Source: Minisyncoccota bacterium
GTDB taxonomy: Bacteria > Patescibacteriota > Minisyncoccia > Phycocordibacterales > UBA9973
Reading direction: 5' to 3'
Length of the DNA stretch: 64,000 nucleotides
Assembly (NCBI GenBank): GCA_031413715.1
Contig: JANOFO010000003.1
Location: 11,047-75,046, forward strand
Below, in pieces: positions 1 to 64,000 of the stretch. Within the stretch, counting starts at the first letter, position 1. Each line of letters starts with the position of its first letter. Both the position numbers and the translations under genes were made by a program. The notes under the pieces were generated by a model, which did no database searches, was not told the DNA's origin, and saw only the letters and a program-made list of their open reading frames with translations.

Positions 1-538
1 CATTACTTGCAAGTGGTGCATAATATTTGATATATATATTGCCTGAGAAATAAGGCGCTTTATCAAAGATATAACCATCATCATTTATAAAATAACAATT
101 CTCCCCGATATCTGTGCTGAGCTCAGGCACATCTTTCCCGCAATAAAGATACGAGCCTGCTCGCTCTTCTATATTGATATGTATCGTATGTAAACCATCA
201 CGAGAAAGCGAAAGCTTCTCTATGCGAGGAAATTTGGAAAGAAGGTTGTTGTATATTGTATCCTTAGGATATATAAAAGTATTCGCCTTTGTAAAAAGCT
301 TTATATATTTACCTGCAAGTAATTCGCGAACTTTTGATTCAATATCAGATGTATTGATAATGCGAGTACCAGTGACAGTAATGTTGCTGATAAGAAAACG
401 TGCGTTACCAGAAAAATACGAAACTCCACCGATAATAGCTACAATGAGGATAGAGATGAGGATAGAGAAGCGCAAGCGTCGCCTGCGACGCTTGCGCTTC
501 ATGTCTTCCATACGTGGTGACGTAAGAATATCTTTCAT
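1..538 (-). CDS. ftsQ: Cell division protein FtsQ (POTRA-domain), N-terminal part; the C-terminus runs off the window
   Basis: Reverse-strand translation from the ATG at 538 gives MKDILTSPRMED...KRKRRRRRLRF, then a TM helix (ILISILIVAIIGG), then NITVTGTRIINTSDIESKV, a typical FtsQ POTRA start. No stop codon occurs before the window edge, which is why it is missing from the ORF track. Confidence 0.6.
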   Translation of the reverse strand, partial: MKDILTSPRMEDMKRKRRRRRLRFSILISILIVAIIGGVSYFSGNARFLISNITVTGTRIINTSDIESKVRELLAGKYIKLFTKANTFIYPKDTIYNNLLSKFPRIEKLSLSRDGLHTIHINIEERAGSYLYCGKDVPELSTDIGENCYFINDDGYIFDKAPYFSGNIYIKYYAPLASN

Positions 539-541
539 ATG

Positions 542-1807
542 CTATTTTGTGATAGTATCTTTGCCTATATATTTTTGCAAAACTTCTGGAATTTTTATAC
601 TGCCATCTGCCTGCTGAAAGTTTTCAACTAGTGAAACAAGAATGCGAGGGGTCGGGATCGCAGTAGCATTAAGAGAGTGAGCGTAATATATCTTGCCATT
701 CGCATCTTTATACCTCGTATTGAAACGGCGAGTTTGAAAATCGTGATAGTACGACGCGCTTGCAATTTCACGGTATTTACCTTCTTTAGGAACCCATAGA
801 TTTGTGTCATAGGATTTAACGTGAGCTCCTTTCATATCACCTCCGCATATTGCTACTTGTTGATATGGTATGCCGAGAGACTCTATGAATTCTTCGGTAT
901 TCCTATTCAATTCCTCATGGAACTTTACCGACTCTTCATGGCTTGCTTCACACAATATAAGCTGTTCAAGTTTATAAAACTCGTGAACCCGAATGAGGCC
1001 TTTGACATCTTTACTATGGCTTCCTGCTTCTCTTCTGTAGCATGGAGAAAAGGCCAAGTACCTTTTTGGCAGTTCAGTGTATGGAATTATTTCATCTGCG
1101 TGGTAAGCCATCATCGGCACCTCGGAAGTTCCTGCAAGATACTGGTCATCCTGGGTCTGAAAAATATCTTCTGCATCGCCAGGTAAATGCCCAGTACCGT
1201 AGAAATATTCCTTATTCACTATTGCAGGTGCTATAAAAGGATTAAACTTTTTCTTTAAGAAAAACTCCATCGCATAATTCCAGATTGCCCATGAAAGCAA
1301 AGCTCCATCATTTTTAAGAAAATATCCTCGGAATCCATGAACTTTTGTTCCTCGTTCAAAGTCAACCATATCAAGCGCCGTCATAAGTTCAATATGATCT
1401 TTTGGTTCGAATGAAAAGACAGGCTTTTCTCCCCAGACCTTTAGCTCCTTATTGTCATCTTCGTCATTACCTTCTGGCACAGACATGTCAGGGATATTGG
1501 GAACTCTAAACATAAGCTCCTTCCATTCTTTCATAATCTCTCGAAGCGCTTCTTCTTTCTCTTTTAGTTCATCTTTGACTATGCGCATCTCTTCTATCAT
1601 CTGCGTACGCACAGCATGCTCTACATTGCCACCCATAGCAAGGCTCGCTTTATTCTGCTCAGCGCGCAAGGCTTCAACACGAGATAGTAACTCTAGCCGC
1701 TTATCATCAAGCACAATAAGCACATCAATATCCACTTCTATATGCTTTTTCTCGGCACCTGCTTTTACTATATCTTTATTCTCTCTAATAAATTTGATGT
1801 CTAACAT
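542..1807 (-). CDS. serS: Seryl-tRNA synthetase
   Basis: 421 aa. It has the N-terminal coiled-coil arm (MLDIKFIRENKD...LRAEQNKAS) followed by a class II catalytic core (..FSPCYRREAGS.., GDMKGAHVKSYDTNLW). Confidence 0.95.
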   Translation of the reverse strand: MLDIKFIRENKDIVKAGAEKKHIEVDIDVLIVLDDKRLELLSRVEALRAEQNKASLAMGGNVEHAVRTQMIEEMRIVKDELKEKEEALREIMKEWKELMFRVPNIPDMSVPEGNDEDDNKELKVWGEKPVFSFEPKDHIELMTALDMVDFERGTKVHGFRGYFLKNDGALLSWAIWNYAMEFFLKKKFNPFIAPAIVNKEYFYGTGHLPGDAEDIFQTQDDQYLAGTSEVPMMAYHADEIIPYTELPKRYLAFSPCYRREAGSHSKDVKGLIRVHEFYKLEQLILCEASHEESVKFHEELNRNTEEFIESLGIPYQQVAICGGDMKGAHVKSYDTNLWVPKEGKYREIASASYYHDFQTRRFNTRYKDANGKIYYAHSLNATAIPTPRILVSLVENFQQADGSIKIPEVLQKYIGKDTITK

Positions 1808-1897
1808 ATTTGTCCAGTATATAATGAGACACCGTTACAAGCAAATGGCGATTTGAGTTTAAAAAAAGATTAACACTGTATAGATACACTTACGAAT

Positions 1898-2761
1898 ATG
1901 GAAGAAATACGCGTATTACCGCCAAAAGAAATACCGAGAGCTCTTTTCGAAATCCCCCAGCCTCCGAAAAAACTTTACATCCGCGGGAATATGCCTCCAG
2001 ATGATTACATCTATCTCGCCGTTGTAGGATCACGCAAACACACTTCATACGGGAGAGATGTTTGCGAAAAATTAATCAAAGGACTCGCTGGCTATCCTAT
2101 TGTCATTGTATCCGGACTGGCGCTTGGTATGGATTCTATCGCACATCGCGCGGCATTATCTGCCGGACTCACAACGCTCGGGATGCCCGGATCCGGAATA
2201 GACAACAAGGCCTTGTATCCACGAAGCAATGCAGACCTCGCAGACGATATCGTAAGAAACGGAGGCTGTCTCATTTCTGAATATCCTCCAACAATGAAAG
2301 CTGAACTTTATACCTTCCCACAAAGAAACAGGCTGATGGCAGGAATATCAAAAGCGACTCTTGTCATAGAAGCGGCAGAAAAATCAGGTACGCTCATCAC
2401 CGCTCGAATGGCGCTCGACTACAATAGGGATGTGCTTGTCGTACCCGGATCAGTATTTTCAAATACATCGACAGGGACAAACAGATTAATCAGGCAAGGT
2501 GCAACACCCATAACAACAAGCGAAGAACTCTTGGAAGCTCTTGGATTCGAAATCGAGAAGCCCGAGAAAAGTGATGAAGAAAAGTATGGAGACTGTACAA
2601 AAGAAGAGAGAAAAATCATCGAGCTCCTCTCTGAACCGATAGAGCGCGACGAGCTCATACGCGAGTCAGGAATGGATACAGCAAGCGCCAACGCACTCCT
2701 TTCAATAATGGAAATAAAAGAACTGATTAAGGAAGAATTAGGGGAAATACGGAGAACATAA
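1898..2761 (+). CDS. dprA: DNA processing protein DprA/Smf
   Basis: 287 aa. Rossmann-like DprA core (YLAVVGSRKHTSYGRD...IVSGLALGMDSIAHRAAL...LISEYPP) plus a C-terminal wHTH region. Confidence 0.9.
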   Translation: MEEIRVLPPKEIPRALFEIPQPPKKLYIRGNMPPDDYIYLAVVGSRKHTSYGRDVCEKLIKGLAGYPIVIVSGLALGMDSIAHRAALSAGLTTLGMPGSGIDNKALYPRSNADLADDIVRNGGCLISEYPPTMKAELYTFPQRNRLMAGISKATLVIEAAEKSGTLITARMALDYNRDVLVVPGSVFSNTSTGTNRLIRQGATPITTSEELLEALGFEIEKPEKSDEEKYGDCTKEERKIIELLSEPIERDELIRESGMDTASANALLSIMEIKELIKEELGEIRRT

Positions 2762-2825
2762 GCACAAGATCTAGAGTATCACTTTCTGGCATATGCTGAA
2801 ATTTGATACTGTTTAATATTTACTA

Positions 2826-3470
2826 CTATCTATATAGCTCTGAAAACAAAGCGACTGTTTTTGCAAAATCTTTTTCAGCAACTATAAAAATTAGCTCTGT
2901 AGGTGTAGATACAAGTTCTTCTATGTTTATGCGAGCGCGGGCGGTTACCGCAAGGAGCGAAAAGAAAACATTTGGCATACCAAAAACTTCTGGACTGAAA
3001 GAAACTCCAATTGCTGCGAACCCGTGATTAATATATTTTGGTTTTATTTTAAAGTGTTTTAAAACCTTTCTTGCCATGTTAGATGAACAGATAACATCAA
3101 TCTCAGTTGTGCCTATAGTTATAGTAAAAAAATCTTCTTTGGACACAGATATGTTTTTATGAAGGGAGTCGAGTTCATGAATAAATTTATCGGTATTTTC
3201 GTACGTTATTTCTGAAAGAGGAAGTTTGGTTGTAATATTTTTTATAGCAACATCTTGTATGAGGGGTTTCTGCTTCTTGAATTCTTTCTTTAGGCGTGAC
3301 AGAGAGACTACGAGGCTAGTTATGGTTACTTCCTTCTTTGTCTCCATCTCTACAACCGGTCTTATTTTATGTGCATAACTGGACATATTCATATAGCCTT
3401 CAGTAAGTGCACTGTAGGCCTCCAGCTCTTTTAGCACCACCTCTCGGACAATTGACTGAATTTTGATCAT
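2826..3470 (-). CDS. Hypothetical protein with an ACT-like C-terminal regulatory domain
   Basis: 214 aa. The C-terminal segment LLAVTARARINIEELVSTPTELIFIVAEKDFAKTVALFSELY resembles the ACT regulatory domain of aspartate kinases. No catalytic domain was recognised. Confidence 0.3.
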   Translation of the reverse strand: MIKIQSIVREVVLKELEAYSALTEGYMNMSSYAHKIRPVVEMETKKEVTITSLVVSLSRLKKEFKKQKPLIQDVAIKNITTKLPLSEITYENTDKFIHELDSLHKNISVSKEDFFTITIGTTEIDVICSSNMARKVLKHFKIKPKYINHGFAAIGVSFSPEVFGMPNVFFSLLAVTARARINIEELVSTPTELIFIVAEKDFAKTVALFSELYR

Positions 3471-3603
3471 ATTTTGGTATTTTAACAGATTTTACAAATA
3501 GTCCAAAATGACAGATCAATGTTAAAAAACTTAACTAATATATCGTAAAGACTTATCCTTAAGAAAAGAATCAAAATTATTTAACATTAAAAAGGAGGTC
3601 AAA

Positions 3604-3900
3604 ATGTGTAGTGCAAATACTGGCGAAAGAAAAAATGGAGAACGTCGTGATGACGAAGCAGATCAAAGAAGATTGAGGAAAGGTAAGGGGGCATTGAAAA
3701 TAATAACCATAAAGAGTTTCTGTCCTCATTGCAACAAAATGACAGAAACAATCAGAGTGGAATCCCCGAAGTGTGCAACTTATCTCTGTGTAGAATGTTG
3801 GCATGAACCTACAGTAAATACGAAATCAACTATATCTAAAAATGTGGTTGTTGGAGAATTAAGAAAATTGATTTCAGCTATAGAACAAAACACTTCTTAG
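3604..3900 (+). CDS. Small zinc-ribbon protein (CxxC...CxxC), hypothetical
   Basis: 98 aa. Strong RBS (aaaggaggtcaaaATG). Basic N-terminus followed by FCPHCNKM...CVECWH. A hairpin terminator follows. Confidence 0.4.
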   Translation: MCSANTGERKNGERRDDEADQRRLRKGKGALKIITIKSFCPHCNKMTETIRVESPKCATYLCVECWHEPTVNTKSTISKNVVVGELRKLISAIEQNTS

Positions 3901-3932
3901 GCTAGCAAAAATTCATTATTGCTAGCCTTTTT
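3900..3932 (+). terminator. Rho-independent terminator after the zinc-ribbon gene
   Basis: 9-bp stem ggctagcaa / ttgctagcc with a 10-nt loop, followed by TTTTT. Confidence 0.5.
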
Positions 3933-4118
3933 CATATATAATTGTAGCTATAATTTGCAAAAAAATTGAGGAGGTGTTACTAATAGAGGAAGTTATGATC
4001 CCGTTAGAAGTCATATATGTTATCTGAGGAAACGGGGTTATGAAAAGTTGTGAATTATTTTTTGATTTTATTATTTAATTTATGTACGGGAATCTAAAGG
4101 TTCCCTACTTCTAACGGG

Positions 4119-6389
4119 ATGAAGTTACTGATTGTCGAATCGCCATCAAAAGCAAAGACTATCGAGAAATATCTTGATGGGGCTTTCACTGTCCGTGCAT
4201 CTGTCGGACATATTCGTGACTTACCAAAATCAAATAAAGCGGCTATTGACATCCCTGCGGGATTTGTCCCCCATTACGAGATATCAAAAGGTAAAGAAAA
4301 AGTAGTTCACGAACTTACAACACTTGCAACGAGAGCAACTGAGATAATGCTCGCTACTGACCCTGATCGCGAAGGTGAGGCTATTGCTTGGCATATAGAA
4401 GAACTTTTAAACGCTGATAAGAAAGTCAAGGCTCCTATTAAAAGAGTTACATTCCATGAAATTACAAAAGAAGCTGTTGAAGAAGCATTGAAGTCTCCAC
4501 GAGACATTGATACCAATCTACGCAAAGCTCAAGAAGCACGCCGTGTGCTCGATCGGCTTGTTGGATATGACCTCTCGGGTATCATCTGGAAGAAAGTCCG
4601 CTACGGCTTGTCTGCTGGGCGAGTTCAATCCCCTGCTCTTCGGATCATTATGGAGCGTGAGCGTGAAATCCGTGCATTTATACCAGAGCAATACTGGATT
4701 CTTGAGGGGCTTTTCGAAACGCATAAGAAAGATAAACTGACACTATCATGCGTCGATGAACCTCGCGATAGAAAATTAGTAGAGAAAATATTAGAACAAG
4801 GTCAGAAAGAAAAATGGTATGTCAAAGATTTGAAAGCTTCTGAGCAGAAGCGTAGTCCTCGCGCTCCATTTACAACTTCAACTCTTCAACAGACTGCAAG
4901 CACGAGACTTGGATTTTCCCCTTCACGTACAATGCAAGTCGCCCAGAAACTTTATGAACAAGGATTTATCACATATATGCGTACTGATAGTACAAACCTT
5001 TCTGTTGTCGCATCTGGCCAAATACAAAAAGTAATAGAGAAAAAATATGGTAAAGATCAAGCCGAACCTCGAGTCTACAAAACAAAATCCAAGAATGCTC
5101 AAGAAGCCCACGAAGCTATTCGTCCGACTCATGTCGACTCTATGAATGAAGGTTCCAACGACGAGCAGAAAAGACTATATCGCCTCATTTGGGAGCGTAC
5201 AGTTTCTTCTCAGATGGTAGATGCAAAACTTATGAAAACAAAGATTGTGGCAAACATCTCCCACCCCCTCGCCCTATCGGGCACTCCCCCTCAGGCAGGG
5301 GGAGAAAAATTCCAGTTCCCAGACTTCACTGCCAACGGTTCGCGGGTACTCTCGCCCGGCTGGCTTGCATGTGAGACAGAAGCTCGTGGTGAAGATGTAG
5401 AGCTTCCTTTGGTTGAAATAGGTGAAGAGCTAAAACTTCTTGAATTAAAAGATACTGAGAAGGCAACAGAACCCCCGAACAGATACACCGAAGCAGGCCT
5501 TGTGAAAGAACTTGAAGCTCGTGGTATCGGACGTCCGAGTACTTATGCCTCTATTATGCGCACTATAGAAGAGCGTGGCTATGTAGAAAAAATTGGCAAG
5601 ACACTTCACCCAACTGATACCGGAGATGTGGTTTCAAGCTTTCTTGAAGCCAACTTTGCTGAATACATAAGTGATACATTTACAGCCGAGATGGAAGACG
5701 AACTTGATGATATTTCAAATGGAAAACGCGAATATGAAAAAACATTGAAAGACTTTTATATTCCATTCCAAAAAGATATTAAAGAGAAAGACAAACTAGC
5801 AAAAGCTACAAATATGGGTGAGGCACCAGAAGACATGAAATGTCCAAAATGTGGCGGTGATATGATCATCAAACTCGCACGTAATGGCAAGTTTTATTCC
5901 TGCGCTCGCTATCCAGATTGTGCCGGCGCGCGAACAATGGAAGGCAATGAACTTGAAGGACCAAAAGAGACTGGCGAAATGTGCCCGCTCTGCGGTGATA
6001 AAAAAGGTAAATCGGGTGGTGGAAAACTTGTAGTGCGCCAAGGTAAATTTGGTGCATTCGTTTCTTGTTCACGATATCCGAAATGCAAATTCATAAAAGA
6101 GGATGAAGAGGAGAAGAAAAAGAAGATGACTGATGTGACGTGTCCTACATGCAACAAAGGTAAAATGATGGAGCGCCGCGGACGCTTCGGTATATTCTAC
6201 TCATGTTCAAATTATCCTGACTGTAAGAACGCAATCAAAGCCAAACCTACTGGCAATATCTGCCCGTACTGCCAGTCGCTAATGATGGAAGGCACAAAGA
6301 CTATCCCAGAACGGTGCAGTAACAAGATGTGCAAAAATCACAACCCACACAAATTGGGTGATGATATAAAATCTAATAAGAAGAAATAA
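4119..6389 (+). CDS. topA: DNA topoisomerase I with three or four C-terminal Zn-ribbon modules
   Basis: 756 aa. TOPRIM N-terminus (LLIVESPSKAKTIEKYL...GHIRDL) and a type IA core (..QYWIL.., FITYMRTDS). Repeated CPxCG...C zinc ribbons at the C-terminus. Confidence 0.95.
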   Translation: MKLLIVESPSKAKTIEKYLDGAFTVRASVGHIRDLPKSNKAAIDIPAGFVPHYEISKGKEKVVHELTTLATRATEIMLATDPDREGEAIAWHIEELLNADKKVKAPIKRVTFHEITKEAVEEALKSPRDIDTNLRKAQEARRVLDRLVGYDLSGIIWKKVRYGLSAGRVQSPALRIIMEREREIRAFIPEQYWILEGLFETHKKDKLTLSCVDEPRDRKLVEKILEQGQKEKWYVKDLKASEQKRSPRAPFTTSTLQQTASTRLGFSPSRTMQVAQKLYEQGFITYMRTDSTNLSVVASGQIQKVIEKKYGKDQAEPRVYKTKSKNAQEAHEAIRPTHVDSMNEGSNDEQKRLYRLIWERTVSSQMVDAKLMKTKIVANISHPLALSGTPPQAGGEKFQFPDFTANGSRVLSPGWLACETEARGEDVELPLVEIGEELKLLELKDTEKATEPPNRYTEAGLVKELEARGIGRPSTYASIMRTIEERGYVEKIGKTLHPTDTGDVVSSFLEANFAEYISDTFTAEMEDELDDISNGKREYEKTLKDFYIPFQKDIKEKDKLAKATNMGEAPEDMKCPKCGGDMIIKLARNGKFYSCARYPDCAGARTMEGNELEGPKETGEMCPLCGDKKGKSGGGKLVVRQGKFGAFVSCSRYPKCKFIKEDEEEKKKKMTDVTCPTCNKGKMMERRGRFGIFYSCSNYPDCKNAIKAKPTGNICPYCQSLMMEGTKTIPERCSNKMCKNHNPHKLGDDIKSNKKK

Positions 6390-6428
6390 AAAAGGAACCT
6401 TTTTGAGGTCCCTTTTAAAAAATGATTA

Positions 6429-6890
6429 CTATCCAAGCAGCTCTTTAACAAGGCTAAGAGAATACCTGATCCCATACTCACCAGTACCAAAATCTCCTGA
6501 TGTACCATTACATTGATTATGACTCATATAAATCCAAAGTTTATTTACTATCTCACTAGTTAGATTAACTTTAGACCATCGAAAATTATAAATATGAGGT
6601 GTGCCTCTCAAGCTGCAATTATTTCTGACGATATCAAATTTAATTTCGCCGCTGGCATGTACATAGATAAGTTCAATCCTTTCCTTTTCCATATACTTAA
6701 GCAATTCTAATGGCTGATGGTAAAAACTATCATCATATTCAATGAGATACAGTATGGGCTGTTCTGAATAAGTCTTGCTCAGAACCAAATACTGTAGCTT
6801 GATTGATTCAAGAGGCCGAAAGGAAGTATCAAAATATCTTTTGATTGGGTCAGAAAGTATAACTTCCTTGACTGAAGATTTAATAGTCAT
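6429..6890 (-). CDS. Hypothetical protein in an AT-rich, isolated opposite-strand gene
   Basis: 153 aa with no recognisable motif. Local GC is clearly lower than in the flanking topA and rel genes. Confidence 0.4.
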   Translation of the reverse strand: MTIKSSVKEVILSDPIKRYFDTSFRPLESIKLQYLVLSKTYSEQPILYLIEYDDSFYHQPLELLKYMEKERIELIYVHASGEIKFDIVRNNCSLRGTPHIYNFRWSKVNLTSEIVNKLWIYMSHNQCNGTSGDFGTGEYGIRYSLSLVKELLG

Positions 6891-6982
6891 GGTATAGAAG
6901 TTTTAATGTTTTTTAATAACGTTTAAATTCGACTTGATATTACCATTTTACTAAACTATGTCAATCGGCTATACTGAGTCAT

Positions 6983-8446
6983 ATGCCGAACATTGATGAA
7001 ATATTCTCTCTAATTCCCTCTATAGGTGCCAAAGGAAAAGCTATTATAAAAAAGGCGTATGACTTCGCGAACAAGGCTCATCATGGACAGCTCCGCAAGA
7101 GTGGCGAGCCGTACTTCACTCATGTCTTCAAGACTGCCAAGAACTTGGCGGATCTGGGTATGGGTCCGACCGTTATTACAGCTGGATTCTTGCATGATGT
7201 ATTAGAAGACACTAAAACAACAGAGGAAGAATTAACTAGAGAGTTCAATAAAGAAATTGTGTCTTTGGTCCAAGGTGTGACGAAACTTGGAACAGTCCGA
7301 TACAAAGGTATCGAACGCAATGTCGAGAATTTACGTAGATTTTTTGTATCGATGACGGAAGACTTGCGAGTGCTAGTGATAAAGCTCGCTGATCGACTCC
7401 ATAATATAGAAACCCTAGAGCATGTGCGACCTGATAAACAAAAACGCATCGCGCTTGAAACTTTGGAGGTTTATGCTCCTCTTGCCAATCGCCTATCGAT
7501 GGGCCGACTCAAGGGCCGACTGGAAGATGCAGCATTTAAATTTGCATATCCAAAAGAATACGAGCAAGTTCACAAAATGCTTCTTGCGAAAAAGGGAGTG
7601 GAGGAAAAATATTTAATCGAAGTTCGAGACGAGCTAATACAAAAACTAAAGAAAGATAGCATTGAAAATACGCATGTAGACTACCGACAGAAACATCTCT
7701 ACTCACTATGGAAGAAGCTAAAAAAGTATGACATGGACATCGGCAAGATATATGACATCTTGGCTTTGCGTGTAAAAGTAAACACAGTGGCAGATTGTTA
7801 CCATGTACTCGGGCTTATTCATGGAACATGGACACCACTGCCGAATCGCTTTAAAGATTATATTGCTACACCAAAATTAAACGGCTATCGTAGCCTGCAT
7901 ACGACGATATTCACTGGTACCGGAGGCATTGTGGAGATACAGATTCGCACTTACGAAATGCATAATGAAGCCGAGAATGGTATCGCGGCGCACTTTGCAT
8001 ACAAAGAAGGTAAAAATATAGATCTCGAACAATTTGAATGGGTACGGGAACTTCGTGACCTAAATGATATTAATGGAGACAAAAATAATCCTGAGAAATT
8101 TCTCAAGGACATCAAGATGGATTTCTTCAAGGATCGTGTATTCGTCTTTACTCCGAAGGGTGACATTATCGATTTGCCTGAAGATTCGAGCGTTATAGAT
8201 TTTGCTTATGCCATACATACAGATATAGGGAATCATGCCCAGGGTGCAAAGATTAATGGCAAGAATGTAGCTCTCCACACCAAGCTTCATACCAATGACA
8301 TTATCGAAGTCCAAGTAAATAAGAACGCAAATCCATCATCCAAGTGGCTTGATCATACAAAGACAGGACTTGCTAAAAAGCATATTAATGCGCACTTGAA
8401 ATCGCATAGTCTGCTTTCTAAATTCCTATCGTTTGGAAAGAGTTAA
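6983..8446 (+). CDS. rel: Short (p)ppGpp synthetase/hydrolase Rel (HD + synthetase + TGS domains; no C-terminal ACT/RRM)
   Basis: 487 aa. HD motif (HGQLRKSGEPYFTHV...GFLHDVLEDT). Synthetase block (RVKVNTVADCYHVLGLIHGTW...GYRSLHTTI). TGS domain (FVFTPKGDIIDLPEDSSVIDFAYAIHTDIG). Confidence 0.9.
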   Translation: MPNIDEIFSLIPSIGAKGKAIIKKAYDFANKAHHGQLRKSGEPYFTHVFKTAKNLADLGMGPTVITAGFLHDVLEDTKTTEEELTREFNKEIVSLVQGVTKLGTVRYKGIERNVENLRRFFVSMTEDLRVLVIKLADRLHNIETLEHVRPDKQKRIALETLEVYAPLANRLSMGRLKGRLEDAAFKFAYPKEYEQVHKMLLAKKGVEEKYLIEVRDELIQKLKKDSIENTHVDYRQKHLYSLWKKLKKYDMDIGKIYDILALRVKVNTVADCYHVLGLIHGTWTPLPNRFKDYIATPKLNGYRSLHTTIFTGTGGIVEIQIRTYEMHNEAENGIAAHFAYKEGKNIDLEQFEWVRELRDLNDINGDKNNPEKFLKDIKMDFFKDRVFVFTPKGDIIDLPEDSSVIDFAYAIHTDIGNHAQGAKINGKNVALHTKLHTNDIIEVQVNKNANPSSKWLDHTKTGLAKKHINAHLKSHSLLSKFLSFGKS

Positions 8447-9465
8447 ATTGAGAAATTTTTGATGCTATAGAGATCCGCATCTTCGTCTGCTTGTTTGATC
8501 TCTTCTTTACTCCTATCATCCATAAGCTTTATATCATCCTCTATCGTAGAGACTACGAGTTCAGAGCTATTGTTATCGATTGGTGCTTCCTGTTCTTGTT
8601 TAGCGATAAAATTCTCTAGCATCTCGTTTGGATCTCGTTCTTTATTTGATTTAAGCAGATCAAGAATCATGCGAAGATCATCATTGGAAAAGAAATCGAT
8701 CATAATCTGCCCGCCGTTTTCTTTGCGGTCGATATGGACACGAGTACCCAAATGCTCTTGGAGTTTGTCTTCAAGGTCAGCAAGCTCTGGATCAGGCATA
8801 TATTCTTTCTTGCGAATACGATCGACAGCAATCTTGCGAGCGATCTTCTCAGCATCGCGGACTGTCATTTTTTTGAGCATGATTTCCTTAAAAAGCACCA
8901 TCTGCTCTTCGGGTCTATCCGCAAGCATGAGAATCGGTCTTGTGTGACCCTCGGTAATTTTACCGCCAGAGAGACCATCGAGAATCTCCTGCGGGAGTGA
9001 AAGCAAGCGTAATGTATTGGAAACATGCTCGCGACTTTTGCCGACCTTAGTGCCGATCTGCCCATGAGTAAATTTAAATTCTTCGTTAAGTCGGAAAAAA
9101 GCACGAGCACGTTCGACAGAATTGAGGTCTTCACGTTGCAGGTTTTCTATAATTGCAAGCTCGAGCTTGGCCATATTGTCATCGCCAACGCGAATAATGA
9201 CCGGTACTTGATCAAGCCCTGCCAGACGAGAAGCGCGCAAGCGACGCTCTCCGGCGATGAGTTCATATTCTACCGCAATGCCTCCATCTTCTTTCAAAAC
9301 TTCCATGCGTGATACGGTCAGAGGCTGAAGGACACCGTACTGGCGAATAGAGTCAGCGAGCTCGCTTAAGCGGCCTTCGTCGAACTCGCGACGTGGCTGA
9401 AAAGGATTGGGTTTGATCTTATCGACATCTATCCAAAAGATTGAATTACTATAAAGCTGTGACAT
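8443..9465 (-). CDS. parB: ParB/Spo0J-family partition protein; no adjacent parA
   Basis: 340 aa. ParB box (IFWIDVDKIKPNPFQPRREFDEGRLSELADSIRQYGVLQPLTV...IAGERRLRASRLAGLDQVPVII). Its end overlaps the rel stop codon by 4 nt (convergent genes). Confidence 0.85.
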   Translation of the reverse strand: MSQLYSNSIFWIDVDKIKPNPFQPRREFDEGRLSELADSIRQYGVLQPLTVSRMEVLKEDGGIAVEYELIAGERRLRASRLAGLDQVPVIIRVGDDNMAKLELAIIENLQREDLNSVERARAFFRLNEEFKFTHGQIGTKVGKSREHVSNTLRLLSLPQEILDGLSGGKITEGHTRPILMLADRPEEQMVLFKEIMLKKMTVRDAEKIARKIAVDRIRKKEYMPDPELADLEDKLQEHLGTRVHIDRKENGGQIMIDFFSNDDLRMILDLLKSNKERDPNEMLENFIAKQEQEAPIDNNSSELVVSTIEDDIKLMDDRSKEEIKQADEDADLYSIKNFSI

Positions 9466-9494
9466 AGGGCATATTTTATCATATTTTTATTGCA

Positions 9495-9523
9495 TTGAAA
9501 AATTGACTAAAACCATGTATACT
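9495..9523 (+). promoter_or_regulatory. Sigma70-like promoter for tRNA-Tyr
   Basis: TTGAAA-17 nt-TATACT, ending about 12 nt before the tRNA 5' end. Confidence 0.45.
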
Positions 9524-9534
9524 CCCCTTTGTAT

Positions 9535-9617
9535 GCGTCGGTGGTGGAGTGGTCTAACACATCAGACTGTAAATCTGACGGCCTTGGCCTTCGTTGGTTC
9601 GAATCCAACCCGGCGCA
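9535..9617 (+). tRNA. tRNA-Tyr (anticodon GTA); long variable arm; CCA not encoded
   Basis: Acceptor stem gcgtcgg/ccggcgc with one G-U pair. Anticodon loop gaCTGTAAAtc. Long variable arm (cggccttggccttcg). T-arm gttggTTCGAATccaac. Discriminator A. Confidence 0.85.
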
Positions 9618-9621
9618 CTAG

Positions 9622-9648
9622 AAAAAAAACGGCTTCGGCCGTTTTTTT
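9622..9648 (+). terminator. Rho-independent terminator after tRNA-Tyr
   Basis: acggc-ttcg-gccgt hairpin followed by a run of seven T. Confidence 0.6.
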
Positions 9649-9829
9649 GCACCGGAGTAAGCAAAAGCTTTTTGCTTATGTGTTGGATTCGAAAACCTTG
9701 AGTATATCGCACGGAACAAAGTGAGTACGATACGAAAGGTGTACAGATTCTGTAAGAATCGAAAAGTGTACTCACGATCCTCCCCGGCGCACAAACATAA
9801 AAAATACAAGGTCTTGCCTTGTACTTTTT

Positions 9830-10198
9830 ATGTTATGCTATACTGTATGCATGGAAAACACTAAATTACCAGATGGTGCACAATTTTTAATAATAAGAGA
9901 TGGTCAACCAAAGAAAGTCGTCGCCTTTGCAGGTATGCCAATTGAGCTGAATGATCTGATAGCTGTAAATTCTGATGAAGAATCTTTTCTCAAAGAAGGA
10001 AGGGTGGGCTTTGTTCTGATTTCTGCAAGCAAAGAAAGTGCTTCTATTAAAGTATTGTCTGATATAAAGGAGACGATTACTATAAATTTTGGGGAACAAA
10101 AGAAAGTCAGCATCTTGGGAACTGATTTGCTGATTGAACTATGGGCTGTACGCTTTGACTCTGAGACACCCAACAATTGGCGTTTATCAATGATTTAA
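9830..10198 (+). CDS. Hypothetical protein (the true start is probably the Met at 9851, MENTKL..)
   Basis: 122-aa ORF with no recognisable motif. Convergent with the next gene, overlapping by 4 nt. Confidence 0.4.
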   Translation: MLCYTVCMENTKLPDGAQFLIIRDGQPKKVVAFAGMPIELNDLIAVNSDEESFLKEGRVGFVLISASKESASIKVLSDIKETITINFGEQKKVSILGTDLLIELWAVRFDSETPNNWRLSMI

Positions 10199-11097
10199 AT
10201 CAGAACACCGATTACTGTTTTCATTTTATCTCTACCTTTTGCTCGGAATTTCTTAATCTGAATTGACATCTCAATGAAGAACTTCTCTTCGGGGATTATA
10301 TTATGATTATTTTGTAGATATTCTTCTAAAGATTTTGAATCATCTATAGTCTTTGCGGTCAGGTTGAGCATCTCTGTTGCTCTACTGTCGCCAGCCACAT
10401 TATCCATATTTTCGTAAGCTTCATCCCACATTTTCTGTAATAGTGAGAAGTCCTGACTCATGGTATCGAGAGTATAGACTCTTTTCTGTTTTGGCTCTTT
10501 TGCTTCTTTCTCAGTATTCTTTATCTCCAATAGTTCCCATGCTTCCTTGGGCTTAAGCATATCTATTTCAGCATCAGTAATACCAAAAGATTTTAAATCC
10601 GCACGCAGCCGATTTGTGACAAATACGGGGATACCTTCCTCTTTGGGATTTGGAGAATGAGCAGTTGATTCTCCCGACTCAGTTCTTTCAGAAATTTTGC
10701 CATTTTCATCAACAAAAAAATTATTTCCCATTTCAAAGACTCTCTCCTGTTTCTGGGGCTTTGCTTCCTGCCAACCGAACTGCCTAGCCACTTTCAAGGC
10801 AGAGGCATAGATCTGTTCCTTCGTCGGACCGCCATCTTCTGAGGAAATAATCCTAGAGTTTTCTCTGTTAGCCTCTATTTCAGCTCGTTGATCTACCATT
10901 AGAGATAACGGCTTTGGGTATTCGAGCACGCCGTATTCATTAAACATCCTCGTAAGATACGTCGCAAATTTTAACTTCATCTTGTCCCAGGAAGAATCCT
11001 CTTTTTTCTCTTGCGCGTTTGTTTTATAAGCAGAGGAATTATCTTCCTGAGAAGGTTTTTCTTGTATTCGCCTTCTTAGAAATTTGTTATCTATCAT
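10195..11097 (-). CDS. Hypothetical lysine/glutamate-rich protein
   Basis: 300-aa ORF. Charged, low-complexity regions. No recognisable catalytic motif. Confidence 0.45.
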   Translation of the reverse strand: MIDNKFLRRRIQEKPSQEDNSSAYKTNAQEKKEDSSWDKMKLKFATYLTRMFNEYGVLEYPKPLSLMVDQRAEIEANRENSRIISSEDGGPTKEQIYASALKVARQFGWQEAKPQKQERVFEMGNNFFVDENGKISERTESGESTAHSPNPKEEGIPVFVTNRLRADLKSFGITDAEIDMLKPKEAWELLEIKNTEKEAKEPKQKRVYTLDTMSQDFSLLQKMWDEAYENMDNVAGDSRATEMLNLTAKTIDDSKSLEEYLQNNHNIIPEEKFFIEMSIQIKKFRAKGRDKMKTVIGVLI

Positions 11098-11102
11098 AGA
11101 GC

Positions 11103-13796
11103 TTATTTACTATACGGACTCGGTTTGCTGACTTTGAAATTTGATTTGATTTTTTTCTTGTTCATCTCAATAATAAGATCATTGTCTTTGAGGATGACAT
11201 TGACCGTATCCCCTTTCTTTACGCCTTTACTGATGATGAACGACGCAATTGGGTTTAAGATCTTATTTTGGATCAATCTACCAAGAGGTCGGGCACCATA
11301 GTGAGGGTTGTATCCCTCACGAGCAAGATATGAGAGAGCATCTTGGGATATTTCAAGCTCGATATTCTTGCCTCGCAATCTTTCACGGATAACGTTGATC
11401 TTAAGATCTACAATGTGGCGGATAACTTCCATCGACAAGATATCAAAGACGATCGTGTCATCGAGGCGGTTCAAGAATTCAGGACGGAAATGATCCTTGA
11501 GCGACGCCAAGACTTTTTCTTTTGTCTCGGCATATTCATTCTTCTTGGAATTCGTAAACCCAAGTGACTCCATCTTCTCAATGAAATTCGAGCCTATGTT
11601 TGAGGTCAATATGATGATTGTATTTTTAAAGTTGACTATGCGGCCTTTGGCATCCGTCAGGCGACCTTCATCGAGTACTTGCAAAAGCACATTGAAGACT
11701 TCGGGGTGGGCTTTCTCAATCTCGTCGAAGAGAATAACCGAGTATGGTCTATGGCGAATAGCTTCGGTCAAGTTACCAGATTCATCATAGCCTACGTATC
11801 CAGGCGGTGAACCGATGAGTTTTGATACGCTATGGCGCTCCATATATTCACTCATATCAACTCGAATCAATGCTTTGTCATCATTGAACATAAACTGGGC
11901 AAGAGTTTTCGTAAGCTCAGTCTTACCTACGCCTGTAGGACCCAAGAAAATAAACGAACCGATTGGTTTGTTCGGATCAGAAATTCCAGCACGCGAACGG
12001 CGAACGACATCAGCAATTTTAGTTATCGCTTCATCTTGCCCGACAACACGCTTACGAAGCTCATCTTCCATATGAGCAAGTTTCTCGCGCTCCTCTTCAA
12101 GCATCTTTACAAGCGGAATGCCGGTCCAGCGAGAGACAACTTCAGCGATATCTTCAGCTGTAATATCTTCCTTTAGAATACGGCGTGATTTCTGGAGCTT
12201 CTTGAGACGAGTGAGTTTTGTCTCCAATTTATTTTGCAAATCAGGGATCTGCCCGTAGCGGATTTCAGCTGCACGAGCAAGATCAGCTCGCATCTCGGCA
12301 TTCTCGCCTTCCAATCTAAGTGACTCGAGTTCTTTCTTGATGGCGCGAATTTCTATAACAGTCTCCTTCTCATTCTTCCATTTTAATTCAAGTTCTCTTG
12401 TTTTCTCTTTCAAGTTTCCGATCTCTTTATCGATATCTTTGACGCGGGCTTTGGTATCCTTACTGTCAGCTGACTTATTTGAAACTCTGGAGATCTCTTT
12501 CATAAGAGCTTCCTTTTCAATCTCAAAGCGCATTATTTTGCGATGAGCATCTTCTAGAATCTGCGGCTTGTTTTCAAGAGCGATGCGGAGCGCAGATGCT
12601 GCTTCGTCAATCAGATCCACGGCTTTATCAGGCAGATATCTGTTTGTGATATAACGTGAACTTAAATTAACTGCGGATATAATAGCATCATCGGTAATAC
12701 GTACGCCGTGAAAAAGTTCGTACTTTTCTTTGAGTCCACGGAGAATCGCTACTGCATCATCGATGCTCGGTTCATCTATAAATATCGGTTGGAAGCGACG
12801 AGCAAGAGCAGGGTCTTTTTCGATATGTTTCTGGTATTCTTTGAGTGTTGTCGCACCAATAGCGCGAAGTTCGCCTCTCGCAAGAGCAGGTTTAAGCATG
12901 TTTGAAGCATCGAGTGATCCCTCAGCTGATCCAGCACCGACAATCGTATGAATCTCATCTATAAAGAGTATTATCTTTCCATCAGACTTTTCAATTTCTT
13001 TCATTATTCCGCGTAGGCGCTCTTCAAACTCTCCGCGGTATTTTGTGCCCGAGAGAAGCAATCCCAGATCAAGAGAGACAACTTCTTTGTCGCGTAAACT
13101 CTCAGGTACGTCGTTTTTAGCTATTCGTTGTGCGAGAGCTTCTGCTACTGCTGTTTTGCCAGTACCAGCTTCACCGATGAGTATCGGGTTATTTTTGGTA
13201 CGACGAGAGAGGATCTGCATCATACGCATTATTTCAGTATCGCGCCCGACGACAGGATCAAGTTTGTCTTCTCTCGCGAGCGTCGTTAGATTACGTGTAA
13301 ATTTCGATAGTAGCTTCGGCTTTTTTGAAGAACTGGATTCAGTGACATTTTCACTTTTAAAAAGCTCGAGTACCGAGAGAACTTGATCTTTTTCAATCTT
13401 GAATTTTGCCAGGAGTTCTCGTGCGTCTCCAGGAGTTTCAAGCAAAGAGACAAATAAATGTTCTGTGGAAACGAATTCGTCTTTGAGAGCATTTGCTACT
13501 TTACTTGAATTCTCTATTGATTGAGCAAGATCTGGAGTCAGATATATCTGATATGACGGTGAAATAGTATTGCGATTCTCTGGAGACTCGATCATCTCTA
13601 TTAAATTATCAGTAAGGAGCATAGTATCTACGTCCATCTTGTCCAAGATTGATACAATCATAGAATCTTCTTGGATCAAAAGTGCTGTGAGTAAATGGAG
13701 CGCATTCACATGATTCTGTCCGCGCTCAATAGCAAGCTCGTGAGCTTTGCGGATTGCTTCCTTGGCTTTAGTTGTAAGATGGTTAAATGGTGGCAT
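11103..13796 (-). CDS. clpB: ATP-dependent chaperone ClpB
   Basis: 897 aa. Clp N-domain, two AAA+ modules ([16 protein letters not shown].., [15 protein letters not shown]), a long coiled-coil middle domain and sensor-2 ([10 protein letters not shown]). Confidence 0.95.
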
Positions 13797-13815
13797 ATAT
13801 TTATTTACTAAATAA

Positions 13816-14391
13816 TTATTGTTTTGGATCGACTGTCGGAGTTAGAGCTGATGCTCCCTGGCTATTTGCTGACGCTCCTGTCATTTCTTTTTTCGGGGTG
13901 ATTCTTAGGATTGTAAATCCGTTTGTAAACTTCTTGATAACAGTCGCATCAAAATCAATTTTATCTAAAGTGACTTTATAAACTTCCTTATCATTCAAGA
14001 TACTGGAATCAACTAATATAAGCCCCATATCTGATATTATTATTCCCTGTCCTAATGCTTTGGGTAAAACTACAGGTGGATTGCCTGGAGCAGGAATTGG
14101 GGCAAGAGCAACATCCTCTTTTGAATAAATGGATACGAGTACATCCCCATCGCCAGTGAACATTCCTTTGTTGTCAGAAGTATCTGTAGTTGGTTTCTCA
14201 GGAAGTTCAGCTGGAACTGTGGTCACTTTCTCGATTGTCCTTTGAATTACGTTGTTTATCGTTTGAGGCACACTTTTCGGTATCTGTTGCATGAGAGAAA
14301 CGGTAATGATTCCCGTAGCAATAGAGACTACAAAAGTAATCAGTAAAGTAAGCAGTATCAGCTGGGTTTTATTTAACTCTTTAATATCCAT
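13816..14391 (-). CDS. Hypothetical membrane-anchored protein (N-terminal TM, extracytoplasmic Pro/Thr-rich linker)
   Basis: 191 aa with a TM helix (LILLTLLITFVVSIATGIITV). Confidence 0.45.
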   Translation of the reverse strand: MDIKELNKTQLILLTLLITFVVSIATGIITVSLMQQIPKSVPQTINNVIQRTIEKVTTVPAELPEKPTTDTSDNKGMFTGDGDVLVSIYSKEDVALAPIPAPGNPPVVLPKALGQGIIISDMGLILVDSSILNDKEVYKVTLDKIDFDATVIKKFTNGFTILRITPKKEMTGASANSQGASALTPTVDPKQ

Positions 14392-14498
14392 ACTATTAGT
14401 ATATCATAGCTGTCAACCTTATTTCCAGCTTTTATATTTAAGTATATGATTGGCTACTTTATAACTCCTTCTTGCCAACCCAAGAGGTCTTGCTAGTT

Positions 14499-15755
14499 TT
14501 ATATTACCCCATAGGTCTTGCCTATGGGGTATTTCCACTTTTTATATTTCGCCAAAATTTGTTTGAAAGATTTGATAAGGGCATCTAGATCGCTCTTTTT
14601 AGTTTGTCTTCCGAGAGAGATGCGAATCGAGCCATCGGTTGTATTTGATTTTGCGCCTTGAGCTTTTCGGAGAGCAGTGATCACATACGATTCATCGGGT
14701 TCATCACTCTTGCAAGCGCTTTTTGCAGAAACGAGGATTCCTTTTGCATCCAGTTCAATTACTAAGAGTTCGCTTGAAATACCAAGGACAGAAATATTTA
14801 TATTATTCGGCAAGCGATTTATTGGGTCACCGTTTAAAATTATTTCATAGCTGGAGATTTTAGAGAGAGCAAGGAGTTTTTTAATTCCATAGTCGCGAAG
14901 TTTGGTAAGTCGAGCTGATTCTTTTTCTTTCATCTTGCAAGTTATTTCAAATGCCTTGGCAATACCCACTATCGAAGCAGTATTTTCTGTTCCTGATCGT
15001 AATCCGAATTCCTGCCCCCCACCTTTATATAATGGACTGATTTCAATTCCTCTTTTCTTGTATAAAACTCCTACACCTTTTGGTCCATATATCTTTGAGC
15101 TATTGAATGTGAGCATATCCACCCCGAGCTTCTCAATATTTTCAGTCGGCAGATAATTCATGGCCTGACATGCATCTGTATGGAAGATCGGAAAAGGAGA
15201 ATTTTTATTTTCTTTTATGTTTTTTTTGTGATGCCTAATAGTCTTGGCAATCTCTTGTATAGGCTGAACTGTTCCAATTTCATTATTGGCATACATGACT
15301 GAGACAAGAATAGTATTTTCTTTTAATGCATCGCGAATATCCTTTGGGTTGATCAATCCAGTATCGTCAGGCATGACATAGGTTACCAGAGCTTCACCGC
15401 GCTCTTCAAGAATTTTACAATTCTCAAGCACCGCAGCATGCTCTATAGCTGTCGTTATAATGTGTGGAATGTCTTTACTTTTATAGGCACGCACAGTTCC
15501 CAATATTGCGAGCGCATCGCTCTCCGTACCACTGCCTGTGAAAATAATCTCGTCGCTATGAGTAAATATAAGCTTTGCAATATTAGACCTAGATTCTTCT
15601 ACTCTCTGGCGAGCCATAACCCCTTCCTTATGGATAGAACTGGCATTAGCAAAATGCTTATCGTCATAAAAACTCATCGCTTTAGCAACATTTCGATCAA
15701 TCGGCGCGGTACTCGCATAGTCTAGATATATGTTTTTTCTTGATAATTTAGGCAC
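14499..15755 (-). CDS. Cysteine desulfurase (class V aminotransferase, IscS/NifS-like)
   Basis: 418 aa. IYLDYASTAP.., PLP-lysine region (LTFNSSKIYGPKGVGVLY), C-terminal catalytic Cys loop (SAKSACKSDEP). Confidence 0.85.
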   Translation of the reverse strand: MPKLSRKNIYLDYASTAPIDRNVAKAMSFYDDKHFANASSIHKEGVMARQRVEESRSNIAKLIFTHSDEIIFTGSGTESDALAILGTVRAYKSKDIPHIITTAIEHAAVLENCKILEERGEALVTYVMPDDTGLINPKDIRDALKENTILVSVMYANNEIGTVQPIQEIAKTIRHHKKNIKENKNSPFPIFHTDACQAMNYLPTENIEKLGVDMLTFNSSKIYGPKGVGVLYKKRGIEISPLYKGGGQEFGLRSGTENTASIVGIAKAFEITCKMKEKESARLTKLRDYGIKKLLALSKISSYEIILNGDPINRLPNNINISVLGISSELLVIELDAKGILVSAKSACKSDEPDESYVITALRKAQGAKSNTTDGSIRISLGRQTKKSDLDALIKSFKQILAKYKKWKYPIGKTYGVI

Positions 15756-15814
15756 CAGAATACTATATCATAGCATTGTAAAAAGCCTCTGATTCGTATA
15801 TACTACCCGAAGTT

Positions 15815-16258
15815 ATGAGTATACTTATCCTAATTTATATGCTTGCAGGAATAATTGTTATCCTCCTTGTCTGGATCATTTCCACCGAACGCCGAATGAG
15901 AAAATTCTGGAGAGGTACGAAAGCTGAGAGTCTAGAAGATCTGATGAACCAGATAGCAAAGCAAGTAGAGAACCTAAAGAACACGCAGACCGAGATTAAT
16001 AGCCACTTGGTCACCGTCGACCGTAGGCTCGACAAGTCAATTCGCAAAATTGAGACGGTGAGATTCAATCCATTCGTCGATGGTGGCGGTAATCAGAGCT
16101 TCGCAATCTCGTTTCTAAACGATGAAGGCAATGGTGTCATTATTTCGAGTCTTTATGCTCGTGATCGCATGAGCATCTTTGCTAAGCCAATAACAGCAGG
16201 GAGTTCAGAGTTTGAACTCACTACTGAAGAGAAGGAGGTTCTCAAGAAGTCAAAGTAA
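15815..16258 (+). CDS. DUF4446-like small membrane protein
   Basis: 147 aa. N-terminal TM, then RFNPFVDGGGNQSFAISFLNDEGNGVIISSLYARDR, which I recall as the DUF4446 signature. The assignment is from memory only. Confidence 0.4.
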   Translation: MSILILIYMLAGIIVILLVWIISTERRMRKFWRGTKAESLEDLMNQIAKQVENLKNTQTEINSHLVTVDRRLDKSIRKIETVRFNPFVDGGGNQSFAISFLNDEGNGVIISSLYARDRMSIFAKPITAGSSEFELTTEEKEVLKKSK

Positions 16259-16268
16259 AAAAGATCGT

Positions 16269-17813
16269 ATGAGTAAAGAAACAACACAATCCAATATAGT
16301 TGTACGCCCCCCCGTCGTCGTAGTGATGGGCCATGTTGATCATGGAAAATCTACTCTGCTAGATTATATCCGCAAATCAAATGTCGTAGAGAGCGAGAGC
16401 GGAGGTATCACCCAGCATATCAGCGCTTACGAAGTGACTCACCCCGAAGGAAAGAGTACTTCCAACGGGGCAAGTAAAGACGAAGTGGCTGTTGAAAGAA
16501 AAATCACTTTTATAGATACGCCAGGGCATGAAGCATTCTCTAAAATGCGCGCTCGCGGAGCACAAGTAGCAGATATTGCTATCCTCGTAGTCTCGGCTGA
16601 AGATTCAGTGAAGGCTCAGACCTTGGAAGCCTACAACACTATCATAGAGAGCAAGACTCCATATATAGTAGCCATAAACAAAGTAGATAGGCCAGGTGCC
16701 AATGTCGAAAAAACAAAGATGGACCTTGTAGAAAAAGGCATTTATTTGGAAGGTATGGGAGGCGATATACCGTTCGTAGCGATCTCGGCAAAAGAAGGCA
16801 CCGGCATACCAGAACTTCTTGATATGATCTTGCTTGTTGCAATGCTTCATAGCTTCACTGGAGATCGATCAAAGAATGCAAGTGGCGTGATCATCGAAGC
16901 TAACCGGGAGCCAAAGCGCGGAATATCTGCAACTGCCATCATAAAGGACGGCACTCTAAGGTCAGGAATGTTCGTGGCGGCAGGCGGCGCAATAGTGACG
17001 ACTAGAATACTAGAAAATTTCCTAGGCAAGCCTATAAAGGAAGCTAGCTTCTCTTCCCCTATCCGCCTTGTCGGATTTGAATCTATGCCAGAAGTCGGAA
17101 TTGGGTTTGCTTCATTTGATACAAAAAAGGGAGCAGAGAATTATGTAAACAACCTCGAAAATACTAAGGAGAATAATAAAGCCGCAAGTGAAATACTCGT
17201 TCAGATTGGCAAAACGATACCGCTTGTCATTAAGACTGACGTTGCAGGAACCATGGAAGCATTGGAAAAAGAGATTGAGAAGTTAAATACAAATGAGATC
17301 TCATTTAAGATCATAAGCGCAGGTGTGGGCGCGATCGGTGAAACAGATATCAAAATGGCAAACGTAAACAAAGATACTATTATCGTGGGATTCAATACGA
17401 AGTTAGATACTGGCGCACGAGATCTCAATGATCAGCTGAAAGTAAAGGTAGAAACATTCAATATAATTTACAAACTTATCGACTGGCTGAAAGAGATAGT
17501 AGAAGAGCGACGTCCTAGGCAAGAAGTAGTAGAAGTCACCGGTACTCTCAAAGTACTAAAAACATTTGGTGCAACTAAAGAGAAGCAAATCATCGGCGGC
17601 AAAGTAACCACCGGCCGTATTACCGACAATGGCACCGTTCGCATCATGCGACGTGATTTTGAGATCGGCCGGGGTAAAGTCGTCGGACTCCAACAAAATA
17701 AATTAAAGGCAAGAGAAGTCCTCGAAGATACAGAGGCAGGCATGATGATCGAATCAAAGATTGATATCGCTCCAGGCGACATGCTTGAGGCATTTATTAT
17801 ATCTATTAAATAG
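16269..17813 (+). CDS. infB: Translation initiation factor IF-2 (short form lacking the N-terminal extension)
   Basis: The ATG at 16269 (MSKETTQ..) avoids overlap with the upstream gene. G-domain ([18 protein letters not shown]...DTPGHEAF...NKVD), then the IF-2 beta-barrel domains. Confidence 0.9.
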
Positions 17814-17814
17814 C

Positions 17815-18141
17815 ATGTCAGAGTACCGATCGGAAAAAATAGCGGGCCATATCAGAGAACTAGCAGCCCTATATATAGAGCATGAAGCAGGACCAACATC
17901 GATGATTACTGTTACTCGAGTACTGCTCTCTCCGGATAATAAAAATGCGAAGATCATGGTGAGTGTCCTACCACGTGAAAAAGAAAAAGCAGCGTATGGG
18001 TTCTTAAAACGAAATCTAGGAGATATGCGTAAATATATAACTAAAGGCCTAAAAATTAACCCTATTCCATTTTTAGATATAGAGATAGATGAGGGAGAGA
18101 AAAATCGTCAGAAAATTGACGAATTGCTCACGAAAGGCTAG
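17815..18141 (+). CDS. rbfA: Ribosome-binding factor A
   Basis: MSEYRSEKIAGHIRELAALYI...ITVTRVLLSPDNKNAKIMVSVL is an RbfA KH-like fold. It starts 2 nt after the infB stop, matching the usual infB-rbfA order. Confidence 0.85.
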   Translation: MSEYRSEKIAGHIRELAALYIEHEAGPTSMITVTRVLLSPDNKNAKIMVSVLPREKEKAAYGFLKRNLGDMRKYITKGLKINPIPFLDIEIDEGEKNRQKIDELLTKG

Positions 18142-18164
18142 GATATACATGCGCAATAAGATAA

Positions 18165-18239
18165 GGCGTGGTGGCGAAGTGGTAACGCTTCGGTCTGCAA
18201 AACCGACATGCGCGGGTTCAATTCCCGCCCACGCCTCCA
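18165..18239 (+). tRNA. tRNA-Cys (anticodon GCA); CCA encoded
   Basis: Acceptor stem ggcgtgg/ccacgcc. Anticodon loop tCTGCAAAa. T-arm gcgggTTCAATTcccgc. The sequence ends tCCA. Confidence 0.85.
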
Positions 18240-18384
18240 AGAAGAAAACAAAGTTTTCTTCTGCGTGGGAGAAACCAAACTGCTTTGGTTTCGTCGGGAA
18301 TTGGAAGACTTTTCTGTGTTTTTTCAAAACCAGAAAAGTACCAGCGACCGTAGGGCGAAACTCCCGCAGTTAAAAACAACATAT

Positions 18385-18471
18385 GCCGGGGTGGCGAAAT
18401 TGGTAGACGCACTGCTCTTAGGAAGCAGCGAGAGTAATCTCATGGAAGTTCAAGTCTTCTCCCCGGCACCA
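18385..18471 (+). tRNA. tRNA-Leu (anticodon TAG); long variable arm; CCA encoded
   Basis: Acceptor stem gccgggg/ccccggc. Anticodon stem-loop ctgctCTTAGGAagcag. Long variable arm. T-arm ggaagTTCAAGTcttct. The sequence ends aCCA. Confidence 0.85.
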
Positions 18472-18584
18472 AGCTTGTTTGTCGGCAAGAGATTATTCTC
18501 GAATTCAGAGGGTGCTTAAATCGTTTGCAATATTAAAAGTTTGTCTATTTGCAATCCTTCTCCTTTTATAGTAGTATAAGTTCT

Positions 18585-18818
18585 ATGACGATTATTGCTA
18601 CTGTACTACCGTATATACAGATTATACTGTCTATTATTTTGGTTGGCGCAATTTTACTCCAGCAATCAGGCGCAGGTGTGGGCGGTGCACTCGGAGGAGG
18701 AGATGGCGGCGGACTTTATCATACACGACGTGGATTTGAAAAGTTCCTATTTGTTACCACAATTATTGTGGGTATACTTTTTGCTCTCTCAGCTTTTATT
18801 GCGATACTCGTTAACTAA
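18585..18818 (+). CDS. secG: Preprotein translocase subunit SecG
   Basis: MTIIATVLPYIQIILSIILVGAILLQQSGAGVGGALGGGDGGGLYHTRRGFEKFLFVTTIIVGILFALSAFIAILV. This is two TM helices with a Gly-rich loop, the classic SecG layout. The ORF track starts it at an upstream TTG; the ATG at 18585 is preferred. Confidence 0.7.
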   Translation: MTIIATVLPYIQIILSIILVGAILLQQSGAGVGGALGGGDGGGLYHTRRGFEKFLFVTTIIVGILFALSAFIAILVN

Positions 18819-18867
18819 ATCATTGGGGTTCACCCCTACTATAAACTAACATACTACTCGTTTTCAG

Positions 18868-20700
18868 ATGCATTCTATGCAGAACTTTCTCACATTTATA
18901 AAAGAATTCCGTATTCCTAAAAAACAAGAACTTCGAAATGCTAAAGCGTCTTTTTCGAAAAGGAAGCTTCGTATGTTCATGGCAAGTCTTATTGTTGCCT
19001 TTGTCGCTATGATAATCCTCGTGGCGCGCGTTAACTCTTCATTTATGGTTGCAGTACCCGCAGACGGCGGTACTCTCAATGAAGGCATCATCGGTATGCC
19101 TACGCTTGTCAATCCAGTGCTCGCTATATCTGACGCCGACAAAGATCTAACTGCCTTAGTATATTCCGGACTTATGCAGAAAATGCCTGATGGAAGTTTT
19201 ATTCCTGATTTAGCACAATCTTTCACTGTCTCTCCTGACGGCACGATATATACATTCACAATGCGTACAAATGCAACATTTCAGGACGGAACTCCCGTTA
19301 CCGCAAACGACGTCATATTTACGATTGAAAAAATAAAAGATTCACTGATAAAAAGTCCTCGCAAGATTGGATGGGACGGAGTGACTGCAGCAAAAAAAGA
19401 TGAGAATACTGTCATCTTTACACTTAATCAACCATATATATCATTTCTTGATAACACAACGATTGGAATACTGCCTATGCATATTTGGAAAAATGTGAGC
19501 GCTCAAGAATTCGGGCTTTCAATTTTAAACACTGCGAAGGCTATCGGTTCAGGTCCCTATCAAATAGACTCTGTGTCCAAAAATAGCGAAGGAGTACCGG
19601 AAAAATATAGCTTAGAACGCTTTACGAAATTTACACTCGGTGAACCACATATAAAGTATATAAATATCATATCTTTTGCCAATGAAAAAGATCTCGTCCG
19701 TGCGCTCGTAACACACTCTATTGATCAGGCAAGTGGTATATCGCCTGAAAATGCGAAAAGCATCACAGATGCGGGACTCGTTATTCATACGGCGACACTA
19801 CCAAGAATATTTGGAGTCTTCTTCAATACTGCCAATAACAAAGTTCTTGCTGATAGTGCTGTCATGAGCGCATTCGATAAAGCGCTCGACCGGGAAGAGA
19901 TCGTCGAGAGCGTGCTTGGCGGATATGCAAGTGTCGTTCACAATCCCATCCCAGAAACAATCATGGATAACGACTCAAGTGATCCCTATAAAAATGCATC
20001 GCTTGATGATGCACGGGCTATCCTTGATAAGGCAGGATGGACATTAGGAGCTGATGGTATCCGAACCAAGGGCGGCGTGAAAACAGTTGTAGAGACCAAA
20101 AAAGTAGGCAAAAAAACAGTGACGAAAAATGTCCAGGTGAATACTGGTCCTATGGTCAAGCTTGCATTCTCTTTAACTACTGGCGATACACCAGAACTCA
20201 AAGATTCTGCCAATAAGATACGTGAACAGCTTGAAAAATTGGGGGCTCAAATCTATATAAAAATATACGAAACGGGTCCACTCAATCAACTCATCCGTTC
20301 TCGCGATTATGAGGCACTGTTCTTCGGACAAATTATAAATCACGAGTCAGATTTATTTTCTTTCTGGCATTCATCACAAAAACAAGATCCGGGGCTCAAC
20401 ATCGCTCTCTATAGCAATAAAACAGTAGATGCGATACTTGAGAACGCACAGAAGACCCTTGATCGTAACAGTCGTATTACGAAATATAAAGATCTAGTGA
20501 GAGAATTCAATAAAGATATTCCTGCCCTCCTCATCTATTCACCAAAATACTTATATGCAACATTACCAACCCTCGGCAATATCCCACTTGATACACTCTC
20601 TGCCCCATCAGATCGATTTGCATCTATCTACAGTTGGTATGCAGATACAGATCATATATGGAAAGTATTCACATATTTGCCGCCCTATAATAAAAAATAA
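18868..20700 (+). CDS. ABC-transporter substrate-binding protein, family 5 (OppA/DppA-like), membrane-anchored
   Basis: 610 aa with an N-terminal TM helix. SBP-5 fold blocks (..PDGTIYTFTMRTNATFQDGTPVTANDVIFT.., ..ALFFGQII..). No permease or ATPase genes lie adjacent. Confidence 0.75.
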   Translation: MHSMQNFLTFIKEFRIPKKQELRNAKASFSKRKLRMFMASLIVAFVAMIILVARVNSSFMVAVPADGGTLNEGIIGMPTLVNPVLAISDADKDLTALVYSGLMQKMPDGSFIPDLAQSFTVSPDGTIYTFTMRTNATFQDGTPVTANDVIFTIEKIKDSLIKSPRKIGWDGVTAAKKDENTVIFTLNQPYISFLDNTTIGILPMHIWKNVSAQEFGLSILNTAKAIGSGPYQIDSVSKNSEGVPEKYSLERFTKFTLGEPHIKYINIISFANEKDLVRALVTHSIDQASGISPENAKSITDAGLVIHTATLPRIFGVFFNTANNKVLADSAVMSAFDKALDREEIVESVLGGYASVVHNPIPETIMDNDSSDPYKNASLDDARAILDKAGWTLGADGIRTKGGVKTVVETKKVGKKTVTKNVQVNTGPMVKLAFSLTTGDTPELKDSANKIREQLEKLGAQIYIKIYETGPLNQLIRSRDYEALFFGQIINHESDLFSFWHSSQKQDPGLNIALYSNKTVDAILENAQKTLDRNSRITKYKDLVREFNKDIPALLIYSPKYLYATLPTLGNIPLDTLSAPSDRFASIYSWYADTDHIWKVFTYLPPYNKK

Positions 20701-20702
20701 TT

Positions 20703-22709
20703 ATGAACGAAATACCAGATAAACAAGACAAAGAAGGAGCAAAACACAAAAGTCCTCATACTACTCGTAACTTCCATAGAAATAAGGGAAATTTTACGCG
20801 CACATTGCACAAGACACAAGGAGCAGCCCCACTATCACCGAGCCATACAAAGCAAACCCATCGTAGTGGCACATATACTGCAAATAATGCCGGCAAGGGC
20901 AGTCGTGGTAGTTATCAATATGGTTCAAACAAAGGTGGCCGAAGACCACGCGCGCAAGCTCCGAATCCAAAGGATGCAAATATCGTACCGACAGCCACTA
21001 AGAAAAAAACAAACTTTATCCCGGCTCCACTCCCTGGAGTCATTCGTATAATTCCACTTGGAGGCGTAGAAGAAATTGGCAAGAATATGACAGCAATAGA
21101 AATAGGCAACGATATTATCGTTATTGACGCCGGTATGCAATTCAAAACCGAGGATACGCCGGGAATCGATTATATCATCCCCAACACGACATATCTTGAA
21201 GAACGAAAGGATAAAATAAGAGGTATGTTTGTAACCCACGGGCACCTTGACCATATTGGCGGCATCCCCCTCGTTATGAGCCGCATTGGAAATCCACCGC
21301 TCTATTCTCGCAACCTCTCTATCCTTCTCATGAAAAAGCGCCAAGAAGAGTTCGCGCACTTACCGGCACTTAATCCGCAAGTTGTAGAAAAAGATTCAGT
21401 AATATATGCAGGAGAAATACGCATCAGATTTTTCGGAGTGACTCACACAGTGCCTGATTCTATGGGTATTGTCATCGAAACACCCTATGGATCAATAGTA
21501 ACTCCAGGAGACTACAAGCTTGATCAAGTAGACGGCAAAGTCTCCGATGAAGAAGAAAAAGAATATGCATTCTTCGACAAAGAAAAAGTTCTCTTGCTCA
21601 TGACTGATTCGACAAATGTAGAGAACGAAGGCTATTCAGTTCCTGAAGTCAGAGTGCATGAAGGACTTGATAAGCTTATCAAGCAAGGTACTGGGCGCAT
21701 CATCATTGCTGCCTTTGCCTCTCATATCACGCGATTAGTAAAGATCGTAGAAATAGCTGAAGGTCTTGGAAAGAAAGTTGTGCTCGACGGCAGGTCTCTC
21801 AAAACGAACATGGAGGTATGCGAACAAGCTGGATTATTCAAGCCCAAGAAAGGCACAATTATTCCCGTAGAAGATATAGACTCATACCCGCCGAATAAAG
21901 TAATCGTTCTTATGACAGGCGCCCAAGGCGAAGAATTCGCATCTCTTAACAGAGCAGCAAATAAAACTCATAAGAAATTTACCATTCGACCGGGTGATAC
22001 GATTATCCTTTCAGCATCCATCGTACCGGGGAACGAACTAGCTGTCGCACATTTGAAAGACAATCTAGCTCGCCACGGTGTTAAAATCATCAGTTACAGA
22101 ACAAGCGAAGAGACTATTCACGCGACTGGCCACGGAAATCAAGAAGATATTAAATGGCTCCACAGAAAGACTCATCCAAATTTCTTTGTTCCAATTCACG
22201 GTAATCACTACATGCTCAAGGTTCACAAGGAACTCGCAATGTCTCTCGGCATGAGTGAAGAAAATATCGTCGTACCTGACAATGGCACAATCATCGAGAT
22301 TACCGACAACGGCGAGAAAATCGGCATCCGTAAAGAGAAAGCTCCGTCAGGACCGATGATGGTGGACGGATTCTCTGTAGGTGATGAACAGGAAGTCGTT
22401 ATCCGCGACCGCCAAATGCTCGCCCAAGACGGAATGTTCGTCTTGATTGCGACTATAGATTCAACTACTGGCAAGCTTCGCAAATCTCCTGACATAATAT
22501 CTCGCGGATTTATTTATCTAAAAGAGAATCAGGAACTGCTCCACCAAGTCAGACTGATCATCAAGAAAACTATAGAGGATGGAGCTCGAGGAATGAACCC
22601 GATAAATTTTGACAGTATCAAGACAACTCTTGGCGACAATATCTCCAAGTTCCTCTTCCAGAAAACCGCCAAACGACCACTTGTTATACCTGTACTTTTA
22701 AGCGTCTAG
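20703..22709 (+). CDS. rnj: Ribonuclease J with a ~115-aa basic low-complexity N-terminal extension
   Basis: 668 aa. MBL motif (IIPLGGVEEIGKNM...FVTHGHLDHIGGIP), then the beta-CASP and C-terminal domains. The N-terminal extension is R/K/G/N-rich. Confidence 0.9.
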   Translation: MNEIPDKQDKEGAKHKSPHTTRNFHRNKGNFTRTLHKTQGAAPLSPSHTKQTHRSGTYTANNAGKGSRGSYQYGSNKGGRRPRAQAPNPKDANIVPTATKKKTNFIPAPLPGVIRIIPLGGVEEIGKNMTAIEIGNDIIVIDAGMQFKTEDTPGIDYIIPNTTYLEERKDKIRGMFVTHGHLDHIGGIPLVMSRIGNPPLYSRNLSILLMKKRQEEFAHLPALNPQVVEKDSVIYAGEIRIRFFGVTHTVPDSMGIVIETPYGSIVTPGDYKLDQVDGKVSDEEEKEYAFFDKEKVLLLMTDSTNVENEGYSVPEVRVHEGLDKLIKQGTGRIIIAAFASHITRLVKIVEIAEGLGKKVVLDGRSLKTNMEVCEQAGLFKPKKGTIIPVEDIDSYPPNKVIVLMTGAQGEEFASLNRAANKTHKKFTIRPGDTIILSASIVPGNELAVAHLKDNLARHGVKIISYRTSEETIHATGHGNQEDIKWLHRKTHPNFFVPIHGNHYMLKVHKELAMSLGMSEENIVVPDNGTIIEITDNGEKIGIRKEKAPSGPMMVDGFSVGDEQEVVIRDRQMLAQDGMFVLIATIDSTTGKLRKSPDIISRGFIYLKENQELLHQVRLIIKKTIEDGARGMNPINFDSIKTTLGDNISKFLFQKTAKRPLVIPVLLSV

Positions 22710-22719
22710 GAGCACACTA

Positions 22720-23916
22720 ATGCACATCACCAAACTCCATAGGATGTACATCCTTTCATTCTTGTTCACCCTTCACATATCGCTCTCAGCATATGTCAAT
22801 TCGACATTCCTATCAAATTTCATCTCTCCTTTATATGTGGGGATAATATATACCGTCGCATCAATTGTGACCTTATTCTTATTCTCAGAGAGCGCTGATA
22901 TTCTAAAACACTTCGGAAATCGCAGACTGGTTATTACGCTCTTGTTAATCAATATGGCATCACTTTTGGGCCTGATATCATCGACTGATCCATATCTGAT
23001 CGCCTGTTCATTTGTAGCATTCTTGGTTACCAATACTATGGTATTTTTCTGCATTGATATTTTTATTGAACACTTTGGCAACCCTGAAACTATAGGCAAG
23101 ACCAGAGGATTTTATTTGACGATTATTAGTATCGCTTGGGTCATCTCACCTCTTATTACTTCCATTCTTATCGGAGGTAGCGGTGGCTATCAGATGATAT
23201 ACACCATCGCTTTTATCGCTACTGCTATCACGACAATCGGACTTATACTCTCAGTCAAGAAATTTAGTGATAGCGTATATAAAAAGACTCCTTTTTTGGC
23301 GACATATCGCTACTTGAAGGCAAATCGCCACATGCTTGCTATAACCATTCTCAACTTCATCCTTCAGTTCTTCTACGCCTGGATGGTTGTATATACGCCG
23401 CTATATCTATTTGAGCATCTTGGATTCGGTTGGGACAAGATCGGTGTCATATTTACTATCATGCTTGTACCATTTGTGATATTTGATCTACCGATTGGAA
23501 TACTGATCGACAAATACCATGTTAGCAAGAGAAAACTTTTATACATTGGTATTCTCATCATGAGCTTATCGACAATGTCGATCGCATTTCTAGGGGCAGG
23601 CAGCATCGCATTGTGGGCACTTGTGCTGTTCTTGACGCGAACCGGGGCAGCGATTTTAGAGACGACTTCAGAGATATATTTCTTTACCCACATCAGTGAG
23701 AGCGATGCATACCTGCTCGGAGTATTTCGGGATATGACATCTTTAGCATATATTCTTGGCCCTCTTCTCGCTACTCTAGTCTTTATATTCTTCCCTTTCA
23801 AATATTTATTTATAATACTAGGCGCTTTTATCCTCTCCGGCTTCTACTATATACCCAAGCTAAAGCATAACCATGAAAACACAGATAACTATGGACTACC
23901 CAATACGAATCAATAG
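22720..23916 (+). CDS. MFS-type transporter (~12 TM helices)
   Basis: 398 aa, strongly hydrophobic with periodic TM helices. Its end overlaps the start of the next gene. Confidence 0.65.
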   Translation: MHITKLHRMYILSFLFTLHISLSAYVNSTFLSNFISPLYVGIIYTVASIVTLFLFSESADILKHFGNRRLVITLLLINMASLLGLISSTDPYLIACSFVAFLVTNTMVFFCIDIFIEHFGNPETIGKTRGFYLTIISIAWVISPLITSILIGGSGGYQMIYTIAFIATAITTIGLILSVKKFSDSVYKKTPFLATYRYLKANRHMLAITILNFILQFFYAWMVVYTPLYLFEHLGFGWDKIGVIFTIMLVPFVIFDLPIGILIDKYHVSKRKLLYIGILIMSLSTMSIAFLGAGSIALWALVLFLTRTGAAILETTSEIYFFTHISESDAYLLGVFRDMTSLAYILGPLLATLVFIFFPFKYLFIILGAFILSGFYYIPKLKHNHENTDNYGLPNTNQ

Positions 23917-24625
23917 ATATCTTGCGCAGAAGAACTACGCTACTCGCACTGGCGCAGATGAGCTTATTAAGAAGGGCTTTGTGACTATAAACGGCCGCAA
24001 GGCTGTCCTTGGCGACCAAGTTCAGGAAGGAGACACAGTAGAAGTGAGTAAGAAAGCACCGAAGGATGCATACGTGTATTATGAGTATAACAAAGCTGTA
24101 GGTGTTTCAACCAATCCAGACCCAGGGAGCAAGGATATATTACAAATAACAAAGTTCCCTGTCCGAGTCTTCCCTATCGGCCGGCTTGATAAAGACTCTC
24201 ATGGATTAATCCTCATGACCAACGATGGCCGTGTGACTGACCGATTGCTCTCGCCGAAATACGTACACGAAAAAGAATATGTCGTGAAAGTTGAACCAGC
24301 ATTTTCTGATAAATTTGTAGAGCTTATGAGTAATGGCGTAAAATTTGATGGATTCGTAAGCAAGAAATGCAAAGTCTGGCCTGCCCGCCATGCTTCGCAA
24401 GGCGATGCGGGCGGGAGAAAGAACAGTGATACATTCCATATCATCCTGACCGAAGGAAAGAAGCGTCAGATTCGCCGTATGGCTGAAGCGTTACATCACA
24501 CCGTCACGGATCTCAAACGTATTAGAATCATGAATATCGAACTTGGTAAAACCCCTTTCGGCGAGTTTCGAGAAATAAAAGACAAAGAACTTGATGAATT
24601 ACTGAAGTCTCTTCAACTCAAATAA
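23873..24625 (+). CDS. rRNA pseudouridine synthase, RsuA/RluB family (S4 domain + catalytic domain)
   Basis: S4-like N-terminus (RINRYLAQKNYATRTGADELIKKGFVTINGR). Catalytic Asp motif (GRLDKDSHGLILMTNDG). Confidence 0.8.
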   Translation: MKTQITMDYPIRINRYLAQKNYATRTGADELIKKGFVTINGRKAVLGDQVQEGDTVEVSKKAPKDAYVYYEYNKAVGVSTNPDPGSKDILQITKFPVRVFPIGRLDKDSHGLILMTNDGRVTDRLLSPKYVHEKEYVVKVEPAFSDKFVELMSNGVKFDGFVSKKCKVWPARHASQGDAGGRKNSDTFHIILTEGKKRQIRRMAEALHHTVTDLKRIRIMNIELGKTPFGEFREIKDKELDELLKSLQLK

Positions 24626-24653
24626 AAATCCTCTCGATTGAGAGGATTTTTAT
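24626..24653. terminator. Bidirectional hairpin terminator
   Basis: aaatcctctc-gatt-gagaggattt, flanked by A/T runs. It lies between convergent genes. Confidence 0.6.
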
Positions 24654-24669
24654 TTACTGAATAATTTTT

Positions 24670-27537
24670 TTATTTAATTACCGCTCTACTCTCCGCTCCA
24701 AATGATCCATCTGCTTTGAGTCCATTAGATGCTTGCCATTCTTTAACTTTAGCAGCGGTTCCCTTTCCGTATATTCCATCAGTAGTGATCCCGAGTAGCG
24801 ACTGAAGAGATTTCACATCTTCACCTCTTAATCCAATTTTCAATGTACGATTAAACACTGAACCACTTATTGAAGTATTTCCTTCTTTAACATCCGTGTA
24901 AGCATTTTTATTTGTTGAAATTGTTCTTCCAAAAGTCGAAGGAGTTACAACGGCAGATTGATAGAATCGTGGAGGCCAAGGAGCACTTGCAACTTCTTGT
25001 ATCCAATTTGTTCCATCAGTCGTTGACCAAATATCGCCACGCAAGGCACTTACACCTCCTTGACCAGCTCCACCTAGTAGCCACATTTTATTGTTCTGTA
25101 CTACAACAGAATGACCCGAGCGATATCCCCATGGACCTGGAGTACCAGTAGTAGTCCATACAACCCCATCAGAAGAAGAGACAATATCAAAAGTAGTAGA
25201 TCCTGTAGCAAAGCCACCCATAACCCATATCTTGCCATTAAATACCGTTGCAGTATGATAGCCTCGTGGCAAAAAAGCATTTATGTTTTCTTGTGTCCAA
25301 TTTATTCCGTTAGCAGTTGACCAAACATCACCGTAATTAGCACCATTATTATTTGTCCCACCTAGGATCCAAAGTTTATTATTAAACACTACAGAGGCGG
25401 AATTAGCTCTTGGAGTCCATGGAGCGTTACTAGTCGCTTGGTTCCAGTTTATTCCGTCGGACGATGACCAAACATCATTTAATTGATAGAAACTAGTGCC
25501 ATTTGATGATTGGCCACCTAGGATCCAAAGTTTATTATTGAAGACAGCGACACTGTGCGTGTCTCGAGCAGACCAAGGTCCATTTCCCATTTGAGTCCAA
25601 GTAATCCCATCTGACGAACTCCAAATATCGTTTGAACCTGCAGGATCATCTTTATTTCCTAGAACCCAAAGCTTATCTTGAAAATAAACAGCGGAATTAA
25701 ATAATCCTCTTGGTGACCACCTAGAACCAGTGTTGGGATCGTTAGATAAAATCTGATTCCAAGTTGTCATATTTGATGTTGACCAAATATCATTTGTGTT
25801 TCCACCAGCTTCATTAATTAATCCTCCCATCAAATAGACTTTTGCACTTGAAGGAGGAATGTTAGAAACAACAACAGTGACCGTAGCCGTTTGCGTTCCT
25901 GTCGTACATGGTTGGCCATTTGTAAGACTATACCCTGCTACTGAGGTGCAACCAGTATAGAGTGCCCCAGCAAACAGAGTGTATGTTGTTGTTTGAGTAA
26001 GCGGTCCAGTTGCCACCGTACTACTCACTTGACCATTCAAATTGGTCCAAACATTGGTCCAAACATCAGTAAATATTCCTACGCTAACACACCCATCCGT
26101 GGACAAAGAAAGCGTAGAGACTGATCCAGATACAACATTCATTGGATTCGCAGTGAAATAATTAATTATGCAACCTGTTTGTTGTGTACCGTTAATTGTA
26201 AATAAACTATCAGAATTGTCCATTGTCGTGTTATTAGAGTTTGGTTCCAAAACAACAAGGATTTCGAAATTTCGGCCTAACTGGGCATTATTTGAAAGGA
26301 TGAATTGTTCTGTTGGAAGACTTACAGTCTCAGTTCCATCATTATTGGTAGTATGAGGATCAGGCAACAAGTTTGTTGACCAAACTCCCCCATTTGGTCC
26401 TGGATTTCTAAATCGTGAATGAATACTCACGAGACTTCTGGAAGAAATATTACAACTTTTCCATTTCACGGTTATCTGCTGGCCAGCTTGATAGACTTCT
26501 CCTCCGTTTGGAGAAAGAACAATAATGGAAGGATCTGACACAGAGCTACATGTAGTATCAGGAGGTAAAACTATTCTAGTAGGAACACATTCTGTAGTCA
26601 TAACTGCAAGTGTATATGGCCCGCCTATGTTGCCACGCTCACGCCAGCCGGTGATAGTTTCCATGCGGTACTCCCGTATTGAAGTTGTCCGCGGATACCA
26701 TTTTTTACAGTAGGTTAGTTTGTCTAAATCTGCTCCTGAGACGCCGTCTGGATCTGTTAGCCAATTACCTTGCGCATCTACATGCTGATTAACCTTTCCC
26801 CACCAGTATGCGATACGAGGAGTAAGATCAACAACGCTTGATCCACCTATTGTAATCAAGTTACCAACAATTGGTAAACCCGAGGAGTAAGCACCAAATC
26901 CTCCACTATGATTTGCACCGAAAATTCCAAATTTAAATTGTCCTGCTAAAGCAGAAGGTTTTATATCTCCAACAATTTTAAATGTTTTACTAGACCCAGA
27001 CATGACAGCTAAATCAAAGCCTTGAGCCCAGGACCAATAATAGTTTCCATTAAAACTAAAAGCAGTAGCCGTCAAACCAATCTGTGAATTGTTTGTGAGG
27101 TCAATTACTCTGACATTTGTTATATAGGAATTTACATTTTCGTTGGATCCAATTTGGAGGCCATTCAAATAACAAATATTCTGAGATCCAGTATTTGTCA
27201 TTTTTATTCTAGCAAGTTCAACATTGGTAGCACCAGAAGATACAGTCTGATTCGAAGGATTATTGATATCGAGAACAAAACTTTCACTGCCTGGAGCAGT
27301 TTGGCCACAAGTAGGAATTACGACTGGATCTGTATCTTCTTTTGGATTAACAGTATTGATAGATTTGTCCGAAGATGTTGAATCTCCTAGAACACTACCA
27401 CTATTGCATTTCTGCCCTGTAGTTATGCTATAAGTGGCATTGCCGTAGCATCCATCGGGAAGTGTAGCTCCCTTTGCCTGACTTGCTACTAAAATCAATC
27501 CGAGAACGAAACCACCAAGAAGCAATTTCTTTATCAT
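24670..27537 (-). CDS. Large secreted/surface protein with a signal peptide, Cys-containing motifs, a Kelch-like beta-propeller and a C-terminal peptidoglycan-binding domain
   Basis: 955 aa. Signal peptide (MIKKLLLGGFVLGLILVASQAKG). At least seven repeats of the type IWSSSDGxxWTQ...NNKLWILGG (Kelch-like). C-terminal PG_binding_1-like segment (LKIGLRGEDVKSLQSLLGITTDGIYGKGTAAKVKEWQASNGLKADGSFG). Confidence 0.7.
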   Translation of the reverse strand: MIKKLLLGGFVLGLILVASQAKGATLPDGCYGNATYSITTGQKCNSGSVLGDSTSSDKSINTVNPKEDTDPVVIPTCGQTAPGSESFVLDINNPSNQTVSSGATNVELARIKMTNTGSQNICYLNGLQIGSNENVNSYITNVRVIDLTNNSQIGLTATAFSFNGNYYWSWAQGFDLAVMSGSSKTFKIVGDIKPSALAGQFKFGIFGANHSGGFGAYSSGLPIVGNLITIGGSSVVDLTPRIAYWWGKVNQHVDAQGNWLTDPDGVSGADLDKLTYCKKWYPRTTSIREYRMETITGWRERGNIGGPYTLAVMTTECVPTRIVLPPDTTCSSVSDPSIIVLSPNGGEVYQAGQQITVKWKSCNISSRSLVSIHSRFRNPGPNGGVWSTNLLPDPHTTNNDGTETVSLPTEQFILSNNAQLGRNFEILVVLEPNSNNTTMDNSDSLFTINGTQQTGCIINYFTANPMNVVSGSVSTLSLSTDGCVSVGIFTDVWTNVWTNLNGQVSSTVATGPLTQTTTYTLFAGALYTGCTSVAGYSLTNGQPCTTGTQTATVTVVVSNIPPSSAKVYLMGGLINEAGGNTNDIWSTSNMTTWNQILSNDPNTGSRWSPRGLFNSAVYFQDKLWVLGNKDDPAGSNDIWSSSDGITWTQMGNGPWSARDTHSVAVFNNKLWILGGQSSNGTSFYQLNDVWSSSDGINWNQATSNAPWTPRANSASVVFNNKLWILGGTNNNGANYGDVWSTANGINWTQENINAFLPRGYHTATVFNGKIWVMGGFATGSTTFDIVSSSDGVVWTTTGTPGPWGYRSGHSVVVQNNKMWLLGGAGQGGVSALRGDIWSTTDGTNWIQEVASAPWPPRFYQSAVVTPSTFGRTISTNKNAYTDVKEGNTSISGSVFNRTLKIGLRGEDVKSLQSLLGITTDGIYGKGTAAKVKEWQASNGLKADGSFGAESRAVIK

Positions 27538-27603
27538 AAGTCTTTGATTATCGTCTTATTTATATATCTTAATACTAACACGCCTAGGCTTTTCGTCAAA
27601 GAA

Positions 27604-27634
27604 AAACACCCTAATTTTAGATCAGGGTGTTTTT
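27604..27634 (-). terminator. Hairpin terminator after rpsR
   Basis: aacaccctaattttagatcagggtgtt with T-runs on both sides. Confidence 0.5.
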
Positions 27635-27639
27635 CAATA

Positions 27640-27840
27640 TTATTTAGCGATATACGGTAGAAGTCCCATGAATCGAGCTCGTTTGATGGCTACGGAGAGC
27701 TTGCGCTGATTCTTGGCAGTCACATCAGTACGACGGCGGGCCTGCATGCGAGCGCTTGGAGTCAGAAATCGGCGGAGAAGCTCGATATCCTTATAGTCGA
27801 TATGTTTTATATTGTTTGATGAAAAGTAGTCTTGTTTCAT
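27640..27840 (-). CDS. rpsR: 30S ribosomal protein S18
   Basis: 66 aa. ..YKDIELLRRFLTPSARMQARRRTDVTAKNQRKLSVAIKRARFMGLLPY. Confidence 0.9.
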   Translation of the reverse strand: MKQDYFSSNNIKHIDYKDIELLRRFLTPSARMQARRRTDVTAKNQRKLSVAIKRARFMGLLPYIAK

Positions 27841-27868
27841 AAATTTTATTTATTAATTCGTAATAGTT

Positions 27869-28327
27869 TTAGAACGGGATGTCTTCGGCATTAATCTGTT
27901 CATCGGGATACTCAATTGTATCGAGTGAATCATCATCTTCTTTTGGAGCAGTATTAGCAGACTGAGGAGTTGATGGTCGAGAACCACCTGAAGGACCGCC
28001 AGCCGAGCCAAACTGTACGCGATCAGCAATGATCTCAGTTCGATACTTCTTTGTGCCTGTGCCTGCATCATCCCAACTGCGGGTCTGCATGCGGCCTTCT
28101 ACCATAACTTGACTGCCCTTCTTCATATATTGGGCAACAGTTTCTGCTTGGCGGCCGAAGACTACGATATTGTGATAGTCCGCAGCTTCTTGTTTTGCAC
28201 CATTTTTGTCTTTCCAGACACGGTTCGTAGCGACAGAGAAACTACAAACTTTGATTCCAGATGGAATCGCTTTGAGTTCTGGATCACGAGTGAGATTACC
28301 TATGATAAGTGCTTTGTTTAGATACAT
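27869..28327 (-). CDS. ssb: Single-stranded DNA-binding protein
   Basis: 152 aa. OB fold (LNKALIIGNLTRDPEL...YHNIVVFGRQAE). Gly/Pro-rich tail ending in the acidic DIPF motif. Confidence 0.9.
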   Translation of the reverse strand: MYLNKALIIGNLTRDPELKAIPSGIKVCSFSVATNRVWKDKNGAKQEAADYHNIVVFGRQAETVAQYMKKGSQVMVEGRMQTRSWDDAGTGTKKYRTEIIADRVQFGSAGGPSGGSRPSTPQSANTAPKEDDDSLDTIEYPDEQINAEDIPF

Positions 28328-28356
28328 AATAGTTAGTTTAATTACTAATGACTTTA

Positions 28357-28851
28357 TTATACCACCAATGCGTCTATCTCCTTGTCTATAGTTTCTTCAT
28401 TGATTGGACCTGATTCTTCTGACTTTGTCACACGACGTTTTACACCATCAGTCTTGCCGTATGGACGCTTGACTGACATGGTGCTCTCGCGAACTGTCTT
28501 GATCATAAGATAACGAACAAGCTTCTCATTCTTATCAAGAATATTTTTAATAATTTTAGCTTGATCTGTCGTACATTCAAACTTGACCCAGCCGAAATAC
28601 CCATAAGAGAACTTCTGCTTCTTGTTCTCTATAGAGCGCGACATCTCATAGGCGAGCTCCATCATCTTCGGATATTCATCAGAAATAAATGTTGCACCTT
28701 TTTCAGTGAACATATCCTTAAACGTAGTGACTTCCCCACCAAGGTTCTCCTCGGCAATTGAGGGTACCATGATATAGCCCACCTCATAAACAGTCACCTT
28801 TCCTTGTTTAACCTCAACTTCTTCCCCCTCTAAATCTTTTGCTTTAGGCAT
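28357..28851 (-). CDS. rpsF: 30S ribosomal protein S6 with a C-terminal extension
   Basis: 164 aa. It has an S6-like N-terminal core (YEVGYIMVPSIAEE...ISDEYPKMMELAY). This is the first gene of a classic rpsF-ssb-rpsR operon. Confidence 0.8.
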   Translation of the reverse strand: MPKAKDLEGEEVEVKQGKVTVYEVGYIMVPSIAEENLGGEVTTFKDMFTEKGATFISDEYPKMMELAYEMSRSIENKKQKFSYGYFGWVKFECTTDQAKIIKNILDKNEKLVRYLMIKTVRESTMSVKRPYGKTDGVKRRVTKSEESGPINEETIDKEIDALVV

Positions 28852-28969
28852 TATCTTTTTAATTTCTATTAATTATCTTACTATGGACCCCCGCAAAACA
28901 GCGAGTATTTGTGTGCCGGTTTCAGGACCGGGACAAGCAAGACGTGGAGTTATACTAGCAAAAATAACT

Positions 28970-29809
28970 TTATATGTCAAAAACACGCTTGGCATTTTGT
29001 ATTATGGCTTTCGCTACTTCAGCTTCCAACAAACCTTTAATTTCAGCAATCTTTTTGACCACCTCTCGTATATACGAAGGCTCATTGCGATTGCCTCGGT
29101 AGGGCACCGGGGACACATACGGCGCATCAGTCTCGGACATAATCATATCGAGAGGAGTATTCCGGATAACTTCATCATAGTCTTTGGTAAAAGTAATCAC
29201 ACCGGTAAATGACAAAGTGAACCCAAATTCAACAAATGCCTTGGCATCATCTATATCACCTGCGAAAAAATGCACATCACCTTTTACTTTGGCATGCAGT
29301 TTTAATATATTGAGTGCATCATGATATACATTCCGCTTATTATCATCTACGCTATGGCGTAGATGTAACATAAGAGGTTTATTAAATTCATTGGCAAGTT
29401 CAATCTGATCGATAAACGCTTTCTTTTGCTTCTCAATTGTCTCCTCTGTACATCGGAAGTAATCCAAGCCACACTCGCCTATCGCAACCACCTTCTTATC
29501 TTTTAGAAGTTCTCTGTAAGCATCCTTATCGAAACTCTCGCCTCGTGAGGTAAATTCTACTCCCCCCTCTCCAAGCTCTTTTTCGTCGTGATATGATGCT
29601 CCAGTATGTATCGGATGAAGGCCAATTATGGCGTAGACTCCTTCTTCATATTGATTTGCCATCTCTACCGCTTTCCGCGAAGTGTCGATCTGAGTACCGA
29701 CATTGATAACCCAAGTATCGCTATCAAATGCTCGTTTAATAACCTCATCTCGATCTTCATCAAACGCTTTGAAATTTACATGAGAGTGGATGTCGATGTA
29801 TTTAGGCAT
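28970..29809 (-). CDS. tatD: TatD-family metal-dependent hydrolase
   Basis: 279 aa. IDIHSHVNF.., ..GLHP.., ..GECGLDY.., ..HLR.., ..ETDAPY. Confidence 0.85.
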   Translation of the reverse strand: MPKYIDIHSHVNFKAFDEDRDEVIKRAFDSDTWVINVGTQIDTSRKAVEMANQYEEGVYAIIGLHPIHTGASYHDEKELGEGGVEFTSRGESFDKDAYRELLKDKKVVAIGECGLDYFRCTEETIEKQKKAFIDQIELANEFNKPLMLHLRHSVDDNKRNVYHDALNILKLHAKVKGDVHFFAGDIDDAKAFVEFGFTLSFTGVITFTKDYDEVIRNTPLDMIMSETDAPYVSPVPYRGNRNEPSYIREVVKKIAEIKGLLEAEVAKAIIQNAKRVFDI

Positions 29810-31251
29810 TAATCTTTTCTCGCAAACAATGGCTCTTCTGGTTTCTTATTCTCTCGTATTAATTTTTTCAGCTTTTCATTCGTTTCTGGAAGTATCGGGT
29901 TGAGCATTCGTGCAATCTGGTAAAGACGAAGAATTAGATCCGTGATCAATATTTTACCTTTTTCTAAGTCAACTTTTACTACTTTAAATGGCTCAGTTTC
30001 CTGAATTGTTTTATCAAGTTCTCCGATTTCATTCCAGATATAATCGGTCACTTTCTTCAAATCATAGGTCTCAAACATTTTAAAATATTCTGCAAAATCA
30101 GATTTCTCTGGAATTTCTGGACATGCATCCAAGTATTTCTCGGAAAGCGTGAGTATACGGCTCGATAGGTTGCCTATCCCGTTTGCAAGACCTGAGTTAT
30201 ATGATTCCTTGAAGCGTTCCATTGTAAAAGGGCTGTCTTCGAATGCAGAGAGTTCCCGGAGGACAAAGTAGCGAAGTGCTTCTGTTCCATATTCTTTTAC
30301 CACATCATAAGGATTTACTACATTGCCAATTGATTTGGACATTTTTATCCCGCCATCGCCAGTGATAAATCCGTTGATGATTATTTGATTTGAGCAAGGC
30401 AAATCTGCAGCCATAAGCATCGCCTGCCACATAGCTGACTGCTGTCGGAGATTATCTTTACCACAGTATTGCGTTGGCATGCCATTAGCCCAGAACTTTT
30501 CAAAGCTCTCCATATCTTCGGGCCATCCAAGTGTAGATATATAGTTCACTAGAGCATCGAACCACACATACATAACATGGTCGTCATCACTTGGCACTGG
30601 TACGCCCCATGACATTTTTGATTTTAGGCGTGAGATGGAAAAATCTTCAAGTCCTGCTTGGACAAAAGTTTTGATTTCATGCAAACGAAAATCTGGCAAA
30701 ACAAATTTTGGATTGTTTTCATATAGATCAAGAAGTGGCTTTTGGAACGCTGAGAATTTGAAAAAGTAATTCTCTTCGTCTATCAACTCCACAGGTTTGC
30801 CAGGATGAATCGGGCATTCCCCTTTCTCATTGAGTTCTGAGTCAGTTTTTTCAAGCTCACAGCCTACACAGTACTTTGTCTGGTATGTTTTTTTGTATAT
30901 AAATCCGCGCTCATTGCAGCGATTCCAAAATTCTTGAGCAGCAGCTACATGGTGAGCATTGGTCGTACGTATAAAATGCACGTCATCTGATATGCCAAGT
31001 AAATCTTTCAACCCTCGAAAACGTTCCGCATAGCTATCTACATATGCTTGGACTTCTTTGCCTTCTGCCAAAGCTGCAGTGAGGAGTTTCTGTCCATGCT
31101 CATCCGTCCCCGTATTAAAAAAGACCTCGTAGCCTTCAAGCTTCCTTGCCCGAGCAATAACATCAGCACGAATTATTTCCATAGCGAAACCCACATGAGG
31201 ATCAGCATTCACATACGGCAATGTAGTAGTTATGTAGAAAGTCTTTGGCAT
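29809..31251 (-). CDS. metG: Methionyl-tRNA synthetase (short form)
   Basis: 480 aa. HVG motif (PYVNADPHVGFA), KMSKS (KMSKSIGNVVNP), CxxC knuckle (CVGCE...CPIH). Confidence 0.9.
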   Translation of the reverse strand: MPKTFYITTTLPYVNADPHVGFAMEIIRADVIARARKLEGYEVFFNTGTDEHGQKLLTAALAEGKEVQAYVDSYAERFRGLKDLLGISDDVHFIRTTNAHHVAAAQEFWNRCNERGFIYKKTYQTKYCVGCELEKTDSELNEKGECPIHPGKPVELIDEENYFFKFSAFQKPLLDLYENNPKFVLPDFRLHEIKTFVQAGLEDFSISRLKSKMSWGVPVPSDDDHVMYVWFDALVNYISTLGWPEDMESFEKFWANGMPTQYCGKDNLRQQSAMWQAMLMAADLPCSNQIIINGFITGDGGIKMSKSIGNVVNPYDVVKEYGTEALRYFVLRELSAFEDSPFTMERFKESYNSGLANGIGNLSSRILTLSEKYLDACPEIPEKSDFAEYFKMFETYDLKKVTDYIWNEIGELDKTIQETEPFKVVKVDLEKGKILITDLILRLYQIARMLNPILPETNEKLKKLIRENKKPEEPLFARKD

Positions 31252-31252
31252 A

Positions 31253-32317
31253 TTAATTAGCGAGAGCTACTTTCTTTTTCTCAAGATCATCTAGAAATTC
31301 AAGCAAGCAGACAGCGCAAGGAACAGCCAGTATCACGCCCCATAGTCCTGCCAAAGTCGCTCCTATTATCAATGACAATATAACCACCACCGGAGAGATG
31401 CCTGTGGCCTTTCGTATTATAAGAGGATAAATCAGATATGTTTCAAATTGACCAATGACGAAATACATAAGTAACGTAATGGCAGAAATCGTAACACCTC
31501 CATCAAGATAAGCAAAGATAGTGCCCGGTATTGCAGCCAAGATTAATCCGAAAGGAATTAGTTCAGCTACAACAACCAAAAGTGCCAAAACTAGTGAGTA
31601 CTTTACGCCGATGATAGTGAGTCCGAGATACGTGAGCACGCCTACAATCACGCCCATCAGCATCTGACCCTGCATCCAAAGACCGATCTTACGTTCAGTA
31701 CGCTGCCAGAGTCCGATGATATATTCTTCATTTGCTTTAGGTGTAATGATTCGTAAAAATCCTTCAATACCATGCTCTGTAACTGAAAGATAGAAGGATA
31801 TAACAATAATCAAAATAAAATTGAGTATACCATCGAATGCTTGTCCAAATATATTAAAGAATCCTCCAGAGAGACTTGATGCCAAATCCTGAGTACTCTT
31901 TATAACATCTGGAAGAGACGCATTATGAGAAATATTCGTGACAATACCTTGAGCGCCTGAAATAGTATCAGGCTGGAATGTATTTAAAATGCTACTAGTT
32001 GGAATATACTGCGCAAGCTGAGTAACGAGTAATGACATTTCCTGGATAAAGACTGGCACAAATACAGACATCAGGCCTATGATGATCAAAAATGAGAATA
32101 GGTATAGTAAGAATACTGCAAGAGTCCTGTTCTTTACATACTTTTTCATTTTATGAACAGCAAATCCTATAAAGGAAGCGATAACTATAGAAGTGAGTAT
32201 TATAAGGATAATATTCGTAAGCTTCATGAGCGCCACAAATACGATCCCAAATAAAATAACCCTGATAATAGTTCCGTTTGATATAGAGATCTGGATAGAT
32301 TTAGTAGGTGACTCCAT
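31253..32317 (-). CDS. AI-2E family (PerM/UPF0118) transporter
   Basis: 354 aa, eight TM helices. Signature region (LALLVVVAELIPFGLILAAIPGTIFAY). Confidence 0.75.
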   Translation of the reverse strand: MESPTKSIQISISNGTIIRVILFGIVFVALMKLTNIILIILTSIVIASFIGFAVHKMKKYVKNRTLAVFLLYLFSFLIIIGLMSVFVPVFIQEMSLLVTQLAQYIPTSSILNTFQPDTISGAQGIVTNISHNASLPDVIKSTQDLASSLSGGFFNIFGQAFDGILNFILIIVISFYLSVTEHGIEGFLRIITPKANEEYIIGLWQRTERKIGLWMQGQMLMGVIVGVLTYLGLTIIGVKYSLVLALLVVVAELIPFGLILAAIPGTIFAYLDGGVTISAITLLMYFVIGQFETYLIYPLIIRKATGISPVVVILSLIIGATLAGLWGVILAVPCAVCLLEFLDDLEKKKVALAN

Positions 32318-32350
32318 AAAGCCATTTTAGCACAATCGAGGATATGATGC

Positions 32351-33622
32351 CTAGAATTTCAATATCTTTTCAAAGTTGGATTTATCTTTGAATGGGCCTA
32401 TAAGACACAAGTTTAGATGCTTGGTTTTGAAGATTGTTTTGGCCATTTTTTGGATATCAGCACTCGTGACTTTATTTATGTTTTTTATCTTATCTTCAAG
32501 ACCTTTAAGTTCCCTCTTCATCAATTCTTGCGTGCCATAAAAGCTTGCTATATCGTCTGTCGCTTCAAGAGAGAGCTTCATATTGCCACCAAGGAAGGAT
32601 CTGATCTTGGAAAGCTCGGACTCGCTTACTTTCTCTTTGGTTAATCTATTACATTCATTCAATATTTCTTTGATGACTTCAAGTGTACGTTCATTATTTA
32701 CACCTGCTGATATTTGAAACGCGCCAGTATCGAGCGAAGGATCATTATAAGCGCGCACATAGTAAGCCACGCCCATCTCTTCACGAAGCTTTATAAAGAG
32801 CCTAGAGCTCATCCCTGCCCCAAGGACTCCCGACAAAACGGAGAGAATTGCATTCCTAGGATCTTTGAGCGGAAATGTCCTGACTCCGAGCACAAAATGC
32901 GTCTGATCAGTAACCTTATGCTTAACTAGAACCTTTGGTTTACTTTGTGATATTCTTGTTTTTACTTTTTTCCCTTTCTTGCCGGTATGAACATTCTTAA
33001 AATGTTTAGCTGCTTCTTTATACACCTCGTCTTTGCTTACGCTACCTGCTACTACGATGACTGTCCCCTCTGCTACATAATGATCTTTTTTATATTTTAC
33101 GAAATCATCTCGCTCCATGGCTCGGACATTGTCTTTCGTGCCTGCAATATTGCGTCCTGCTGGTTGATCGCCATAAAGTACTTCTTGGAAAAGATCTTGT
33201 ACGTGGCGCGCTGGCATATCTTCGTACATATTTATCTCTTCTACTATGACCCCTTTCTCTTTTTGTATTTCAGCATCGGGGAAAGTAGAGTTAAGATATA
33301 TATCAGAAATTACATCAAATATCTTTTTGAAATTCTTGGAATCAGATTTGGCATAATACCCTGTCATCTCATGGTCAGTGAAGGCGTTATATTGCGCACC
33401 AAGACCATCGAGCTCGTGCGATATAGCCTGGGCATTTGGTCTCTTTATTGTGCCTTTGAAACACATATGCTCAAGAAAGTGCGATATACCATTTACCTTC
33501 TTGGTCTCATAATTTGATCCAGTACCAACAAGCACCAAGACTGTCACCGTAGGATTATCTTTCATCGGAATGGTAACAATCCGAAGCCCGTTCTTTAATG
33601 TTTTTTTATTTGGTTTAATCAT
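32351..33622 (-). CDS. M16-family zinc peptidase (pitrilysin/insulinase-like)
   Basis: 423 aa. Inverted zinc-binding motif HxxEH (GISHFLEHMCFKGT) and a downstream Glu region. Confidence 0.85.
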   Translation of the reverse strand: MIKPNKKTLKNGLRIVTIPMKDNPTVTVLVLVGTGSNYETKKVNGISHFLEHMCFKGTIKRPNAQAISHELDGLGAQYNAFTDHEMTGYYAKSDSKNFKKIFDVISDIYLNSTFPDAEIQKEKGVIVEEINMYEDMPARHVQDLFQEVLYGDQPAGRNIAGTKDNVRAMERDDFVKYKKDHYVAEGTVIVVAGSVSKDEVYKEAAKHFKNVHTGKKGKKVKTRISQSKPKVLVKHKVTDQTHFVLGVRTFPLKDPRNAILSVLSGVLGAGMSSRLFIKLREEMGVAYYVRAYNDPSLDTGAFQISAGVNNERTLEVIKEILNECNRLTKEKVSESELSKIRSFLGGNMKLSLEATDDIASFYGTQELMKRELKGLEDKIKNINKVTSADIQKMAKTIFKTKHLNLCLIGPFKDKSNFEKILKF

Positions 33623-34167
33623 AAATTTTCTTGTTTTTCTAACATCAATAGATCGTACCCTCTTTTAACTTCATCTTCTGGCAAAACACCCAGAGAAATA
33701 GTGAAATCTAGCAACTCTTTTCTAACTTGATCGATGTTCTCTTCTGCCATCTTTTCAACTTCAATAAATGTGCCGAGATCATCAACCTCATCAATACAAA
33801 CTTCGTATTCTCCCACCATTCCTTTCTGACGATTTTTTGTAACTGTGTTTGCAGTTTTATATCCCATCAAGAGTAGTGCTTGTTCTAGAGTTTTAGCATC
33901 TTGTATTTCTATCTCGTGCTCAATCTTAGAAAGGTTTTTGTGTTTTGAGAGATCCGCTTTTACTGTGAAAAAGAATTTGCCTTCATTTGTTTCTCTGATT
34001 CTCGGGAAATGATCATTCGTCAAATACTCAGCAACCGTACCAATTACTCTGGTATAAACCGTGTCTTTCTGTTTGACTTGTGGAGAAAAAACGCATCCAA
34101 GTGCTTCCAATTTTTCCATAATCTCTCTCTTGTCTCTAAGCTTGACCTTTATTTCAATTTCTTTCAT
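33619..34167 (-). CDS. CYTH-domain protein (CyaB/thiamine-triphosphatase-like triphosphate tunnel enzyme)
   Basis: 182 aa. N-terminal EIEIKVKL (the ExExK signature), then beta-strand-rich repeats containing acidic residues. Confidence 0.55.
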   Translation of the reverse strand: MKEIEIKVKLRDKREIMEKLEALGCVFSPQVKQKDTVYTRVIGTVAEYLTNDHFPRIRETNEGKFFFTVKADLSKHKNLSKIEHEIEIQDAKTLEQALLLMGYKTANTVTKNRQKGMVGEYEVCIDEVDDLGTFIEVEKMAEENIDQVRKELLDFTISLGVLPEDEVKRGYDLLMLEKQENL

Positions 34168-34168
34168 T

Positions 34169-35467
34169 CTATGACAATTTATCTTTTATATATTCTGTAA
34201 GTTCAGTAATTTTTATTCTCTCTTGTATTCCTGTATCCCGGTCGCGGATTGTGACAGATTCGTCGGTTAGTGTATCGAAGTCGATTACAATGCACCATGG
34301 AGTACCTATCTCGTCCTGCCTGCGGTAACGCTTGCCGATATTGCCATTGTCATCCCACATAACTCTTCCAAACTCTGCTTTCAGCGTTCCATACACTAGG
34401 CGAGCTTTATCTACAAGCTCAGGCTTATTTTTTAAAAGTGGAGAGACAGCGCAAATAATCGGCGCCATAGAGGGCTTGAGGGCAAGATACGTGCGAACTT
34501 CCCCGTTCTGCTCGTCTTCTTTATAAGAAGAGAGCATGAGGGCGAGCATCATGCGATCGACACCAATTGACGGCTCAATGACGTGAGGCACGATTTTCTC
34601 TTTGGCTTCCTCGTCTATATATTCTAGCTTGTGATTATCAAGATCAAAGCTGCCACGGTATGCAAGACCTAAAAGCTCTTTCTGCCCAAAAGGAAAATCA
34701 AATTCAAAATCAATAGTCCTCTTTGAATAATGAGCGCGATCCCCATCTCCCACTTCGATCTCATGCAAGCTTGCCATATCAAGCCCAAGTTCTTCGACGA
34801 ACTCGACAATGGAATCTTTCCAAAAAGTAAAGTATTTTTCCCAGTCTTCGCTGCGAATAAAGTATTCTACTTCCATCTGTTCTATCTCGCGTACCCGAAA
34901 TACAAAGTCGCGAGGAGTAATCTCGTTGCGGAATGCCTTTCCGATTTGAGCAATGCCGAATGGAAGCTTCGGATGGAACGAATCAACGATATTCTTGAAG
35001 TTTACGAATATTCCCTGGGCAGTCTCGGGACGCAGATACACCGTTGCCGAGGAATCCTCCATCGCGCCGATCTGAGTGGCAAACATCATATTAAATTGCC
35101 GAGCTTCACCGAGCGCACCCTTACAGTCAGGACAAATTTTAGGATCAGCCAATTGATCAGCGCGAAAACGATGATGGCATTTCGAGCATTCTACAAGTGG
35201 GTCAGAAAATCCGGCTACGTGCCCTGACGCTTCCCAAACTTTCGCGCTCATAAGGATCGCAGCATCGACTTCGTACATATCATCGCGTGAGGAAACAAAT
35301 TTCTTGCGCCACGCTTCCTTGATATTGTTCCGCAATGCTACACCTAGAGGACCGAAGTCCCAAGTGCCGGCAAGCCCGCCATAAATTTCTGAACCGGCGT
35401 AGATAAAACCCCGACGCTTGGCAAGCGATATGATCTTTTCCATGAGGTTTTGGTTAGTATTGGTCAT
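34169..35467 (-). CDS. glyS: Glycyl-tRNA synthetase (class II, dimeric archaeal/eukaryal-type)
   Basis: 432 aa. ..RRGFIYAGSEIYGGLAGTWDFGPLG.., class II motifs, C-terminal anticodon-binding domain. Confidence 0.9.
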   Translation of the reverse strand: MTNTNQNLMEKIISLAKRRGFIYAGSEIYGGLAGTWDFGPLGVALRNNIKEAWRKKFVSSRDDMYEVDAAILMSAKVWEASGHVAGFSDPLVECSKCHHRFRADQLADPKICPDCKGALGEARQFNMMFATQIGAMEDSSATVYLRPETAQGIFVNFKNIVDSFHPKLPFGIAQIGKAFRNEITPRDFVFRVREIEQMEVEYFIRSEDWEKYFTFWKDSIVEFVEELGLDMASLHEIEVGDGDRAHYSKRTIDFEFDFPFGQKELLGLAYRGSFDLDNHKLEYIDEEAKEKIVPHVIEPSIGVDRMMLALMLSSYKEDEQNGEVRTYLALKPSMAPIICAVSPLLKNKPELVDKARLVYGTLKAEFGRVMWDDNGNIGKRYRRQDEIGTPWCIVIDFDTLTDESVTIRDRDTGIQERIKITELTEYIKDKLS

Positions 35468-35469
35468 AT

Positions 35470-37407
35470 CTATGGTATAACACGTTCATTGCCTTGTTGA
35501 AAGTTTGAATTGTTCGTGAGTTGAGTGGTAATCGGTCCGCGCTTGCTTTGAATCAAAGTACCTGTAAAAGTATCCGTTCCAGAAAGTAGGACATCTTTCA
35601 TAAGCTGGGGCACAGACCCTACTTGTGATGTAGACGGCGTTAGAGAAAGAGTAAATGATGCTTCACGACTGGAAGCAAATCCAGTATTAGGATTAACGGT
35701 GCCAATATTCCAGATTACTTCCCTAGTAGTTTCATTATACGAGATATTTTCCTTACCTCCTCCTTGTACTCCTACCCACTTTATATAAATAGGAAGCACA
35801 GAGCGAGCCTGGGCATTCGTGATAATGTTTGTAGAATTCACCAGGTTCCATGTTACGGTATATTTTGTTTCTGTTTCTGCTTTGGGAGGCAGAGAACCCG
35901 ATGTATAGACAGCCGAAGAAGCAAGCTGGAAGTCAGAAAGTACTTTTACTATTTTGCTGCTCGCATTATTTACATCATTGAACGTAGATCCGTCCGAGGG
36001 TTGTATGCCTTTTATCCTGACACCAAGCGCCACCTGTGGACTTTTGATAAGAGTGGCATTACCCACAAGCGAGATTGGCTTGAAAGAAAAGGACATGGAT
36101 CCACTTGATCCAGGCTCAACCGAGGCAAGCTCTGAAATGCTGTTTTTATCCCAGATGATTTGATTATTAACCGAATCAAAGAATCCTTCGCCTGCGTTAA
36201 CTGCGGTTCGATCATATGCATTGCCCGATAGTCCGACTATGATTTGCGCGTCGATAATGCGAGTAGAGAGATTGTTGACCCATGATATTTGAGCATTTAC
36301 GCTCTCTCCGCCAGATGCTGTGTATGTAGGTAGATCCTGACCATTCACGATTATACGAGCTTCGAGGAATGGCTTGGTGATGGAAAGAGTCTGTAGAAGC
36401 GATGTATAGACTACATTAACCACTGATTGATCGGTTGGTTTTGGCGCTCCAGCGTACACATGGAATACTTGTTCCTCCCCATCCTGGCCTACCAAACGCC
36501 CATTTAATGTGATAGTTATCGGATTTGTTTTCGTAAGAGAATCAAGATTCCAGACTGAGCTGCCTATCGTAGGCGTCGGTATTGCGCTGTCAAAAACGAA
36601 ATTATTTGGATATGTAACTTGGAGGATTGTGTGACCTTCTGGCAAAGTCGTGTTGAGTGTAGCAGTAATCTTCATAGTAATAATCTGATCTGAAGTCGCA
36701 GTCGTAGGCGCATCTATGATAAGTGAAAGCGGAGCCGAACTTATCGTAACTGGATATTCTTTCTCTTTGGTAAATATAGCATTAGAACCTTCGGGATGAT
36801 ATTCCAGACTCACTTTCACTGTACGTATAGATTTCTCGTCGCCGAAAAGAGTAACTTTAATGTTGCGAGTAATAGTCTGCCCGGCCTTTATCGTACCGAT
36901 ACTATCACGAGGAAGTCGTATGACGTCAGTTGCGTTGTCACTGGCACCACGAGGATATTCGATTAAAAGGTCGGCGAGTTCGAGACTGGCGTTATTGTTA
37001 TTTGTAATTTCTATCTGGAGCGGTAGTTCATCTCCACCTTTTGTAAATGCATTGCCAAGGACTGTAATCTCTATATTGTCATTTGAAACAGAAACTCCTC
37101 CGCGCATAAACATAGTTACAGAAAATATAATCGCAGCAAAAAAGAAAATGGTTGCGCCAATAAAAAACTTTTTAAAGCCTGACATTCGCGGCTTTCTAAC
37201 ATACCTCGGATCAAGAGGATTGCCGTCTGGTCCGGCGCTTGGTTGCCAGCTCGCAGGAACTTTGTGAGCTATAGGGTGCAGCACGCCTTCGCGAGAGCGA
37301 TTAGTCGTAGAGTCTTCTCTATCGTAAAGATGACGCTTAATATCTTCGATTCTATTTCCATTTAGATTATTATCATTCTCTGCCATATAGAAAGTAGTAT
37401 AGCACAA
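35470..37407 (-). CDS. Hypothetical large membrane-anchored extracytoplasmic protein
   Basis: 645 aa. Cytoplasmic N-terminus, one TM helix (FFIGATIFFFAAIIFSVTMF), then a long Thr/Ser/Asn-rich, beta-rich ectodomain with no recognisable domain. Confidence 0.55.
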   Translation of the reverse strand: MCYTTFYMAENDNNLNGNRIEDIKRHLYDREDSTTNRSREGVLHPIAHKVPASWQPSAGPDGNPLDPRYVRKPRMSGFKKFFIGATIFFFAAIIFSVTMFMRGGVSVSNDNIEITVLGNAFTKGGDELPLQIEITNNNNASLELADLLIEYPRGASDNATDVIRLPRDSIGTIKAGQTITRNIKVTLFGDEKSIRTVKVSLEYHPEGSNAIFTKEKEYPVTISSAPLSLIIDAPTTATSDQIITMKITATLNTTLPEGHTILQVTYPNNFVFDSAIPTPTIGSSVWNLDSLTKTNPITITLNGRLVGQDGEEQVFHVYAGAPKPTDQSVVNVVYTSLLQTLSITKPFLEARIIVNGQDLPTYTASGGESVNAQISWVNNLSTRIIDAQIIVGLSGNAYDRTAVNAGEGFFDSVNNQIIWDKNSISELASVEPGSSGSMSFSFKPISLVGNATLIKSPQVALGVRIKGIQPSDGSTFNDVNNASSKIVKVLSDFQLASSAVYTSGSLPPKAETETKYTVTWNLVNSTNIITNAQARSVLPIYIKWVGVQGGGKENISYNETTREVIWNIGTVNPNTGFASSREASFTLSLTPSTSQVGSVPQLMKDVLLSGTDTFTGTLIQSKRGPITTQLTNNSNFQQGNERVIP

Positions 37408-37409
37408 AA

Positions 37410-37994
37410 CTAAAGACCGCTCTCGTTTAAAGCCTTATTTATATGCGCTATTATAGACTGACGCTCTTTTAGAATGGCTTCTGTCTCCTTTTGGTCAAAT
37501 GGAGTTGATAAATATTGAGCAAGCATTGCTGACTCGCCAATATACCCCAGAGTATTCATAATGCGTAGTACTAAATGAAGTTCTAGAGCCGCCCTAGTAG
37601 AGATAGATATACTACTATCGTCGAGCATATATAGCGCCTGGATAAAATCATCGAAAATCTTTCCTGACTCTTCTTCCCCATCGCAGAGACGCTCGATAAG
37701 CTTGCCGATACGAGCAATCAGAAGCAGTGACTCTCGATCTGCCCTTGCATACGGGAATGACGTAATAGTAGAAGCTGATGTAACGCGCCAAATATCACGA
37801 CCTCGAACAAGATCAATTTTAATGTATGAAAAATCTTGAAGCGAAAAACGAAGTTTCGATTTGTTTAATCTTATACCTTGAGCAGCTGCTCGCACTAATC
37901 CCATTTCGCGCGTATATATAGAGAGCATCTTGTTAGCTTCGCCAGTATTGCGAGAAGATAAGATAAACCCATGAGTGTGATGTATGTGATGCAT
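37410..37994 (-). CDS. recO: DNA repair protein RecO (short)
   Basis: 194 aa. N-terminal OB-fold start (THGFILSSRNTGEANKMLSIYTREMGLVRAAAQG) followed by a helical region. Confidence 0.6.
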   Translation of the reverse strand: MHHIHHTHGFILSSRNTGEANKMLSIYTREMGLVRAAAQGIRLNKSKLRFSLQDFSYIKIDLVRGRDIWRVTSASTITSFPYARADRESLLLIARIGKLIERLCDGEEESGKIFDDFIQALYMLDDSSISISTRAALELHLVLRIMNTLGYIGESAMLAQYLSTPFDQKETEAILKERQSIIAHINKALNESGL

Positions 37995-37995
37995 G

Positions 37996-38430
37996 CTATT
38001 TATTATCCGAAGTTAAAATTTCCTTACCATTTGGTCCTGCCCAGTCAGTATATCGCCACCACGTCGGATTAAAGATAAAGAATACAAATTTCGGATCTAG
38101 AGATTTTTCCTTTTTGTTAGGAAATTTACCAAAGTAAATAGCATCAAACAGTTCCTTTTCTTCTTCCGTAATTAGCCGCGCCTCCCCGTCAATCTGAAGC
38201 GTTTTCATATCACTTTCACTTGAACCTATAACAAAAGAGGCTCTTGTCATATTTTTCCCAAAAAGCGGTTCAGCTTTTCTATACTCTCGATACGTTTCAA
38301 AGTAAAACTGAAGCGGATCCTCTGTATTTGCAAAATGCACTGTCGCAGCATGAGGTGAACCATCAAGCATTTCAACTGCAAGGACGCCAACTCTTTGACT
38401 ATTTATATAATCAAGAATCTTCTGATCCAT
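37996..38430 (-). CDS. Pyridoxamine 5'-phosphate oxidase-like FMN-binding split-barrel protein
   Basis: 144 aa. ..QRVGVLAVEMLDGSPHAATVHFA.. is typical of the PNPOx-like family. Confidence 0.55.
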   Translation of the reverse strand: MDQKILDYINSQRVGVLAVEMLDGSPHAATVHFANTEDPLQFYFETYREYRKAEPLFGKNMTRASFVIGSSESDMKTLQIDGEARLITEEEKELFDAIYFGKFPNKKEKSLDPKFVFFIFNPTWWRYTDWAGPNGKEILTSDNK

Positions 38431-38435
38431 ATTAT

Positions 38436-39077
38436 TTAGATTTCTTCTTCTTTCCCTATTTCCAAAATCTTGAATTCAATATTGTTCTTTTCTAAAAATC
38501 CTCCGGGAATTTTTCTGATAAAGCCGTCTCTCTTTATATTCCAGTCGTGCACAGGAAAAGTTACTCGAGGTTTTATCGCGATCGCATAATCGATTGAATC
38601 TTTGATTCGCAACCAAGGACCAAGTACGGGAAGCGCCAGAATGTCGACAGGTTTTCCCGGATTGGTAAATGAATCTCCCGGATAAAATAGATCTTTGCCG
38701 ATAAAGTAGCCAGTATTCTGAACCTGGCCGAAGTCTTCATAGATCTCTGCATGCTTATCACCACGGGCTTCGAGATATACACCAGCAAATTCACCAATAC
38801 CCCCATCTTCTAGGATTTGGTGTGGAATGCCAGACTCACCAAGAATCTTGCCGACAGAACTATTAGTAACCACAATAGCAGCTGGATTATTAAGGAGTAC
38901 ATTTTTAAGTGATTCAATGTGTAAATGATCATTATGCTCATGAGTAATAACCACAAGATCAATATTTTTTTCTTCTTCTTGTCCTTCTATTGTGTATTCG
39001 CCCGGGTCAGTTAGGACTCGTTTATTGCCAATAGTTATAACTAGGCAGCAGTGGCCTATCTTCTTGATCTTCATCAT
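38436..39077 (-). CDS. MBL-fold metallo-hydrolase
   Basis: 213 aa. HxHxDH motif (VITHEHNDHL). Confidence 0.75.
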   Translation of the reverse strand: MMKIKKIGHCCLVITIGNKRVLTDPGEYTIEGQEEEKNIDLVVITHEHNDHLHIESLKNVLLNNPAAIVVTNSSVGKILGESGIPHQILEDGGIGEFAGVYLEARGDKHAEIYEDFGQVQNTGYFIGKDLFYPGDSFTNPGKPVDILALPVLGPWLRIKDSIDYAIAIKPRVTFPVHDWNIKRDGFIRKIPGGFLEKNNIEFKILEIGKEEEI

Positions 39078-39078
39078 C

Positions 39079-39540
39079 CTATTTTACCACATTTTTTGAT
39101 TCGTACTCATCTAAGTATTTTTGAGCTTGTTTGAGGGTTTGTATTCGGCCCTCCTTTTTAAATACGAATGTATTTCGAGCTTCCTCGTACGTAGCCCATT
39201 TGTAGTCGAGTATTTCCCCTTCTTGGATTTTCACAGTCTTATCTTTTACAATTCCCACAAAATATTTACAGATTTTATCGATTGTTTGTCCGTTCTTTAC
39301 AATCTCATAGCGTTCGTCTATAAGAGGAGCATCCAATAACTCTATATCAGCGATCCCAGTCTCTTCCACGAGCTCTCGCATAGCAATCACAAGGGGGTCT
39401 GTTTCCCCTTCTTCTCTTTTACCTTTAGGATAGCTCCAATTTTGATACTTTTCATCTTGAAAAAGAATGAGATATTTGTACTCTCCGTCTTCCTTAAATA
39501 CTGTTACTACTCCATAAGCCATGTGTTCAATATCGGCCAT
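39079..39540 (-). CDS. NUDIX hydrolase
   Basis: 153 aa. Nudix box (GKREEGETDPLVIAMRELVEETGI). Confidence 0.8.
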   Translation of the reverse strand: MADIEHMAYGVVTVFKEDGEYKYLILFQDEKYQNWSYPKGKREEGETDPLVIAMRELVEETGIADIELLDAPLIDERYEIVKNGQTIDKICKYFVGIVKDKTVKIQEGEILDYKWATYEEARNTFVFKKEGRIQTLKQAQKYLDEYESKNVVK

Positions 39541-39541
39541 A

Positions 39542-42500
39542 TTATTTTATATTTATCTTAAATACTAACTCATCAATATTTACTTCAGTTCCTTCATTCT
39601 CAGCGATTTTAATTTGCTTTGCACCCACGGTTTTTAGGAGTTCAACTTTAAATTTATTTATTATTTCTTGGCCATCTGTGTTAGTCGCAACTTCAAGCAC
39701 TACCACATCGCCAGGACTGAGTCCCTGTGCTTTACGCATGTCTTGAATCGCTCGGACAAGCTCGCGATACTGGCCTTCCTGCTTGAGCTCGGGAGTCATG
39801 TTTATATCAAGCTCTACCATAGATTCAATTGAATCATCCGCGCCAATCTCTTTTACATTCAATTCATCTTTAAGGATTTCAATATATTCTTCCTTGAGAT
39901 CTAGATTCTTGACTTTCAGCTGCCAGAGTGGCTGTCTGACTTTTATTCCCGCTTTCTGACGAGCTTCCAATCCTTGCGTGACTATTGATCGGACAGTCTC
40001 CATTTTGGAAAGCAAGTCATTATCAGCTTCGCTTCCTTTCGGCCACGAAGCAAGATGAACGCTTAATTCGTCTGCCTCACTTTTTAATTTCTGCCAAACA
40101 TCTTCTGCTGAAAAAGGCGCGAGCGGGGCTAGGAGCTTGGCTATCTCTTTGAGGGTAAAGTAGAGCGTCTGAAGCGCTTCGGTATCGTGATCCTTTATGC
40201 GGTCGCGAGAACGGCGCACATACCACGTAGAAAGATCGTCGATGAATTCACGGATCGCACGCGTTGGCTCGAGAAGCTTGTAGCTGTCCAAATTCTGAGT
40301 CACAGTATTCACCAGTCGATTGAGTTTAGCGATTATCCATTGATCGAGGATATTGCCTGAAGTCTTCTTCTCAACTTTCTCTAAATCCGTGTCTCTATAC
40401 AATTCATAGAACGCGAGCACATTGTAGAGCAAGTTGAATACTTTATTGTGGAGCTCAGCAACTGTCTTCTCGTCGAAGTTCTTTGATTCACCTGGCTGAT
40501 TGACCGAGTACATCCAGAGGCGGAGAGTGTCGACGCCATATTTTTCGATCATCACCCACGGATCAACAATGTTGCCGAGAGATTTTGACATCTTTTTGCC
40601 TTTCTCATCGAGAATATGCCCGAGGCAGATGACATTCTTGTATGCGCGGCCTCTGCCCATGAGCACTCCAACAGCATGGAGAGTGTAAAACCATCCGCGA
40701 GTCTGATCGATAGCTTCAGATATGTAATCGGCCGGGAAGCCTGTGCCATCTACCCATTCTTTATTCTCAAATGGATAGTGATCCTGAGCAAATGGCATAG
40801 CGCCCGAATCAAACCAGACATCCATAACTTCTTTGACCCGAGTTATTTCTTGCCCATCTTCGGACACGAGCTTTATCTGATCTATGTATGGTCGGTGAAG
40901 ATCGAGTTCGTATTCTTCGTTGTGAGGGACAGGCACGAAAGGCAGCGCACGTACTTCAGCATTCATAAATCTCTTGAAATCAGGAACAAAGACATGCGTA
41001 CCAGCCACCTGATATTCTTTGTTGTCCGGCATGAATAGTCCCGAATTCACATAGCATGCCCATGCCGGACCGCCGTGAGTGATGATCAATATATTCTTAT
41101 CTTTATATGTTTCCTCAAGTTCATACAGGACCTCAGCCGTTCTCTTTTGAACATCTTTGAGTGATTCCCCGCCTCCGATCTTCTCTGTGAACCATTTTAG
41201 TCCTGTGTTCGTATATACATATTTGTGGTATGTATTCCAATCCTTATTATCAAAATCACCAGGGTTTATTTCCTGCAATCGCGGATCATATTTGATAGCA
41301 TCAAGTGACATACTCAAAGTTTCTGCCACAAGATCCGCAGTTTCTTTCGTACGAGTAAAGGGAGACGAAACGATGATATCAATATTGTTAGCTTTGAGCA
41401 GAGAAGCCTGCCTTCTCACTTCTTCTTTTCCTTCTGGAGTCAGATTATCAGTCGCCTGGTTTTTATAGCTCACTAATTCATGCAAGTTACCTTCCGTACC
41501 GCCATGGCGCATGACAAAATATTTGTTGCCGGACTTCTTGGTCTTTTTTTTCATTTCCTCAAGACTGCCGATGACTTCAAGCGTGCCATCTGCCGTCTGC
41601 CATATCGGAAGCGGTGTACCCCAGTAGCGCTCGCGTGATATTGCCCAATCTTTTATATCCTTGAGCCATTCACCGAAACGCCCGTCACGGATATGTGCTG
41701 GCTCCCAATTAATTTCTTTATTCTGATCTATTAACTGCTTTTTGATCTTCTCATCAGACATGCGGATGTACCATGAATCGCGCGCATAGTAGATAAGCGG
41801 GGTCTTACATCGCCAGCAATGAGGGTATGAGTGCTCATATTTTTCCTTTTTGAAAAGCAATCCTCGATGAGCCAAGTCTTTGATAATATCCACTGCAACT
41901 TCTTCATCCTTGACGAATCTACCTTCTAGGAAATCTGTGCCCTTAACAAAATGACCTGTATCATCTACTGTATGGAATTTGGGAAGTCCAACTTTTGTGC
42001 CAAGCTCAAAGTCTTCCTGACCATACATAACCGCAGTATGAACAATGCCGCTACCATCAGTCGTCGTTACGAAATCAGCAGTATAAACTTTGTATGCGTT
42101 CTGTAATTTTTCATCGCCTTTATTAAGCTCCCCAAGATATGGATACAGAGGCTCATATTCGAGGCCAATAAGTTCATTTCCTATAATATCATTATGTACA
42201 ATTTCGATTTTTTGATCTTTAAAAAGTTCAGGAACTCTTGCGGTTGCAACAACATACAACTCTTGTACTCCTTCAACACGCAGAGCTGTGTAAGAAATAT
42301 CCTTACCAACCGCCAAAGCAACATTACCTAGAAGTGTCCAAGGGGTTGTTGTCCAAGCTATGAGATAAACAGTGTCCTTTGTCTCGTTACCCTTGCCCCA
42401 TTTCTGTCCCGGCTTTAAATGAAATTTCGCATATACTGACAGATCCTTGTCATCTTGGTATCCTTGCGCAAGTTCATGTGACGAAAGAGCCGTCCCACAG

Positions 42501-43057
42501 CGTGGACACCAAGGCAAGACCTTGTAGTCCTTATAGAGCAACTTCTGCTCGTTTACTTTCTTTACAACATTCCATACTGACTCTATATATGTATTGTTAT
42601 ATGTGATGTATGGATTATCTTTATCTACCCAATACCCTACTCGATCACGAAATGTATACCAAAGATCAATATATCTCCAAACGCTTTCGCGACATTTCTG
42701 ATTAAATTTAGCAATGCCATATTCTTCTATATCTTTTTTTGATGTAAGGCCAAGTTCTTTTTCTACTTGAAGTTCAACTGGAAGACCATGCGTATCCCAA
42801 CCGCCTTTTCGGCCCACATGATATCCTTGCATCGTCTTGTATCTCGGAATAGCATCTTTGAAAGATTGAGGCTCTAAATGGTGTATTCCTGGCTTGCCAT
42901 TGGCTGTCGGCGGGCCATCGTAAAAAACAAACTCTCCTTTCGGCGAATCCTTCGCGAGTGTCTTCTGGAAAATACTATTCTCTTTCCAGAATTCTAAGAT
43001 TTTCTCTTCTCGGAGCGCAGCTTCTGATTTCTTGTTTTGTATTTCTTTATCTTCCAT
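39542..43057 (-). CDS. ileS: Isoleucyl-tRNA synthetase containing an inserted histidine-phosphatase (phosphoglycerate-mutase family) domain (~aa 505-715)
   Basis: 1171 aa in a single ORF. IleRS blocks: HIGH-type motif (PTANGKPGIHH), editing/CP1 region, WCWRCKTP, KMSKS (KMSKSLGNIVDP), C-terminal anticodon-binding and junction domains. Between ..ISRERYWGTPLPIWQTADGTLEVIGSLEEM and ..LDLHRPYIDQIKL...DVWFDSG lies a ~210-aa segment with the three PGAM hallmarks: FVMRHGGTEGN, SSPFTRTKETA and LIITHGGPAW. Confidence 0.9.
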   Translation of the reverse strand: MEDKEIQNKKSEAALREEKILEFWKENSIFQKTLAKDSPKGEFVFYDGPPTANGKPGIHHLEPQSFKDAIPRYKTMQGYHVGRKGGWDTHGLPVELQVEKELGLTSKKDIEEYGIAKFNQKCRESVWRYIDLWYTFRDRVGYWVDKDNPYITYNNTYIESVWNVVKKVNEQKLLYKDYKVLPWCPRCGTALSSHELAQGYQDDKDLSVYAKFHLKPGQKWGKGNETKDTVYLIAWTTTPWTLLGNVALAVGKDISYTALRVEGVQELYVVATARVPELFKDQKIEIVHNDIIGNELIGLEYEPLYPYLGELNKGDEKLQNAYKVYTADFVTTTDGSGIVHTAVMYGQEDFELGTKVGLPKFHTVDDTGHFVKGTDFLEGRFVKDEEVAVDIIKDLAHRGLLFKKEKYEHSYPHCWRCKTPLIYYARDSWYIRMSDEKIKKQLIDQNKEINWEPAHIRDGRFGEWLKDIKDWAISRERYWGTPLPIWQTADGTLEVIGSLEEMKKKTKKSGNKYFVMRHGGTEGNLHELVSYKNQATDNLTPEGKEEVRRQASLLKANNIDIIVSSPFTRTKETADLVAETLSMSLDAIKYDPRLQEINPGDFDNKDWNTYHKYVYTNTGLKWFTEKIGGGESLKDVQKRTAEVLYELEETYKDKNILIITHGGPAWACYVNSGLFMPDNKEYQVAGTHVFVPDFKRFMNAEVRALPFVPVPHNEEYELDLHRPYIDQIKLVSEDGQEITRVKEVMDVWFDSGAMPFAQDHYPFENKEWVDGTGFPADYISEAIDQTRGWFYTLHAVGVLMGRGRAYKNVICLGHILDEKGKKMSKSLGNIVDPWVMIEKYGVDTLRLWMYSVNQPGESKNFDEKTVAELHNKVFNLLYNVLAFYELYRDTDLEKVEKKTSGNILDQWIIAKLNRLVNTVTQNLDSYKLLEPTRAIREFIDDLSTWYVRRSRDRIKDHDTEALQTLYFTLKEIAKLLAPLAPFSAEDVWQKLKSEADELSVHLASWPKGSEADNDLLSKMETVRSIVTQGLEARQKAGIKVRQPLWQLKVKNLDLKEEYIEILKDELNVKEIGADDSIESMVELDINMTPELKQEGQYRELVRAIQDMRKAQGLSPGDVVVLEVATNTDGQEIINKFKVELLKTVGAKQIKIAENEGTEVNIDELVFKINIK

Positions 43058-43310
43058 ATATTAAAAAACTCGTCCACGTACAGCAATTAAAAATTACTAT
43101 ACAAGGACGAGTTTCCTCGTGGTACCACCTTGCTTACTTCTCATTTTATAGGGCTCTACTCTCCGCCTAGGACGGATTTCTTCCCAATGCCTGTCCGAAA
43201 TAAATATTAGTATTTATGTCGGGCTCAGAGGTGATGCCTGTCCGGACTATTCGGACGGGGCCTCGTCATTGCATCTACCTATAGAATACAGATAAATCAC
43301 TGACTTTGCA
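43058..43310 (-). promoter_or_regulatory. T-box riboswitch leader of ileS (putative specifier AUC)
   Basis: The reverse-strand leader contains AAGCAAGGTGGTACCACGAGGAAACTCGTCC, matching the T-box consensus GGGTGGNACCGCG. This is followed by a terminator hairpin (aaactcgtcc ...38 nt... ggacgagttt) and TTTTTT, ending 5 nt before the ileS ATG. Upstream there are repeated cggacagg stem elements and a candidate specifier ggcAUCAcc (the + strand GAT at 43233-43235). Confidence 0.65.
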
Positions 43311-43314
43311 AGAA

Positions 43315-44055
43315 TTAGATAATACTTCCAACCTTAAGACCAAGCTTGTCGCTTGCTGATTCATTTTGGACTATGATCTCAAGGAAGCGCTTTTCTCCGA
43401 AACCAGAACTCCCTCGAGTCAATGCAGGCTTGCCGTCTTTTGGAACATCAGCTAGGCGCTCGTAAAATTCGAGATCCTTCATGAAATGACTTTCATTCTC
43501 GATAAGGGTTGTCTTGCAGTTGCCGAAGTTATCTACCCTCCATACGAAGTTTTTTTCTCCGAAATCTTCGACATCTACTTCTTTTGCAGGTACATCTTCT
43601 CCTTCGCTAAGCCATTTGGCAAGATACGGTAGGTACTCAAAGCTTCTAAATTGTGAATTGGAAATCCGCAAGGCTTCATCGTGATCGAGAAACTTACTGC
43701 ATACTTCAAACACATCTGTTTCATAAACCTTGGAGAATAGCCCGAGCTTCTTGGCAAGAGGAAAGCAATTCGGCGTTCCTAGTATCAGCAATTTCCCGAG
43801 TCTGCAAAAGCAAAATGGAATACCATTTAGGTACTTTTCCTTATTGCCACGCAAGGCAACATTGATGGAAATAATGCCAGGTGCATCCTTGTAGGCATCG
43901 ATTGTATCGATAAGATCACCCTGAGCCTTTAGGCTCGATTCTACTCCGCAAAAGTTGGTGGAAATATTTTCAAGAAGACCATGGTAACGTGCTACTTGGC
44001 GCGTGCGGGCATTGTCGTCGAGGCAGTCATTGATGATTGTGACAAGTTGTGACAT
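43315..44055 (-). CDS. Hypothetical protein, possibly a divergent DUF62 / SAM hydroxide adenosyltransferase (SalL/FlA-like)
   Basis: 246 aa. C-terminal VWRVDNFGNCKTTLIENE resembles the DUF62 C-terminal ID.FGN..TN motif. A mid-region TPNCFPLAKKL weakly resembles RDIFAPVAAHL. The N-terminal motif is poorly conserved. This is weak, memory-based similarity. Confidence 0.35.
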   Translation of the reverse strand: MSQLVTIINDCLDDNARTRQVARYHGLLENISTNFCGVESSLKAQGDLIDTIDAYKDAPGIISINVALRGNKEKYLNGIPFCFCRLGKLLILGTPNCFPLAKKLGLFSKVYETDVFEVCSKFLDHDEALRISNSQFRSFEYLPYLAKWLSEGEDVPAKEVDVEDFGEKNFVWRVDNFGNCKTTLIENESHFMKDLEFYERLADVPKDGKPALTRGSSGFGEKRFLEIIVQNESASDKLGLKVGSII

Positions 44056-44243
44056 AGCTTTTTAATTTTAAATTGTTAAAACAACCCGTCGGGGCTGTTT
44101 TTTGCATTTCATAGGTAGATTTGAGAATTTATGCAGTGCAACAAGCAACCCCGATATTTGGGGTTTTCATCATAACTGCCATCATTCCTTGTTTGCACGT
44201 ATTCATATATAGAATGATATCAAAATTATATTCACCCTGTCAA

Positions 44244-45938
44244 TTACATCTTTTCTGGAGTTTTGATACCTAGGAGGTAGAGGCCATTTTTCATAGTTTG
44301 ATGAAATGCCTCTACGAGAGCGATGCGGTATGGGGCATGCGGATCATTTTTATTTATAATCTGAGTATTCGCATAGAAAGAATTAAAAGCACTAGCGAGT
44401 TCGGTAAGATACGTCGCGATGTGATGAGGCTCAAGCGCTTCGTATGAACGCACCACAATTTCAGGGAATTGATAAAGAATATGTTCTAGATTCGTGACTT
44501 CATTTGGTACATCTTTATATCCTAGAGAAAGGTCTTCTTGTTCTGCTTTTTTAAGCAGTGCATTTGCGCGAACAGCAGTGTATTGCAGATATGGGCCAGA
44601 GTCCCCTTCAAATGAGATAGATTTCTCAAAGTCATATACGATGTCGCCAGTCAGTGAAGAGCGAAGAATGGAATATTTCACCGCAGAGACTCCAACTTCT
44701 TCACTGATAGATTTCTTTTCTTCATTGGAGAATTCGCGATCTTTAACCTTCTCACCGACCACATCCATAGAATCCCGAATCAATGATTCTCCTGTTATGA
44801 CATTGCCTTTTCGAGAAGACATCTTGCCAGAAGCAAACTTCATCATGCCATGAGTCACATGCTTCATACGCTTCTCATAATCTGGATGGATCAATGACAC
44901 AGCTTTCTGCACTACTTTCATATATTCGCCTTGCTCAATAGCCGTAACGATAATAGATAGATCAGGGTCTTCTTTGCCAAACTTGGTCATCATCAATCCT
45001 ATTTCTTTTGTCTCATAGAGAGGAATACCTAGCGATGTAATGAAAACTCTGGTGTGCAGTTTCGGATCATACTTTTCGGCATGGAACACTATTGCGCCAT
45101 CGGATTCTTCAAAAACCTTTCCAAGATTCTCTTGTACGATCTTCTGACCAATTGGAGCCATTTCAGACTCAAAGAAATAATAATTAAATTTTGTACCAAG
45201 AAGAGAATATATTTCTTCAAATGCATCGAGGGTGACTTGTCTGCCCCAATCATATATTGTATTTATATCCTCATCACTTCTATCATAGACTTTTTTATTT
45301 ATAACATCGATTTCTTTCTTTATATTTTCATCCTCATCTGCTTTTGTGCTTGCTTTGGCATACTGCTCGCCGATCCATAAAGCTCCCTTTCCTTCGTACG
45401 ATTCACCAGAGTTAATAATGCCATAGATAGCTTTAGCGACATGAGGTCCGACATCACCTTGATAGTTTGCGCGGATAGTATGAGCCCCAGAGTATTCCAT
45501 GATGCGAGCGATGGATTCCCCTATAGCATTTGTCATCAAGTGGCCGATATGAAACGGCTTGAAAGGATTGGGATCAGTGTATTCCACCATAATTTTCTTA
45601 CATTTTACACGCTCATTTTTACCCCAATCTTCTTTTTGCTTTAAAATATCTTTTACTGCATCAGCAAAAAATTCTCGAGAGAGATAGAAATTGATAAATC
45701 CTGGTCCAGCGATTTCGATCTTAGCGATTTCCTTCGGTAAATTACTTTCAAGTTCACTTTTGATCTTTTCAGCAAGCTCGCGCGGATTACTCCCTGCAAC
45801 TTTAGCGTAAGCAAGCGCAACATTCGTAGAATAATCTCCATTGATAATTTCAGCTGGATGTTCAAGAATTATATCTTCGGCATCAATTCCAAGATTTTTC
45901 AGCGCTATCTTAATTTGTTCTTTTAATTTTTCCTGCAT
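44244..45938 (-). CDS. argS: Arginyl-tRNA synthetase
   Basis: 564 aa. N-terminal Arg_tRNA_synt_N, class I HIGH variant (..PNPFKPFHIGHL..), C-terminal DALR anticodon-binding region. Confidence 0.9.
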   Translation of the reverse strand: MQEKLKEQIKIALKNLGIDAEDIILEHPAEIINGDYSTNVALAYAKVAGSNPRELAEKIKSELESNLPKEIAKIEIAGPGFINFYLSREFFADAVKDILKQKEDWGKNERVKCKKIMVEYTDPNPFKPFHIGHLMTNAIGESIARIMEYSGAHTIRANYQGDVGPHVAKAIYGIINSGESYEGKGALWIGEQYAKASTKADEDENIKKEIDVINKKVYDRSDEDINTIYDWGRQVTLDAFEEIYSLLGTKFNYYFFESEMAPIGQKIVQENLGKVFEESDGAIVFHAEKYDPKLHTRVFITSLGIPLYETKEIGLMMTKFGKEDPDLSIIVTAIEQGEYMKVVQKAVSLIHPDYEKRMKHVTHGMMKFASGKMSSRKGNVITGESLIRDSMDVVGEKVKDREFSNEEKKSISEEVGVSAVKYSILRSSLTGDIVYDFEKSISFEGDSGPYLQYTAVRANALLKKAEQEDLSLGYKDVPNEVTNLEHILYQFPEIVVRSYEALEPHHIATYLTELASAFNSFYANTQIINKNDPHAPYRIALVEAFHQTMKNGLYLLGIKTPEKM

Positions 45939-45955
45939 TTTCTACTTTCTACTAG

Positions 45956-46378
45956 CTACTTCTTCCCCGTACTTCCAAACATTCCTTCTCCACGAGCTGA
46001 GTCACTGAGCGTATCAGTCTCTTCAAGTTCGCATATAGCCACAGGCACGATAACAAGCTGGGATACTTTGTCTCCTTTTTCAAAAGCATAAGGCTTGTCA
46101 GAAAGATTTACTAAAAGGGTGTTATATTCACCTCGATATCCTGCATCAAAGACTCCTCCCATATGATGCAGCCCTGCCTTGGACATGCTACTCTTGTCCA
46201 TAATTATACCACCGTAGCCGTCGGGAAATTCGAGAGCAAACCCATGCCAGAATCTATAATGCTCCATTGGCTGGATAATCTTATCCTCCATCGCATACAT
46301 ATCCATGCCAATATCTCCCGGATGAGCGTATCTTGGCAACTTCGCATTCTCTTTTAATTTTTTAACTTTGATTTTCAT
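45956..46378 (-). CDS. dut: dUTP diphosphatase
   Basis: 140 aa. ..LPRYAHPGDIGMDMYA.., ..GIIMDKSSMSKAGL.., ..GVFDAGYRGE.., ..GDKVSQLVI.. are dUTPase motifs 1-5. Confidence 0.9.
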   Translation of the reverse strand: MKIKVKKLKENAKLPRYAHPGDIGMDMYAMEDKIIQPMEHYRFWHGFALEFPDGYGGIIMDKSSMSKAGLHHMGGVFDAGYRGEYNTLLVNLSDKPYAFEKGDKVSQLVIVPVAICELEETDTLSDSARGEGMFGSTGKK

Positions 46379-46380
46379 TT

Positions 46381-46953
46381 TTATATTTTAATTATCTCTT
46401 TGACTTTCTTTACAACTTGCTTTGGTGACAAGCGAGTATTATCTATCTCTATATTATACTTCACCGGGGCAGGAGTATTCCAATCTTTTTCTTTCTTCAT
46501 TATTTGCCTCATTATCTTAGGATCAGCAAGTTTGTTCAATTTCTTCCTTGATTTCCCTGATACACGCTTGATAAGAGCATTTCGATCAGCAGTCAGGTGA
46601 ACGAAATACGCTTTCCCACCGGCCTTCTCAATAAATGATTGAATTTTCTTCACAAACATAGGATCACTTAAACCTGTCAATGAAACATAATCTGCCGAAT
46701 ACGCATGAGTAGTTACAGTATTCAAATGGCCTTTTGAGATTTCTTCAAATATAGACAATCTCAATGTTTCAACTAAACGATTGAGGTTTAGGGTGTCTCT
46801 CTCAAAAAGTTCTCTGGCAATATCGTAAGTATGGTGATTATGGAAAAATTTATATCCAGTCTGTTTTTGGAATTCTTTAGCTACTGTATATTTACCTACA
46901 GCAAACGGGCCATAGAATGTGACAACATTGAATTTGGGTTTTTTAGTTTTCAT
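46381..46953 (-). CDS. P-loop NTPase / small-molecule kinase-like protein
   Basis: 190 aa. Walker A (TFYGPFAVGKYT). It has the size and layout of the AAA_33 / nucleoside-kinase fold. Substrate unknown. Confidence 0.5.
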   Translation of the reverse strand: MKTKKPKFNVVTFYGPFAVGKYTVAKEFQKQTGYKFFHNHHTYDIARELFERDTLNLNRLVETLRLSIFEEISKGHLNTVTTHAYSADYVSLTGLSDPMFVKKIQSFIEKAGGKAYFVHLTADRNALIKRVSGKSRKKLNKLADPKIMRQIMKKEKDWNTPAPVKYNIEIDNTRLSPKQVVKKVKEIIKI

Positions 46954-47483
46954 TTAAAATTTACTGAACATTTCTAATATAGGAGGGAAAAATAGAGAAG
47001 TGACAAATTTACTTTTTTCTTGCTCAGAAAGATTTTTAATACTTTCTATAGAATACTCTTCAAATCCAGCTCCATCTTCAGGTTCGATTTTTAAATCGAA
47101 AATTGTACCAGAAAAATTATAGCCAAAAAAATATCGAAGTGCATTATTTATAGTTTTTGTTTCAGGATCTTCATTTCGAAAAAGAACCCTACCAAGATAT
47201 TTAAGATTATCAATACTTTCCTCAATACCAGTTTCTTCTCTTAATTCGTTAATCGCTGCTTGTTCAATAGTTTGATCAAGTTCAACATGGCCACTTACGG
47301 AAAAGGTTAGTTTGCCAGGATGCGTTTCTTTAGTAATTGAACGTTTCTGGAAAACAAATTTATCATTAGGTAACTTTATAAGAACAAATACCTCTGGGTG
47401 CAGTAGCCCTTTTTGGTGAACAACGGATCTTTCTTCAGAACCTATTACATCTCCACGCTCATTAATAAGAGGTATTTTCATAA
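46954..47483 (-). CDS. NUDIX hydrolase (the ORF track extends it upstream to 47613 with a hydrophobic N-terminus)
   Basis: Nudix box (SGHVELDQTIEQAAINELREETGIEE). Start taken at MKIPLINERGD. Confidence 0.7.
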
Positions 47484-47554
47484 CTACCCCAGTATAACAA
47501 AATAAACCAATCCCATGAAGAGATTGGTTTATCAATGTTTTGTTATAAATTATT

Positions 47555-47974
47555 TTACTCGTCACGAAAGTCGAGCCAAAAAGGACAATAATTACCAACT
47601 GGTTGTCCGTCAATATTTATGGGCATAGTGCCGCTGCCAATATTGAAGATTTTTTTCGCAGGATTGCCATCATTCTCATTACAAGCAAGATGACAATCTC
47701 CTTTACCAGTAGCATACACTGAGCCCATTTCTCCCCGGTAGAAACAATTTCTACATGTTCTTTGTACAACCCCATCTGTTGGAGTATATAATACTTCCGT
47801 AGGTGTTAATTCTTTTTTTGGATCATCTTTCGTTTCTGCAGCGATGAATGGCTGCCCGTTAAGGAGACGCAAGCCTCCTTTTTTAACAGTAAGACCTTTT
47901 TTCATAACAATAAGTTTATTTTTTGATTTTGAATATTCAGTTACATTATAGCACGCGAAATCCCATGTTGTCAA
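47555..47974 (-). CDS. Hypothetical Cys-rich small protein (probable start MKKGLTVKKGG.. at about 47905)
   Basis: ~116-139 aa. CRNCFYRGEMGSVYATGKGDCHLACNENDG...YCPFW, with 5-6 Cys suggesting a metal site. No family recognised. Embedded in the nucleotide operon. Confidence 0.4.
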   Translation of the reverse strand: MTTWDFACYNVTEYSKSKNKLIVMKKGLTVKKGGLRLLNGQPFIAAETKDDPKKELTPTEVLYTPTDGVVQRTCRNCFYRGEMGSVYATGKGDCHLACNENDGNPAKKIFNIGSGTMPINIDGQPVGNYCPFWLDFRDE

Positions 47975-47980
47975 TATTTA

Positions 47981-48673
47981 CTATTTAAGTAATTTTCGAA
48001 CTTTTCCATAAACCTCCTCATGTATATCTTCGCGAGTGCGGAGAATATTCTTTTGGGCACATTCTATCTGCTTGAATTCGGGCTGCGTCTTGGCGAGCCA
48101 AAGAGCGCTCTTGCGAGAATTTGTAAGGTATTCAACATTTCCTTCTACTATATCTTTCTTCTTGCCTAGATATGTGCGTTTAGATTTCTTGTTGCGTTCT
48201 TTAATAAGATTCAAGATAACAGACATCGGAAGGTTAAGATAAAAAACCACATCGGGTCGAGGAATTTTGAAAACTTTATATTCCATCTCATCTAGCCACT
48301 TTATAAATGCTGCACGCTTAGCCGCATTCTTGATCTTGCCTCCTTGGTGGATCTGATTGGCGCTCACATAGCGATTCGCAAGGACTATGTAGCCCCGCTT
48401 GAGCCAGCCTTCGATCTCTGCTTTTGATTCAAACCGGTCACCTGCATAGAGTACCGAGGCGATCTTTGGATGAACTTTGACGAAATTATAATATTGTTCA
48501 GAAAGGCAGTGACCGATAAATTTACCGAAAAAGTTCTTGTAGTATTCTGGAAAGTCTACATTCTTAACTATATACCCTTCTTTCTTTAATCTTTTAGTCA
48601 ACAAATCCACCTGGGTTGCTTTTCCGCTACCATCCGTACCGTCTATTACTATGAGTTTACCTTTTCTTTTCAT
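47981..48673 (-). CDS. tmk: Thymidylate (dTMP) kinase
   Basis: 230 aa. P-loop (IVIDGTDGSGKATQ). DRY/LID region (LYAGDRFESKAEIEGWLKRGYIVLANRYVSANQIHQGG) aligns well with the Tmk DR(H/Y)...S..AYQG block. Confidence 0.75.
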   Translation of the reverse strand: MKRKGKLIVIDGTDGSGKATQVDLLTKRLKKEGYIVKNVDFPEYYKNFFGKFIGHCLSEQYYNFVKVHPKIASVLYAGDRFESKAEIEGWLKRGYIVLANRYVSANQIHQGGKIKNAAKRAAFIKWLDEMEYKVFKIPRPDVVFYLNLPMSVILNLIKERNKKSKRTYLGKKKDIVEGNVEYLTNSRKSALWLAKTQPEFKQIECAQKNILRTREDIHEEVYGKVRKLLK

Positions 48674-48677
48674 TGTT

Positions 48678-49109
48678 CTACTTTATCGCATCGTAGTAAT
48701 TCTTGCCAGTTTTGTATGATTCAATAGCAAGACCTGTCTGTATAAATACAGGATCAGGTAACTTACCAAGATCATACCATCCCCAATCTTCAAGTTTTTC
48801 AGGTTCGAGTACCTGCGGTTCTCCGCTTTCCCAATCAGCAAGTAAGACTATATTTACATAATGCTTTGGAGCATAGTGAAAAATATTTCCTACATGCAAG
48901 AATCGAATATTTTTAATCTGAATTCCTGTTTCCTCTAATGTTTCACGTCGAGCACAATCTTCAAATGACTCCATGTACTCTAGATGTCCACCTGGAAATG
49001 CATATTCACCTATGCCATGGGAACTTTTCCGCTTACCCATCAAGACCTTGCCATCTTTCAAGATCATGATCCCCATACCAACTCTTGGTCTTTGATTTTC
49101 TGTATCCAT
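48678..49109 (-). CDS. NUDIX hydrolase
   Basis: 143 aa. Nudix box (GGHLEYMESFEDCARRETLEETGI). Confidence 0.8.
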   Translation of the reverse strand: MDTENQRPRVGMGIMILKDGKVLMGKRKSSHGIGEYAFPGGHLEYMESFEDCARRETLEETGIQIKNIRFLHVGNIFHYAPKHYVNIVLLADWESGEPQVLEPEKLEDWGWYDLGKLPDPVFIQTGLAIESYKTGKNYYDAIK

Positions 49110-49110
49110 A

Positions 49111-49518
49111 TTATTTTAAAAACTTATTTAGAATTATTTTTACATCATTCAAATCTTTATACTCTTCTACTTGGAATGCACTGTTGCCACTCACCATAGC
49201 AGAAAGTGATTTATCTGGGACATGTCTGTAGAGACAGAGTACTTTTTTATGTAGATTCTCGGCAATCCCGAGCTCATAGCCTACGCCAAGCGATGGAGTC
49301 GTAACTTCGGCCACTATCATGTCGGAATTTTTGAGCCATTTCATATCTCTATTGTATATAAACTCTGCAGCCTTTTGTTCCCCTTTTTCAGATATGCTAG
49401 CATCACCAATATGCTCAGTCAGAATTTCTCCGTAACTTTTCAATATCTCTATAATCTGAACATACAACTCTCTATCATCTCGCCCTCCCCGTATTGAACC
49501 TGCAAAGTATATTTTCAT
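49111..49518 (-). CDS. 2'-deoxynucleoside 5'-phosphate N-hydrolase (DNPH1/Rcl family)
   Basis: 135 aa. KIYFAGSIRGGRDDRELY...ILTEHI...VAEVTTPSLGVGYELG...SLSAMV...FQVEEY aligns closely along its length with my memory of the animal DNPH1/Rcl sequence, including the catalytic E in VGYELG. Confidence 0.75.
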   Translation of the reverse strand: MKIYFAGSIRGGRDDRELYVQIIEILKSYGEILTEHIGDASISEKGEQKAAEFIYNRDMKWLKNSDMIVAEVTTPSLGVGYELGIAENLHKKVLCLYRHVPDKSLSAMVSGNSAFQVEEYKDLNDVKIILNKFLK

Positions 49519-49523
49519 AATTA

Positions 49524-50087
49524 CTATTCTAAATTAAATTTGTTTAAAAATAAATCGATCTCCTTATGGAAAGCTTCCAAGTCAGAATTATTCAGAATAG
49601 AATAATCTGCAAGTTTCAGACATTCAAAAACTCGCGGTAAATTTGGCAGAGAATTCTCAGTTTTTTCATTTTGAATAAATTCTTCTAATGTTGTTGCTTC
49701 TCCTAATTTATTGCGATTTACGCTTCTTTCAAATCGAACTTTTGTATCAGCTTCAATTACAAGCAATGCAAGGTTTGAATTCGCACGCATATATTCTATT
49801 GTGCCCAAAATTCGCATGCCAGTTATTATCCCTCTATCACCAGTGATTCTATTTAGAGCAAGTCTGGCAAAATGATCAGGACCCTTTTCCTTAACAAGAC
49901 TATTGCCTATCTTGATGAGATTTTCTCTCGTTGGTTCGATATTGTCTTCCTTTGCTAGATCTCTCAATATCTCGCTTATTGGGGAAGAAGGTATTTTTAA
50001 TTTTTTCGAAATATATTCTGCTGCCGTATCTTTACCAGAACTAATAGTACCAATAATACCAATTATAGTTTTTCTTCCTTGGTTCAT
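49524..50087 (-). CDS. dNMP kinase-like P-loop kinase (phage T4 gp1-like SGKDT motif)
   Basis: 187 aa. IIGIIGTISSGKDTAAEYI matches the T4 gp1 motif GVKRSGKDTTADFI. The overall size is also similar to gp1. Confidence 0.5.
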   Translation of the reverse strand: MNQGRKTIIGIIGTISSGKDTAAEYISKKLKIPSSPISEILRDLAKEDNIEPTRENLIKIGNSLVKEKGPDHFARLALNRITGDRGIITGMRILGTIEYMRANSNLALLVIEADTKVRFERSVNRNKLGEATTLEEFIQNEKTENSLPNLPRVFECLKLADYSILNNSDLEAFHKEIDLFLNKFNLE

Positions 50088-50088
50088 A

Positions 50089-50550
50089 TCATTTCGTTCC
50101 TAACTCTTTTAAAGCTTCGGTTGCGAGGTGCAAAACATTAGGACGAAGGTTCATATTGTTAAGCTCCTCCTTGCTGACCCAACGTGTTTCAGTAAGCTCG
50201 TGCTCGCTTTCCGAATTTAAAACCTTATCGGAATCCGTTGTAGCAAAATATACAAGAACAATATGTTCGTGTGTTTCATTTACCAAATGTTTTCCTAAGT
50301 ATCGAGGAGACGGCAGATAAGAATAATCGTCGTCATCAAAAATAGGAACTTCGCTTTGTATCTTAATATCTAATCCGACCTCTTCTTTCACTTCACGATA
50401 CGCTGCCTCGATGGGATCCTCATCAAGTTCTATATGCCCGCCAACAGAAAGCCAAATTTTATACTTGTCATGCATCCGAAGAAGCACCTTGTCCTTGTAA
50501 ACAATGAATACTTCTACTGTATAGTCGACTTTTTCGTGAAGGTGGGGCAT
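50089..50550 (-). CDS. NUDIX hydrolase
   Basis: 153 aa. Nudix box (GGHIELDEDPIEAAYREVKEEVGL). Confidence 0.8.
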   Translation of the reverse strand: MPHLHEKVDYTVEVFIVYKDKVLLRMHDKYKIWLSVGGHIELDEDPIEAAYREVKEEVGLDIKIQSEVPIFDDDDYSYLPSPRYLGKHLVNETHEHIVLVYFATTDSDKVLNSESEHELTETRWVSKEELNNMNLRPNVLHLATEALKELGTK

Positions 50551-50551
50551 G

Positions 50552-50980
50552 TTAATTAATCATACCAATAATCTCGCTAATATACTTATCTAAATTCTCT
50601 AGTGTTTTTAATTCTTCAGCCAAGAACCACTCATATTTATCATGCTCATCGCTAAGCTTTACTTTCCCTTTAGCCTGTCCTACATATGTAAGCCGGACGA
50701 CATGCTTATCTTCCTTTAATATATCTTGAGCAGAGAGGAGCTTTGGTTCCCCAACAAGTTCAAGCCCTGTTTCTTCAAGAACTTCTCTTTTAAGATTCTC
50801 TAAAAGAGAGACTCCTATATCTATTCGTCCTCCTGGAATATCCCAGATATCACGATCTTTTATTTCCGGATATTTCTCTTTAGAACGCTGAAGCAGGAGA
50901 TAGTTCCCTTCTTCATTTCTCAATAAAATTTTTACGCCAACTTGGAGATTCATATAAATAGAATATAACAAAAACAACAT
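50552..50980 (-). CDS. NUDIX hydrolase, first gene of the long minus-strand nucleotide operon
   Basis: 142 aa. Nudix box (GGRIDIGVSLLENLKREVLEETGLE). Confidence 0.75.
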   Translation of the reverse strand: MLFLLYSIYMNLQVGVKILLRNEEGNYLLLQRSKEKYPEIKDRDIWDIPGGRIDIGVSLLENLKREVLEETGLELVGEPKLLSAQDILKEDKHVVRLTYVGQAKGKVKLSDEHDKYEWFLAEELKTLENLDKYISEIIGMIN

Positions 50981-51003
50981 CAGAAATCCACCAGATCCAA
51001 AAG

Positions 51004-51037
51004 TGACACAAATTAGGCCATGGCGTAATTTGTGTCA
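51004..51037. promoter_or_regulatory. 34-bp palindrome 1 (TGACACAAATTAGGCCA|TGGCGTAATTTGTGTCA), a probable operator in the divergent promoter region
   Basis: 16 of 17 positions are self-complementary. Centred on CCATGG. It lies between the minus-strand NUDIX operon start (50980) and the plus-strand wHTH gene start (51066). Its right arm overlaps a candidate -35 for the plus-strand gene. Confidence 0.6.
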
Positions 51038-51065
51038 GTGTTGCTACAATGATAGAATAAGTTAT

Positions 51066-51545
51066 ATGTCTATAGTTGGGGAAATTTTGAAAGAATTGTG
51101 GGAAACTGAACATACCTATAAAGGTACTAAGGTAAACATCTTCGGTATCCCTCGTTTTAAAAAGTACTCCAAACGAACTTTGCGCTCTACTATCGACAGG
51201 CTTGCCAAAAAAGAAATAATTCAAAAAGAGATAGCTGGCATCGTCCTTTCAAAAAATGGTAGGCGTTATGTCAAAAGGAAGATGGACTCGCTTCACTCAT
51301 TTGAAAAACCTGACTATGCTTCTCTGTCAAAGAATCTCGTCGTTATGTTTGATATTCCTACGGAAAGAAAAGCGGAGCGAGAATGGCTGCGTTTCCATTT
51401 AAAAAAGTTTGGTTACATTATGATACAAAAAAGTGTGTGGGTTGGGCCTTCTCCTCTACCGAAAGAATTTAAAGATTATATTAAGAGCATTAAACTTCAT
51501 AATTGCATAAAAACATTTAAGCTGGCTAAACCATACAAAACATAA
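51066..51545 (+). CDS. Small winged-helix + Cas2-like (VapD/Cas2 fold) protein, a putative regulator
   Basis: 160 aa from the ATG at 51066. The ORF track's upstream GTG start only translates the palindrome. N-terminal K/R-rich wHTH-like region (..RSTIDRLAKKEIIQKEIAGIVLSKNGRRYV..). C-terminal LVVMFDIPTERKAEREWLRFHLKKFGYIMIQKSVWVGP resembles the Cas2 core (..VYDI...R...L...G.R.Q.SVF..). Confidence 0.45.
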   Translation: MSIVGEILKELWETEHTYKGTKVNIFGIPRFKKYSKRTLRSTIDRLAKKEIIQKEIAGIVLSKNGRRYVKRKMDSLHSFEKPDYASLSKNLVVMFDIPTERKAEREWLRFHLKKFGYIMIQKSVWVGPSPLPKEFKDYIKSIKLHNCIKTFKLAKPYKT

Positions 51546-51565
51546 TTATATAAGTAAAATCATGG

Positions 51566-51599
51566 TGACACATTTTCTGCCATGGCAGAAAATGTGTCA
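51566..51599. promoter_or_regulatory. 34-bp perfect palindrome 2 (TGACACATTTTCTGCCA|TGGCAGAAAATGTGTCA)
   Basis: Perfect 17+17 inverted repeat, 20 nt after the stop of the wHTH/Cas2-like gene. It shares the outer TGACACA/TGTGTCA and central CCATGG with palindrome 1. No flanking T-run, so it is not a typical intrinsic terminator. Confidence 0.6.
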
Positions 51600-51643
51600 A
51601 ACGTAAAAGTTATAATATATAGTAGATGCTTAATCTAAAATAT

Positions 51644-52222
51644 TTATAGATATTCTATTAATTGCTCATAGACTTCTGGTCTGTTCACTCGCAATGTTTC
51701 CCCTGTTTTGGTTGGAAGCTTAGCCATAGAAAGACCATATTGGTTGGCAAATGCAATAATTTTGTCCTCGGCAGCTTTGATCTCTGATTCATCGTTAACC
51801 AAAAGTTCTATTTCGCACGCTTTGAGTCCTGTTTCTATCTCGTCAATATCAATTAAAAATCCTTCTTTCTTATACTTCGTACGGTGAGTAGTAAAGCTTA
51901 CAAGTTCTTCTAAATTTTTCTTTACTTCAGTTTCTAAATAACTATCTGTATCAAATCCTAGTTTCTCGAGAATTTCTTTCTCATTTGTAATTTCTATAGC
52001 ATGCTTAGCTTTTTCGTTAGTGTCAGTTCCTATCTGAATCTTGAGTTCATAACTGCCATCTCGTTTACGCAATTTTATTTTCGCTTCACTTTTAAAATAA
52101 TCAAATGTGGGAGTATCGTAATAAATATCTCGAATTGATTTGTCTTCAACAAATTCTGCTCCTTCAAGCAAAGCTTTGAGCTGTTCATATGTTGGTTGAA
52201 ATTTCTTTTCTATCTCAATCAT
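51644..52222 (-). CDS. CYTH-domain protein (triphosphate tunnel metalloenzyme), co-operonic with glyA
   Basis: 192 aa. N-terminal MIEIEKKF (ExExK) and alternating acidic beta strands (..ELKIQIGTDTNEK.., ..EIELLVNDESE..). Its start overlaps the glyA stop (ATGA). Confidence 0.55.
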   Translation of the reverse strand: MIEIEKKFQPTYEQLKALLEGAEFVEDKSIRDIYYDTPTFDYFKSEAKIKLRKRDGSYELKIQIGTDTNEKAKHAIEITNEKEILEKLGFDTDSYLETEVKKNLEELVSFTTHRTKYKKEGFLIDIDEIETGLKACEIELLVNDESEIKAAEDKIIAFANQYGLSMAKLPTKTGETLRVNRPEVYEQLIEYL

Positions 52223-53496
52223 ACAAAACTCTTTGGTATCGGGTGCTTATGGGCTAGGGCTTTTACTTTCTCTTTTATTTCGGCTTTTTTGTCTGCATTA
52301 TCTTTGTTCTTGAGGGTCTCAATAAGGAGCTTGGCAACTTCGGCACAATCTTCTTCTTTGAATCCACGAGTAGTGATGGCTGGCGTGCCGAAACGAATAC
52401 CGGATGGATCAAGTGGCTTACGGGTATCATTTGCGATCGAGTTCATATTAAGGGTAATACCAACTTCATCAAGTACCGTCTGAGCTTCCTTTCCTGTAAC
52501 CCCAAGGGAGCCAAATACATCAGCAAGGATGAGGTGGTTATCTGTTCCCCCGCCGATCATGCGGACACCTTCATCTTTCAGAACTTTCTCCATTGCTTTG
52601 GCATTTTTTAATATCTGAGCTGCATATACTTTAAATTCTGGTCGGAGAGCTTCACCGAAGGCGATAGCTTTCGCAGCAATCGTGTGCATATGCGGGCCGC
52701 CTTGAATGCCTGGAAAGATAGATTTATCTATCTTTTTTGCGATCTCTTCATTCTCTCTAGTGAGGATCATACCACCACGCGGACCGCGAAGAGTTTTATG
52801 AGTAGTGGTTGTGATGATATCAAATCCGAAATCAAATGGATTTGGCAAAACTTTTGCAGCTATGAGTCCTGCGATGTGCGCCATATCAGCCATTGTGATC
52901 GCACCGACTTCTTTTGCAATGTCAACAAACTTCTGATAATTAAGATTGCGGGAATAAGCAGAGAATCCGGCAAGAATTATTTTAGGTTTCTTCTCGATTG
53001 CTACCTGGCGAAGGGCTTCATAGTCGATCTCGCCTGTCTCCGGATCTTTCATCTTGTAAGTCACGAAATTATAGATCTTTGCAGGAAGGGTCATCGGGTG
53101 GCCGTGTGTAAGATGCCCGCCATGAGAGAGATCCATGCCGAGCACGGTATCGCCGGGTTCAAGAAGAGCAGAGTAAACAGCAAGGTTGGCAGGGGCGCCG
53201 GAGTGTGGCTGAACATTCGCGAATTTGCAATCAAAAAGCTTGCACGCCCTTTCAATTGCCAATCGCTCGACTTGATCGGTAAATTCCTGCCCTCCGTAAT
53301 AACGACGTCCAGGATAGCCTTCAGAGTATTTGTTGGTAAGAACTGAGCCGTTGGCTTCCCGAACCGCCATAGAGACATAATTCTCGGAAGGTATTAGCTC
53401 AAGACCATCTTCTTCCCGTAATGTTTCCCCTTCTATCGCTTGTAGTATTTCCTTGTCTTGTTCTTCTATATACATCCCGATAGTGAAAAATGGCAT
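52219..53496 (-). CDS. glyA: Serine hydroxymethyltransferase
   Basis: 425 aa. ..LELIPSENYVSMAVREANGSVLTNKYSEGYPGRRYYGG.., PLP-Lys region (TTTTHKTLRGPRGG). Confidence 0.9.
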   Translation of the reverse strand: MPFFTIGMYIEEQDKEILQAIEGETLREEDGLELIPSENYVSMAVREANGSVLTNKYSEGYPGRRYYGGQEFTDQVERLAIERACKLFDCKFANVQPHSGAPANLAVYSALLEPGDTVLGMDLSHGGHLTHGHPMTLPAKIYNFVTYKMKDPETGEIDYEALRQVAIEKKPKIILAGFSAYSRNLNYQKFVDIAKEVGAITMADMAHIAGLIAAKVLPNPFDFGFDIITTTTHKTLRGPRGGMILTRENEEIAKKIDKSIFPGIQGGPHMHTIAAKAIAFGEALRPEFKVYAAQILKNAKAMEKVLKDEGVRMIGGGTDNHLILADVFGSLGVTGKEAQTVLDEVGITLNMNSIANDTRKPLDPSGIRFGTPAITTRGFKEEDCAEVAKLLIETLKNKDNADKKAEIKEKVKALAHKHPIPKSFV

Positions 53497-53630
53497 TATG
53501 TGTTGGCCGTTTTCAATTTTAATTAAGTAATAGTATAAAGCTAGGTTTTAAAACTAACTCCAGTGGTATCCCCGCACATGATAGGCTATGCCATTTTCTA
53601 CTACGGGATACATACACCGATTTTAGCATG

Positions 53631-53658
53631 TTGAACAAGAAATCAAAAACTGTATAAT
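53631..53658 (+). promoter_or_regulatory. Sigma70-like promoter of the thyX-like/dcd operon
   Basis: TTGAAC-16 nt-TATAAT, ending 6 nt before the ATG at 53665 (a very short leader). Confidence 0.5.
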
Positions 53659-53664
53659 GAGACT

Positions 53665-55020
53665 ATGCAATCTGGTAATATTGAAGAGCTCAAACACACA
53701 AAAGTGTCAATCAATGGCGGAGGAGTGGTCATCATCCTAGATACTGGATCAGTGATAGGACCTGAATCTTCGGCGATGCTACAAGCTCTTCACTCAAGAT
53801 CAACAAGTGGGCTTGAAGGTCATCTTGAAATTCTAGCTAAAAGAGGTTCTGAGAATTTCATGAAGAATTTCTATGTCGGATACGGACACAAATCTATCGG
53901 TGACTGTGGTACTGCATCTATTTTTATCGAAGGAGTATCTCTGCTTGTTGCAAAAGCTATACAAGACTGGCCTCTATATTCCGGACAAGAATCTTCTACA
54001 AGATATGTGGATTTCAGAGTACAACCTTTCAAAAATCCCATGGGTTTTGATGAGGGAAATAAAATACTAGAAACTTGGAGACAATTTTACATAGATTCAT
54101 TTGATAAGACGGTGGAATATTTAAAAACTCAATTCCCGATCGGCGAAGGAGAATCAGAATCTATTTATATAAAAGCAATAAATGCTCGGGCTTTTGATAC
54201 CTTACGTGGATTCCTACCAGCAGGTGCAGTTACAAACCTCGCTTGGTCTACCAACCTACGCCAAGCGGCGGATAAATTACTTGTTCTGCGACATCATCCA
54301 CTTTTGGAAGTCCGAGAAACAGCCGAAGCAATAGAGAAAGCTTTGATTGGAGCATACCCAAATTCGTTCGGCCACAAGAGATACGAAGCCACAGAAGAAT
54401 ACAATAAATATTGTATGGAGAATGATTACTATTATCACAATCCTAAATGTCCAGATTTCGAGATGACTTCAAATTCTATTGATGTAAAACTTCTACCGAG
54501 AGAAACACTCGAAAAACGTCCAGCAAAAACAGAACTGCCAAAACATTTGGGCGAATCTGGCACTATCCAATTTGAATTCCTACTTGATTTCGGATCATTC
54601 CGAGATATACAGAGACATCGTGCCATAATCCAGCGAATGCCATTACTGACAACAGAGCTCGGATTTGAAGAATGGTATATATATGAACTTCCAGAATCTA
54701 TACGAGAAAAAGCAAAAGCACTTTTAAAATCACAGGAGGAGAAAATTGCGTCACTCTCTATTTCGAAAGAAGAGAAGCAATATTATATAGCAATGGGTTA
54801 CAAAATTTCTAATCGCATAACCGGTAATCTACCTTCACTAGTATATTTGGCAGAGCTCCGCGCAACACGATTCGTCCACCCTACTCTTCGCAAGAGAGCG
54901 AAACAACTTGCAGACAAATTATCGGAGATATTTGGGAAGGATGGCTTGATAATTCACTTAGACGAAGAACCCGACCGATTTGACATAAAGCGTGGTGAGC
55001 ACGATATTGTGCTAAAATAA
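53665..55020 (+). CDS. Long, divergent ThyX-like (flavin-dependent thymidylate synthase family) protein
   Basis: 451 aa. GHKSIGDCGTASIFIEGVSLLVAKAIQDWPLYSGQESSTRY aligns to the ThyX core (GHxSPFEHxxFTFxIEG.S....Q..RHR-X7-S..RY), but DWP replaces the RHR. A separate RHR occurs later (FRDIQRHRAIIQRM) and an LR..R..H block follows (AELRATRFVHPTLRK). The protein is about twice the length of a canonical ThyX. Based on a memory-based alignment only. Confidence 0.5.
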   Translation: MQSGNIEELKHTKVSINGGGVVIILDTGSVIGPESSAMLQALHSRSTSGLEGHLEILAKRGSENFMKNFYVGYGHKSIGDCGTASIFIEGVSLLVAKAIQDWPLYSGQESSTRYVDFRVQPFKNPMGFDEGNKILETWRQFYIDSFDKTVEYLKTQFPIGEGESESIYIKAINARAFDTLRGFLPAGAVTNLAWSTNLRQAADKLLVLRHHPLLEVRETAEAIEKALIGAYPNSFGHKRYEATEEYNKYCMENDYYYHNPKCPDFEMTSNSIDVKLLPRETLEKRPAKTELPKHLGESGTIQFEFLLDFGSFRDIQRHRAIIQRMPLLTTELGFEEWYIYELPESIREKAKALLKSQEEKIASLSISKEEKQYYIAMGYKISNRITGNLPSLVYLAELRATRFVHPTLRKRAKQLADKLSEIFGKDGLIIHLDEEPDRFDIKRGEHDIVLK

Positions 55021-55024
55021 TACT

Positions 55025-55561
55025 ATGATTCTCTCTGATACGAAGATACTTGAGCATGTAGAAAAGGGCGATATAGTTATAACGCCATTTGATGTCGCCA
55101 ACATGGGTGGCAATTCGTATGATGTGCATTTGAGTAAATATTTTGCTCAATATATTGATAGTGAAATTGACGCAAAAAAGCATAATCAAATAAAACATTT
55201 TGAAATACGAGAAGAAGGATTCGTACTCATGCCCGGTGAGCTATACCTTGCCTCTACCCTAGAATACACAGAGTCGCATATCCACGTGCCATTCCTAGAA
55301 GGAAAATCTTCTACTGGCAGACTTGGCGTAGATATACATGCGACAGCAGGCAAAGGCGATGTCGGGTTCTGCGGATATTGGACTCTTGAAATCTCAACAT
55401 CAAAACCGGTGCGCATTTATCCTGGTATGCCGATTGGACAGCTCATTTACTATGTCGTAGAAGGTCCAGTCGAGCGTCTCTATCATAAAAAAGCGACAGC
55501 CAAGTATTCTCATCAAGAGAACTTACCAAAGGAGTCAATGATGTGGAAAAATTTTAAATAA
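55025..55561 (+). CDS. dcd: dCTP deaminase
   Basis: 178 aa. MILSDTKILEHVEKGDIVITPFD...GNSYDVHL...GELYLASTLEYT...GKSSTGRLGV is typical Dcd. Confidence 0.85.
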   Translation: MILSDTKILEHVEKGDIVITPFDVANMGGNSYDVHLSKYFAQYIDSEIDAKKHNQIKHFEIREEGFVLMPGELYLASTLEYTESHIHVPFLEGKSSTGRLGVDIHATAGKGDVGFCGYWTLEISTSKPVRIYPGMPIGQLIYYVVEGPVERLYHKKATAKYSHQENLPKESMMWKNFK

Positions 55562-55562
55562 G

Positions 55563-55598
55563 AAATGGCTGGTTCCTTAATAAAGGAACCAGCCATTT
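55563..55598. terminator. Bidirectional hairpin between dcd and pnp
   Basis: aaatggctggttcc-ttaataa-aggaaccagccattt (14-bp stem). Confidence 0.55.
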
Positions 55599-55616
55599 GA
55601 ATAAAATGAAAAATTC

Positions 55617-56438
55617 TTAAAGAGCTTTAATCACTGACGACAGGTAACTACCAAGCTGTCCCGAGAATTGCTTGGCCTTTTTTATATTATCTTCATGCGA
55701 ATGAATTCCAACAGCGTCGTTTGTAATAAACGCAAGTGAGAGAACTCTCGTTTTGTAGAGGGCTGCAACAGCAACTTCTGGTATTGTACTCATGCCTACT
55801 GCTTTGGCACCTGTATATGATAAGGCTAATTTGTCATATTTGCGACCTTCGAAGTTAGGGCCGAGCACCATAACATAGCCACCGGTGACAATCTTTCCGT
55901 TATACGCTTTCCGATTTTGGAGAGCGAGTTTCATTAGATCCTTGGACAATACATCGTCCGGTGAAGCGAATTCACTCACCCATAGAGGAAGTGGTACGTA
56001 CAGACTGACAAAGCCATCAATAACAACTAGGCACCCAGGCTCCAGTTTACTCTTTGGTAGTGCTCCTGCTGCACAGGTTGTAATCAACGTCTTAACACCT
56101 AATTTCATTAAAATTTCAGTTTGCAACCTAACCATCAAATAAATTGCTAGGCTACAAGGCTCTTCGTTCAGATGGATCCGTCCCTGTAGAACAATCACTT
56201 CTTTTCCTGCAACAGTACCATGGACAAACCTTCTGTTGTGGCCCTCTAACTTTCCCAATCTTGAAAAGCCAGGAACCTTTTCAAAGTTGATATACTGTGG
56301 ATTTTCAATCTTCAACTTATCCCCCCAACCTGTTCCCAAAATGATGCCAAGCCGAATGGGTTTTTTAATTTTAAATTTTTTACGTAAAAAATCAGCAGCT
56401 TTTGTCGCGGCAATTTCGCGGTTTCTATTTCTTTTCAT
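55617..56438 (-). CDS. Purine nucleoside phosphorylase / MTA phosphorylase (PNP-UDP family, trimeric type)
   Basis: 273 aa. ..LGIILGTGWG.., ..HNRRFVHGTVAGKEVIVLQGRIHL.., ..TTCAAGAL.., ..MSTIPEVAVA.. Confidence 0.8.
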   Translation of the reverse strand: MKRNRNREIAATKAADFLRKKFKIKKPIRLGIILGTGWGDKLKIENPQYINFEKVPGFSRLGKLEGHNRRFVHGTVAGKEVIVLQGRIHLNEEPCSLAIYLMVRLQTEILMKLGVKTLITTCAAGALPKSKLEPGCLVVIDGFVSLYVPLPLWVSEFASPDDVLSKDLMKLALQNRKAYNGKIVTGGYVMVLGPNFEGRKYDKLALSYTGAKAVGMSTIPEVAVAALYKTRVLSLAFITNDAVGIHSHEDNIKKAKQFSGQLGSYLSSVIKAL

Positions 56439-56544
56439 AGTAGAAATGTTTTAAATGATGAATGATGATTCCCACGAAAATTACCATTTATCTACATAAA
56501 TGTCAAAGAAATGCTTATGAGGAATTCTGAGTTATTTTTATTCT

Positions 56545-57858
56545 TTACATGCCATCAGGTGCGACTTCAAGCCTGATGGACAAGAACTTTTGACTATCTT
56601 TAGAAAGGACTTTGACGTTGATGCTATCACCTACCTTTTTGGCACGAATGATTGACGAGAAATCTTGTTCTTGATCCATCTTCTCTCCATCAACTTCAAG
56701 AATAATATCATTCTCTACAATTCCAGCTTTGTCTGCTGGAGAACCTGGCACAACTGCTATATCTGCGGCTGTCGCGCCTCTCTGCACTAAGATGCCGTAA
56801 TCCACACTAAGATTATTCTTTGCTTTCAATTCGGCAGTCACAGGAAGGTACCTTATGCCAACATATGGCCTGATAATCTTACCTGTGGCTTTGACAGAGG
56901 CAATGGCGCTCTTGACACTATTGATAGGGAGAGCAAAACCGACGTTGGAAGAACCTTGGACCACAGCAACGTTTATACCGATAACGTCGCCTCTCAGATT
57001 TAGAAGTGGTCCACCAGAATTGCCTGGATTTATGGCAGCGTCTGTTTGGATAACTTTATCCAGCCTCTCTGACTGCCCCGCACTGTCCCCTGCTATAACT
57101 GAGCGGGAAAGGCCAGAGACTACCCCGACGGAAACACTATTTTTAAATTCACCGAGTGCATTGCCGATAGCAATAACACTTTGGCCGACTTGTAATGCGT
57201 CGGAGTCTCCTAATTGTAGATATGCTTGGTTTGAGACACCAATTTTTAGAAGTGCGACGTCGAGTACACCATCACGAGCAAGGACTGTAGCGCTATACAT
57301 CTTGCCGTTATTGAGAAGGACATCGTAAGTAGCAGTCTTATCTTCAACAACATGACGATTCGTAACAATCATACCGTCGGAAGATATGAGGAATCCAGAA
57401 CCACTACCGATCTTTTTCTTTTCTGTACCATTTTCTTTGTATATAGGTGTCTGGAAAAATCCAGGGAACATGCCTCCGAATGAATCATTGTTTGAATCAT
57501 AAGAAATATCATATTTAGGAACTATCTTACTAACAACAATGGATACTACTGCAGGTTTAGCTGTTTTGACAGCATTGATAACACTATCCTGCCGCGCCAC
57601 ATCAGAAGATACAGGAGGAATTTGTGTCTGACTGTTCTCTGATGGAGTTGTAGAATCATAGATGAGGTTTGAATCGCTTGATTTTACATCTGTAGTGGAA
57701 TTTATTCCAAGAACTTTAAAAACCTGTGTGCGATACTGCCATGCGATAAAAGTTATAAGAGTAATTGTAACGATCACAGTTGCGAAACTTATAAGAATAG
57801 TTCTAACGATTGGATCTCTAAACATGTCTTTAATTTTTTGTAAATTTGAATCTTTCAT
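56545..57858 (-). CDS. htrA: HtrA/DegP-family serine protease with a PDZ domain, membrane-anchored
   Basis: 437 aa. N-terminal TM. Catalytic triad blocks (GSGFLISSDGMIVTNRHVV, DVALLKI, INPGNSGGPLLN). C-terminal PDZ (..IILEVDGEKM..). Confidence 0.9.
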   Translation of the reverse strand: MKDSNLQKIKDMFRDPIVRTILISFATVIVTITLITFIAWQYRTQVFKVLGINSTTDVKSSDSNLIYDSTTPSENSQTQIPPVSSDVARQDSVINAVKTAKPAVVSIVVSKIVPKYDISYDSNNDSFGGMFPGFFQTPIYKENGTEKKKIGSGSGFLISSDGMIVTNRHVVEDKTATYDVLLNNGKMYSATVLARDGVLDVALLKIGVSNQAYLQLGDSDALQVGQSVIAIGNALGEFKNSVSVGVVSGLSRSVIAGDSAGQSERLDKVIQTDAAINPGNSGGPLLNLRGDVIGINVAVVQGSSNVGFALPINSVKSAIASVKATGKIIRPYVGIRYLPVTAELKAKNNLSVDYGILVQRGATAADIAVVPGSPADKAGIVENDIILEVDGEKMDQEQDFSSIIRAKKVGDSINVKVLSKDSQKFLSIRLEVAPDGM

Positions 57859-57931
57859 ATTTATAATTTTATAAGAATGAGTATCGTTGTCAACATTTGG
57901 AGTATCTATCTCTGTACTATACTATATATAC

Positions 57932-59578
57932 ATGAGAAAACTCAAATATATTTTATTTTTCATTCTATCTTTCTATGCCATTAACAACGCGGAGGCGCTT
58001 CAAGTAGAGTACAGTACGACGCTCGGTGTGAAGGGGTCAGATATCTTGATACAATACGCGGATATTGGCAAGAAGCAAAATTACATCTGTAATACTGTCA
58101 CAAGCAAATGCTCTTCAACAAAAAAGACAACGCTTGGTGTCACTCCGAATCTCGCGCTCAAGCCCGAACTTAAAAATGAACTCAGAGAAAAGGGTGCAAG
58201 TCATATCACACTCTCGCCTTCCAAGAATTTCCTGGCATACTATATTGATGGCACAGATAGTGCTCCGAATCGCATGTATACCCTCAGAGATATGAATACC
58301 GGAAAAGAATATACTATCTCAAGTAGTGTGTCGTATTGGGATCTCGTCGCTGATCAGGCTCGTGTGTTTGATTTCTCGCCAGATGATAAGAAACTTATAT
58401 ACCTCGATGATCGAGAAGGTACACTTGCGCTCTACATGGTAGATACAACTATCCTTTCAGATTCTGAAATCACAAGCACGAAACTTGCAACAAGCGCGTA
58501 TCAAGCTGACGATTTTATTTTCACTGATAACCAGACCTTGTATTATATCGGCAACAGTAAAGACAATAAATATATCTGGTCACTTTATCGCTTTAATCTA
58601 ACAACAGGAAAAGATGTTGCCCTTCAAACTGGAGTATCATACGTGGATCCACTCAAGAAAGTCGGTAAGATGCTGGTATTTAACCGTCTCTTCTCGAGAG
58701 GCTACAGTCCGGAGATGTATAATACCAGCACCAAGAAAATCGTAGAGTTCAAGATCCCAAATAAAAGTACAAAGAAAAACCTGACAACAGAGGAAATCAT
58801 AACATCAGGCACTGCGACCGGAGTTCTCATGAAGCCAACATCGAAAGACACGACAAAGTCATTCCCGCTCGTCATCTGGCTACACGGTGGACCATATCGA
58901 CAAACAAGTTACGGATATCATCCGTATCATAGTTATGGTATATATGATTCAATTCTGGAATTACTTCGGAAAGATAATGTCATTGTGCTCAAGCTCGACT
59001 ATCGGGGCAGCTTCGGCTTCGGCCGAAGCTTTGCTGAAGACATCAAAGGCTCAGTTGGTAAGGGTGACGTACAGGATGTAATGGATGCTATCGCATATGC
59101 AAAGAATCGTTATCATGTAAGCAATGTTTATCTAGCAGGCAATAGTTATGGAGGATACCTAGCACTCAGTACACTTGTCCAACATCCAGAACCTCTCACC
59201 GGAGTGATATCTATAAACGGAGTGACCGACTGGGAAAGTTTGCTTGTAAAAATGCAAACATCGATATTCAATACCGAATTCAATGGTTTACCCATCGAGG
59301 GTAATCGCGTTTTATACGATCAAGCTTCTATATACAACAAGATAAACAATATAGGTAATCAGAAAATATCCATCGTAGCAGGAGTATCTGATAGGACGAT
59401 CCCCTATTGGCAAGCGACCGACCTTAACGACAAATTAAAAGCTGCTGGAAAAAATGTAACACTCATCTCATACGAGAATGAGGATCATGTATATAAAGAA
59501 AAGAAAACTATTCAAAACTTGTGCAAACAGATGTTTGCCTTTGTTGAAATACCAGTAGACAAAGAATGTAATAAATAA
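57932..59578 (+). CDS. S9-family serine peptidase (prolyl oligopeptidase / dipeptidyl-peptidase type), secreted
   Basis: Signal peptide (MRKLKYILFFILSFYAINNAEA). N-terminal beta-propeller region. Alpha/beta-hydrolase domain with VIWLHGGP and the nucleophile elbow GNSYGGY. Confidence 0.8.
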   Translation: MRKLKYILFFILSFYAINNAEALQVEYSTTLGVKGSDILIQYADIGKKQNYICNTVTSKCSSTKKTTLGVTPNLALKPELKNELREKGASHITLSPSKNFLAYYIDGTDSAPNRMYTLRDMNTGKEYTISSSVSYWDLVADQARVFDFSPDDKKLIYLDDREGTLALYMVDTTILSDSEITSTKLATSAYQADDFIFTDNQTLYYIGNSKDNKYIWSLYRFNLTTGKDVALQTGVSYVDPLKKVGKMLVFNRLFSRGYSPEMYNTSTKKIVEFKIPNKSTKKNLTTEEIITSGTATGVLMKPTSKDTTKSFPLVIWLHGGPYRQTSYGYHPYHSYGIYDSILELLRKDNVIVLKLDYRGSFGFGRSFAEDIKGSVGKGDVQDVMDAIAYAKNRYHVSNVYLAGNSYGGYLALSTLVQHPEPLTGVISINGVTDWESLLVKMQTSIFNTEFNGLPIEGNRVLYDQASIYNKINNIGNQKISIVAGVSDRTIPYWQATDLNDKLKAAGKNVTLISYENEDHVYKEKKTIQNLCKQMFAFVEIPVDKECNK

Positions 59579-59580
59579 AA

Positions 59581-59952
59581 CTATTTCAAAAGAGATTTCA
59601 CGTTCTCAATATCAAGCCCTATCTGCAGAGCCAGATCCTCGACGTTCGTGAACTTTTTTATACCCCGCAGTCGAGATACGATATTAATTTCTATAGGAAT
59701 ATCTTGAGTATTGGGAACATTATCATCGGTAAAATCAAGAAGGTGAACTTCCATAGTTTTCTCTTTCTGATCGAATGTCGGTATAGCTCCGAAGTGGAGT
59801 GCGCCTTTGTATGTGGCATCACCGATCGTGATCCACGCTGCGTAAATACCCTGCTCGAGAGCAAGATCTATGGGAACGACCAAATTGATCGTCGGAAACC
59901 CGATCTTGTGCCCGCGGCCTTCGCCTCTAATTTGCCGAGACGTGAACTGCAT
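59581..59952 (-). CDS. Monofunctional riboflavin kinase-like protein
   Basis: 123 aa. GEGRGHKIGFPTINL...YAAWITIG...ALHFGAIPTF...EVHLLDF matches the riboflavin kinase domain of RibF. Confidence 0.7.
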   Translation of the reverse strand: MQFTSRQIRGEGRGHKIGFPTINLVVPIDLALEQGIYAAWITIGDATYKGALHFGAIPTFDQKEKTMEVHLLDFTDDNVPNTQDIPIEINIVSRLRGIKKFTNVEDLALQIGLDIENVKSLLK

Positions 59953-60856
59953 CAGATTGCAAGTGAGCTATTTTATATATTGCGAATGATAATATAAAAG
60001 CAGCAAAAAACTGAGACGCTGCAAGTGTCGTGTGATAAAGCGTCATATCAATGAAAATAGCGATAAACGGAAATGTGAGCTCGAGCATAGTTGAAATGTG
60101 CACGGGGGTTTTCTTGAGGCCTTTATAGTAAATGAGAAGAGCAACCATACCCGTCGAGACTGCGATAAGCGCAAAGAGTCCAAACTGGGGCGGGGTCGGT
60201 AGAGAAAGTGAAGAGCCGTAGCCAAATATAATAATCACTATAAATGCGATAATGCTCGTTATGAGGAATCGGTAAAAGGTACTTGTCTTCGATGAGACGT
60301 TGGTAAGAATCATTTTAGAAAATGTAGTCGATGTACCCCACGCAAAAGCTGCACCGAGAGCATAGAGTGCAGCTATAACTGTATCTGTGCCGGTAGTCAG
60401 ATTCACTACTCCATTCTTGAATGTCACAAAGTAAGCAGCCAAGATTGCAAGGAGAGCCCATCTTATATATCTCCTATCTGGCTTTTCTTTTAGAAAGATG
60501 GAGGCCGAACTGATAGCAAACACAGGTTGTAATTTCTGAAGCAAAAAGACAACAGAGAAAGAAATAAAGTGAACCTTGAGTAGTGCCGTCGTAAACCAAA
60601 GCGTCCCGAGCAAACCGCTCAAAACTGCTACAAGCAAGAGTAGCCAGGCCTCTCTCTTGCCAATCCTCTCCTTGAGTACACTGCCAAGGAAAAAGGGAGT
60701 CATGATCAAAAGCCCGATAGCGTGTTCAAAGAATATGATTGTGATAGGAGGCAGACTGTAGAGATACCTACGTATAACACCGTCAAATGCCCAAAGCAGA
60801 GCTGCTATTATAATCAGTAGCGGACCGCTTGCACCTATCCTTTGTAATCTTGCCAT
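59927..60856 (-). CDS. EamA/DMT-family transporter (10 TM helices)
   Basis: 309 aa with two EamA-like halves. Confidence 0.7.
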   Translation of the reverse strand: MARLQRIGASGPLLIIIAALLWAFDGVIRRYLYSLPPITIIFFEHAIGLLIMTPFFLGSVLKERIGKREAWLLLLVAVLSGLLGTLWFTTALLKVHFISFSVVFLLQKLQPVFAISSASIFLKEKPDRRYIRWALLAILAAYFVTFKNGVVNLTTGTDTVIAALYALGAAFAWGTSTTFSKMILTNVSSKTSTFYRFLITSIIAFIVIIIFGYGSSLSLPTPPQFGLFALIAVSTGMVALLIYYKGLKKTPVHISTMLELTFPFIAIFIDMTLYHTTLAASQFFAAFILSFAIYKIAHLQSDAVHVSAN

Positions 60857-60962
60857 ATGACCAATAGTATACTAGGTTTTATGCTTTAAAGAAACCTAGA
60901 TAGGAATAAAGCTCATATTTGATATAATGTATAAACAATTAATAATAAATATAAACAAAAAA

Positions 60963-61646
60963 ATGGGATTTGAAAATTTTAAAAAAATGTTTGGTATTAC
61001 CGCAGCAATATCAACAGGAATTGCTGCTAACGCTGACGATAATAATAAAAAGGCTGACGCGATTTTCGCTAATCCAGATGCTAAAAAAATAGAGATATCA
61101 GTTGATAGTCCGAAGGATTCGACAAAAAATACAGGTGAAGAAGACCCTATAAACACTTTAAAGCCTGGAGAAAAGTTTAGACAAGTACCCGTCAATATGG
61201 AGCTCGGTGGGATCAAAGCTGAAGGAATGATACTTATCCCTATGCCAGGTGACACAACTAAAAACTATTACTTGATCAAATTCTCTGGAGAAGGTGAAAA
61301 CTTAATAGGAAAGATACTGGCAGCACTCAAAGCTTTAAATCTTAAACCTGGTTCTGGTGAATTACTTAAATATATAAATGATGAAGCCTTTAGAAAGGCT
61401 GGGAAGAGTGTTATGGCTATAGATAAGATTTATACGGAAGCAGAGAATCTAGGACAAAATCAATTTGTCCTAGTTAACGAAAACAGAACCGTAATGATCC
61501 TAAATGCCCTTAAAAATATACAAACTACAGAAATTAGATCTATGACGCAATATGGAACAACAATAGATTATGCAATTTTTGTAACTGGTGAAAAAAATAA
61601 AAGTAGTAGCCCAAATAACGGAGACTATGTAAGTACGAATAAATAA
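60963..61646 (+). CDS. Hypothetical secreted protein
   Basis: Signal peptide (MGFENFKKMFGITAAISTGIAANA). AT-rich, K/N-rich mature part. No domain recognised. Confidence 0.5.
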   Translation: MGFENFKKMFGITAAISTGIAANADDNNKKADAIFANPDAKKIEISVDSPKDSTKNTGEEDPINTLKPGEKFRQVPVNMELGGIKAEGMILIPMPGDTTKNYYLIKFSGEGENLIGKILAALKALNLKPGSGELLKYINDEAFRKAGKSVMAIDKIYTEAENLGQNQFVLVNENRTVMILNALKNIQTTEIRSMTQYGTTIDYAIFVTGEKNKSSSPNNGDYVSTNK

Positions 61647-61853
61647 ATATTGTCAGTTAAAAACACCCTAAATCCATTGGGGTGTTTTCGTTTTAAACCA
61701 TGGAATACTTGACTTTTTAGACAAAAAGTTTTAAGGTGGCGTAAGTTTTAGCTCTTTAAAACAATTGGTTTTACATATTAGGTAAAGAACTTTGCACTTC
61801 TATAAGTACAGGAGCGTATAGCTTTTTACCTAACAATTTAAAAAAACCAAACA

Positions 61854-62708
61854 ATGAAAAAGATTATTAGTATAATCGCAGCTTCAATAATAGGAGTAAG
61901 CGCTGTTTCTGGACAAAATTTTGAGAACTATTTTACAAACGGTGAATTAAAAGCCGCTTATGCCGAGAAAGAGCAGGGATCCGGCAGCACAAGTATTGAT
62001 CTGACATGGAAAACCCTTTACGGTCCTATTTCCTTCCAGGTAATGGCAACCAGTGGCCCGAGCATGTCTGTGTCCCATTTAGGATGTACGAGTATCCGCG
62101 GCTACAGTACTACGAACGGACAGCCGTGTACAAATTACCGTCCCTACCCTCAATTCATTTCTGTAAGTTTGGGCGGCGGAGGTATGAAACATTTCAAAAA
62201 CAAAAAGGTAGTTATCTGGCAGGTTGGTGCCACCGGGTTATTATCCCCTAAGAAAACATCTCCTTCCAAAAATACTGAGTGGTTCTGGGGAGGAAATGCA
62301 GGAGCAACATTCAGGAACGAAAAAGAAAAAAGGAATTATGAATTAGGTGTAAGTGTTATGCATGTCACTCAGCCGAAAGATTCGGTCGGTGCAACAAAGC
62401 GTAGCATAACCGTAGCAAACGCAGATGGAGTAAAATATCTGGGTGATATATTTGGCATAGGGATATCTTCCAGAGTGGAAATATTTTATGCAAAAAAAAT
62501 GTCATTCAAGGACATACAGATCCGGACAGATATAAACCCCTTTATCGCCTTGAAGCTTAAATCCAAACCCTGGGCATTCAGAGCCGGCGTTGAAATCAGG
62601 CGCATAAATAACATAGCCACTGGTTTCTCATCAAGAGGCCGCTATGAGAAGCCAGCCGGAACAGTAAGTGTACTACTTACTATTCAATCAAAAACAAAAA
62701 AACGTTAA
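61854..62708 (+). CDS. Hypothetical secreted protein carrying the GYSxTNGQPCT Cys motif
   Basis: 284 aa. Signal peptide (MKKIISIIAASIIGVSAVSG). The motif GCTSIRGYSTTNGQPCTNY is also present twice in the 955-aa surface protein. Beta-rich remainder. Confidence 0.5.
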   Translation: MKKIISIIAASIIGVSAVSGQNFENYFTNGELKAAYAEKEQGSGSTSIDLTWKTLYGPISFQVMATSGPSMSVSHLGCTSIRGYSTTNGQPCTNYRPYPQFISVSLGGGGMKHFKNKKVVIWQVGATGLLSPKKTSPSKNTEWFWGGNAGATFRNEKEKRNYELGVSVMHVTQPKDSVGATKRSITVANADGVKYLGDIFGIGISSRVEIFYAKKMSFKDIQIRTDINPFIALKLKSKPWAFRAGVEIRRINNIATGFSSRGRYEKPAGTVSVLLTIQSKTKKR

Positions 62709-62771
62709 AAACAAATAGGGATTCTGCTCATTAGTGGAATCCCTATTTTTTGGGATAATAATTGAGATTAT

Positions 62772-63116
62772 TTATTCTTTTTCCTTAAACTCTACAGTTC
62801 GAATATTCTCTACTGTTTTGTTTACTACTTTCTTGGTTGTTCGGCTTAATGCTTTGGTGAGTTTGTATATGACAAGTCCGATGAAGTAGGAACCGAGGAG
62901 TCCTACAAAGAAAATAATTTTGAAGAACAGATATGGACCGCCCAAAAAGTTTGTAAATGCGAGCATAAACAAGAAAGCAAGCCCGAGGATAATAAATATG
63001 AGGGGTAAGATTATTGTTCCTACAACTAGGTCGCGAAGCTGTGATCCAGCAAAACCTCCTGGGTTTTCTTTGGCTTCCTTAATATTGTTTCTAATTTGGA
63101 ATATTTTAAAAATCAT
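62772..63116 (-). CDS. Small two-TM membrane protein, hypothetical
   Basis: 114 aa with two hydrophobic helices. Confidence 0.45.
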   Translation of the reverse strand: MIFKIFQIRNNIKEAKENPGGFAGSQLRDLVVGTIILPLIFIILGLAFLFMLAFTNFLGGPYLFFKIIFFVGLLGSYFIGLVIYKLTKALSRTTKKVVNKTVENIRTVEFKEKE

Positions 63117-63179
63117 AGGTGTATTATATCAGACTTAAGAGCACTTCATAAATCGGCATTAAAGAGTATAATTAAATGT

Positions 63180-63704
63180 ATGAGAACAATACATTCATCA
63201 CAAAAAAATAGAGGTGTGTCAGGTATAGATATTACAATTGTTTTAGGTATTATAGCTATATTAATTACACTCTCGTTTAGTTCTAGTCGGTCAATGGGTT
63301 ATAAAACCTGGATAAATAAGGAGTCAAATTACAAGCAAGCGGATACAATAAACCAAGGCTATATACCTCCACCGCCATATAGTCCCCCTACTACTAACAC
63401 AACACCGGTTATCACACTTTATGGCGATAACCCCTATCAAATTTTTCATCCTGGAACCATACCAACTTGTGATCCGCCAGATAGCTGTCCTCCTCCTCGT
63501 ACCGATATATACAAAGAACCCGGTTACAAAGCATACGACAAAGAAGATGGCGATATAACTAGAAATGTTGTTGTTGAAGATGAGATCATGGATACTGCAG
63601 TTATGAACCCATGTCACCAGTGGAACAAAAAGTATACAGTGAGAGACTCTAAAAACAACACTGTAGCCGTTCGTCGATCTATCAATGAATGCAATGGCAT
63701 GTAA
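63180..63704 (+). CDS. Hypothetical membrane-anchored protein with a Pro-rich linker and a Cys-containing C-terminal domain
   Basis: Starts at M29 of the ORF. N-terminal NRGVSGIDITIVLGIIAILITL is only weakly pilin-like (it lacks the canonical G-F-T-L-I-E spacing). PPPPYSPPTT linker. Confidence 0.4.
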   Translation: MRTIHSSQKNRGVSGIDITIVLGIIAILITLSFSSSRSMGYKTWINKESNYKQADTINQGYIPPPPYSPPTTNTTPVITLYGDNPYQIFHPGTIPTCDPPDSCPPPRTDIYKEPGYKAYDKEDGDITRNVVVEDEIMDTAVMNPCHQWNKKYTVRDSKNNTVAVRRSINECNGM

Positions 63705-63718
63705 ATACAAATTAAAAA

Positions 63719-63746
63719 CTCTCCGACCTGGGTCGGAGAGTTTTTA
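63719..63746. terminator. Bidirectional hairpin terminator
   Basis: ctctccgacc / ggtcggagag stem followed by TTTTT. It lies between convergent genes. Confidence 0.6.
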
Positions 63747-63758
63747 ATTTAAGCAATA

Positions 63759-64000
63759 TTAAGGCTTAACCAAGAACCACATTCCACCAAAGTTTTGACC
63801 TTTTGTATCCCCTTCCAAAGTGTCATTTTTGTAGGTGTATAGAGGCATACCATTGTATGTGAGATGTTTAGTACCATCAGAGCGACTAATCACTGAGAAG
63901 TCCCCTGTAGCACCCGCACCCGCTATGAGCGATGTACCAGCTGTCGTAGTATGAGGTATCCAAGTCGCCGCACAAGTACCAGAACAATTACTTACGCCTT
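63759..64000 (-). CDS. C-terminal part of a secreted repeat protein with the Y-x-x-D lipoprotein repeat (COG4315/PF03640-like); the N-terminus is beyond the window
   Basis: The reverse-strand translation ends ..GMPLYTYKNDTLEGDTKGQNFGGMWFLVKP*, which resembles the repeated motif of that family. Confidence 0.5.
   Translation of the reverse strand, partial: GVSNCSGTCAATWIPHTTTAGTSLIAGAGATGDFSVISRSDGTKHLTYNGMPLYTYKNDTLEGDTKGQNFGGMWFLVKP

Follow-up and report, generated by a model that had tools for sequence, protein, structure and literature searches.

The window, by which we mean the whole 64-kb stretch of DNA analyzed, carries on its minus strand, as do all features described here, a single uninterrupted ORF (39542..43057, stop codon at 39542-39544) encoding a 1171-aa type-2 isoleucyl-tRNA synthetase (IleRS) with a nested domain. 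The product scored 880.2 bits against the ileS model TIGR00392 (cutoff 621.4) and matched the Pfam families tRNA-synt_1, Anticodon_1 (PF08264, residues 905-1043), and DUF5915 (PF19302, residues 1048-1170). Its best PDB relatives are P. megaterium IleRS2 (8c8w) and the T. thermophilus enzyme (1ile). Residues 1-508 (41534..43057) comprise the N-terminal half of the Rossmann fold, the CP core, the CP1 editing domain, CP2, and the start of CP3, and align with residues 13-482 of 1ile and 5-475 of 8c8w. The remainder of CP3 (LDLHRPYID...DVWFDSG), the C-terminal half of the Rossmann fold, and the anticodon-binding and IleRS2-type C-terminal domains lie in residues 718-1171 (39545..40906), which align with 488-821 of 1ile and 480-891 of 8c8w. 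The class-I signature, G57-I58-H59-H60 (42878..42889), is by sequence a noncanonical GxHH in place of HxGH and is at least 90% conserved among 60 orthologues; GxHH has been tied to the mupirocin hyper-resistance of IleRS2, in which the G/AxHH variant is tolerated (Brkic et al. 2023). KMSKS (residues 822-826, 40580-40594) is invariant in the orthologue alignment. The CP1 editing motifs WTTTPWT (235-241) and GSGIVH (335-340) are present and both conserved, and the CP1 region matches the isolated editing-domain structures 1wk8 and 1wny. The equivalog score, class-I signatures, CP1 editing domain, and anticodon and IleRS2-type C-terminal domains are thus all those of a type-2 IleRS, and no second ileS was found within the 64-kb window. 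As judged from sequence, the gene is the housekeeping type-2 IleRS of Paceibacteria/Minisyncoccia-type Patescibacteria, and its product is predicted to be active in aminoacylation.

The flanking genes were compared across the best 80 GTDB loci. Upstream of ileS lies argS (44244..45938), and an ArgRS homologue occupies this position in 59 of the 80; the conserved argS-ileS synteny indicates a chromosomal housekeeping locus. A NUDIX hydrolase gene (39079..39540; PF00293, E = 5.6e-15) begins 1 nt past the ileS stop. Its product reached no NCBIfam cutoff, the best match being MutT1-like at 35.7 bits. A NUDIX gene follows ileS at only 7 of the 80 loci, so it is not an obligatory partner; the slot varies in content, with the arrangement ileS-[HAD/MBL/HD/NUDIX/Ser_hydrolase]-recO and a median gap of 4 nt, seen in Paceibacteria and also in the metagenome contig L081.

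A Nested Histidine Phosphatase Domain in the CP3 Loop

Residues 509-717 (~209 aa; 40907..41533) form a nested His_Phos_1 domain, whose bounds were set by aligning the protein with the solved structures of IleRS and include a return linker at approximately 672-717. The PF00300 (His_Phos_1) match covers residues 514-669 (E = 1.5e-29; 103.5 bits against a cutoff of 21.7) and cuts the tRNA-synt_1 match in two. The original prediction, made from the sequence, was that a complete histidine phosphatase domain lies in-line in ileS. The PF00300 result, far beyond chance, and the 880-bit TIGR00392 score bear this out; the span it gave, 40910-41551 (residues 503-716), is replaced by the alignment-based bounds. 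The insertion point is a surface loop of CP3, equal to residues 482-488 of the T. thermophilus enzyme and 475-480 of P. megaterium IleRS2, where solved IleRS structures have a loop of 4-5 residues and the window protein has 209. Within the Rossmann fold, CP3 is a peripheral subdomain whose structure varies (PMC7191050, PMC7955072). The structure alignment thus places the insertion in a peripheral loop and not, as the original prediction had it, in the catalytic core itself. At the junctions the sequence is KK|SGNKY and EEYE|LDLH, within the stretches …KSGNKYFVMR… and …VPHNEEYELDLHR…, and are conserved in relatives as SGNKY... and ...PHNE.YELDLHRPYID.

The three motifs on which the prediction was founded are all there. 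The RHG motif (residues 517-519, 41501..41509), with R517 and the nucleophile H518, is invariant in alignments of 60, 65, and 76 sequences. Also invariant are R569 (41351..41353), the phosphate-pocket arginine of the SSPFTRTKET block, and H661 (41075..41077), the second catalytic histidine, in the ITHGG block. E596 (41270..41272), the putative general acid of the RLQE block, is invariant in alignment A1 and at least 90% conserved in alignment A2. Profile score, catalytic core, and α/β fold all assign the insert to branch 1 of the histidine phosphatases. Modelled in isolation, it reached a pLDDT of 93.6; in the full-length model it is the best-modelled part, and the entire chain is one continuous protein. 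The insert is accordingly modelled as an autonomously folding histidine phosphatase resembling PhoE, PspA, and GpgP. Between close pairs carrying the same insert type, dN/dS was 0.04-0.21 for the insert and 0.04-0.10 for the host, and the insert evolves ~2-fold faster than the host; these ratios point to purifying selection on the insert. Both the IleRS and the phosphatase retain full sets of catalytic residues, and the nested phosphatase is apparently active.

The closest folds are compact phosphomonoesterases, namely PspA (4ij5), GpgP (6s2q, 4pz9), PhoE (1h2e), HFP (9mmh), and CobC (6e4b); these are free-standing proteins, and the insert is only 20-24% identical to them. The protein phosphatases SixA, PGAM5, and Sts are also among the fold matches. 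Assignment as a dPGM mutase was rejected on scores (NF038349, 54.8 versus a cutoff of 225; PRK01295, 28.5 versus 316; GpmB PRK03482, 45.5 versus 261) and on fold comparison, in which dPGM structures rank below the compact phosphatases. The earlier "PGAM/mutase" label is too specific, given the phosphomonoesterase neighbors and the missed subfamily cutoffs. Cutoffs were likewise missed for CobC (TIGR03162, 81.4 versus 162.9), PspA (NF045917, 53.3 versus 350), and SixA (TIGR00249, 31.6 versus 74.5). The insert reaches no NCBIfam subfamily cutoff, and therefore no substrate can be transferred to it. In the histidine phosphatase superfamily, the substrate class is not readable from sequence. Neither the insert nor the whole IleRS matched a PADLOC-DB defense model at E ≤ 0.01.

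An assembly or annotation artefact (a chimeric assembly or a frameshifted gene pair) or a removable element (an intein or intron) could also place a foreign domain in this gene, and in one metagenome contig, L081, the gene is called as four separate ORFs. The junctions are, however, frame-identical in more than 200 independent sequences. Among GTDB species representatives, the best 80 genomes, all of Paceibacteria/Nomurabacteria type, have them in-frame, and ~65 of these 80 loci have uninterrupted ORFs of at least 1100 aa. The insert is likewise present in every one of the top 120 full-length database matches, which stem from independent assemblies at NCBI, JGI, ENA, and Logan. Base composition is uniform (GC 0.426 in the insert and 0.429 in the rest of the gene; GC3 0.416 and 0.417), and dN/dS is well under 1. 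The window protein has no Hint, intein, or homing-endonuclease Pfam match and no HN[CST] motif, and its junctions are conserved as ordinary protein, in agreement with the original view that the segment is not an intein. The probability of an artefact or removable element is virtually nil, and this explanation is refuted for practical purposes. Recent horizontal acquisition in this genome was also rejected, the compositional signal being absent.

Distribution and Apparent Exchange of Inserted Domains

The IleRS-His_Phos architecture is common to at least 80 related species and is lineage-wide. IleRSs of related CPR classes contain one to four His_Phos domains at three IleRS sites; in the Gracilibacteria/Peregrinibacteria group, the phosphatase often lies after KMSKS or between DxWFDSG and KMSKS. 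Fourteen His_Phos copies were located in multi-copy relatives, 12 with RHG and 2 with RHA. These copies are only ~25-37% identical to one another, and recent intragenic duplication was rejected as their origin. Other domains inserted in related IleRSs include GNAT, a P-loop kinase (AAA_33/Zeta_toxin-like), Ser_hydrolase, a DUF559 nuclease, and an IS200-type transposase, and one IleRS (P0447) has a HAD phosphatase at site B without His_Phos. Among the 150 nearest 50%-cluster representatives of the insert, IleRS is the sole multidomain host; free-standing homologues are ~200 aa long and 33-41% identical. A single ancient insertion followed by strict codivergence is not supported, with a Mantel r of only 0.32 and insert types forming a mosaic over host clusters. 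In the pair L052/L078, the hosts are 88% identical and the inserts 46%, with a sharp-edged mosaic and raised dS. This mosaic of insert types, set against the host sequences, looks like exchange of inserts by cassette replacement.

Possible Functions of the Nested Phosphatase

The most likely target of the insert is a small compound of nucleotide type, linked to the activity of IleRS, from which it would remove phosphate; we place middling confidence in this reading, which is drawn from comparative sequence data. By family chemistry, it would act as a phosphomonoesterase through a phospho-His518 intermediate, with R517, R569, and H661 holding the phosphate and E596 giving the proton. Candidate substrates are adenine-nucleotide by-products or the breakdown products of dinucleoside polyphosphates, with pyrophosphate cleavage perhaps provided by neighboring NUDIX or HD enzymes, and comparative anatomy suggests that selection keeps the physical tether to IleRS. 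Coupling is favored because diverged His_Phos domains occur at three IleRS sites, in one to four copies, across CPR lineages; because no other multidomain host was found among the 150 nearest cluster representatives; because one IleRS has a HAD phosphatase at site B; and because interchangeable phosphohydrolases (HAD, HD, NUDIX, MBL) fill the slot 3' of ileS in Paceibacteria. Several observations count against it. CP3 is not named as a tRNA- or ligand-contacting part in the IleRS literature searched. IleRS scaffolds also host unrelated domains and so may simply tolerate insertions, the swapping of insert types between close hosts (L052/L078) argues against a finely co-adapted interface, and insertion at three different sites is hard to square with a fixed geometry for channelling. 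The existence of free-standing ~200-aa homologues and the presence of a NUDIX neighbor at only 7 of 80 loci also speak against coupling.

Coupling to IleRS-linked nucleotide chemistry is only slightly more likely than a passenger enzyme, that is, an active but unrelated housekeeping phosphatase (phosphoserine, sugar-phosphate, or nucleotide-salvage) lodged in a permissive loop of a gene that is essential and steadily expressed within a tiny genome, with the fusion serving coexpression alone. The nearest structures are indeed small-metabolite phosphatases (PspA, GpgP, PhoE, the riboflavin-pathway HFP, and CobC), and the 64-kb window contains no further His_Phos gene. A passenger would also suit a peripheral and variable CP3, the many unrelated domains accepted by related IleRSs, cassettes swapped regardless of host sequence, and an adjoining slot holding assorted house-cleaning hydrolases. 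Read-through fusions would, however, be terminal, whereas these domains are nested at three internal sites, and the nearest phosphatase relatives are fused to IleRS only. Convenience of expression hardly explains up to four diverged copies in one IleRS, all with RHG, or the nonhomologous HAD phosphatase at site B in another. Taken by itself, the passenger explanation is possible but somewhat unlikely.

Nuclease and pyrophosphokinase toxins that hit acceptor ends exist, as do HipA-type kinases that act on synthetases. The phosphatase might accordingly be a repair or immunity module acting on tRNA-Ile or on IleRS itself, either stripping a 3'-terminal (or 2') phosphate left by a toxin from the acceptor end or undoing HipA-type phosphorylation of the synthetase. 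IleRS would supply the tRNA-binding platform, and the phosphatase together with kinase, GNAT, and SR1 NUDIX domains recalls the enzyme sets that heal RNA ends. A module driven by conflict would fit both the cassette-like replacement of the insert and its ~2-fold faster evolution, the GxHH hyper-resistance motif shows that the host enzyme has been under attack, and the fold matches to SixA, PGAM5, and Sts are to protein phosphatases. This module is nevertheless rather improbable: there was no PADLOC defense-model match, contact between CP3 and tRNA is not reported in the IleRS literature searched, and there is no reason for tRNA-Ile alone to need repair. A broader form, also a long shot, treats CPR IleRS as a modular scaffold whose exchangeable enzyme cassettes would act on what the synthetase holds, in repair or immunity, with swapping reflecting an arms race. 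The cassettes would be the phosphatase here and kinase, acetyltransferase, Nudix, serine-hydrolase, and HAD domains in sister lineages; the phosphatase would serve to heal or deprotect either the acceptor end of tRNA-Ile or IleRS itself after toxin action, or else to inactivate adenylate-mimicking inhibitors. Least probable among these functional readings, and very doubtful, is a fold kept without turnover, whether for sensing a ligand, for docking, or for an allosteric or structural role in IleRS. It would accord with the 2 of 14 copies that have RHA rather than RHG, with the role of CP3 as a protein-protein docking surface in human IARS1, and with a study of mycobacterial MutT1 in which the RHG domain was dispensable for the activities assayed. 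Pseudoenzymes normally lose catalytic residues, yet R517, H518, R569, E596, H661, and N524 are invariant or nearly so down to ~26-30% identity, while the surface diverges freely.

Discussion

Few enzymes are as conserved as the aminoacyl-tRNA synthetases, and to our knowledge it is very unusual for a bacterial synthetase to have the catalytic domain of another enzyme class nested in its own. Here, much of the Patescibacteria has a nested phosphatase as a fixed feature, in minimal genomes where each retained domain likely counts. If it is coupled to IleRS chemistry or tRNA-Ile, it would represent a new link from translation to phosphate or nucleotide metabolism or to RNA repair; a passenger would show minimal genomes packing enzymes into essential genes. 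Cassette-like replacement within an essential gene would be an unusual evolutionary pattern. As rare genomic changes, the differences in insertion site, of which there are three, and in the number of copies can serve as markers for phylogeny within the CPR. The IleRS-phosphatase is also a tractable target, being one polypeptide for which point mutants such as H518A are obvious and the solved structures show where a deletion could be made cleanly.

Class Ia synthetases and eukaryotic synthetases also have extra domains, which lie within the Rossmann-fold catalytic domain or are attached to it. Among these, the CP1 editing domain is universal and works on the synthetase's own product, mischarged tRNA; unlike CP1, the inserted phosphatase is lineage-restricted and has no known role in aminoacylation. 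The solved IleRS2 structures (8c8u, 8c8v, 8c8w) and 1ile agree with the window protein in the order of their domains, in having an IleRS2-type C-terminal domain, and in the GxHH variant. The window protein matches IleRS2 with a phmmer E of 1e-228 and a Foldseek TM-score on target of 0.73-0.87; it lacks the Zn-knuckle cysteines that the T. thermophilus enzyme has in CP3.

Hundreds of IleRS-phosphatase proteins are present in public databases under plain IleRS names. The belief that such a fusion was undescribed proved nearly correct: literature searches on IleRS or other synthetases with a histidine phosphatase or CPR fusion found nothing past one sentence on SR1 (Absconditabacteria) IleRS, which describes the protein as divided into four regions by two PGAM domains and one Nudix domain (Kantor et al. 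2013, mBio, PMC3812714) and comes without mapping, conservation analysis, or function. Recent papers on IleRS evolution and resistance do not mention the phosphatase or Patescibacteria. The SR1 protein is, like that of the window, a CPR IleRS interrupted in-frame by His_Phos domains; the window IleRS differs in having a single His_Phos at CP3 and NUDIX as a separate downstream gene. In-frame accessory enzyme domains, in many cases including His_Phos, are also found in the decorated IleRSs of Gracilibacteria/Peregrinibacteria (NF040702, ileS_w_GNAT), where the phosphatase is often at sites other than CP3. The window IleRS is distinct from this group, scoring 338 bits against a cutoff of 1999 and having no acetyltransferase Pfam match. 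Mycobacterial MutT1 (3fjy, 9cxx) joins a NUDIX and an RHG histidine phosphatase in one two-domain protein, and this pairing of NUDIX with His_Phos is common to MutT1 and the window locus.

Identity and position of the domain nested in IleRS

The ileS gene (39542-43057, minus strand) is a single uninterrupted ORF of 1171 codons whose product was identified as an isoleucyl-tRNA synthetase (IleRS) by TIGR00392 (880 bits vs. a cutoff of 621). The enzyme is type 2, with P. megaterium IleRS2 and T. thermophilus IleRS as top PDB sequence matches (E ~1e-228), and KMSKS is retained, as are the motifs of the editing domain, the anticodon-binding domain, and the C-terminal domain. At the class-I HIGH signature the sequence is G-I-H-H (GxHH; residues 57-60; 42878-42889, minus strand), a form at least 90% conserved among 60 CPR IleRS orthologues; the non-canonical GxHH motif gives IleRS2 mupirocin hyper-resistance (Brkic et al. 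2023). The argS-ileS synteny was kept in 59 of 80 loci and no second ileS was found in the 64-kb window, both consistent with a housekeeping ileS.

His_Phos_1 (PF00300) matched residues 514-669 (Pfam, E = 1.5e-29), splitting the tRNA-synt_1 match in two. With a score far beyond chance and all of the quoted motifs present, the original prediction of an ileS carrying an in-line histidine-phosphatase domain was borne out. It had placed the insertion at 40910-41551, equivalent to IleRS residues 503-716; alignment to solved IleRS structures assigned ~209 residues to the nested domain (509-717; 40907-41533, minus strand). Residue by residue, positions 508 and 718 correspond to T. thermophilus 482 and 488, and the insertion point is flanked in P. 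megaterium IleRS2 by 475 and 480. The insert therefore takes the place of a 4-5-residue loop inside CP3, the small subdomain that lies between the WxISRxRxWG linker and DxWFDSG. Among IleRS in databases, the spacing between the host motifs on either side of the insertion falls into two clearly separate modes (55-83 or 250-299 residues). In published IleRS structures, CP3 lies apart from the Rossmann core and varies across species (PMC7191050, PMC7955072), and in human IARS1 it serves protein docking (PMC13439101). Because the loop belongs to CP3, insertion "into the catalytic core" was too strong a description; the phosphatase lies within the catalytic domain but outside the core itself, and is accurately described as nested in one of that domain's peripheral subdomains. 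In T. thermophilus CP3, four cysteines form a Zn knuckle (CQAC...CAC); the window IleRS has QTADG...SEDGQ in their place (residues ~486-492 and ~731-737; ~41570-41600 and ~40850-40880, minus strand). The cysteines are retained (CVSC...CECGG) in orthologues such as those from L052 and L078, two related ileS loci from other genomes.

In alignments of 60, 65, and 76 sequences, with insert identity down to ~26-30%, R517, H518, R569, and H661 were invariant and E596 and N524 were at least 90% conserved. Close pairs of the same insert type gave dN/dS values of 0.04-0.21 for the insert vs. 0.04-0.10 for the host (the remaining IleRS). The insert was the best-predicted region of the full-length AlphaFold model (pLDDT 80, pTM 0.70) and, modeled alone, reached pLDDT 93.6 and pTM 0.91. 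Taken together, the comparisons show a polypeptide of two predicted enzymes, with both catalytic sets intact and under purifying selection. No NCBIfam subfamily model reached its cutoff on the insert, so it is best called a histidine phosphatase without assigned specificity; of the proposed "phosphatase/mutase-type" label, "phosphatase" stands and "mutase" does not.

Distribution of the architecture

A 301-residue query across both junctions recovered, by the dozen, metagenomic IleRS fragments in which PF00133 and PF00300 occur together. In the best 80 GTDB species-representative genomes the match spanned both junctions in one frame, and ~65 of these loci hold an ORF that runs unbroken for 1100 residues or more. 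All 120 of the top-ranking full-length proteins in the databases (1118-1270 aa, at 61-100% identity) had both domains, and one of them is identical to the window IleRS and encoded on a 143-kb contig. Named carriers included Paceibacteria/Paceibacterota, Nomurabacteria, Parcubacteria, Minisyncoccia, and "Patescibacteria group." An assembly artefact is for practical purposes ruled out by the in-frame junctions, by these 120 proteins, and by the base composition of the insert, which is that of the remaining gene. Pfam and motif searches of the window IleRS gave no Hint or intein signature, in agreement with the prediction that the insert is not an intein. In one JGI metagenome contig (L081:219-3563), an insert-bearing ileS was called as four ORFs (a tRNA-synt_1 fragment, a 187-aa "PhoE," a second tRNA-synt_1 fragment, and Anticodon_1 with DUF5915), followed by GNAT, HAD, ASCH, and Ser_hydrolase genes; the break could come from frameshifts or errors in sequencing, or the gene could be a pseudogene or truly split.

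When the insert alone was searched exhaustively with phmmer against 1.84 billion cluster representatives, 527 hits had E ≤ 1e-10. Roughly two-thirds of the best 150 were IleRS (full-length or fragments), with the domain almost always at the same CP3 site; the remainder were free-standing proteins of ~130-400 residues with 33-41% identity, and no host protein other than IleRS was found among these 150. Residues 514-663 also matched phrog_12933 (PHROGs, E = 3e-23), a phage family of unknown function; phages therefore encode His_Phos relatives too.

Additional insertion sites emerged when the RHG motif was placed relative to host motifs in IleRS named Gracilibacteria, Peregrinibacteria, or Peribacteria. 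The motif lay only at site A (CP3) in 36 proteins, only at site B (between DxWFDSG and KMSKS) in 5, and only at site C (past KMSKS, ahead of the anticodon-binding domain) in 41; it occupied B and C in 7, A and C in 2, all three in 3, and no site in 15. IleRS with one to four His_Phos domains occur in these groups, among database proteins P0245, P0305, P0348, P0372, P0373, and P0387-P0502. Where two, three, or four domains share an IleRS, the copies are just ~25-37% identical, and recent duplication was rejected on that basis; RHG was kept in 12 of 14 located copies, the other 2 having RHA. Further in-frame domains in the same groups were GNAT, an AAA_33/Zeta_toxin-like P-loop kinase, and Ser_hydrolase, and P0447 carries a HAD phosphatase at site B without His_Phos. 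DUF559/REase nuclease and IS200-type Y1 transposase domains both occur within the editing-domain region of some of these IleRS. NCBIfam already models GNAT-containing IleRS.

Evolution of the insert

The insert has evolved ~1.9 times faster than its host (mean pairwise identity 46% vs. 66%), and the two sets of distances are weakly correlated (Mantel r = 0.32, reached by 0 of 999 permutations). Insert types are mosaic across host clusters, with the window's type in nine clusters and six types in one tight cluster. The L052/L078 hosts are 88% identical and their inserts 46%; the flanks, ~150 residues on each side, share 83-100% identity vs. 26-50% for residues ~526-690. The edges of this mosaic are sharp and fall at conserved junction sequences (residues about 511-700, window numbering), and both dN and dS are raised in the insert (dS 1.16 vs. 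0.70). Given these edges, the raised dS, and the mosaic of types, the pattern looks like the outcome of recombination via the conserved junction sequences that replaced one phosphatase cassette with another.

Gene neighborhood

In the window, a NUDIX gene begins 1 nt past the ileS stop and is followed by genes for an MBL-fold hydrolase and a PNPOx-like protein (37996-39540, minus strand; Pfam). The two ORFs 3' of ileS were surveyed in 70 Paceibacteria loci (138 ORFs), the first lying a median of 4 nt from ileS. RecO accounted for 36 ORFs, DUF11 for 16, HAD for 13, MBL for 10, HD for 9, NUDIX for 7, and Ser_hydrolase for 6. The order is therefore ileS, a variable small-hydrolase slot with many phosphohydrolases, then recO, the slot usually starting a few nucleotides past ileS. 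HAD, Ser_hydrolase, and NUDIX are also known as in-frame IleRS inserts elsewhere. A 246-aa ORF between argS and ileS (43315-44055, minus strand) gave a sub-threshold SAM_HAT_C match (23.6 vs. 25.5 bits), no NCBIfam hit, and no BLAST homologue (E ≤ 1e-5) in any of 80 loci. A second class-I synthetase-like ORF, far shorter than ileS (29812-31266, minus strand), matched the IleRS body weakly (phmmer, E = 1e-11) and is presumably another class-I aaRS. The window contains plus-strand genes for tRNA-Tyr-GTA (9535-9618), tRNA-Cys-GCA (18165-18239), and tRNA-Leu-TAG (18385-18471), and no tRNA-Ile gene was found in its 64 kb.

Possible functions

By the established chemistry of the superfamily, the insert would hydrolyze phosphomonoesters via phospho-His518, with the phosphate held by R517, R569, and H661 and E596 acting as the acid; residue conservation makes a non-catalytic role of the phosphatase fold unlikely. 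Comparative anatomy suggests that the tether to IleRS may itself be under selection, because His_Phos domains occur at three sites and in multiple diverged copies, IleRS is the only multidomain host among the best 150 matches, site B of one IleRS is filled by a non-homologous HAD phosphatase, and phosphohydrolase genes are packed against ileS. The reading we prefer, and to which we would give about an even chance, is a nucleotide-type house-cleaning phosphatase beside IleRS and adjacent NUDIX, HD, or HAD enzymes. That the phosphatase is purely a passenger is nearly as likely, if itself somewhat doubtful; it would fit the peripheral position of CP3, the many unrelated inserts that IleRS tolerates, and the free swapping of cassettes. 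The most interesting possibility, a repair or immunity role directed at tRNA or IleRS, is suggested by the domains that accompany it (kinase, GNAT, NUDIX) and by the cassette dynamics, but no PADLOC model matches and we consider it improbable. The nested-phosphatase IleRS is directly testable.

Comparison with known systems

Synthetases in which an accessory domain is nested are a known kind and not categorically new, and public-database records of this architecture go back at least to 2015-era CPR genomes (P0218). Our literature search found no paper that maps, analyzes, or tests nested-phosphatase IleRS, the SR1 enzyme, a more elaborate version, having been mentioned once, in 2013. A synthetase specialist would still be surprised by the class of enzyme inserted, its lineage-wide fixation, its recurrence at three sites, and its cassette behavior. 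Pairing of NUDIX with an RHG phosphatase exists outside CPR IleRS in mycobacterial MutT1; the RHG domain there is described as of unknown activity (PMC11784022), so MutT1 serves as an analogy without pointing to a function. The 2013 mention is a single sentence reporting an SR1 IleRS split by one Nudix and two phosphoglycerate-mutase domains (Kantor et al. 2013), which agrees with the domain-decorated CPR IleRS described here and is greatly extended by them.

Follow-up and report, generated by a model that had tools for sequence, protein, structure and literature searches.

We observed a T-box leader of a reduced form directly upstream of the isoleucyl-tRNA synthetase (IleRS) gene, ileS, in the window (i.e. 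the whole stretch of 64,000 nucleotides that was analysed). This leader is very probably a functional tRNA-Ile T-box, and there is a good likelihood that it couples ileS expression to the charging of tRNA-Ile, with transcription attenuation as the mode of control. It is a T-box by mechanism, because the bulge and antiterminator, the competing helix and a specifier matched to the downstream gene are all present. The most fitting description is that of a hybrid, reduced variant, in which a decoding module resembling that of class II T-boxes is joined to a terminator resembling that of class I. The host belongs to the phylum Minisyncoccota in the NCBI naming, within the kingdom Bacillati. The promoter-like site and the leader together occupy 43311-43058 (-), ahead of the ileS ATG at 43057, and the features are as follows.

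43315: stop of the upstream ORF, which precedes the promoter-like site
43283..43311 (-): promoter-like site, with TTGCAA at 43311-43306, a 17-nt spacer and TATTCT at 43288-43283
43223..43272 (-): truncated Stem I, consisting of a K-turn-compatible base, a 4-bp helix, the specifier and an apical hairpin
K-turn-compatible base of Stem I (-): GC 43272-71, bulge AAU, GA 43267-66 opposite GA 43226-25, GC 43224-23
4-bp helix of Stem I (-): GAGG 43264-61 / CCUC 43231-28
43240..43256 (-): apical hairpin of Stem I, above the specifier, with GUCCG, loop AAUAGUC and CGGAC (5 bp, from folding)
43235-43233 (-): specifier AUC on the 3' side of Stem I, followed by the conserved purine A at 43232
43195..43222 (-): extra hairpin between Stem I and Stem II, CCGA-C-AUAAAUA-CUAA-UAUUUAU-U-UCGG (from folding)
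43194-43186 (-): linker ACAGGCAUU, 3' of the extra hairpin
43151..43185 (-): Stem II with S-turn, base helix GGG 43185-83 / CCC 43153-51
Inner parts of Stem II (-): 5' strand AAGAAA, apical hairpin UCCGUC-CUA-GGCGGA, 3' strand GAGUAGAG
43133..43150 (-): single-stranded, purine-rich linker UAUAAAAUGAGAAGUAAG (about 19 nt, no fold)
43102..43132 (-): antiterminator, composed of A1, a 7-nt bulge, A2 and loop GAAA (-12.3 kcal/mol)
A1 of the antiterminator (-): CAAGG 43132-28 / CCUUG 43106-02
43127-21 (-): T-box bulge UGGUACC, 7 nt, between A1 and A2
A2 of the antiterminator (-): ACGAG 43120-16 / CUCGU 43111-07, loop GAAA
43115-43065 (-): terminator hairpin with 26 pairs, loop UUU and arms aaactcgtcc / ggacgagtt (-29.1 kcal/mol)
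43068-43063 (-): U6, then AAUAU, then the ileS AUG at 43057 (spacing 5 nt)
39542..43057 (-): ileS, the regulated gene, 1171 aa (TIGR00392 equivalog, 880 bits against a cutoff of 621)
Residues 514-669 of IleRS: inserted histidine-phosphatase domain (Pfam)

The T-box sequence itself, AAGGTGGTACCACGAGG (= AAGGUGGUACCACGAGG), was found at 43131-43115 (-), and its portion AAGGUGGUACCACG at 43131-43118, as expected from the sequence-only reading, which had described a near-consensus T-box sequence upstream of ileS. The same reading had described a strong terminator that overlaps the T-box sequence, carries six U residues and ends 5 nt before the ATG; all of these are present, at 43115-43063. The 5' arm of this terminator reuses the 3' strands of A2 and A1, and the two helices are mutually exclusive. 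The 231-nt leader folded with a z-score of -3.9 relative to dinucleotide shuffles.

The Stem I of the window is of the 'intermediate' type, while in most relatives the specifier sits in a terminal loop of 6-7 nt. Neither the Rfam alignment nor folding gave it a distal AG-bulge or a distal-loop platform. Folding thus recovered the specifier and the antiterminator/terminator alternative that had been anticipated, but no canonical Stem I, only the truncated form. A repeated cggacagg element had also been noticed in the 5' portion of the leader. The repeat is real, and consists of an exact 11-nt direct repeat, CGGACAGGCAT (= CGGACAGGCAU), at 43244-43234 and 43197-43187 (-); however, it is split over the apex of Stem I and the extra hairpin, and each copy comprises the 3' arm of a hairpin and the linker after it, so that the copies belong to two separate hairpins. 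The apical hairpin of L009 is GUCUG/CGGGC, with one-sided changes relative to the window and pairing retained through G-U. A linker of the CAGGCAU form is also present in L001, L147, L152 and L160, and a hairpin occupies the position of the extra hairpin in 9 of the 23 ileS leaders compared below.

In a whole-window Rfam scan at the gathering threshold no T-box was obtained; the only matches were three tRNAs (Tyr, Cys and Leu). A permissive RF00230 scan of 42950-43450 gave a match at 43278-43100 (-) to model positions 1-219, with 37.2 bits (gathering score 93 bits) and E = 8.8e-07. The sequence-only reading had staked the T-box on an RF00230 hit above threshold; in this literal form the expectation failed, but the match runs the full length of the model with a low E-value. 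In the alignment, 29 nt stand in place of 76 distal Stem I model positions, and the score lies far below the threshold because Stem I is truncated. The Stem II of the window was aligned to the GAA...AGUA of the RF00230 Stem II. The core motif GGTGGNACCNCG occurs once in the 64 kb, although 62 of 100 shuffles also contained at least one match, so that this occurrence is not significant alone.

From 185,579 species genomes we took the 80 loci whose IleRS is closest to that of the window (45-63% identity). All 80 are from Patescibacteria (CPR), including Paceibacterota, Parcubacteria, Nomurabacteria, Kaiserbacteria and others. The sequence AGGUGGUACC[A/G]CG was present directly upstream of ileS in 13 of these 80 Patescibacteria loci (Paceibacteria), and the T-box core was seen elsewhere in those loci at one site only, inside a coding region of L007. 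The Rfam scan of the 13 relatives at the gathering threshold likewise gave no T-box match. When six relatives were scanned permissively with RF00230, each matched at the corresponding position (39-62 bits, E 3e-5 to 3e-11, all below threshold), and these matches are evidence independent of our own covariance model. Annotation by the Rfam threshold misses this whole group of leaders.

The covariance model, R1, was built from 14 leaders (the window and the 13 relatives) and has 135 positions and 20 pairs. A search of 859 kb with R1 returned exactly these 14 leaders (68-129 bits) and one chance match within an ORF, which is circular evidence as regards its own training set. This other match, the second of R1 in the window, is at 61339-61475 (17.7 bits, E 0.22); it was discarded because it falls within an ORF of 239 aa and the T-box core is missing from it. 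No second T-box was found in the 64-kb window by the Rfam gathering scan, R1 or the core motif.

A metagenome scan with a family pattern and R1 as filter gave 20 further leaders, nine of them before IleRS genes whose products are 44-76% identical to that of the window. The pattern was loose: 20 of the 80 loci listed passed R1, and the remainder are probably chance matches. One pattern match, L086, was rejected as a member of the same family, being an ordinary trpS T-box with a long Stem I. The comparisons below use 23 ileS leaders, i.e. the window, the 13 genome loci and the nine metagenome contigs.

The genome-derived leaders cluster in the IleRS tree, where all 14 fall in one half, and 12 of them in a 17-member subclade. 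In close relatives that have no leader, ileS follows argS immediately or has a plain promoter before it, and the leader has been lost outright in the close relatives L002, L004 and L054. The pattern is one of inheritance within a Paceibacteria subclade with occasional loss. In this window the leader does stand ahead of an IleRS-phosphatase fusion, as the earlier reading had stressed; however, it is not specific to the fusion, since L104 has a leader before a 972-aa IleRS without the phosphatase insertion, and most of the fusion-carrying relatives (67/80) have no leader.

The two alternative helices of the switch were both supported by covariation. In the discriminator alignment (A1, 14 sequences), the antiterminator was 94.9% paired and the terminator 94.3% paired, with 12 terminator pairs changed on both sides; neither value was reached in any of 500 shuffles. 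When the partners were slid by 1-3 columns, pairing fell to 25-50% (38-50% for the terminator). Column 62 (U/C) covaries with column 23 (A/G) of the antiterminator and with column 104 (A/G) of the terminator, and column 59 similarly covaries with both antiterminator column 26 and terminator column 107. This three-way covariation indicates that selection keeps both of the mutually exclusive helices.

The remaining helices behaved in the same manner. In a MAFFT alignment of entire decoding halves, the apical insertion of the window and L009 caused the 5' strand of their Stem I to be misplaced, and this alignment was replaced by a core alignment with the lineage-specific hairpins excised, by Infernal re-alignment and by an anchor-based count. 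After Infernal re-alignment of 23 sequences, the five modelled helices were 92.9% paired (slid controls 34-51%), 15 of 20 pairs were doubly changed (80 cells), and the covariation score was 0.51 against 0.19 for shuffled alignments (0/500). R1 misplaces Stem I of the window and L009, and these two rows were omitted from the final covariation count. All five pairs of helix A2 showed changes on both sides across 23 sequences. The anchor-based count, which is alignment-free, gave GAGG/CCUC, GGAG/CUCC, GGGA/UCCC, GAAG/CUUC, GGGG/CCCC, CUGG/CCAG and CCUG/CAGG as variants of the Stem I helix. The base helix of Stem II covaries (G-C, A-U, C-G and U-A), and the Stem II anchors GAAGAA and UAGA are invariant in the ileS leaders.

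An Ile specifier had been proposed from the sequence as AUC followed by A, and this was borne out at 43235-43232; AUC is invariant in 23/23 ileS leaders, and the next base is A in 20 of them and G in three. In sister leaders of the same architecture the triplet changes with the downstream gene. At the specifier position we observed GAC before a bacterial-type AspRS (L087) and before a non-discriminating AspRS (L138; 455 bits, cutoff 353), and GUC before a ValRS fragment (L128). The bulge has UGGU in all ileS leaders, complementary to the tRNA 3' end ACCA. Bacterial tRNA-Ile usually carries an A73 discriminator, which UGGU would fit. No tRNA-Ile gene was found in the window or in the 120-160 fetched loci. 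The comparative data on the specifier and on covariation agree with a T-box leader that has an Ile specifier and a terminator/antiterminator switch before ileS.

These data also bear on whether the leader could be a decaying relic (i.e. an RNA that was once a T-box, has ceased to sense tRNA and has become a constitutive attenuator or spacer RNA). Its score below the Rfam threshold, the loss of three modules (discussed below) and the outright loss of the leader in L002, L004 and L054 are what such decay would look like. However, the positions that would contact tRNA (AUC and AAGGUGGUACC) are invariant, although the IleRS proteins are only 45-76% identical to that of the window; compensatory changes occur in every helix, together with the three-way covariation of the switch; and the specifier follows the downstream gene. 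We consider a relic highly improbable, and a functional T-box remains our reading.

We next consider the mode of control. A hairpin followed by a run of at least four U residues ends 23/23 ileS leaders. Predicted stabilities in these leaders were -10.5 to -34 kcal/mol for the terminators and -5 to -14 kcal/mol for the antiterminators, and the terminator was the more stable in every leader but L104, in which the two are about equal (-10.5 vs -10.6). In the 14 genome-derived leaders, AU-rich spacers of 5 to 265 nt separate the U-run from the ATG. Neither the window nor its 13 genome relatives have a Shine-Dalgarno sequence between hairpin and ATG. The U-run, the variable distance to the ATG and the lack of a Shine-Dalgarno sequence point to transcription attenuation rather than sequestration. 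In a crude scan, terminator-like sites occurred at about twice the shuffled rate (25 vs 12.4); a simple terminator scan did not return the T-box terminator, probably owing to its internal mismatch and long stem.

Each leader also appears to start its own transcript. A -35/-10 pair with the end of the -10 element 8-10 nt upstream of Stem I was present in 19 of 23 ileS leaders, and the mean best score of such pairs was 8.5/12, as against 5.9 for shuffled upstream sequence. In the window the end of the -10 hexamer lies 10 nt from Stem I, and the site scores just 8/12. A promoter-like element at a fixed distance suggests that each leader is its own transcription unit.

A switch that acts on translation, or at both levels, would have the hairpin 5 nt from the AUG occlude the ribosome site in the manner of the actinobacterial sequestrator. 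Its attraction is that translational T-boxes, namely those of actinobacterial ileS, are recognized in the literature by their truncated Stem I (PMC7583486; PMC11297988; TBDB class II). The hairpin does lie 5-8 nt from the ATG in the window, L008, L013 and L017, and in a metagenome relative, L156, the hairpin's 3' arm contains AGGAG, 13 nt from the ATG. However, a U-run follows straight after the hairpin in every member, which a sequestrator does not need; elsewhere the distance to the ATG is up to 26-60 nt, and L003, L009 and L010 have 194-265 nt, too much for occlusion (in L009 an 84-aa ORF even lies between the U-run and the ileS ATG). The spacers, moreover, hold no Shine-Dalgarno sequence to sequester, and the GGACGAG of the 3' arm is set by pairing with the T-box strand and not by complementarity to the anti-Shine-Dalgarno. 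Control through translation is thus improbable as the main reading, although in the window, where the hairpin is 5 nt from the AUG, an added effect on translation initiation may occur.

The transcription attenuation that we favour would proceed as follows, by analogy with characterized T-boxes and assuming that intrinsic termination operates in these bacteria. Transcription would start a few bases before 43272. In the nascent RNA the truncated Stem I would present AUC, tRNA-Ile(GAU) would bind through its anticodon, and the S-turn purines of Stem II would dock on the codon-anticodon duplex. With an uncharged tRNA, pairing of the ACCA end to the UGGU of the bulge would hold the antiterminator (43132-43102), with read-through into ileS. 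With a charged tRNA, the much more stable terminator (43115-43065), followed by U6, would form, and transcription would stop 5 nt before the ATG. Thus the IleRS of the window would be induced by uncharged tRNA-Ile, as the sequence-only reading had also supposed.

The leader conflicts with the module requirements derived from model systems. The elbow-binding platform of Stem I is said in a 2020 review to be generally required in transcriptional T-boxes (PMC7583486). Deletion of the IIA/B pseudoknot from a T-box with a short Stem I, of the actinobacterial ileS class, lowers tRNA binding by about 1,200-fold, of which a plain hairpin regains about 200-fold, and Stem III has been called 'indispensable', since without it the antiterminator shows no appreciable tRNA binding (PMC7583486). 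The discriminator domain in the definition of Li et al. 2019 (cited in PMC7583486) has Stem III flanked by a purine string, 5'-RRRxG...AA-3', upstream of the antiterminator. In the window both the Stem IIA/B pseudoknot and Stem III are absent from the linker between Stem II and A1, which is about 19 nt long and unstructured. The purine string is retained without Stem III as AAUGAGAAGUAAG at 43145-43133 (-); where Stem III is missing the string reads AAUGAGAAG-UAA, as compared with AAUGAGAG-[Stem III]-UAAAAAC in relatives.

The same reduction was seen among the 23 ileS leaders. Seven have neither IIA/B nor Stem III (the window, L001, L006, L066, L081, L148 and L152), six have Stem III only, five IIA/B only and five both; in all, only 10/23 carry the IIA/B motif (CGGGUAAGCCCG...), and 12/23 have no Stem III. 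The barest are L006, L081 and L148, which lack the extra hairpin and in which Stem I through antiterminator take up about 113-117 nt.

It could be argued that so reduced an RNA binds tRNA poorly alone, and is aided by a lineage-specific helper (a K-turn-binding protein of the L7Ae family or another factor) or by the extra hairpin at 43222-43195 as a stacking platform. The strong impairment of model T-boxes on loss of IIA/B or Stem III, and the partial rescue by a plain hairpin, would favour this, and K-turn proteins have been proposed to aid weak K-turns (PMC7583486); the window has both K-turn-compatible sequences and the extra hairpin. However, L006, L081 and L148 have no IIA/B, Stem III or extra hairpin, yet are conserved with an intact switch. 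L066 lacks IIA/B and Stem III, but has a hairpin inserted in the 3' strand of Stem I. L003, L009 and L147 carry both the extra hairpin and IIA/B, and in L160 and L082 the K-turn positions form an ordinary helix. No candidate protein was identified. Dependence on a helper or on the extra hairpin is therefore unlikely. The extra hairpin as a substitute for the pseudoknot was dropped as unsupported, since in the 23 leaders its presence is not complementary to the absence of IIA/B.

We also compared the leader with known T-boxes. It is closest in its decoding module to the actinobacterial ileS T-boxes (Mycobacterium tuberculosis, M. smegmatis, Nocardia farcinica; TBDB 'class II'), of which structures 6UFG and 6UFM are cited in PMC7583486. 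As in the window, these precede ileS, have AUC and a purine, an 'ultrashort' or 'intermediate' Stem I with no elbow-binding platform, a K-turn at the base of Stem I, an adjacent Stem II S-turn, the same bulge and A1/A2. The corresponding parts of the window are the K-turn-compatible GC/AAUGA...GA/GC and the S-turn GGGAAGAAA...AGUAGAGCCC with its covarying base helix. In contrast, the actinobacterial leaders are translational and sequester a Shine-Dalgarno sequence, where the window has a hairpin with U6 and no Shine-Dalgarno; they have both IIA/B and Stem III, reported as required, where the window has neither; and the phylum differs (Patescibacteria).

With the canonical transcriptional T-boxes of Firmicutes (RF00230; e.g. 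B. subtilis tyrS, S. aureus ileS), the window shares a terminator/antiterminator platform in which the 3' half of the T-box also serves in the terminator 5' arm, the 7-nt bulge UGGNACC, a specifier matched to the gene, the K-turn and the Stem II S-turn. In these leaders, however, Stem I extends over about 90 nt, and its AG bulge and distal loop (interdigitated T-loops) stack on the tRNA elbow; the specifier lies in an internal loop that has an S-turn of its own, and IIA/B and Stem III are both present. The glyQS T-boxes of B. subtilis and G. kaustophilus, accepted as the 'minimal' T-box in nature, are also naturally reduced and transcriptional. However, the reduction is the opposite one: in glyQS a long Stem I and Stem III remain, and Stem II and IIA/B are gone, whereas the window keeps Stem II and has dropped the long Stem I, IIA/B and Stem III.

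T-boxes are listed in Firmicutes, Actinobacteria, Chloroflexi, Deinococcus-Thermus and a few Proteobacteria, with ileS a target in the other non-Firmicute phyla too (PMC2494555), and the short-Stem-I model of TBDB has been applied mainly to Actinobacteria (TBDB). In full-text searches of a collection that includes few subscription papers, we found no report of a T-box in Patescibacteria/CPR, Parcubacteria or Saccharibacteria. A 2024 perspective calls gene regulation in Patescibacteria 'virtually unknown' and treats riboswitches only as future tools (PMC11665869). An old, vertically inherited ileS T-box is plausible, because ileS is a T-box target in other non-Firmicute phyla and the CPR also belong to Bacillati.

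We put at about even the chances that Patescibacteria carry an undescribed class of naturally minimal T-boxes. Such a class would consist of a specifier hairpin, the Stem II S-turn, a purine string and the antiterminator (as short as about 113-117 nt up to the end of the latter), and would act co-transcriptionally on ileS, aspS and valS without elbow contact, IIA/B or Stem III. If functional, it would contradict both the long-Stem-I rule for transcriptional T-boxes and the indispensability of Stem III; it would also reveal the true minimal core for tRNA sensing and place the T-box in another deep branch of Bacillati, in support of an ancient origin.

T-boxes are a paradigm of RNA-RNA recognition in gene control, and are targets for antibiotics and engineering, but what is held to be required of their modules rests on a few Firmicute and actinobacterial examples. 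The Patescibacteria leaders are natural test cases for the minimum needed to read the identity and charge of a tRNA during transcription. They may also provide a compact tRNA-responsive part for Patescibacteria genetic tools, where riboswitches have been proposed as expression controls. For the organisms themselves, a rare regulatory element has been identified in CPR bacteria, and the leader suggests that these amino-acid-scavenging cells still monitor tRNA charging.

Five metagenome leaders (L087, L138, L128, L146 and L140) belong to the same reduced type as the window's leader, sharing an ultrashort Stem I, a Stem II S-turn and a terminator, and they carry specifiers other than AUC. To our knowledge, short-Stem-I T-boxes have so far been known for ileS alone. 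The five leaders are:

L087, 3857-4007, + strand: specifier GAC; the gene downstream encodes a bacterial AspRS
L138, 4380-4537, + strand: specifier GAC; the gene downstream encodes a non-discriminating AspRS
L128, 3676-3829, + strand: specifier GUC; a ValRS fragment lies downstream
L146, 126-233, - strand: specifier GUC
L140, 2344-2490, - strand: specifier GUC

We also observed three leaders of low GC whose short Stem I presents UAC, a Tyr-like triplet. An IIA/B-like element and Stem III are present in them, whereas the Stem II S-turn is missing, and they are followed by small ORFs that do not encode aminoacyl-tRNA synthetases. The covariance model R1, built from 14 ileS leaders, scores them at 37-42 bits. 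One of the three comes from a human-gut metagenome.

L154, 778-888, + strand: UAC leader
L157, 7010-7118, + strand: UAC leader
L126, 2182-2290, + strand: UAC leader

In three relatives, L009, L003 and L010, the distance between leader and ileS is 194-265 nt, and in L009 an ORF lies between the terminator and ileS. This 84-aa ORF has a hydrophobic N-terminus (MNEKIIKIFGFMGTCLALGMFFALI) and would share T-box regulation with ileS. The leader of L156 has a U-run as well as an AGGAG in its terminator hairpin, and may therefore act on both transcription and translation.

L009, 3667-3921, + strand: 84-aa ORF between terminator and ileS
L156, 521-657, - strand: ileS leader, with AGGAG in the terminator 3' arm, 13 nt before the ATG

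In the window leader, an exact direct repeat of 11 nt, CGGACAGGCAU, is found at 43244-43234 and 43197-43187 (- strand), for which we estimate a chance expectation of about 0.006 in a 230-nt leader. Each copy consists of the 3' arm of a hairpin and its trailing linker; the hairpins differ, one being the Stem I apex and the other the extra hairpin between Stem I and Stem II. Either copy could pair with the 5' arm GUCCGA (43256-43251), and the repeat possibly reflects a duplication or an alternative fold. The L009 leader has a parallel 7-nt repeat, CGGGCAG.

Upstream of the window leader lies a 246-aa gene, whose sole match is a sub-threshold one to the SAM hydroxide adenosyltransferase C-terminal domain (23.6 bits, where the cutoff is 25.5). 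Unlike in the window, ileS directly follows argS in the relatives L054 and L007. Two near-consensus sigma-70 promoters suggest that standard promoters are in use in this organism; at 8/12, that of the T-box leader is much weaker.

43315-44055, - strand: 246-aa gene
44243-44214, - strand: promoter TTGACA-18-TATCAT with TG, directly after argS and ahead of the 246-aa ORF
47974-47945, - strand: promoter TTGACA-18-TATAAT, 12/12

The window IleRS (39542-43057, - strand) carries a histidine-phosphatase domain (His_Phos_1, cobC/PspA-like) at residues 514-669, inserted in the catalytic domain. This insertion seems to be widespread among IleRS proteins of the clade, since the alignments of all 80 genome relatives span almost the full 1171 aa. 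The ileS ORFs of L008 and L066 (1347 and 1338 aa) exceed the window's by about 170 aa, and these lengths suggest that part of the clade has acquired additional insertions or extensions. The IleRS of L104, at 972 aa, is without the histidine-phosphatase insertion, yet its gene has a T-box leader; the T-box and the IleRS insertion are therefore independent of each other.

Follow-up and report, generated by a model that had tools for sequence, protein, structure and literature searches.

The dCTP-deaminase route by which Gram-negative bacteria form dTTP depends on the products of dcd, dut, thyA or thyX, and tmk, genes that are scattered in model bacteria. Bacteriophage T4 carries a precursor gene set consisting of td, frd, cd, the gene 1 dNMP kinase and the gene 56 dCTPase/dUTPase. 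Gene pairs of thyA and folA are also known, as is a ThyX form of the Chloroflexi in which two Thy1-like halves are joined in a single polypeptide. In animals, the nucleotide pool is sanitized by DNPH1 (also known as Rcl), an N-hydrolase of 5-hydroxymethyl-dUMP (hmdUMP; PMC10603095; PMC10483697), its known physiological substrate (PMC10603095).

These systems are compared here with a stretch of 64,000 nucleotides (hereafter the window) from Minisyncoccota bacterium GCA_031413715.1 (JANOFO010000003.1, positions 11,047 to 75,046 of the forward strand), a member of the Patescibacteria with a tiny genome. Sixteen consecutive genes at 45956-56438 (~10 kb) form a real cluster containing dut, tmk, glyA, a duplicated ThyX of 451 aa, dcd, a DNPH1 orthologue, four NUDIX genes, two to three P-loop kinases, a CYTH protein, a PaaX/Cas2-like candidate regulator and a purine nucleoside phosphorylase (PNP). 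Genes related to nucleotide or folate metabolism account for 14 of the 16, against 2-3 of the 23 annotated genes outside the span (Fisher p ~1e-6), in support of the functionally coherent deoxynucleotide gene set proposed in an initial annotation of this DNA. The order and strands of the genes given there are upheld, as are most of its family assignments. Curated NCBIfam cutoffs are exceeded by dut, dcd and glyA, and Pfam cutoffs by tmk, ThyX, and the NUDIX, CYTH and PNP genes. The block probably represents (at roughly 70%) a thymidylate, or dTTP-precursor, island of the Patescibacteria with a conserved core and changeable nucleotide helpers.

The core has the same families and reaction order as the Gram-negative route. 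Unlike in model bacteria, all five steps, including folate recharge by GlyA, lie within 10 kb, and unlike in the Gram-negative route, the synthase is a duplicated ThyX and the block adds DNPH1, four NUDIX genes, CYTH and extra kinases. As in the T4 set, genes for thymidylate synthase and a deaminase are combined with those for a dUTP/dCTP pyrophosphatase function, a dNMP kinase and a folate enzyme; the block differs from that set in being cellular, chromosomal, anchored by aminoacyl-tRNA synthetase genes and devoid of a hydroxymethylase. Since the core is common to many relatives, the block is best regarded as ordinary metabolism in an unusually complete form rather than as a new kind of system, and the earlier statement that no operon of this composition had been described holds for the exact accessory set only, the core arrangement being widespread.

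Among the core genes, dut (45956..46378, minus strand) encodes a dUTP diphosphatase of 140 aa (PF00692, E 5.5e-23) scoring 109.4 bits against TIGR00576 (cutoff 102.55), and dcd (55025..55561, plus strand) encodes a dCTP deaminase (PF22769, E 7e-37) scoring 119.5 bits against TIGR02274 (cutoff 92.8). The dTMP kinase gene tmk (47981..48673, minus strand, 230 aa) matches PF02223 (E 2.4e-18, 67 bits) and reaches 72 bits against TIGR00041, under the cutoff of 83. The supplier of methylene-tetrahydrofolate (methylene-THF), serine hydroxymethyltransferase, is encoded by glyA (52219..53496, minus strand; PF00464, E 8.5e-158; NF000586, 579 bits).

The flavin-dependent thymidylate synthase gene thyX (53665..55020, plus strand) encodes a long, internally duplicated protein whose earlier assignment is backed by PF02511 (66 bits); it scores 29 bits against the TIGR02170 equivalog, under the cutoff of 88. 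Both halves are Thy1-like (49 bits for the N-half and 20.5 bits for the C-half). The N-half keeps the counterparts of Thermotoga maritima E86, S88, R90, Y91, R147 and R174, and the C-half keeps the RHR triad; motif loss is complementary, the N-half lacking RHR and the C-half lacking the Ser-x-Arg-Tyr segment. This complementarity sets the protein apart from the Chloroflexi form, whose two-half layout it shares. Solved ThyX structures in the PDB gave no sequence-level match, and a low-confidence AF2 model (pLDDT 57) retrieved only ThyX structures among its top 50 Foldseek matches (E 6e-5). There are more than 4,000 long ThyX homologues, the best 120 of which are each at least 70% identical, and the long form, with 60-85% conservation across Patescibacteria, is a highly conserved housekeeping protein of hundreds of patescibacterial species.

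Synteny was assessed in 80 loci with long ThyX, one per GTDB species, 42 of which had long flanks. In 33 of these 42 loci, one or more of dut, tmk, glyA and dcd are found no more than 10 kb from long thyX, and in the other nine thyX has no core partner nearby. For individual genes, dut is found within 10 kb in 21/42 (50%), tmk nearby in 21/42 (50%), glyA divergent from thyX in 19/42 (45%), argS nearby in 43% and dcd nearby in 16/42 (38%). Two orders recur, namely ileS-argS-dut-(tmk)-glyA followed by thyX-(dcd) on the opposite strand, and kinase-thyX-dut-tmk. The genes are thus clustered rather than scattered in relatives, as the reading in the initial annotation required, and HMM support exists for its DNPH1 and ThyX assignments and, weakly, for its dNMP kinase. 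In locus L082, where glyA is 94% and tmk 92% identical to the window genes, the backbone is the same (ileS-argS-dut-g2-g3-g4-tmk-NUDIX-glyA, ending at htrA; genes are numbered from dut), and PF00303 ThyA, DHFR (folA), dCMP deaminase and an ADK-like kinase replace thyX and dcd in situ. Versions of the block with ThyA and FolA also occur in L093, L094, L102 and L122, and folA adjoins thyA in this variant as it does in the known gene pairs. Accessory genes vary even among close relatives; L002, which has the closest ThyX (84% identity), is without DNPH1, g2, g3, g4, CYTH and PNP.

The DNPH1 orthologue, g7 (49111..49518, minus strand, 135 aa), belongs to the 2'-deoxynucleoside 5'-phosphate N-hydrolases, an assignment made earlier and upheld by PF05014 (66 bits) and by matches to rat and human DNPH1 in the PDB (E 1e-35 to 1e-33). 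It is 50% identical to rat Rcl over its full length. The nine functional residues of human DNPH1 in its complex with hmdUMP (Y24, I29, E55, H56, I76, D80, S98, E104 and S128; PMC10603095) are all conserved (Y4, I9, E35, H36, I54, D58, S76, E82 and S106), so that g7 and the animal enzyme agree in their catalytic triad, E55/H56 pair, phosphate-binding serines and base-stacking isoleucines. It differs in being bacterial, in lying within a thymidylate gene block and in having a host without a known source of hmdUMP, whether by TET or by deamination chemistry. More than 7,000 homologues are present in metagenomes; proteins of this type carry the database label 'nucleoside 2-deoxyribosyltransferase'. 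In the window and in L004, L009, L024, L088, L093, L102 and L122, DNPH1 is part of the thymidylate block and adjoins tmk or is one gene away, with either a ThyX- or a ThyA-type synthase. DNPH1 works at the dNMP level, which fits the position of g7 beside tmk.

The NUDIX genes of the span number four (48-77 bits in Pfam) and not the five first counted, since the fifth (39079-39540) lies outside it, just after ileS. The first, g3 (46954..47481, minus strand, 175 aa from an internal ATG; PF00293, E 1.8e-12), belongs to an IDI/YfcD-like branch, with IPP isomerase and YfcD as best NCBIfam models, both under cutoff; its Nudix box, GHVELDQTIEQAAINELREETGI, keeps the EE pair and carries E6 to Q and R14 to N substitutions, and its orthologue in L082 is 66% identical. 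A canonical box is present in g6 (48678..49109, minus strand, 143 aa; E 1.8e-21), which has unspecific, sub-threshold matches to MutT and NAD-diphosphatase models and orthologues in L002 (83%) and L082 (61%), and in g9 (50089..50550, minus strand, 153 aa; E 3.9e-16), whose best NCBIfam model is of NudB type (44.6 bits, under cutoff). The fourth, g10 (50552..50980, minus strand, 142 aa; E 7.3e-19), has an orthologue only in L002 (70% identical). The CYTH (triphosphate tunnel metalloenzyme) protein g12 (51644..52222, minus strand; PF01928, E 9.2e-18) has counterparts within the block in L009, L102 and L082.

Two of the P-loop proteins are divergent. The product of g2 (46381..46953, minus strand, 190 aa) has only sub-threshold matches to CoaE, AAA_18, Cytidylate_kin and dNK and no relative in the PDB; it is probably deoxynucleoside-kinase-like, its 72% identical orthologue in L082 aligning with positions 5-182 of the Pfam dNK profile (length 203; E 6.5e-5, under cutoff). 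Its Walker A motif (GPFAVGKY) has Tyr in the usual Ser/Thr position, and kinase activity may therefore be lacking. The product of g8 (49524..50087, minus strand, 187 aa) has an NMP-kinase fold and the P-loop SGKDT (AAA_18, AAA_17), with matches to PRK08356 (E 1.3e-18, under cutoff), the phage PHROG 139 'dNMP kinase' (E 3.6e-15), the kinase-like domain of the PADLOC dCTPase model (E 7.5e-13) and SSO1041/AdkA-like structures in the PDB (E 1e-5). It was initially described as a T4-gp1-like dNMP kinase, for which PHROG 139 gives weak HMM backing; Pfam DNMK and tblastn against 50,697 phage genomes gave no match, and T4 gp1 appears to have only the P-loop in common with g8. On these profiles, g8 is dNMP-kinase-like only remotely. 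The g8 and g9 genes form a conserved pair (g9 then g8 in L002, L083, L034, L041 and L062), and in 7 of the 42 loci with long flanks the gene immediately preceding thyX encodes a g8-like kinase.

The small protein g4 (47555..47905, minus strand, 116 aa) has four invariant cysteines (C51, C54, C71 and C107) and no match in Pfam, NCBIfam, PHROG or PADLOC; sequence search found 52 representatives in 1.84 billion proteins, and in L082 (where g2, g3 and g4 are 66-72% identical to the window genes) and L083 it likewise lies between tmk and a g3-type NUDIX gene. The wHTH/Cas2-like character first noted for g11 (51003..51545, plus strand) is confirmed by PF20803 PaaX_M (E 9.5e-14) and Cas2 (E 3.4e-5), the PADLOC Cas2 models covering the C-terminal domain only, and in L002 a homologue separates thyX from folA/dcd. 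The true start of g11 may be the ATG at 51066.

The ten minus-strand genes from dut to g10 were at first described as one tightly overlapping operon. They are tightly packed, with gaps of 0-5 nt inside units when realistic start codons are used, but they abut rather than overlap, and a ~75-nt gap on each side of g4 interrupts them. One gap contains an extended-TG sigma-70 consensus matching at 12/12 positions (47974..47945) and the other a T-tailed hairpin of 14 bp (47533..47501); the ten genes thus probably form three transcription units, g10-g9-g8-DNPH1-g6-tmk, g4 alone, and g3-g2-dut running into argS; promoter and terminator counts in the region do not exceed the shuffled expectation, and the model leans on these few strong sites. 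A hairpin (51566-51599) separates g11 from the CYTH gene, whose start and the glyA stop share 4 nt, and dcd starts 4 nt past the thyX stop. The predicted glyA-CYTH and thyX-dcd units would diverge from a shared control region of 168 bp (53497..53664), in which a promoter-like TTGAAC-16-TATAAT (53631-53658) ends 6 nt before the thyX ATG. No Rfam riboswitch was found in the entire 64-kb window.

Going by the curated families and by what is established of the pathway, Dcd would convert dCTP to dUTP, Dut would convert dUTP to dUMP, the duplicated ThyX would methylate dUMP to dTMP with methylene-THF as donor, and Tmk would phosphorylate dTMP to dTDP. GlyA would make methylene-THF from serine and THF, and because ThyX returns THF, DHFR would not be required. 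Salvaged deoxynucleosides or dNMPs are probably brought into the pool by g2 and g8, and unwanted (d)NTPs are probably hydrolysed by the four NUDIX enzymes, the CYTH triphosphatase-fold protein and Dut. The DNPH1 orthologue probably destroys non-canonical dNMPs ahead of phosphorylation, with hmdUMP or dUMP as candidate substrates by analogy with the animal enzyme, and g11 is a candidate local regulator. The sanitation roles predicted for the NUDIX, CYTH and DNPH1 genes are plausible. Import and salvage, initially seen as the purpose of the module, are not borne out as such, the conserved heart being an endogenous dCTP-to-dTDP route with folate recharge and the 16-gene block containing no transporter.

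The accessory genes (four NUDIX, CYTH, g2, g4, g8, DNPH1, PNP and g11) might instead be passengers of a thymidylate cluster that have accumulated in a variable slot, prone to recombination and flanked by the conserved anchors argS/dut and htrA, without a dedicated pool-sanitation module. Accessory content indeed differs in each of L002, L004, L009, L024, L082 and L083, thymidylate-block genes occur in only ~7 of 35 DNPH1 loci of at least 6 kb, GC content falls to 0.36-0.38 over 46-52 kb (~0.40-0.44 elsewhere) and g4 has its own consensus promoter and hairpin. Moreover, elsewhere in the window the fifth NUDIX gene and another CYTH gene adjoin aminoacyl-tRNA synthetase genes, and some accessory genes may therefore be passengers. 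As an account of the whole set this is nevertheless unlikely, since the genes swapped in are nearly all nucleotide-related in every relative (NUDIX, kinases, DNPH1, CYTH, DHFR and deaminases), the g9-g8 pair and the tmk-DNPH1 adjacency are kept where ThyX is only ~60% identical, and the 0-5 nt gaps imply co-transcription with tmk or dut.

A module that makes or excludes a modified pyrimidine such as 5-hydroxymethyl-dU, an alternative raised initially, would require hydroxymethylase or alternative transferase activity of ThyX, phosphorylation of the modified dNMP by the gp1-like kinase, and control of the pool by DNPH1 and NUDIX enzymes. The divergence of ThyX, the phage PHROG match of g8 and the substrate of DNPH1 are compatible with such chemistry, and an intermediate of the ThyX reaction can be trapped as 5-hydroxymethyl-dUMP (PMC3498832). 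This reading is very improbable, however, because plain thyA, folA and dCMP deaminase genes at the thyX/dcd site of the near relative L082 are strong evidence for ordinary thymidylate; ThyA is also as frequent as ThyX in DNPH1-bearing blocks, the conserved long ThyX keeps its dUMP- and FAD-binding residues, g8 is without a phage tblastn match, and transferases that modify DNA bases, whether glycosyl-, amino- or other, are absent from the block. Still harder to credit is an anti-phage nucleotide-depletion island in which dCTP deaminase, NUDIX, CYTH and PNP effectors would act with the Cas2-like protein. It draws on the PADLOC dCTPase and Cas2 matches of g8 and g11 and on matches of g9 and g10 to the PADLOC candidate PDC-S07, but each of these matches concerns a generic fold at the domain level; dcd, CYTH, PNP, g2, g3 and g4 have no PADLOC match, and CRISPR/cas genes are absent. 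Its context, among ileS, argS and htrA and syntenic in many species with housekeeping dut, tmk and glyA, already largely refutes such a function.

Within the thymidylate island, PNP (55617..56438, minus strand; PF01048, E 8.7e-30, 104 bits; PRK08202, 162 bits, under cutoff) is the weakest member of the cluster. None of the 80 thyX loci has a counterpart; the gene runs in the same direction as htrA, and a convergent hairpin of 16 bp (55563-55598) stands between it and dcd.

The sixteen genes between positions 45956 and 56438 of the window, obtained by listing the ORFs of the 43-59 kb region and scanning them against Pfam and NCBIfam, occur in the order given by the initial annotation. Ten minus-strand genes, numbered from dut, comprise dut itself (45956-46378; TIGR00576, 109.4 bits against a cutoff of 102.55), a weak P-loop kinase gene (g2, 46381-46953), a NUDIX gene (g3, 46954-47481), a cysteine-rich gene matching no family (g4, 47555-47905), tmk (47981-48673), a second NUDIX gene (g6, 48678-49109), a gene for a PF05014 protein (g7, 49111-49518), an AAA_18-type kinase gene (g8, 49524-50087) and two further NUDIX genes (g9, 50089-50550; g10, 50552-50980). 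They are followed by a plus-strand gene for a wHTH protein with a PaaX_M/Cas2-like domain (g11, 51003-51545), minus-strand CYTH (g12, 51644-52222) and glyA (52219-53496) genes, the plus-strand pair thyX (53665-55020), encoding a 451-aa Thy1-domain protein, and dcd (55025-55561; TIGR02274, 119.5 bits against a cutoff of 92.8), and a minus-strand PNP-family gene (55617-56438). Nucleotide- or folate-related genes make up 14 of the 16 in the block, against 2-3 of the 23 annotated elsewhere in the window (Fisher p ~1e-6). We read the core of the block, with a probability of about 0.8, as a route from dCTP to dTDP, in which Dcd would convert dCTP to dUTP, Dut would hydrolyze dUTP to dUMP, ThyX would form dTMP from dUMP using CH2-THF regenerated by GlyA, and Tmk would phosphorylate dTMP to dTDP. 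The PNP gene, which a 16-bp convergent hairpin sets apart from dcd and which runs in the same direction as htrA, is only a loosely attached member.

The minus-strand genes had been described as a single operon of overlapping genes; with realistic start codons they abut instead, with gaps of 0-5 nt. Eight junctions are of this kind, and a gap of about 75 nt lies on either side of g4. One gap contains a 12/12 match to the sigma-70 consensus (TTGACA-18-TATAAT with an extended TG, 47974..47945) and the other a 14-bp hairpin with a T-tail (47533..47501), which together make three transcription units more likely than one; this prediction draws on the individual strong sites, as the numbers of promoter and terminator sites in the region do not exceed shuffled expectation. 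The best promoter-like site for thyX (TTGAAC-16-TATAAT, 53631-53658, plus strand) leaves 6 nt to the ATG, and the transcript of thyX-dcd may therefore have little or no leader. A search of the whole window with Rfam at the gathering threshold returned three tRNAs only, and hence no THF or ZTP riboswitch between glyA and thyX. The GC content across 46000-52000, the part holding the accessory genes, is 0.356-0.378, compared with approximately 0.40-0.44 in most of the window, which is consistent with faster gene turnover there.

The assignment of the long, internally duplicated protein to ThyX is backed by PF02511 (Thy1), which it matches in two stretches at 66.2 bits against a cutoff of 24.8; the N-terminal half scores 49.3 bits and the C-terminal half 20.5 bits, under the cutoff, and the whole protein falls below the TIGR02170 equivalog cutoff (29.1 against 87.9 bits). 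Phmmer and profile searches with the whole protein and with its separate halves found no sequence match to any solved ThyX. An AF2 model built from a shallow alignment is poor (pLDDT 56.7, pTM 0.62), and a Foldseek search of the PDB with this low-confidence model gave a top 50 consisting entirely of ThyX structures (E from 6e-5, target TM 0.45-0.54). Alignment by hhalign with Thermotoga maritima ThyX, whose sequence was verified against PDB 1KQ4/1O26, is collinear and statistically weak; it places E109, S111, R113, Y114, R181, and R209 of the N-terminal half opposite T. maritima E86, S88, R90, Y91, R147, and R174. This half reads Q100...E109-S110-S111-T112-R113-Y114 but has D-W-P at the RHR position, and the C-terminal half keeps R317-H318-R319 and lacks the Ser-x-Arg-Tyr segment, so that the contiguous RHR-x7-S-x-R-Y motif (T. 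maritima numbering) is present in neither half and its residues are split across both. Such complementary loss suggests a fused pseudo-heterodimer, each half of which would retain its own portion of an active site formed between subunits. In 2009 a duplicated ThyX was reported from Chloroflexi and called uncharacterized (PMC3224940). Homologues of the long ThyX number more than 4,000, the best 120 of which are at least 70% identical to it.

Functional evidence for this protein comes from a locus of a close relative, L082, reached through a look-up of g4 homologues. L082 shares the backbone of the window, ileS-argS-dut-g2-g3-g4-tmk-NUDIX-...-glyA with htrA at the end, at identities of 94% for glyA, 92% for tmk, 75% for argS, and 66-72% for g2, g3, and g4. 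The position of thyX-dcd is occupied there by genes for a PF00303 ThyA, DHFR, a dCMP/cytidine deaminase, an ADK-like kinase, and a CYTH protein. Blocks of the ThyA/FolA type were also seen in four other loci (L093, L094, L102, and L122), and from genomic context ThyA and DHFR stand in the slot of thyX in L082, L094, L102, and L122. ThyA oxidizes its folate and therefore needs DHFR, which ThyX does not; dCMP deaminase yields dUMP at the monophosphate level, and Dcd with Dut does so at the triphosphate level. The substitution is thus chemically coherent. As evidence from context, it speaks strongly for ordinary dTMP as the product of the long ThyX and for the block as the thymidylate island of this lineage.

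Clustering of these genes in relatives was also borne out. In a survey of 80 long-ThyX loci, one per GTDB species with 10-kb flanks, searched by tblastn with the window proteins, 33 of the 42 long-flank loci keep one or more of the core partners tmk, dut, glyA, and dcd near thyX. Within 10 kb of thyX in these 42 loci, tmk and dut are each found in 50%, glyA in 45%, argS in 43%, and dcd in 38%; the g8-like kinase gene is found in 17%, the g9-like NUDIX gene in 10%, and DNPH1 in 7%. Two arrangements recur. One, which the window also shows, is ileS-argS-dut-(tmk)-glyA with thyX-(dcd) after it on the opposite strand; the second is kinase-thyX-dut-tmk, at times preceded by a g9-like NUDIX gene. The accessory genes vary. 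L002, whose ThyX is 84% identical to that of the window, has tmk, g6, g9, g8, g10, g11, and folA and is without DNPH1, g2, g3, g4, CYTH, and PNP; DNPH1 and g9 are present in L004, L009, and L024. A folA (DHFR) homologue lies directly downstream of the long thyX in L034 (9235-), L041 (11407-), and L064 (1764-), and near it in L002 (12002-), after a PaaX-like gene. ThyX does not use up reduced folate in the manner that ties ThyA to DHFR; folA beside the long thyX may serve the salvage of oxidized folates. A lineage-specific insertion in L083 places an adh_short (short-chain dehydrogenase) gene (5935-6627) between glyA and g9-g8-tmk.

Among the accessory genes, the initial description of g7 as DNPH1-like holds. 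Comparison of the protein with solved structures gave E 1e-35 to 1e-33 for rat and human DNPH1 and E 0.1 for the best nucleoside 2-deoxyribosyltransferase chain; full-length identity to rat Rcl is 50%. In the human DNPH1-hmdUMP complex, functions are assigned to the Y24/D80/E104 triad, to E55 and H56, to S98 and S128' (phosphate binding), and to I29 and I76 (base stacking) (PMC10603095). Y24, D80, E104, E55, H56, S98, S128, I29, and I76 correspond to g7 Y4, D58, E82, E35, H36, S76, S106, I9, and I54, all of which are invariant among 13 aligned sequences (12 metagenomic homologues and rat Rcl) except I54, which is nearly so. Judged by sequence similarity and these residues, g7 is a genuine DNPH1/Rcl orthologue. 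Its homologues exceed 7,000, mostly from Patescibacteria and including at least one DPANN-type archaeon, and are generally annotated in databases as "nucleoside 2-deoxyribosyltransferase". Thymidylate-block genes are present in about 7 of the 35 loci of at least 6 kb within a survey of 80 metagenomic loci centered on DNPH1 homologues; in those loci DNPH1 usually adjoins tmk directly (L088, L093, L102, and L122) and the synthase is ThyA. The tmk-DNPH1 linkage is therefore recurrent, confined to a minority of loci, and not tied to synthase type. The human enzyme favors hmdUMP, with slow cleavage of dUMP and canonical dNMPs (PMC10483697), and hmdUMP has been found as an acid-trapped intermediate of flavin-dependent ThyX (PMC3498832). 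Removal of ThyX-derived hmdUMP by DNPH1 was considered and rejected, as the DNPH1-bearing blocks of L089, L093, L094, L102, and L122 have ThyA and FolA, and thyX lies within 8 kb of DNPH1 in none of the DNPH1-centered loci.

The g8 protein, whose NMP-kinase fold includes a P-loop reading SGKDT, had been called T4-gp1-like. It matches phage PHROG 139 ("dNMP kinase") over its full length (E 3.6e-15), the kinase-like domain of the PADLOC dCTPase model (E 7.5e-13), archaeal PRK08356 below the cutoff, and a Sulfolobus SSO1041/AdkA-like structure (E 1e-5). It has no match to Pfam DNMK (PF21448) at E 0.01 or better, its L083 orthologue shows only a "faint" precomputed match to that family, tblastn against 50,697 phage genomes gave no match, and a BLASTP alignment with T4 gp1 is limited to the SGKDT P-loop. 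The T4-gp1-like label is therefore a remote one, valid at best at the superfamily level. All kinase matches of g2 are sub-threshold, and its Walker A motif, GPFAVGKY, is without the usual Ser/Thr; its 72% identical orthologue in L082 aligns to nearly the whole Pfam dNK profile (E 6.5e-5), and g2 is probably a divergent deoxynucleoside-kinase-like protein.

Five NUDIX genes had been counted in the span, which holds four; a fifth follows ileS immediately, at 39079-39540. The four block proteins match PF00293 above the cutoff (48-77 bits). The Nudix boxes of g6 and g9 follow the canonical pattern G-x5-E-x7-R-E-U-x-E-E-x-G-U. In g10 the first Glu is replaced by Val, and in g3 the first Glu and the Arg are replaced by Gln and Asn, respectively; the catalytic Glu-Glu pair is kept in all four. 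Their best NCBIfam matches (IDI/YfcD, MutT/NAD diphosphatase, NudB, and MutT-like) all score far below the cutoffs, and therefore no substrate can be assigned.

The g4 protein belongs to a small family described by no library searched and carrying four invariant cysteines (C-x2-C-F-[YF]-R ... D-C ... V-G-x-Y-C-P-x-W). A full HMMER scan of 1.84 billion protein representatives found 52 members, a word-based search having given 4, and some homologues are C-terminal domains of 200-360-aa proteins. The family has no Pfam relative, including when ten relatives were scanned, and no PDB match with its profile; the AF2 model is unusable (pLDDT 33). With its own consensus promoter upstream and hairpin downstream, between tmk and a NUDIX gene, g4 looks like a self-contained inserted mini-gene, predicted to be strongly expressed. 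A role as ThyX-specific redox partner was rejected because L082, which has ThyA, also carries g4. A HiPIP-like 4Fe-4S protein, considered from a likeness in Cys spacing, was set aside on the absent PDB profile match and the absent Pfam matches in the ten relatives. A viral origin of g4 or g8 was likewise rejected, neither having a tblastn match in the phage genomes and g4 having no relative in IMG/VR.

Around the core, the accessory genes may form a layer of salvage, clean-up, and regulation, a proposal to which we give somewhat less than even odds and in which all specificities are predicted: g2 and g8 would act as salvage kinases, the four NUDIX proteins, CYTH, and Dut would hydrolyze unwanted (d)NTPs, DNPH1 would destroy non-canonical dNMPs ahead of Tmk, and g11 would serve as local regulator. 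That these genes are instead passengers in a variable slot is rather unlikely; the differing accessory content of the relatives speaks in its favor. The suggestion in the initial annotation that the block synthesizes or avoids a modified pyrimidine is highly improbable, since the in-place exchange for ThyA/FolA in relatives argues against it and indicates ordinary dTMP. An anti-phage nucleotide depletion island would accommodate the PADLOC hit of g8, but such matches are domain-level only and the idea is scarcely credible. A broader combination of the accessory proposals is speculative, and we would not bet on it as a whole. It holds that bacterial and archaeal DNPH1, with thousands of members in Patescibacteria and DPANN-type metagenomes mislabeled as "nucleoside 2-deoxyribosyltransferase", would be an ancient dNMP gate paired with Tmk, which in episymbionts living on scavenged nucleic acids would clear hmdUMP, dUMP, or other damaged dNMPs before they reach Tmk. 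The NUDIX-plus-kinase pair g9-g8 and CYTH would perform the equivalent cleaning on dNTPs, the 451-aa ThyX would be a pseudo-heterodimer with complementary half-sites, and g4 would be a new metal-binding accessory of the island.

All of the enzyme families are already known and the pathway is textbook; the block is a lead for comparative genomics and enzymology and not a categorically new system. What is new is the degree of co-location, its conservation across Patescibacteria, the one-slot exchange of ThyX and Dcd for ThyA, FolA, and dCMP deaminase, the linkage of a close DNPH1 orthologue to tmk, the uncharacterized duplicated ThyX, and the orphan four-cysteine protein. No description of a Patescibacteria thymidylate/salvage cluster or of a bacterial DNPH1 was found in the open-access papers searched. 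Patescibacteria are thought to depend on scavenged nucleotides, and the block indicates that they keep, and tightly co-locate, the one branch that is not reliably scavenged, the formation of dTMP from dCTP. Non-orthologous displacement is cleanly illustrated by the exchange between close relatives, which also provides functional evidence for a duplicated ThyX present in thousands of genomes. The DNPH1 orthologue beside tmk suggests a widespread microbial counterpart of the hmdUMP-type sanitation studied in human cancer cells, and its homologues offer a small, tractable family for work on DNPH1 specificity; the block likewise points to possible substrates and partners of several orphan NUDIX, CYTH, and kinase families.

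Several genes flanking the block have features of their own. The isoleucyl-tRNA synthetase (39542-43057, minus strand; 1171 aa) carries a histidine-phosphatase insert (PGAM-like, PF00300; residues 514-669, E 1.5e-29) between two parts of its catalytic domain, an architecture identical in L082. The fifth NUDIX gene, also on the minus strand, begins 1 nt past the ileS stop, and a second CYTH gene (33619-34167, minus strand) abuts a class-II aminoacyl-tRNA synthetase gene (34169-35467); such paralogues therefore adjoin tRNA synthetase genes outside the block too. Between ileS and argS lies a SAM hydroxide adenosyltransferase/SAM hydrolase-like gene (43315-44055, minus strand), with a weak C-terminal PF20257 match (E 6.6e-5) and a counterpart in the same position in L083 at 57% identity; its product would release adenosine from SAM, a nucleoside-producing activity beside the block. 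Farther away, the 955-aa product of 24670-27537 (minus strand) combines Kelch-repeat beta-propeller matches with a peptidoglycan-binding domain at its C terminus, an unusual pairing in a reduced genome.
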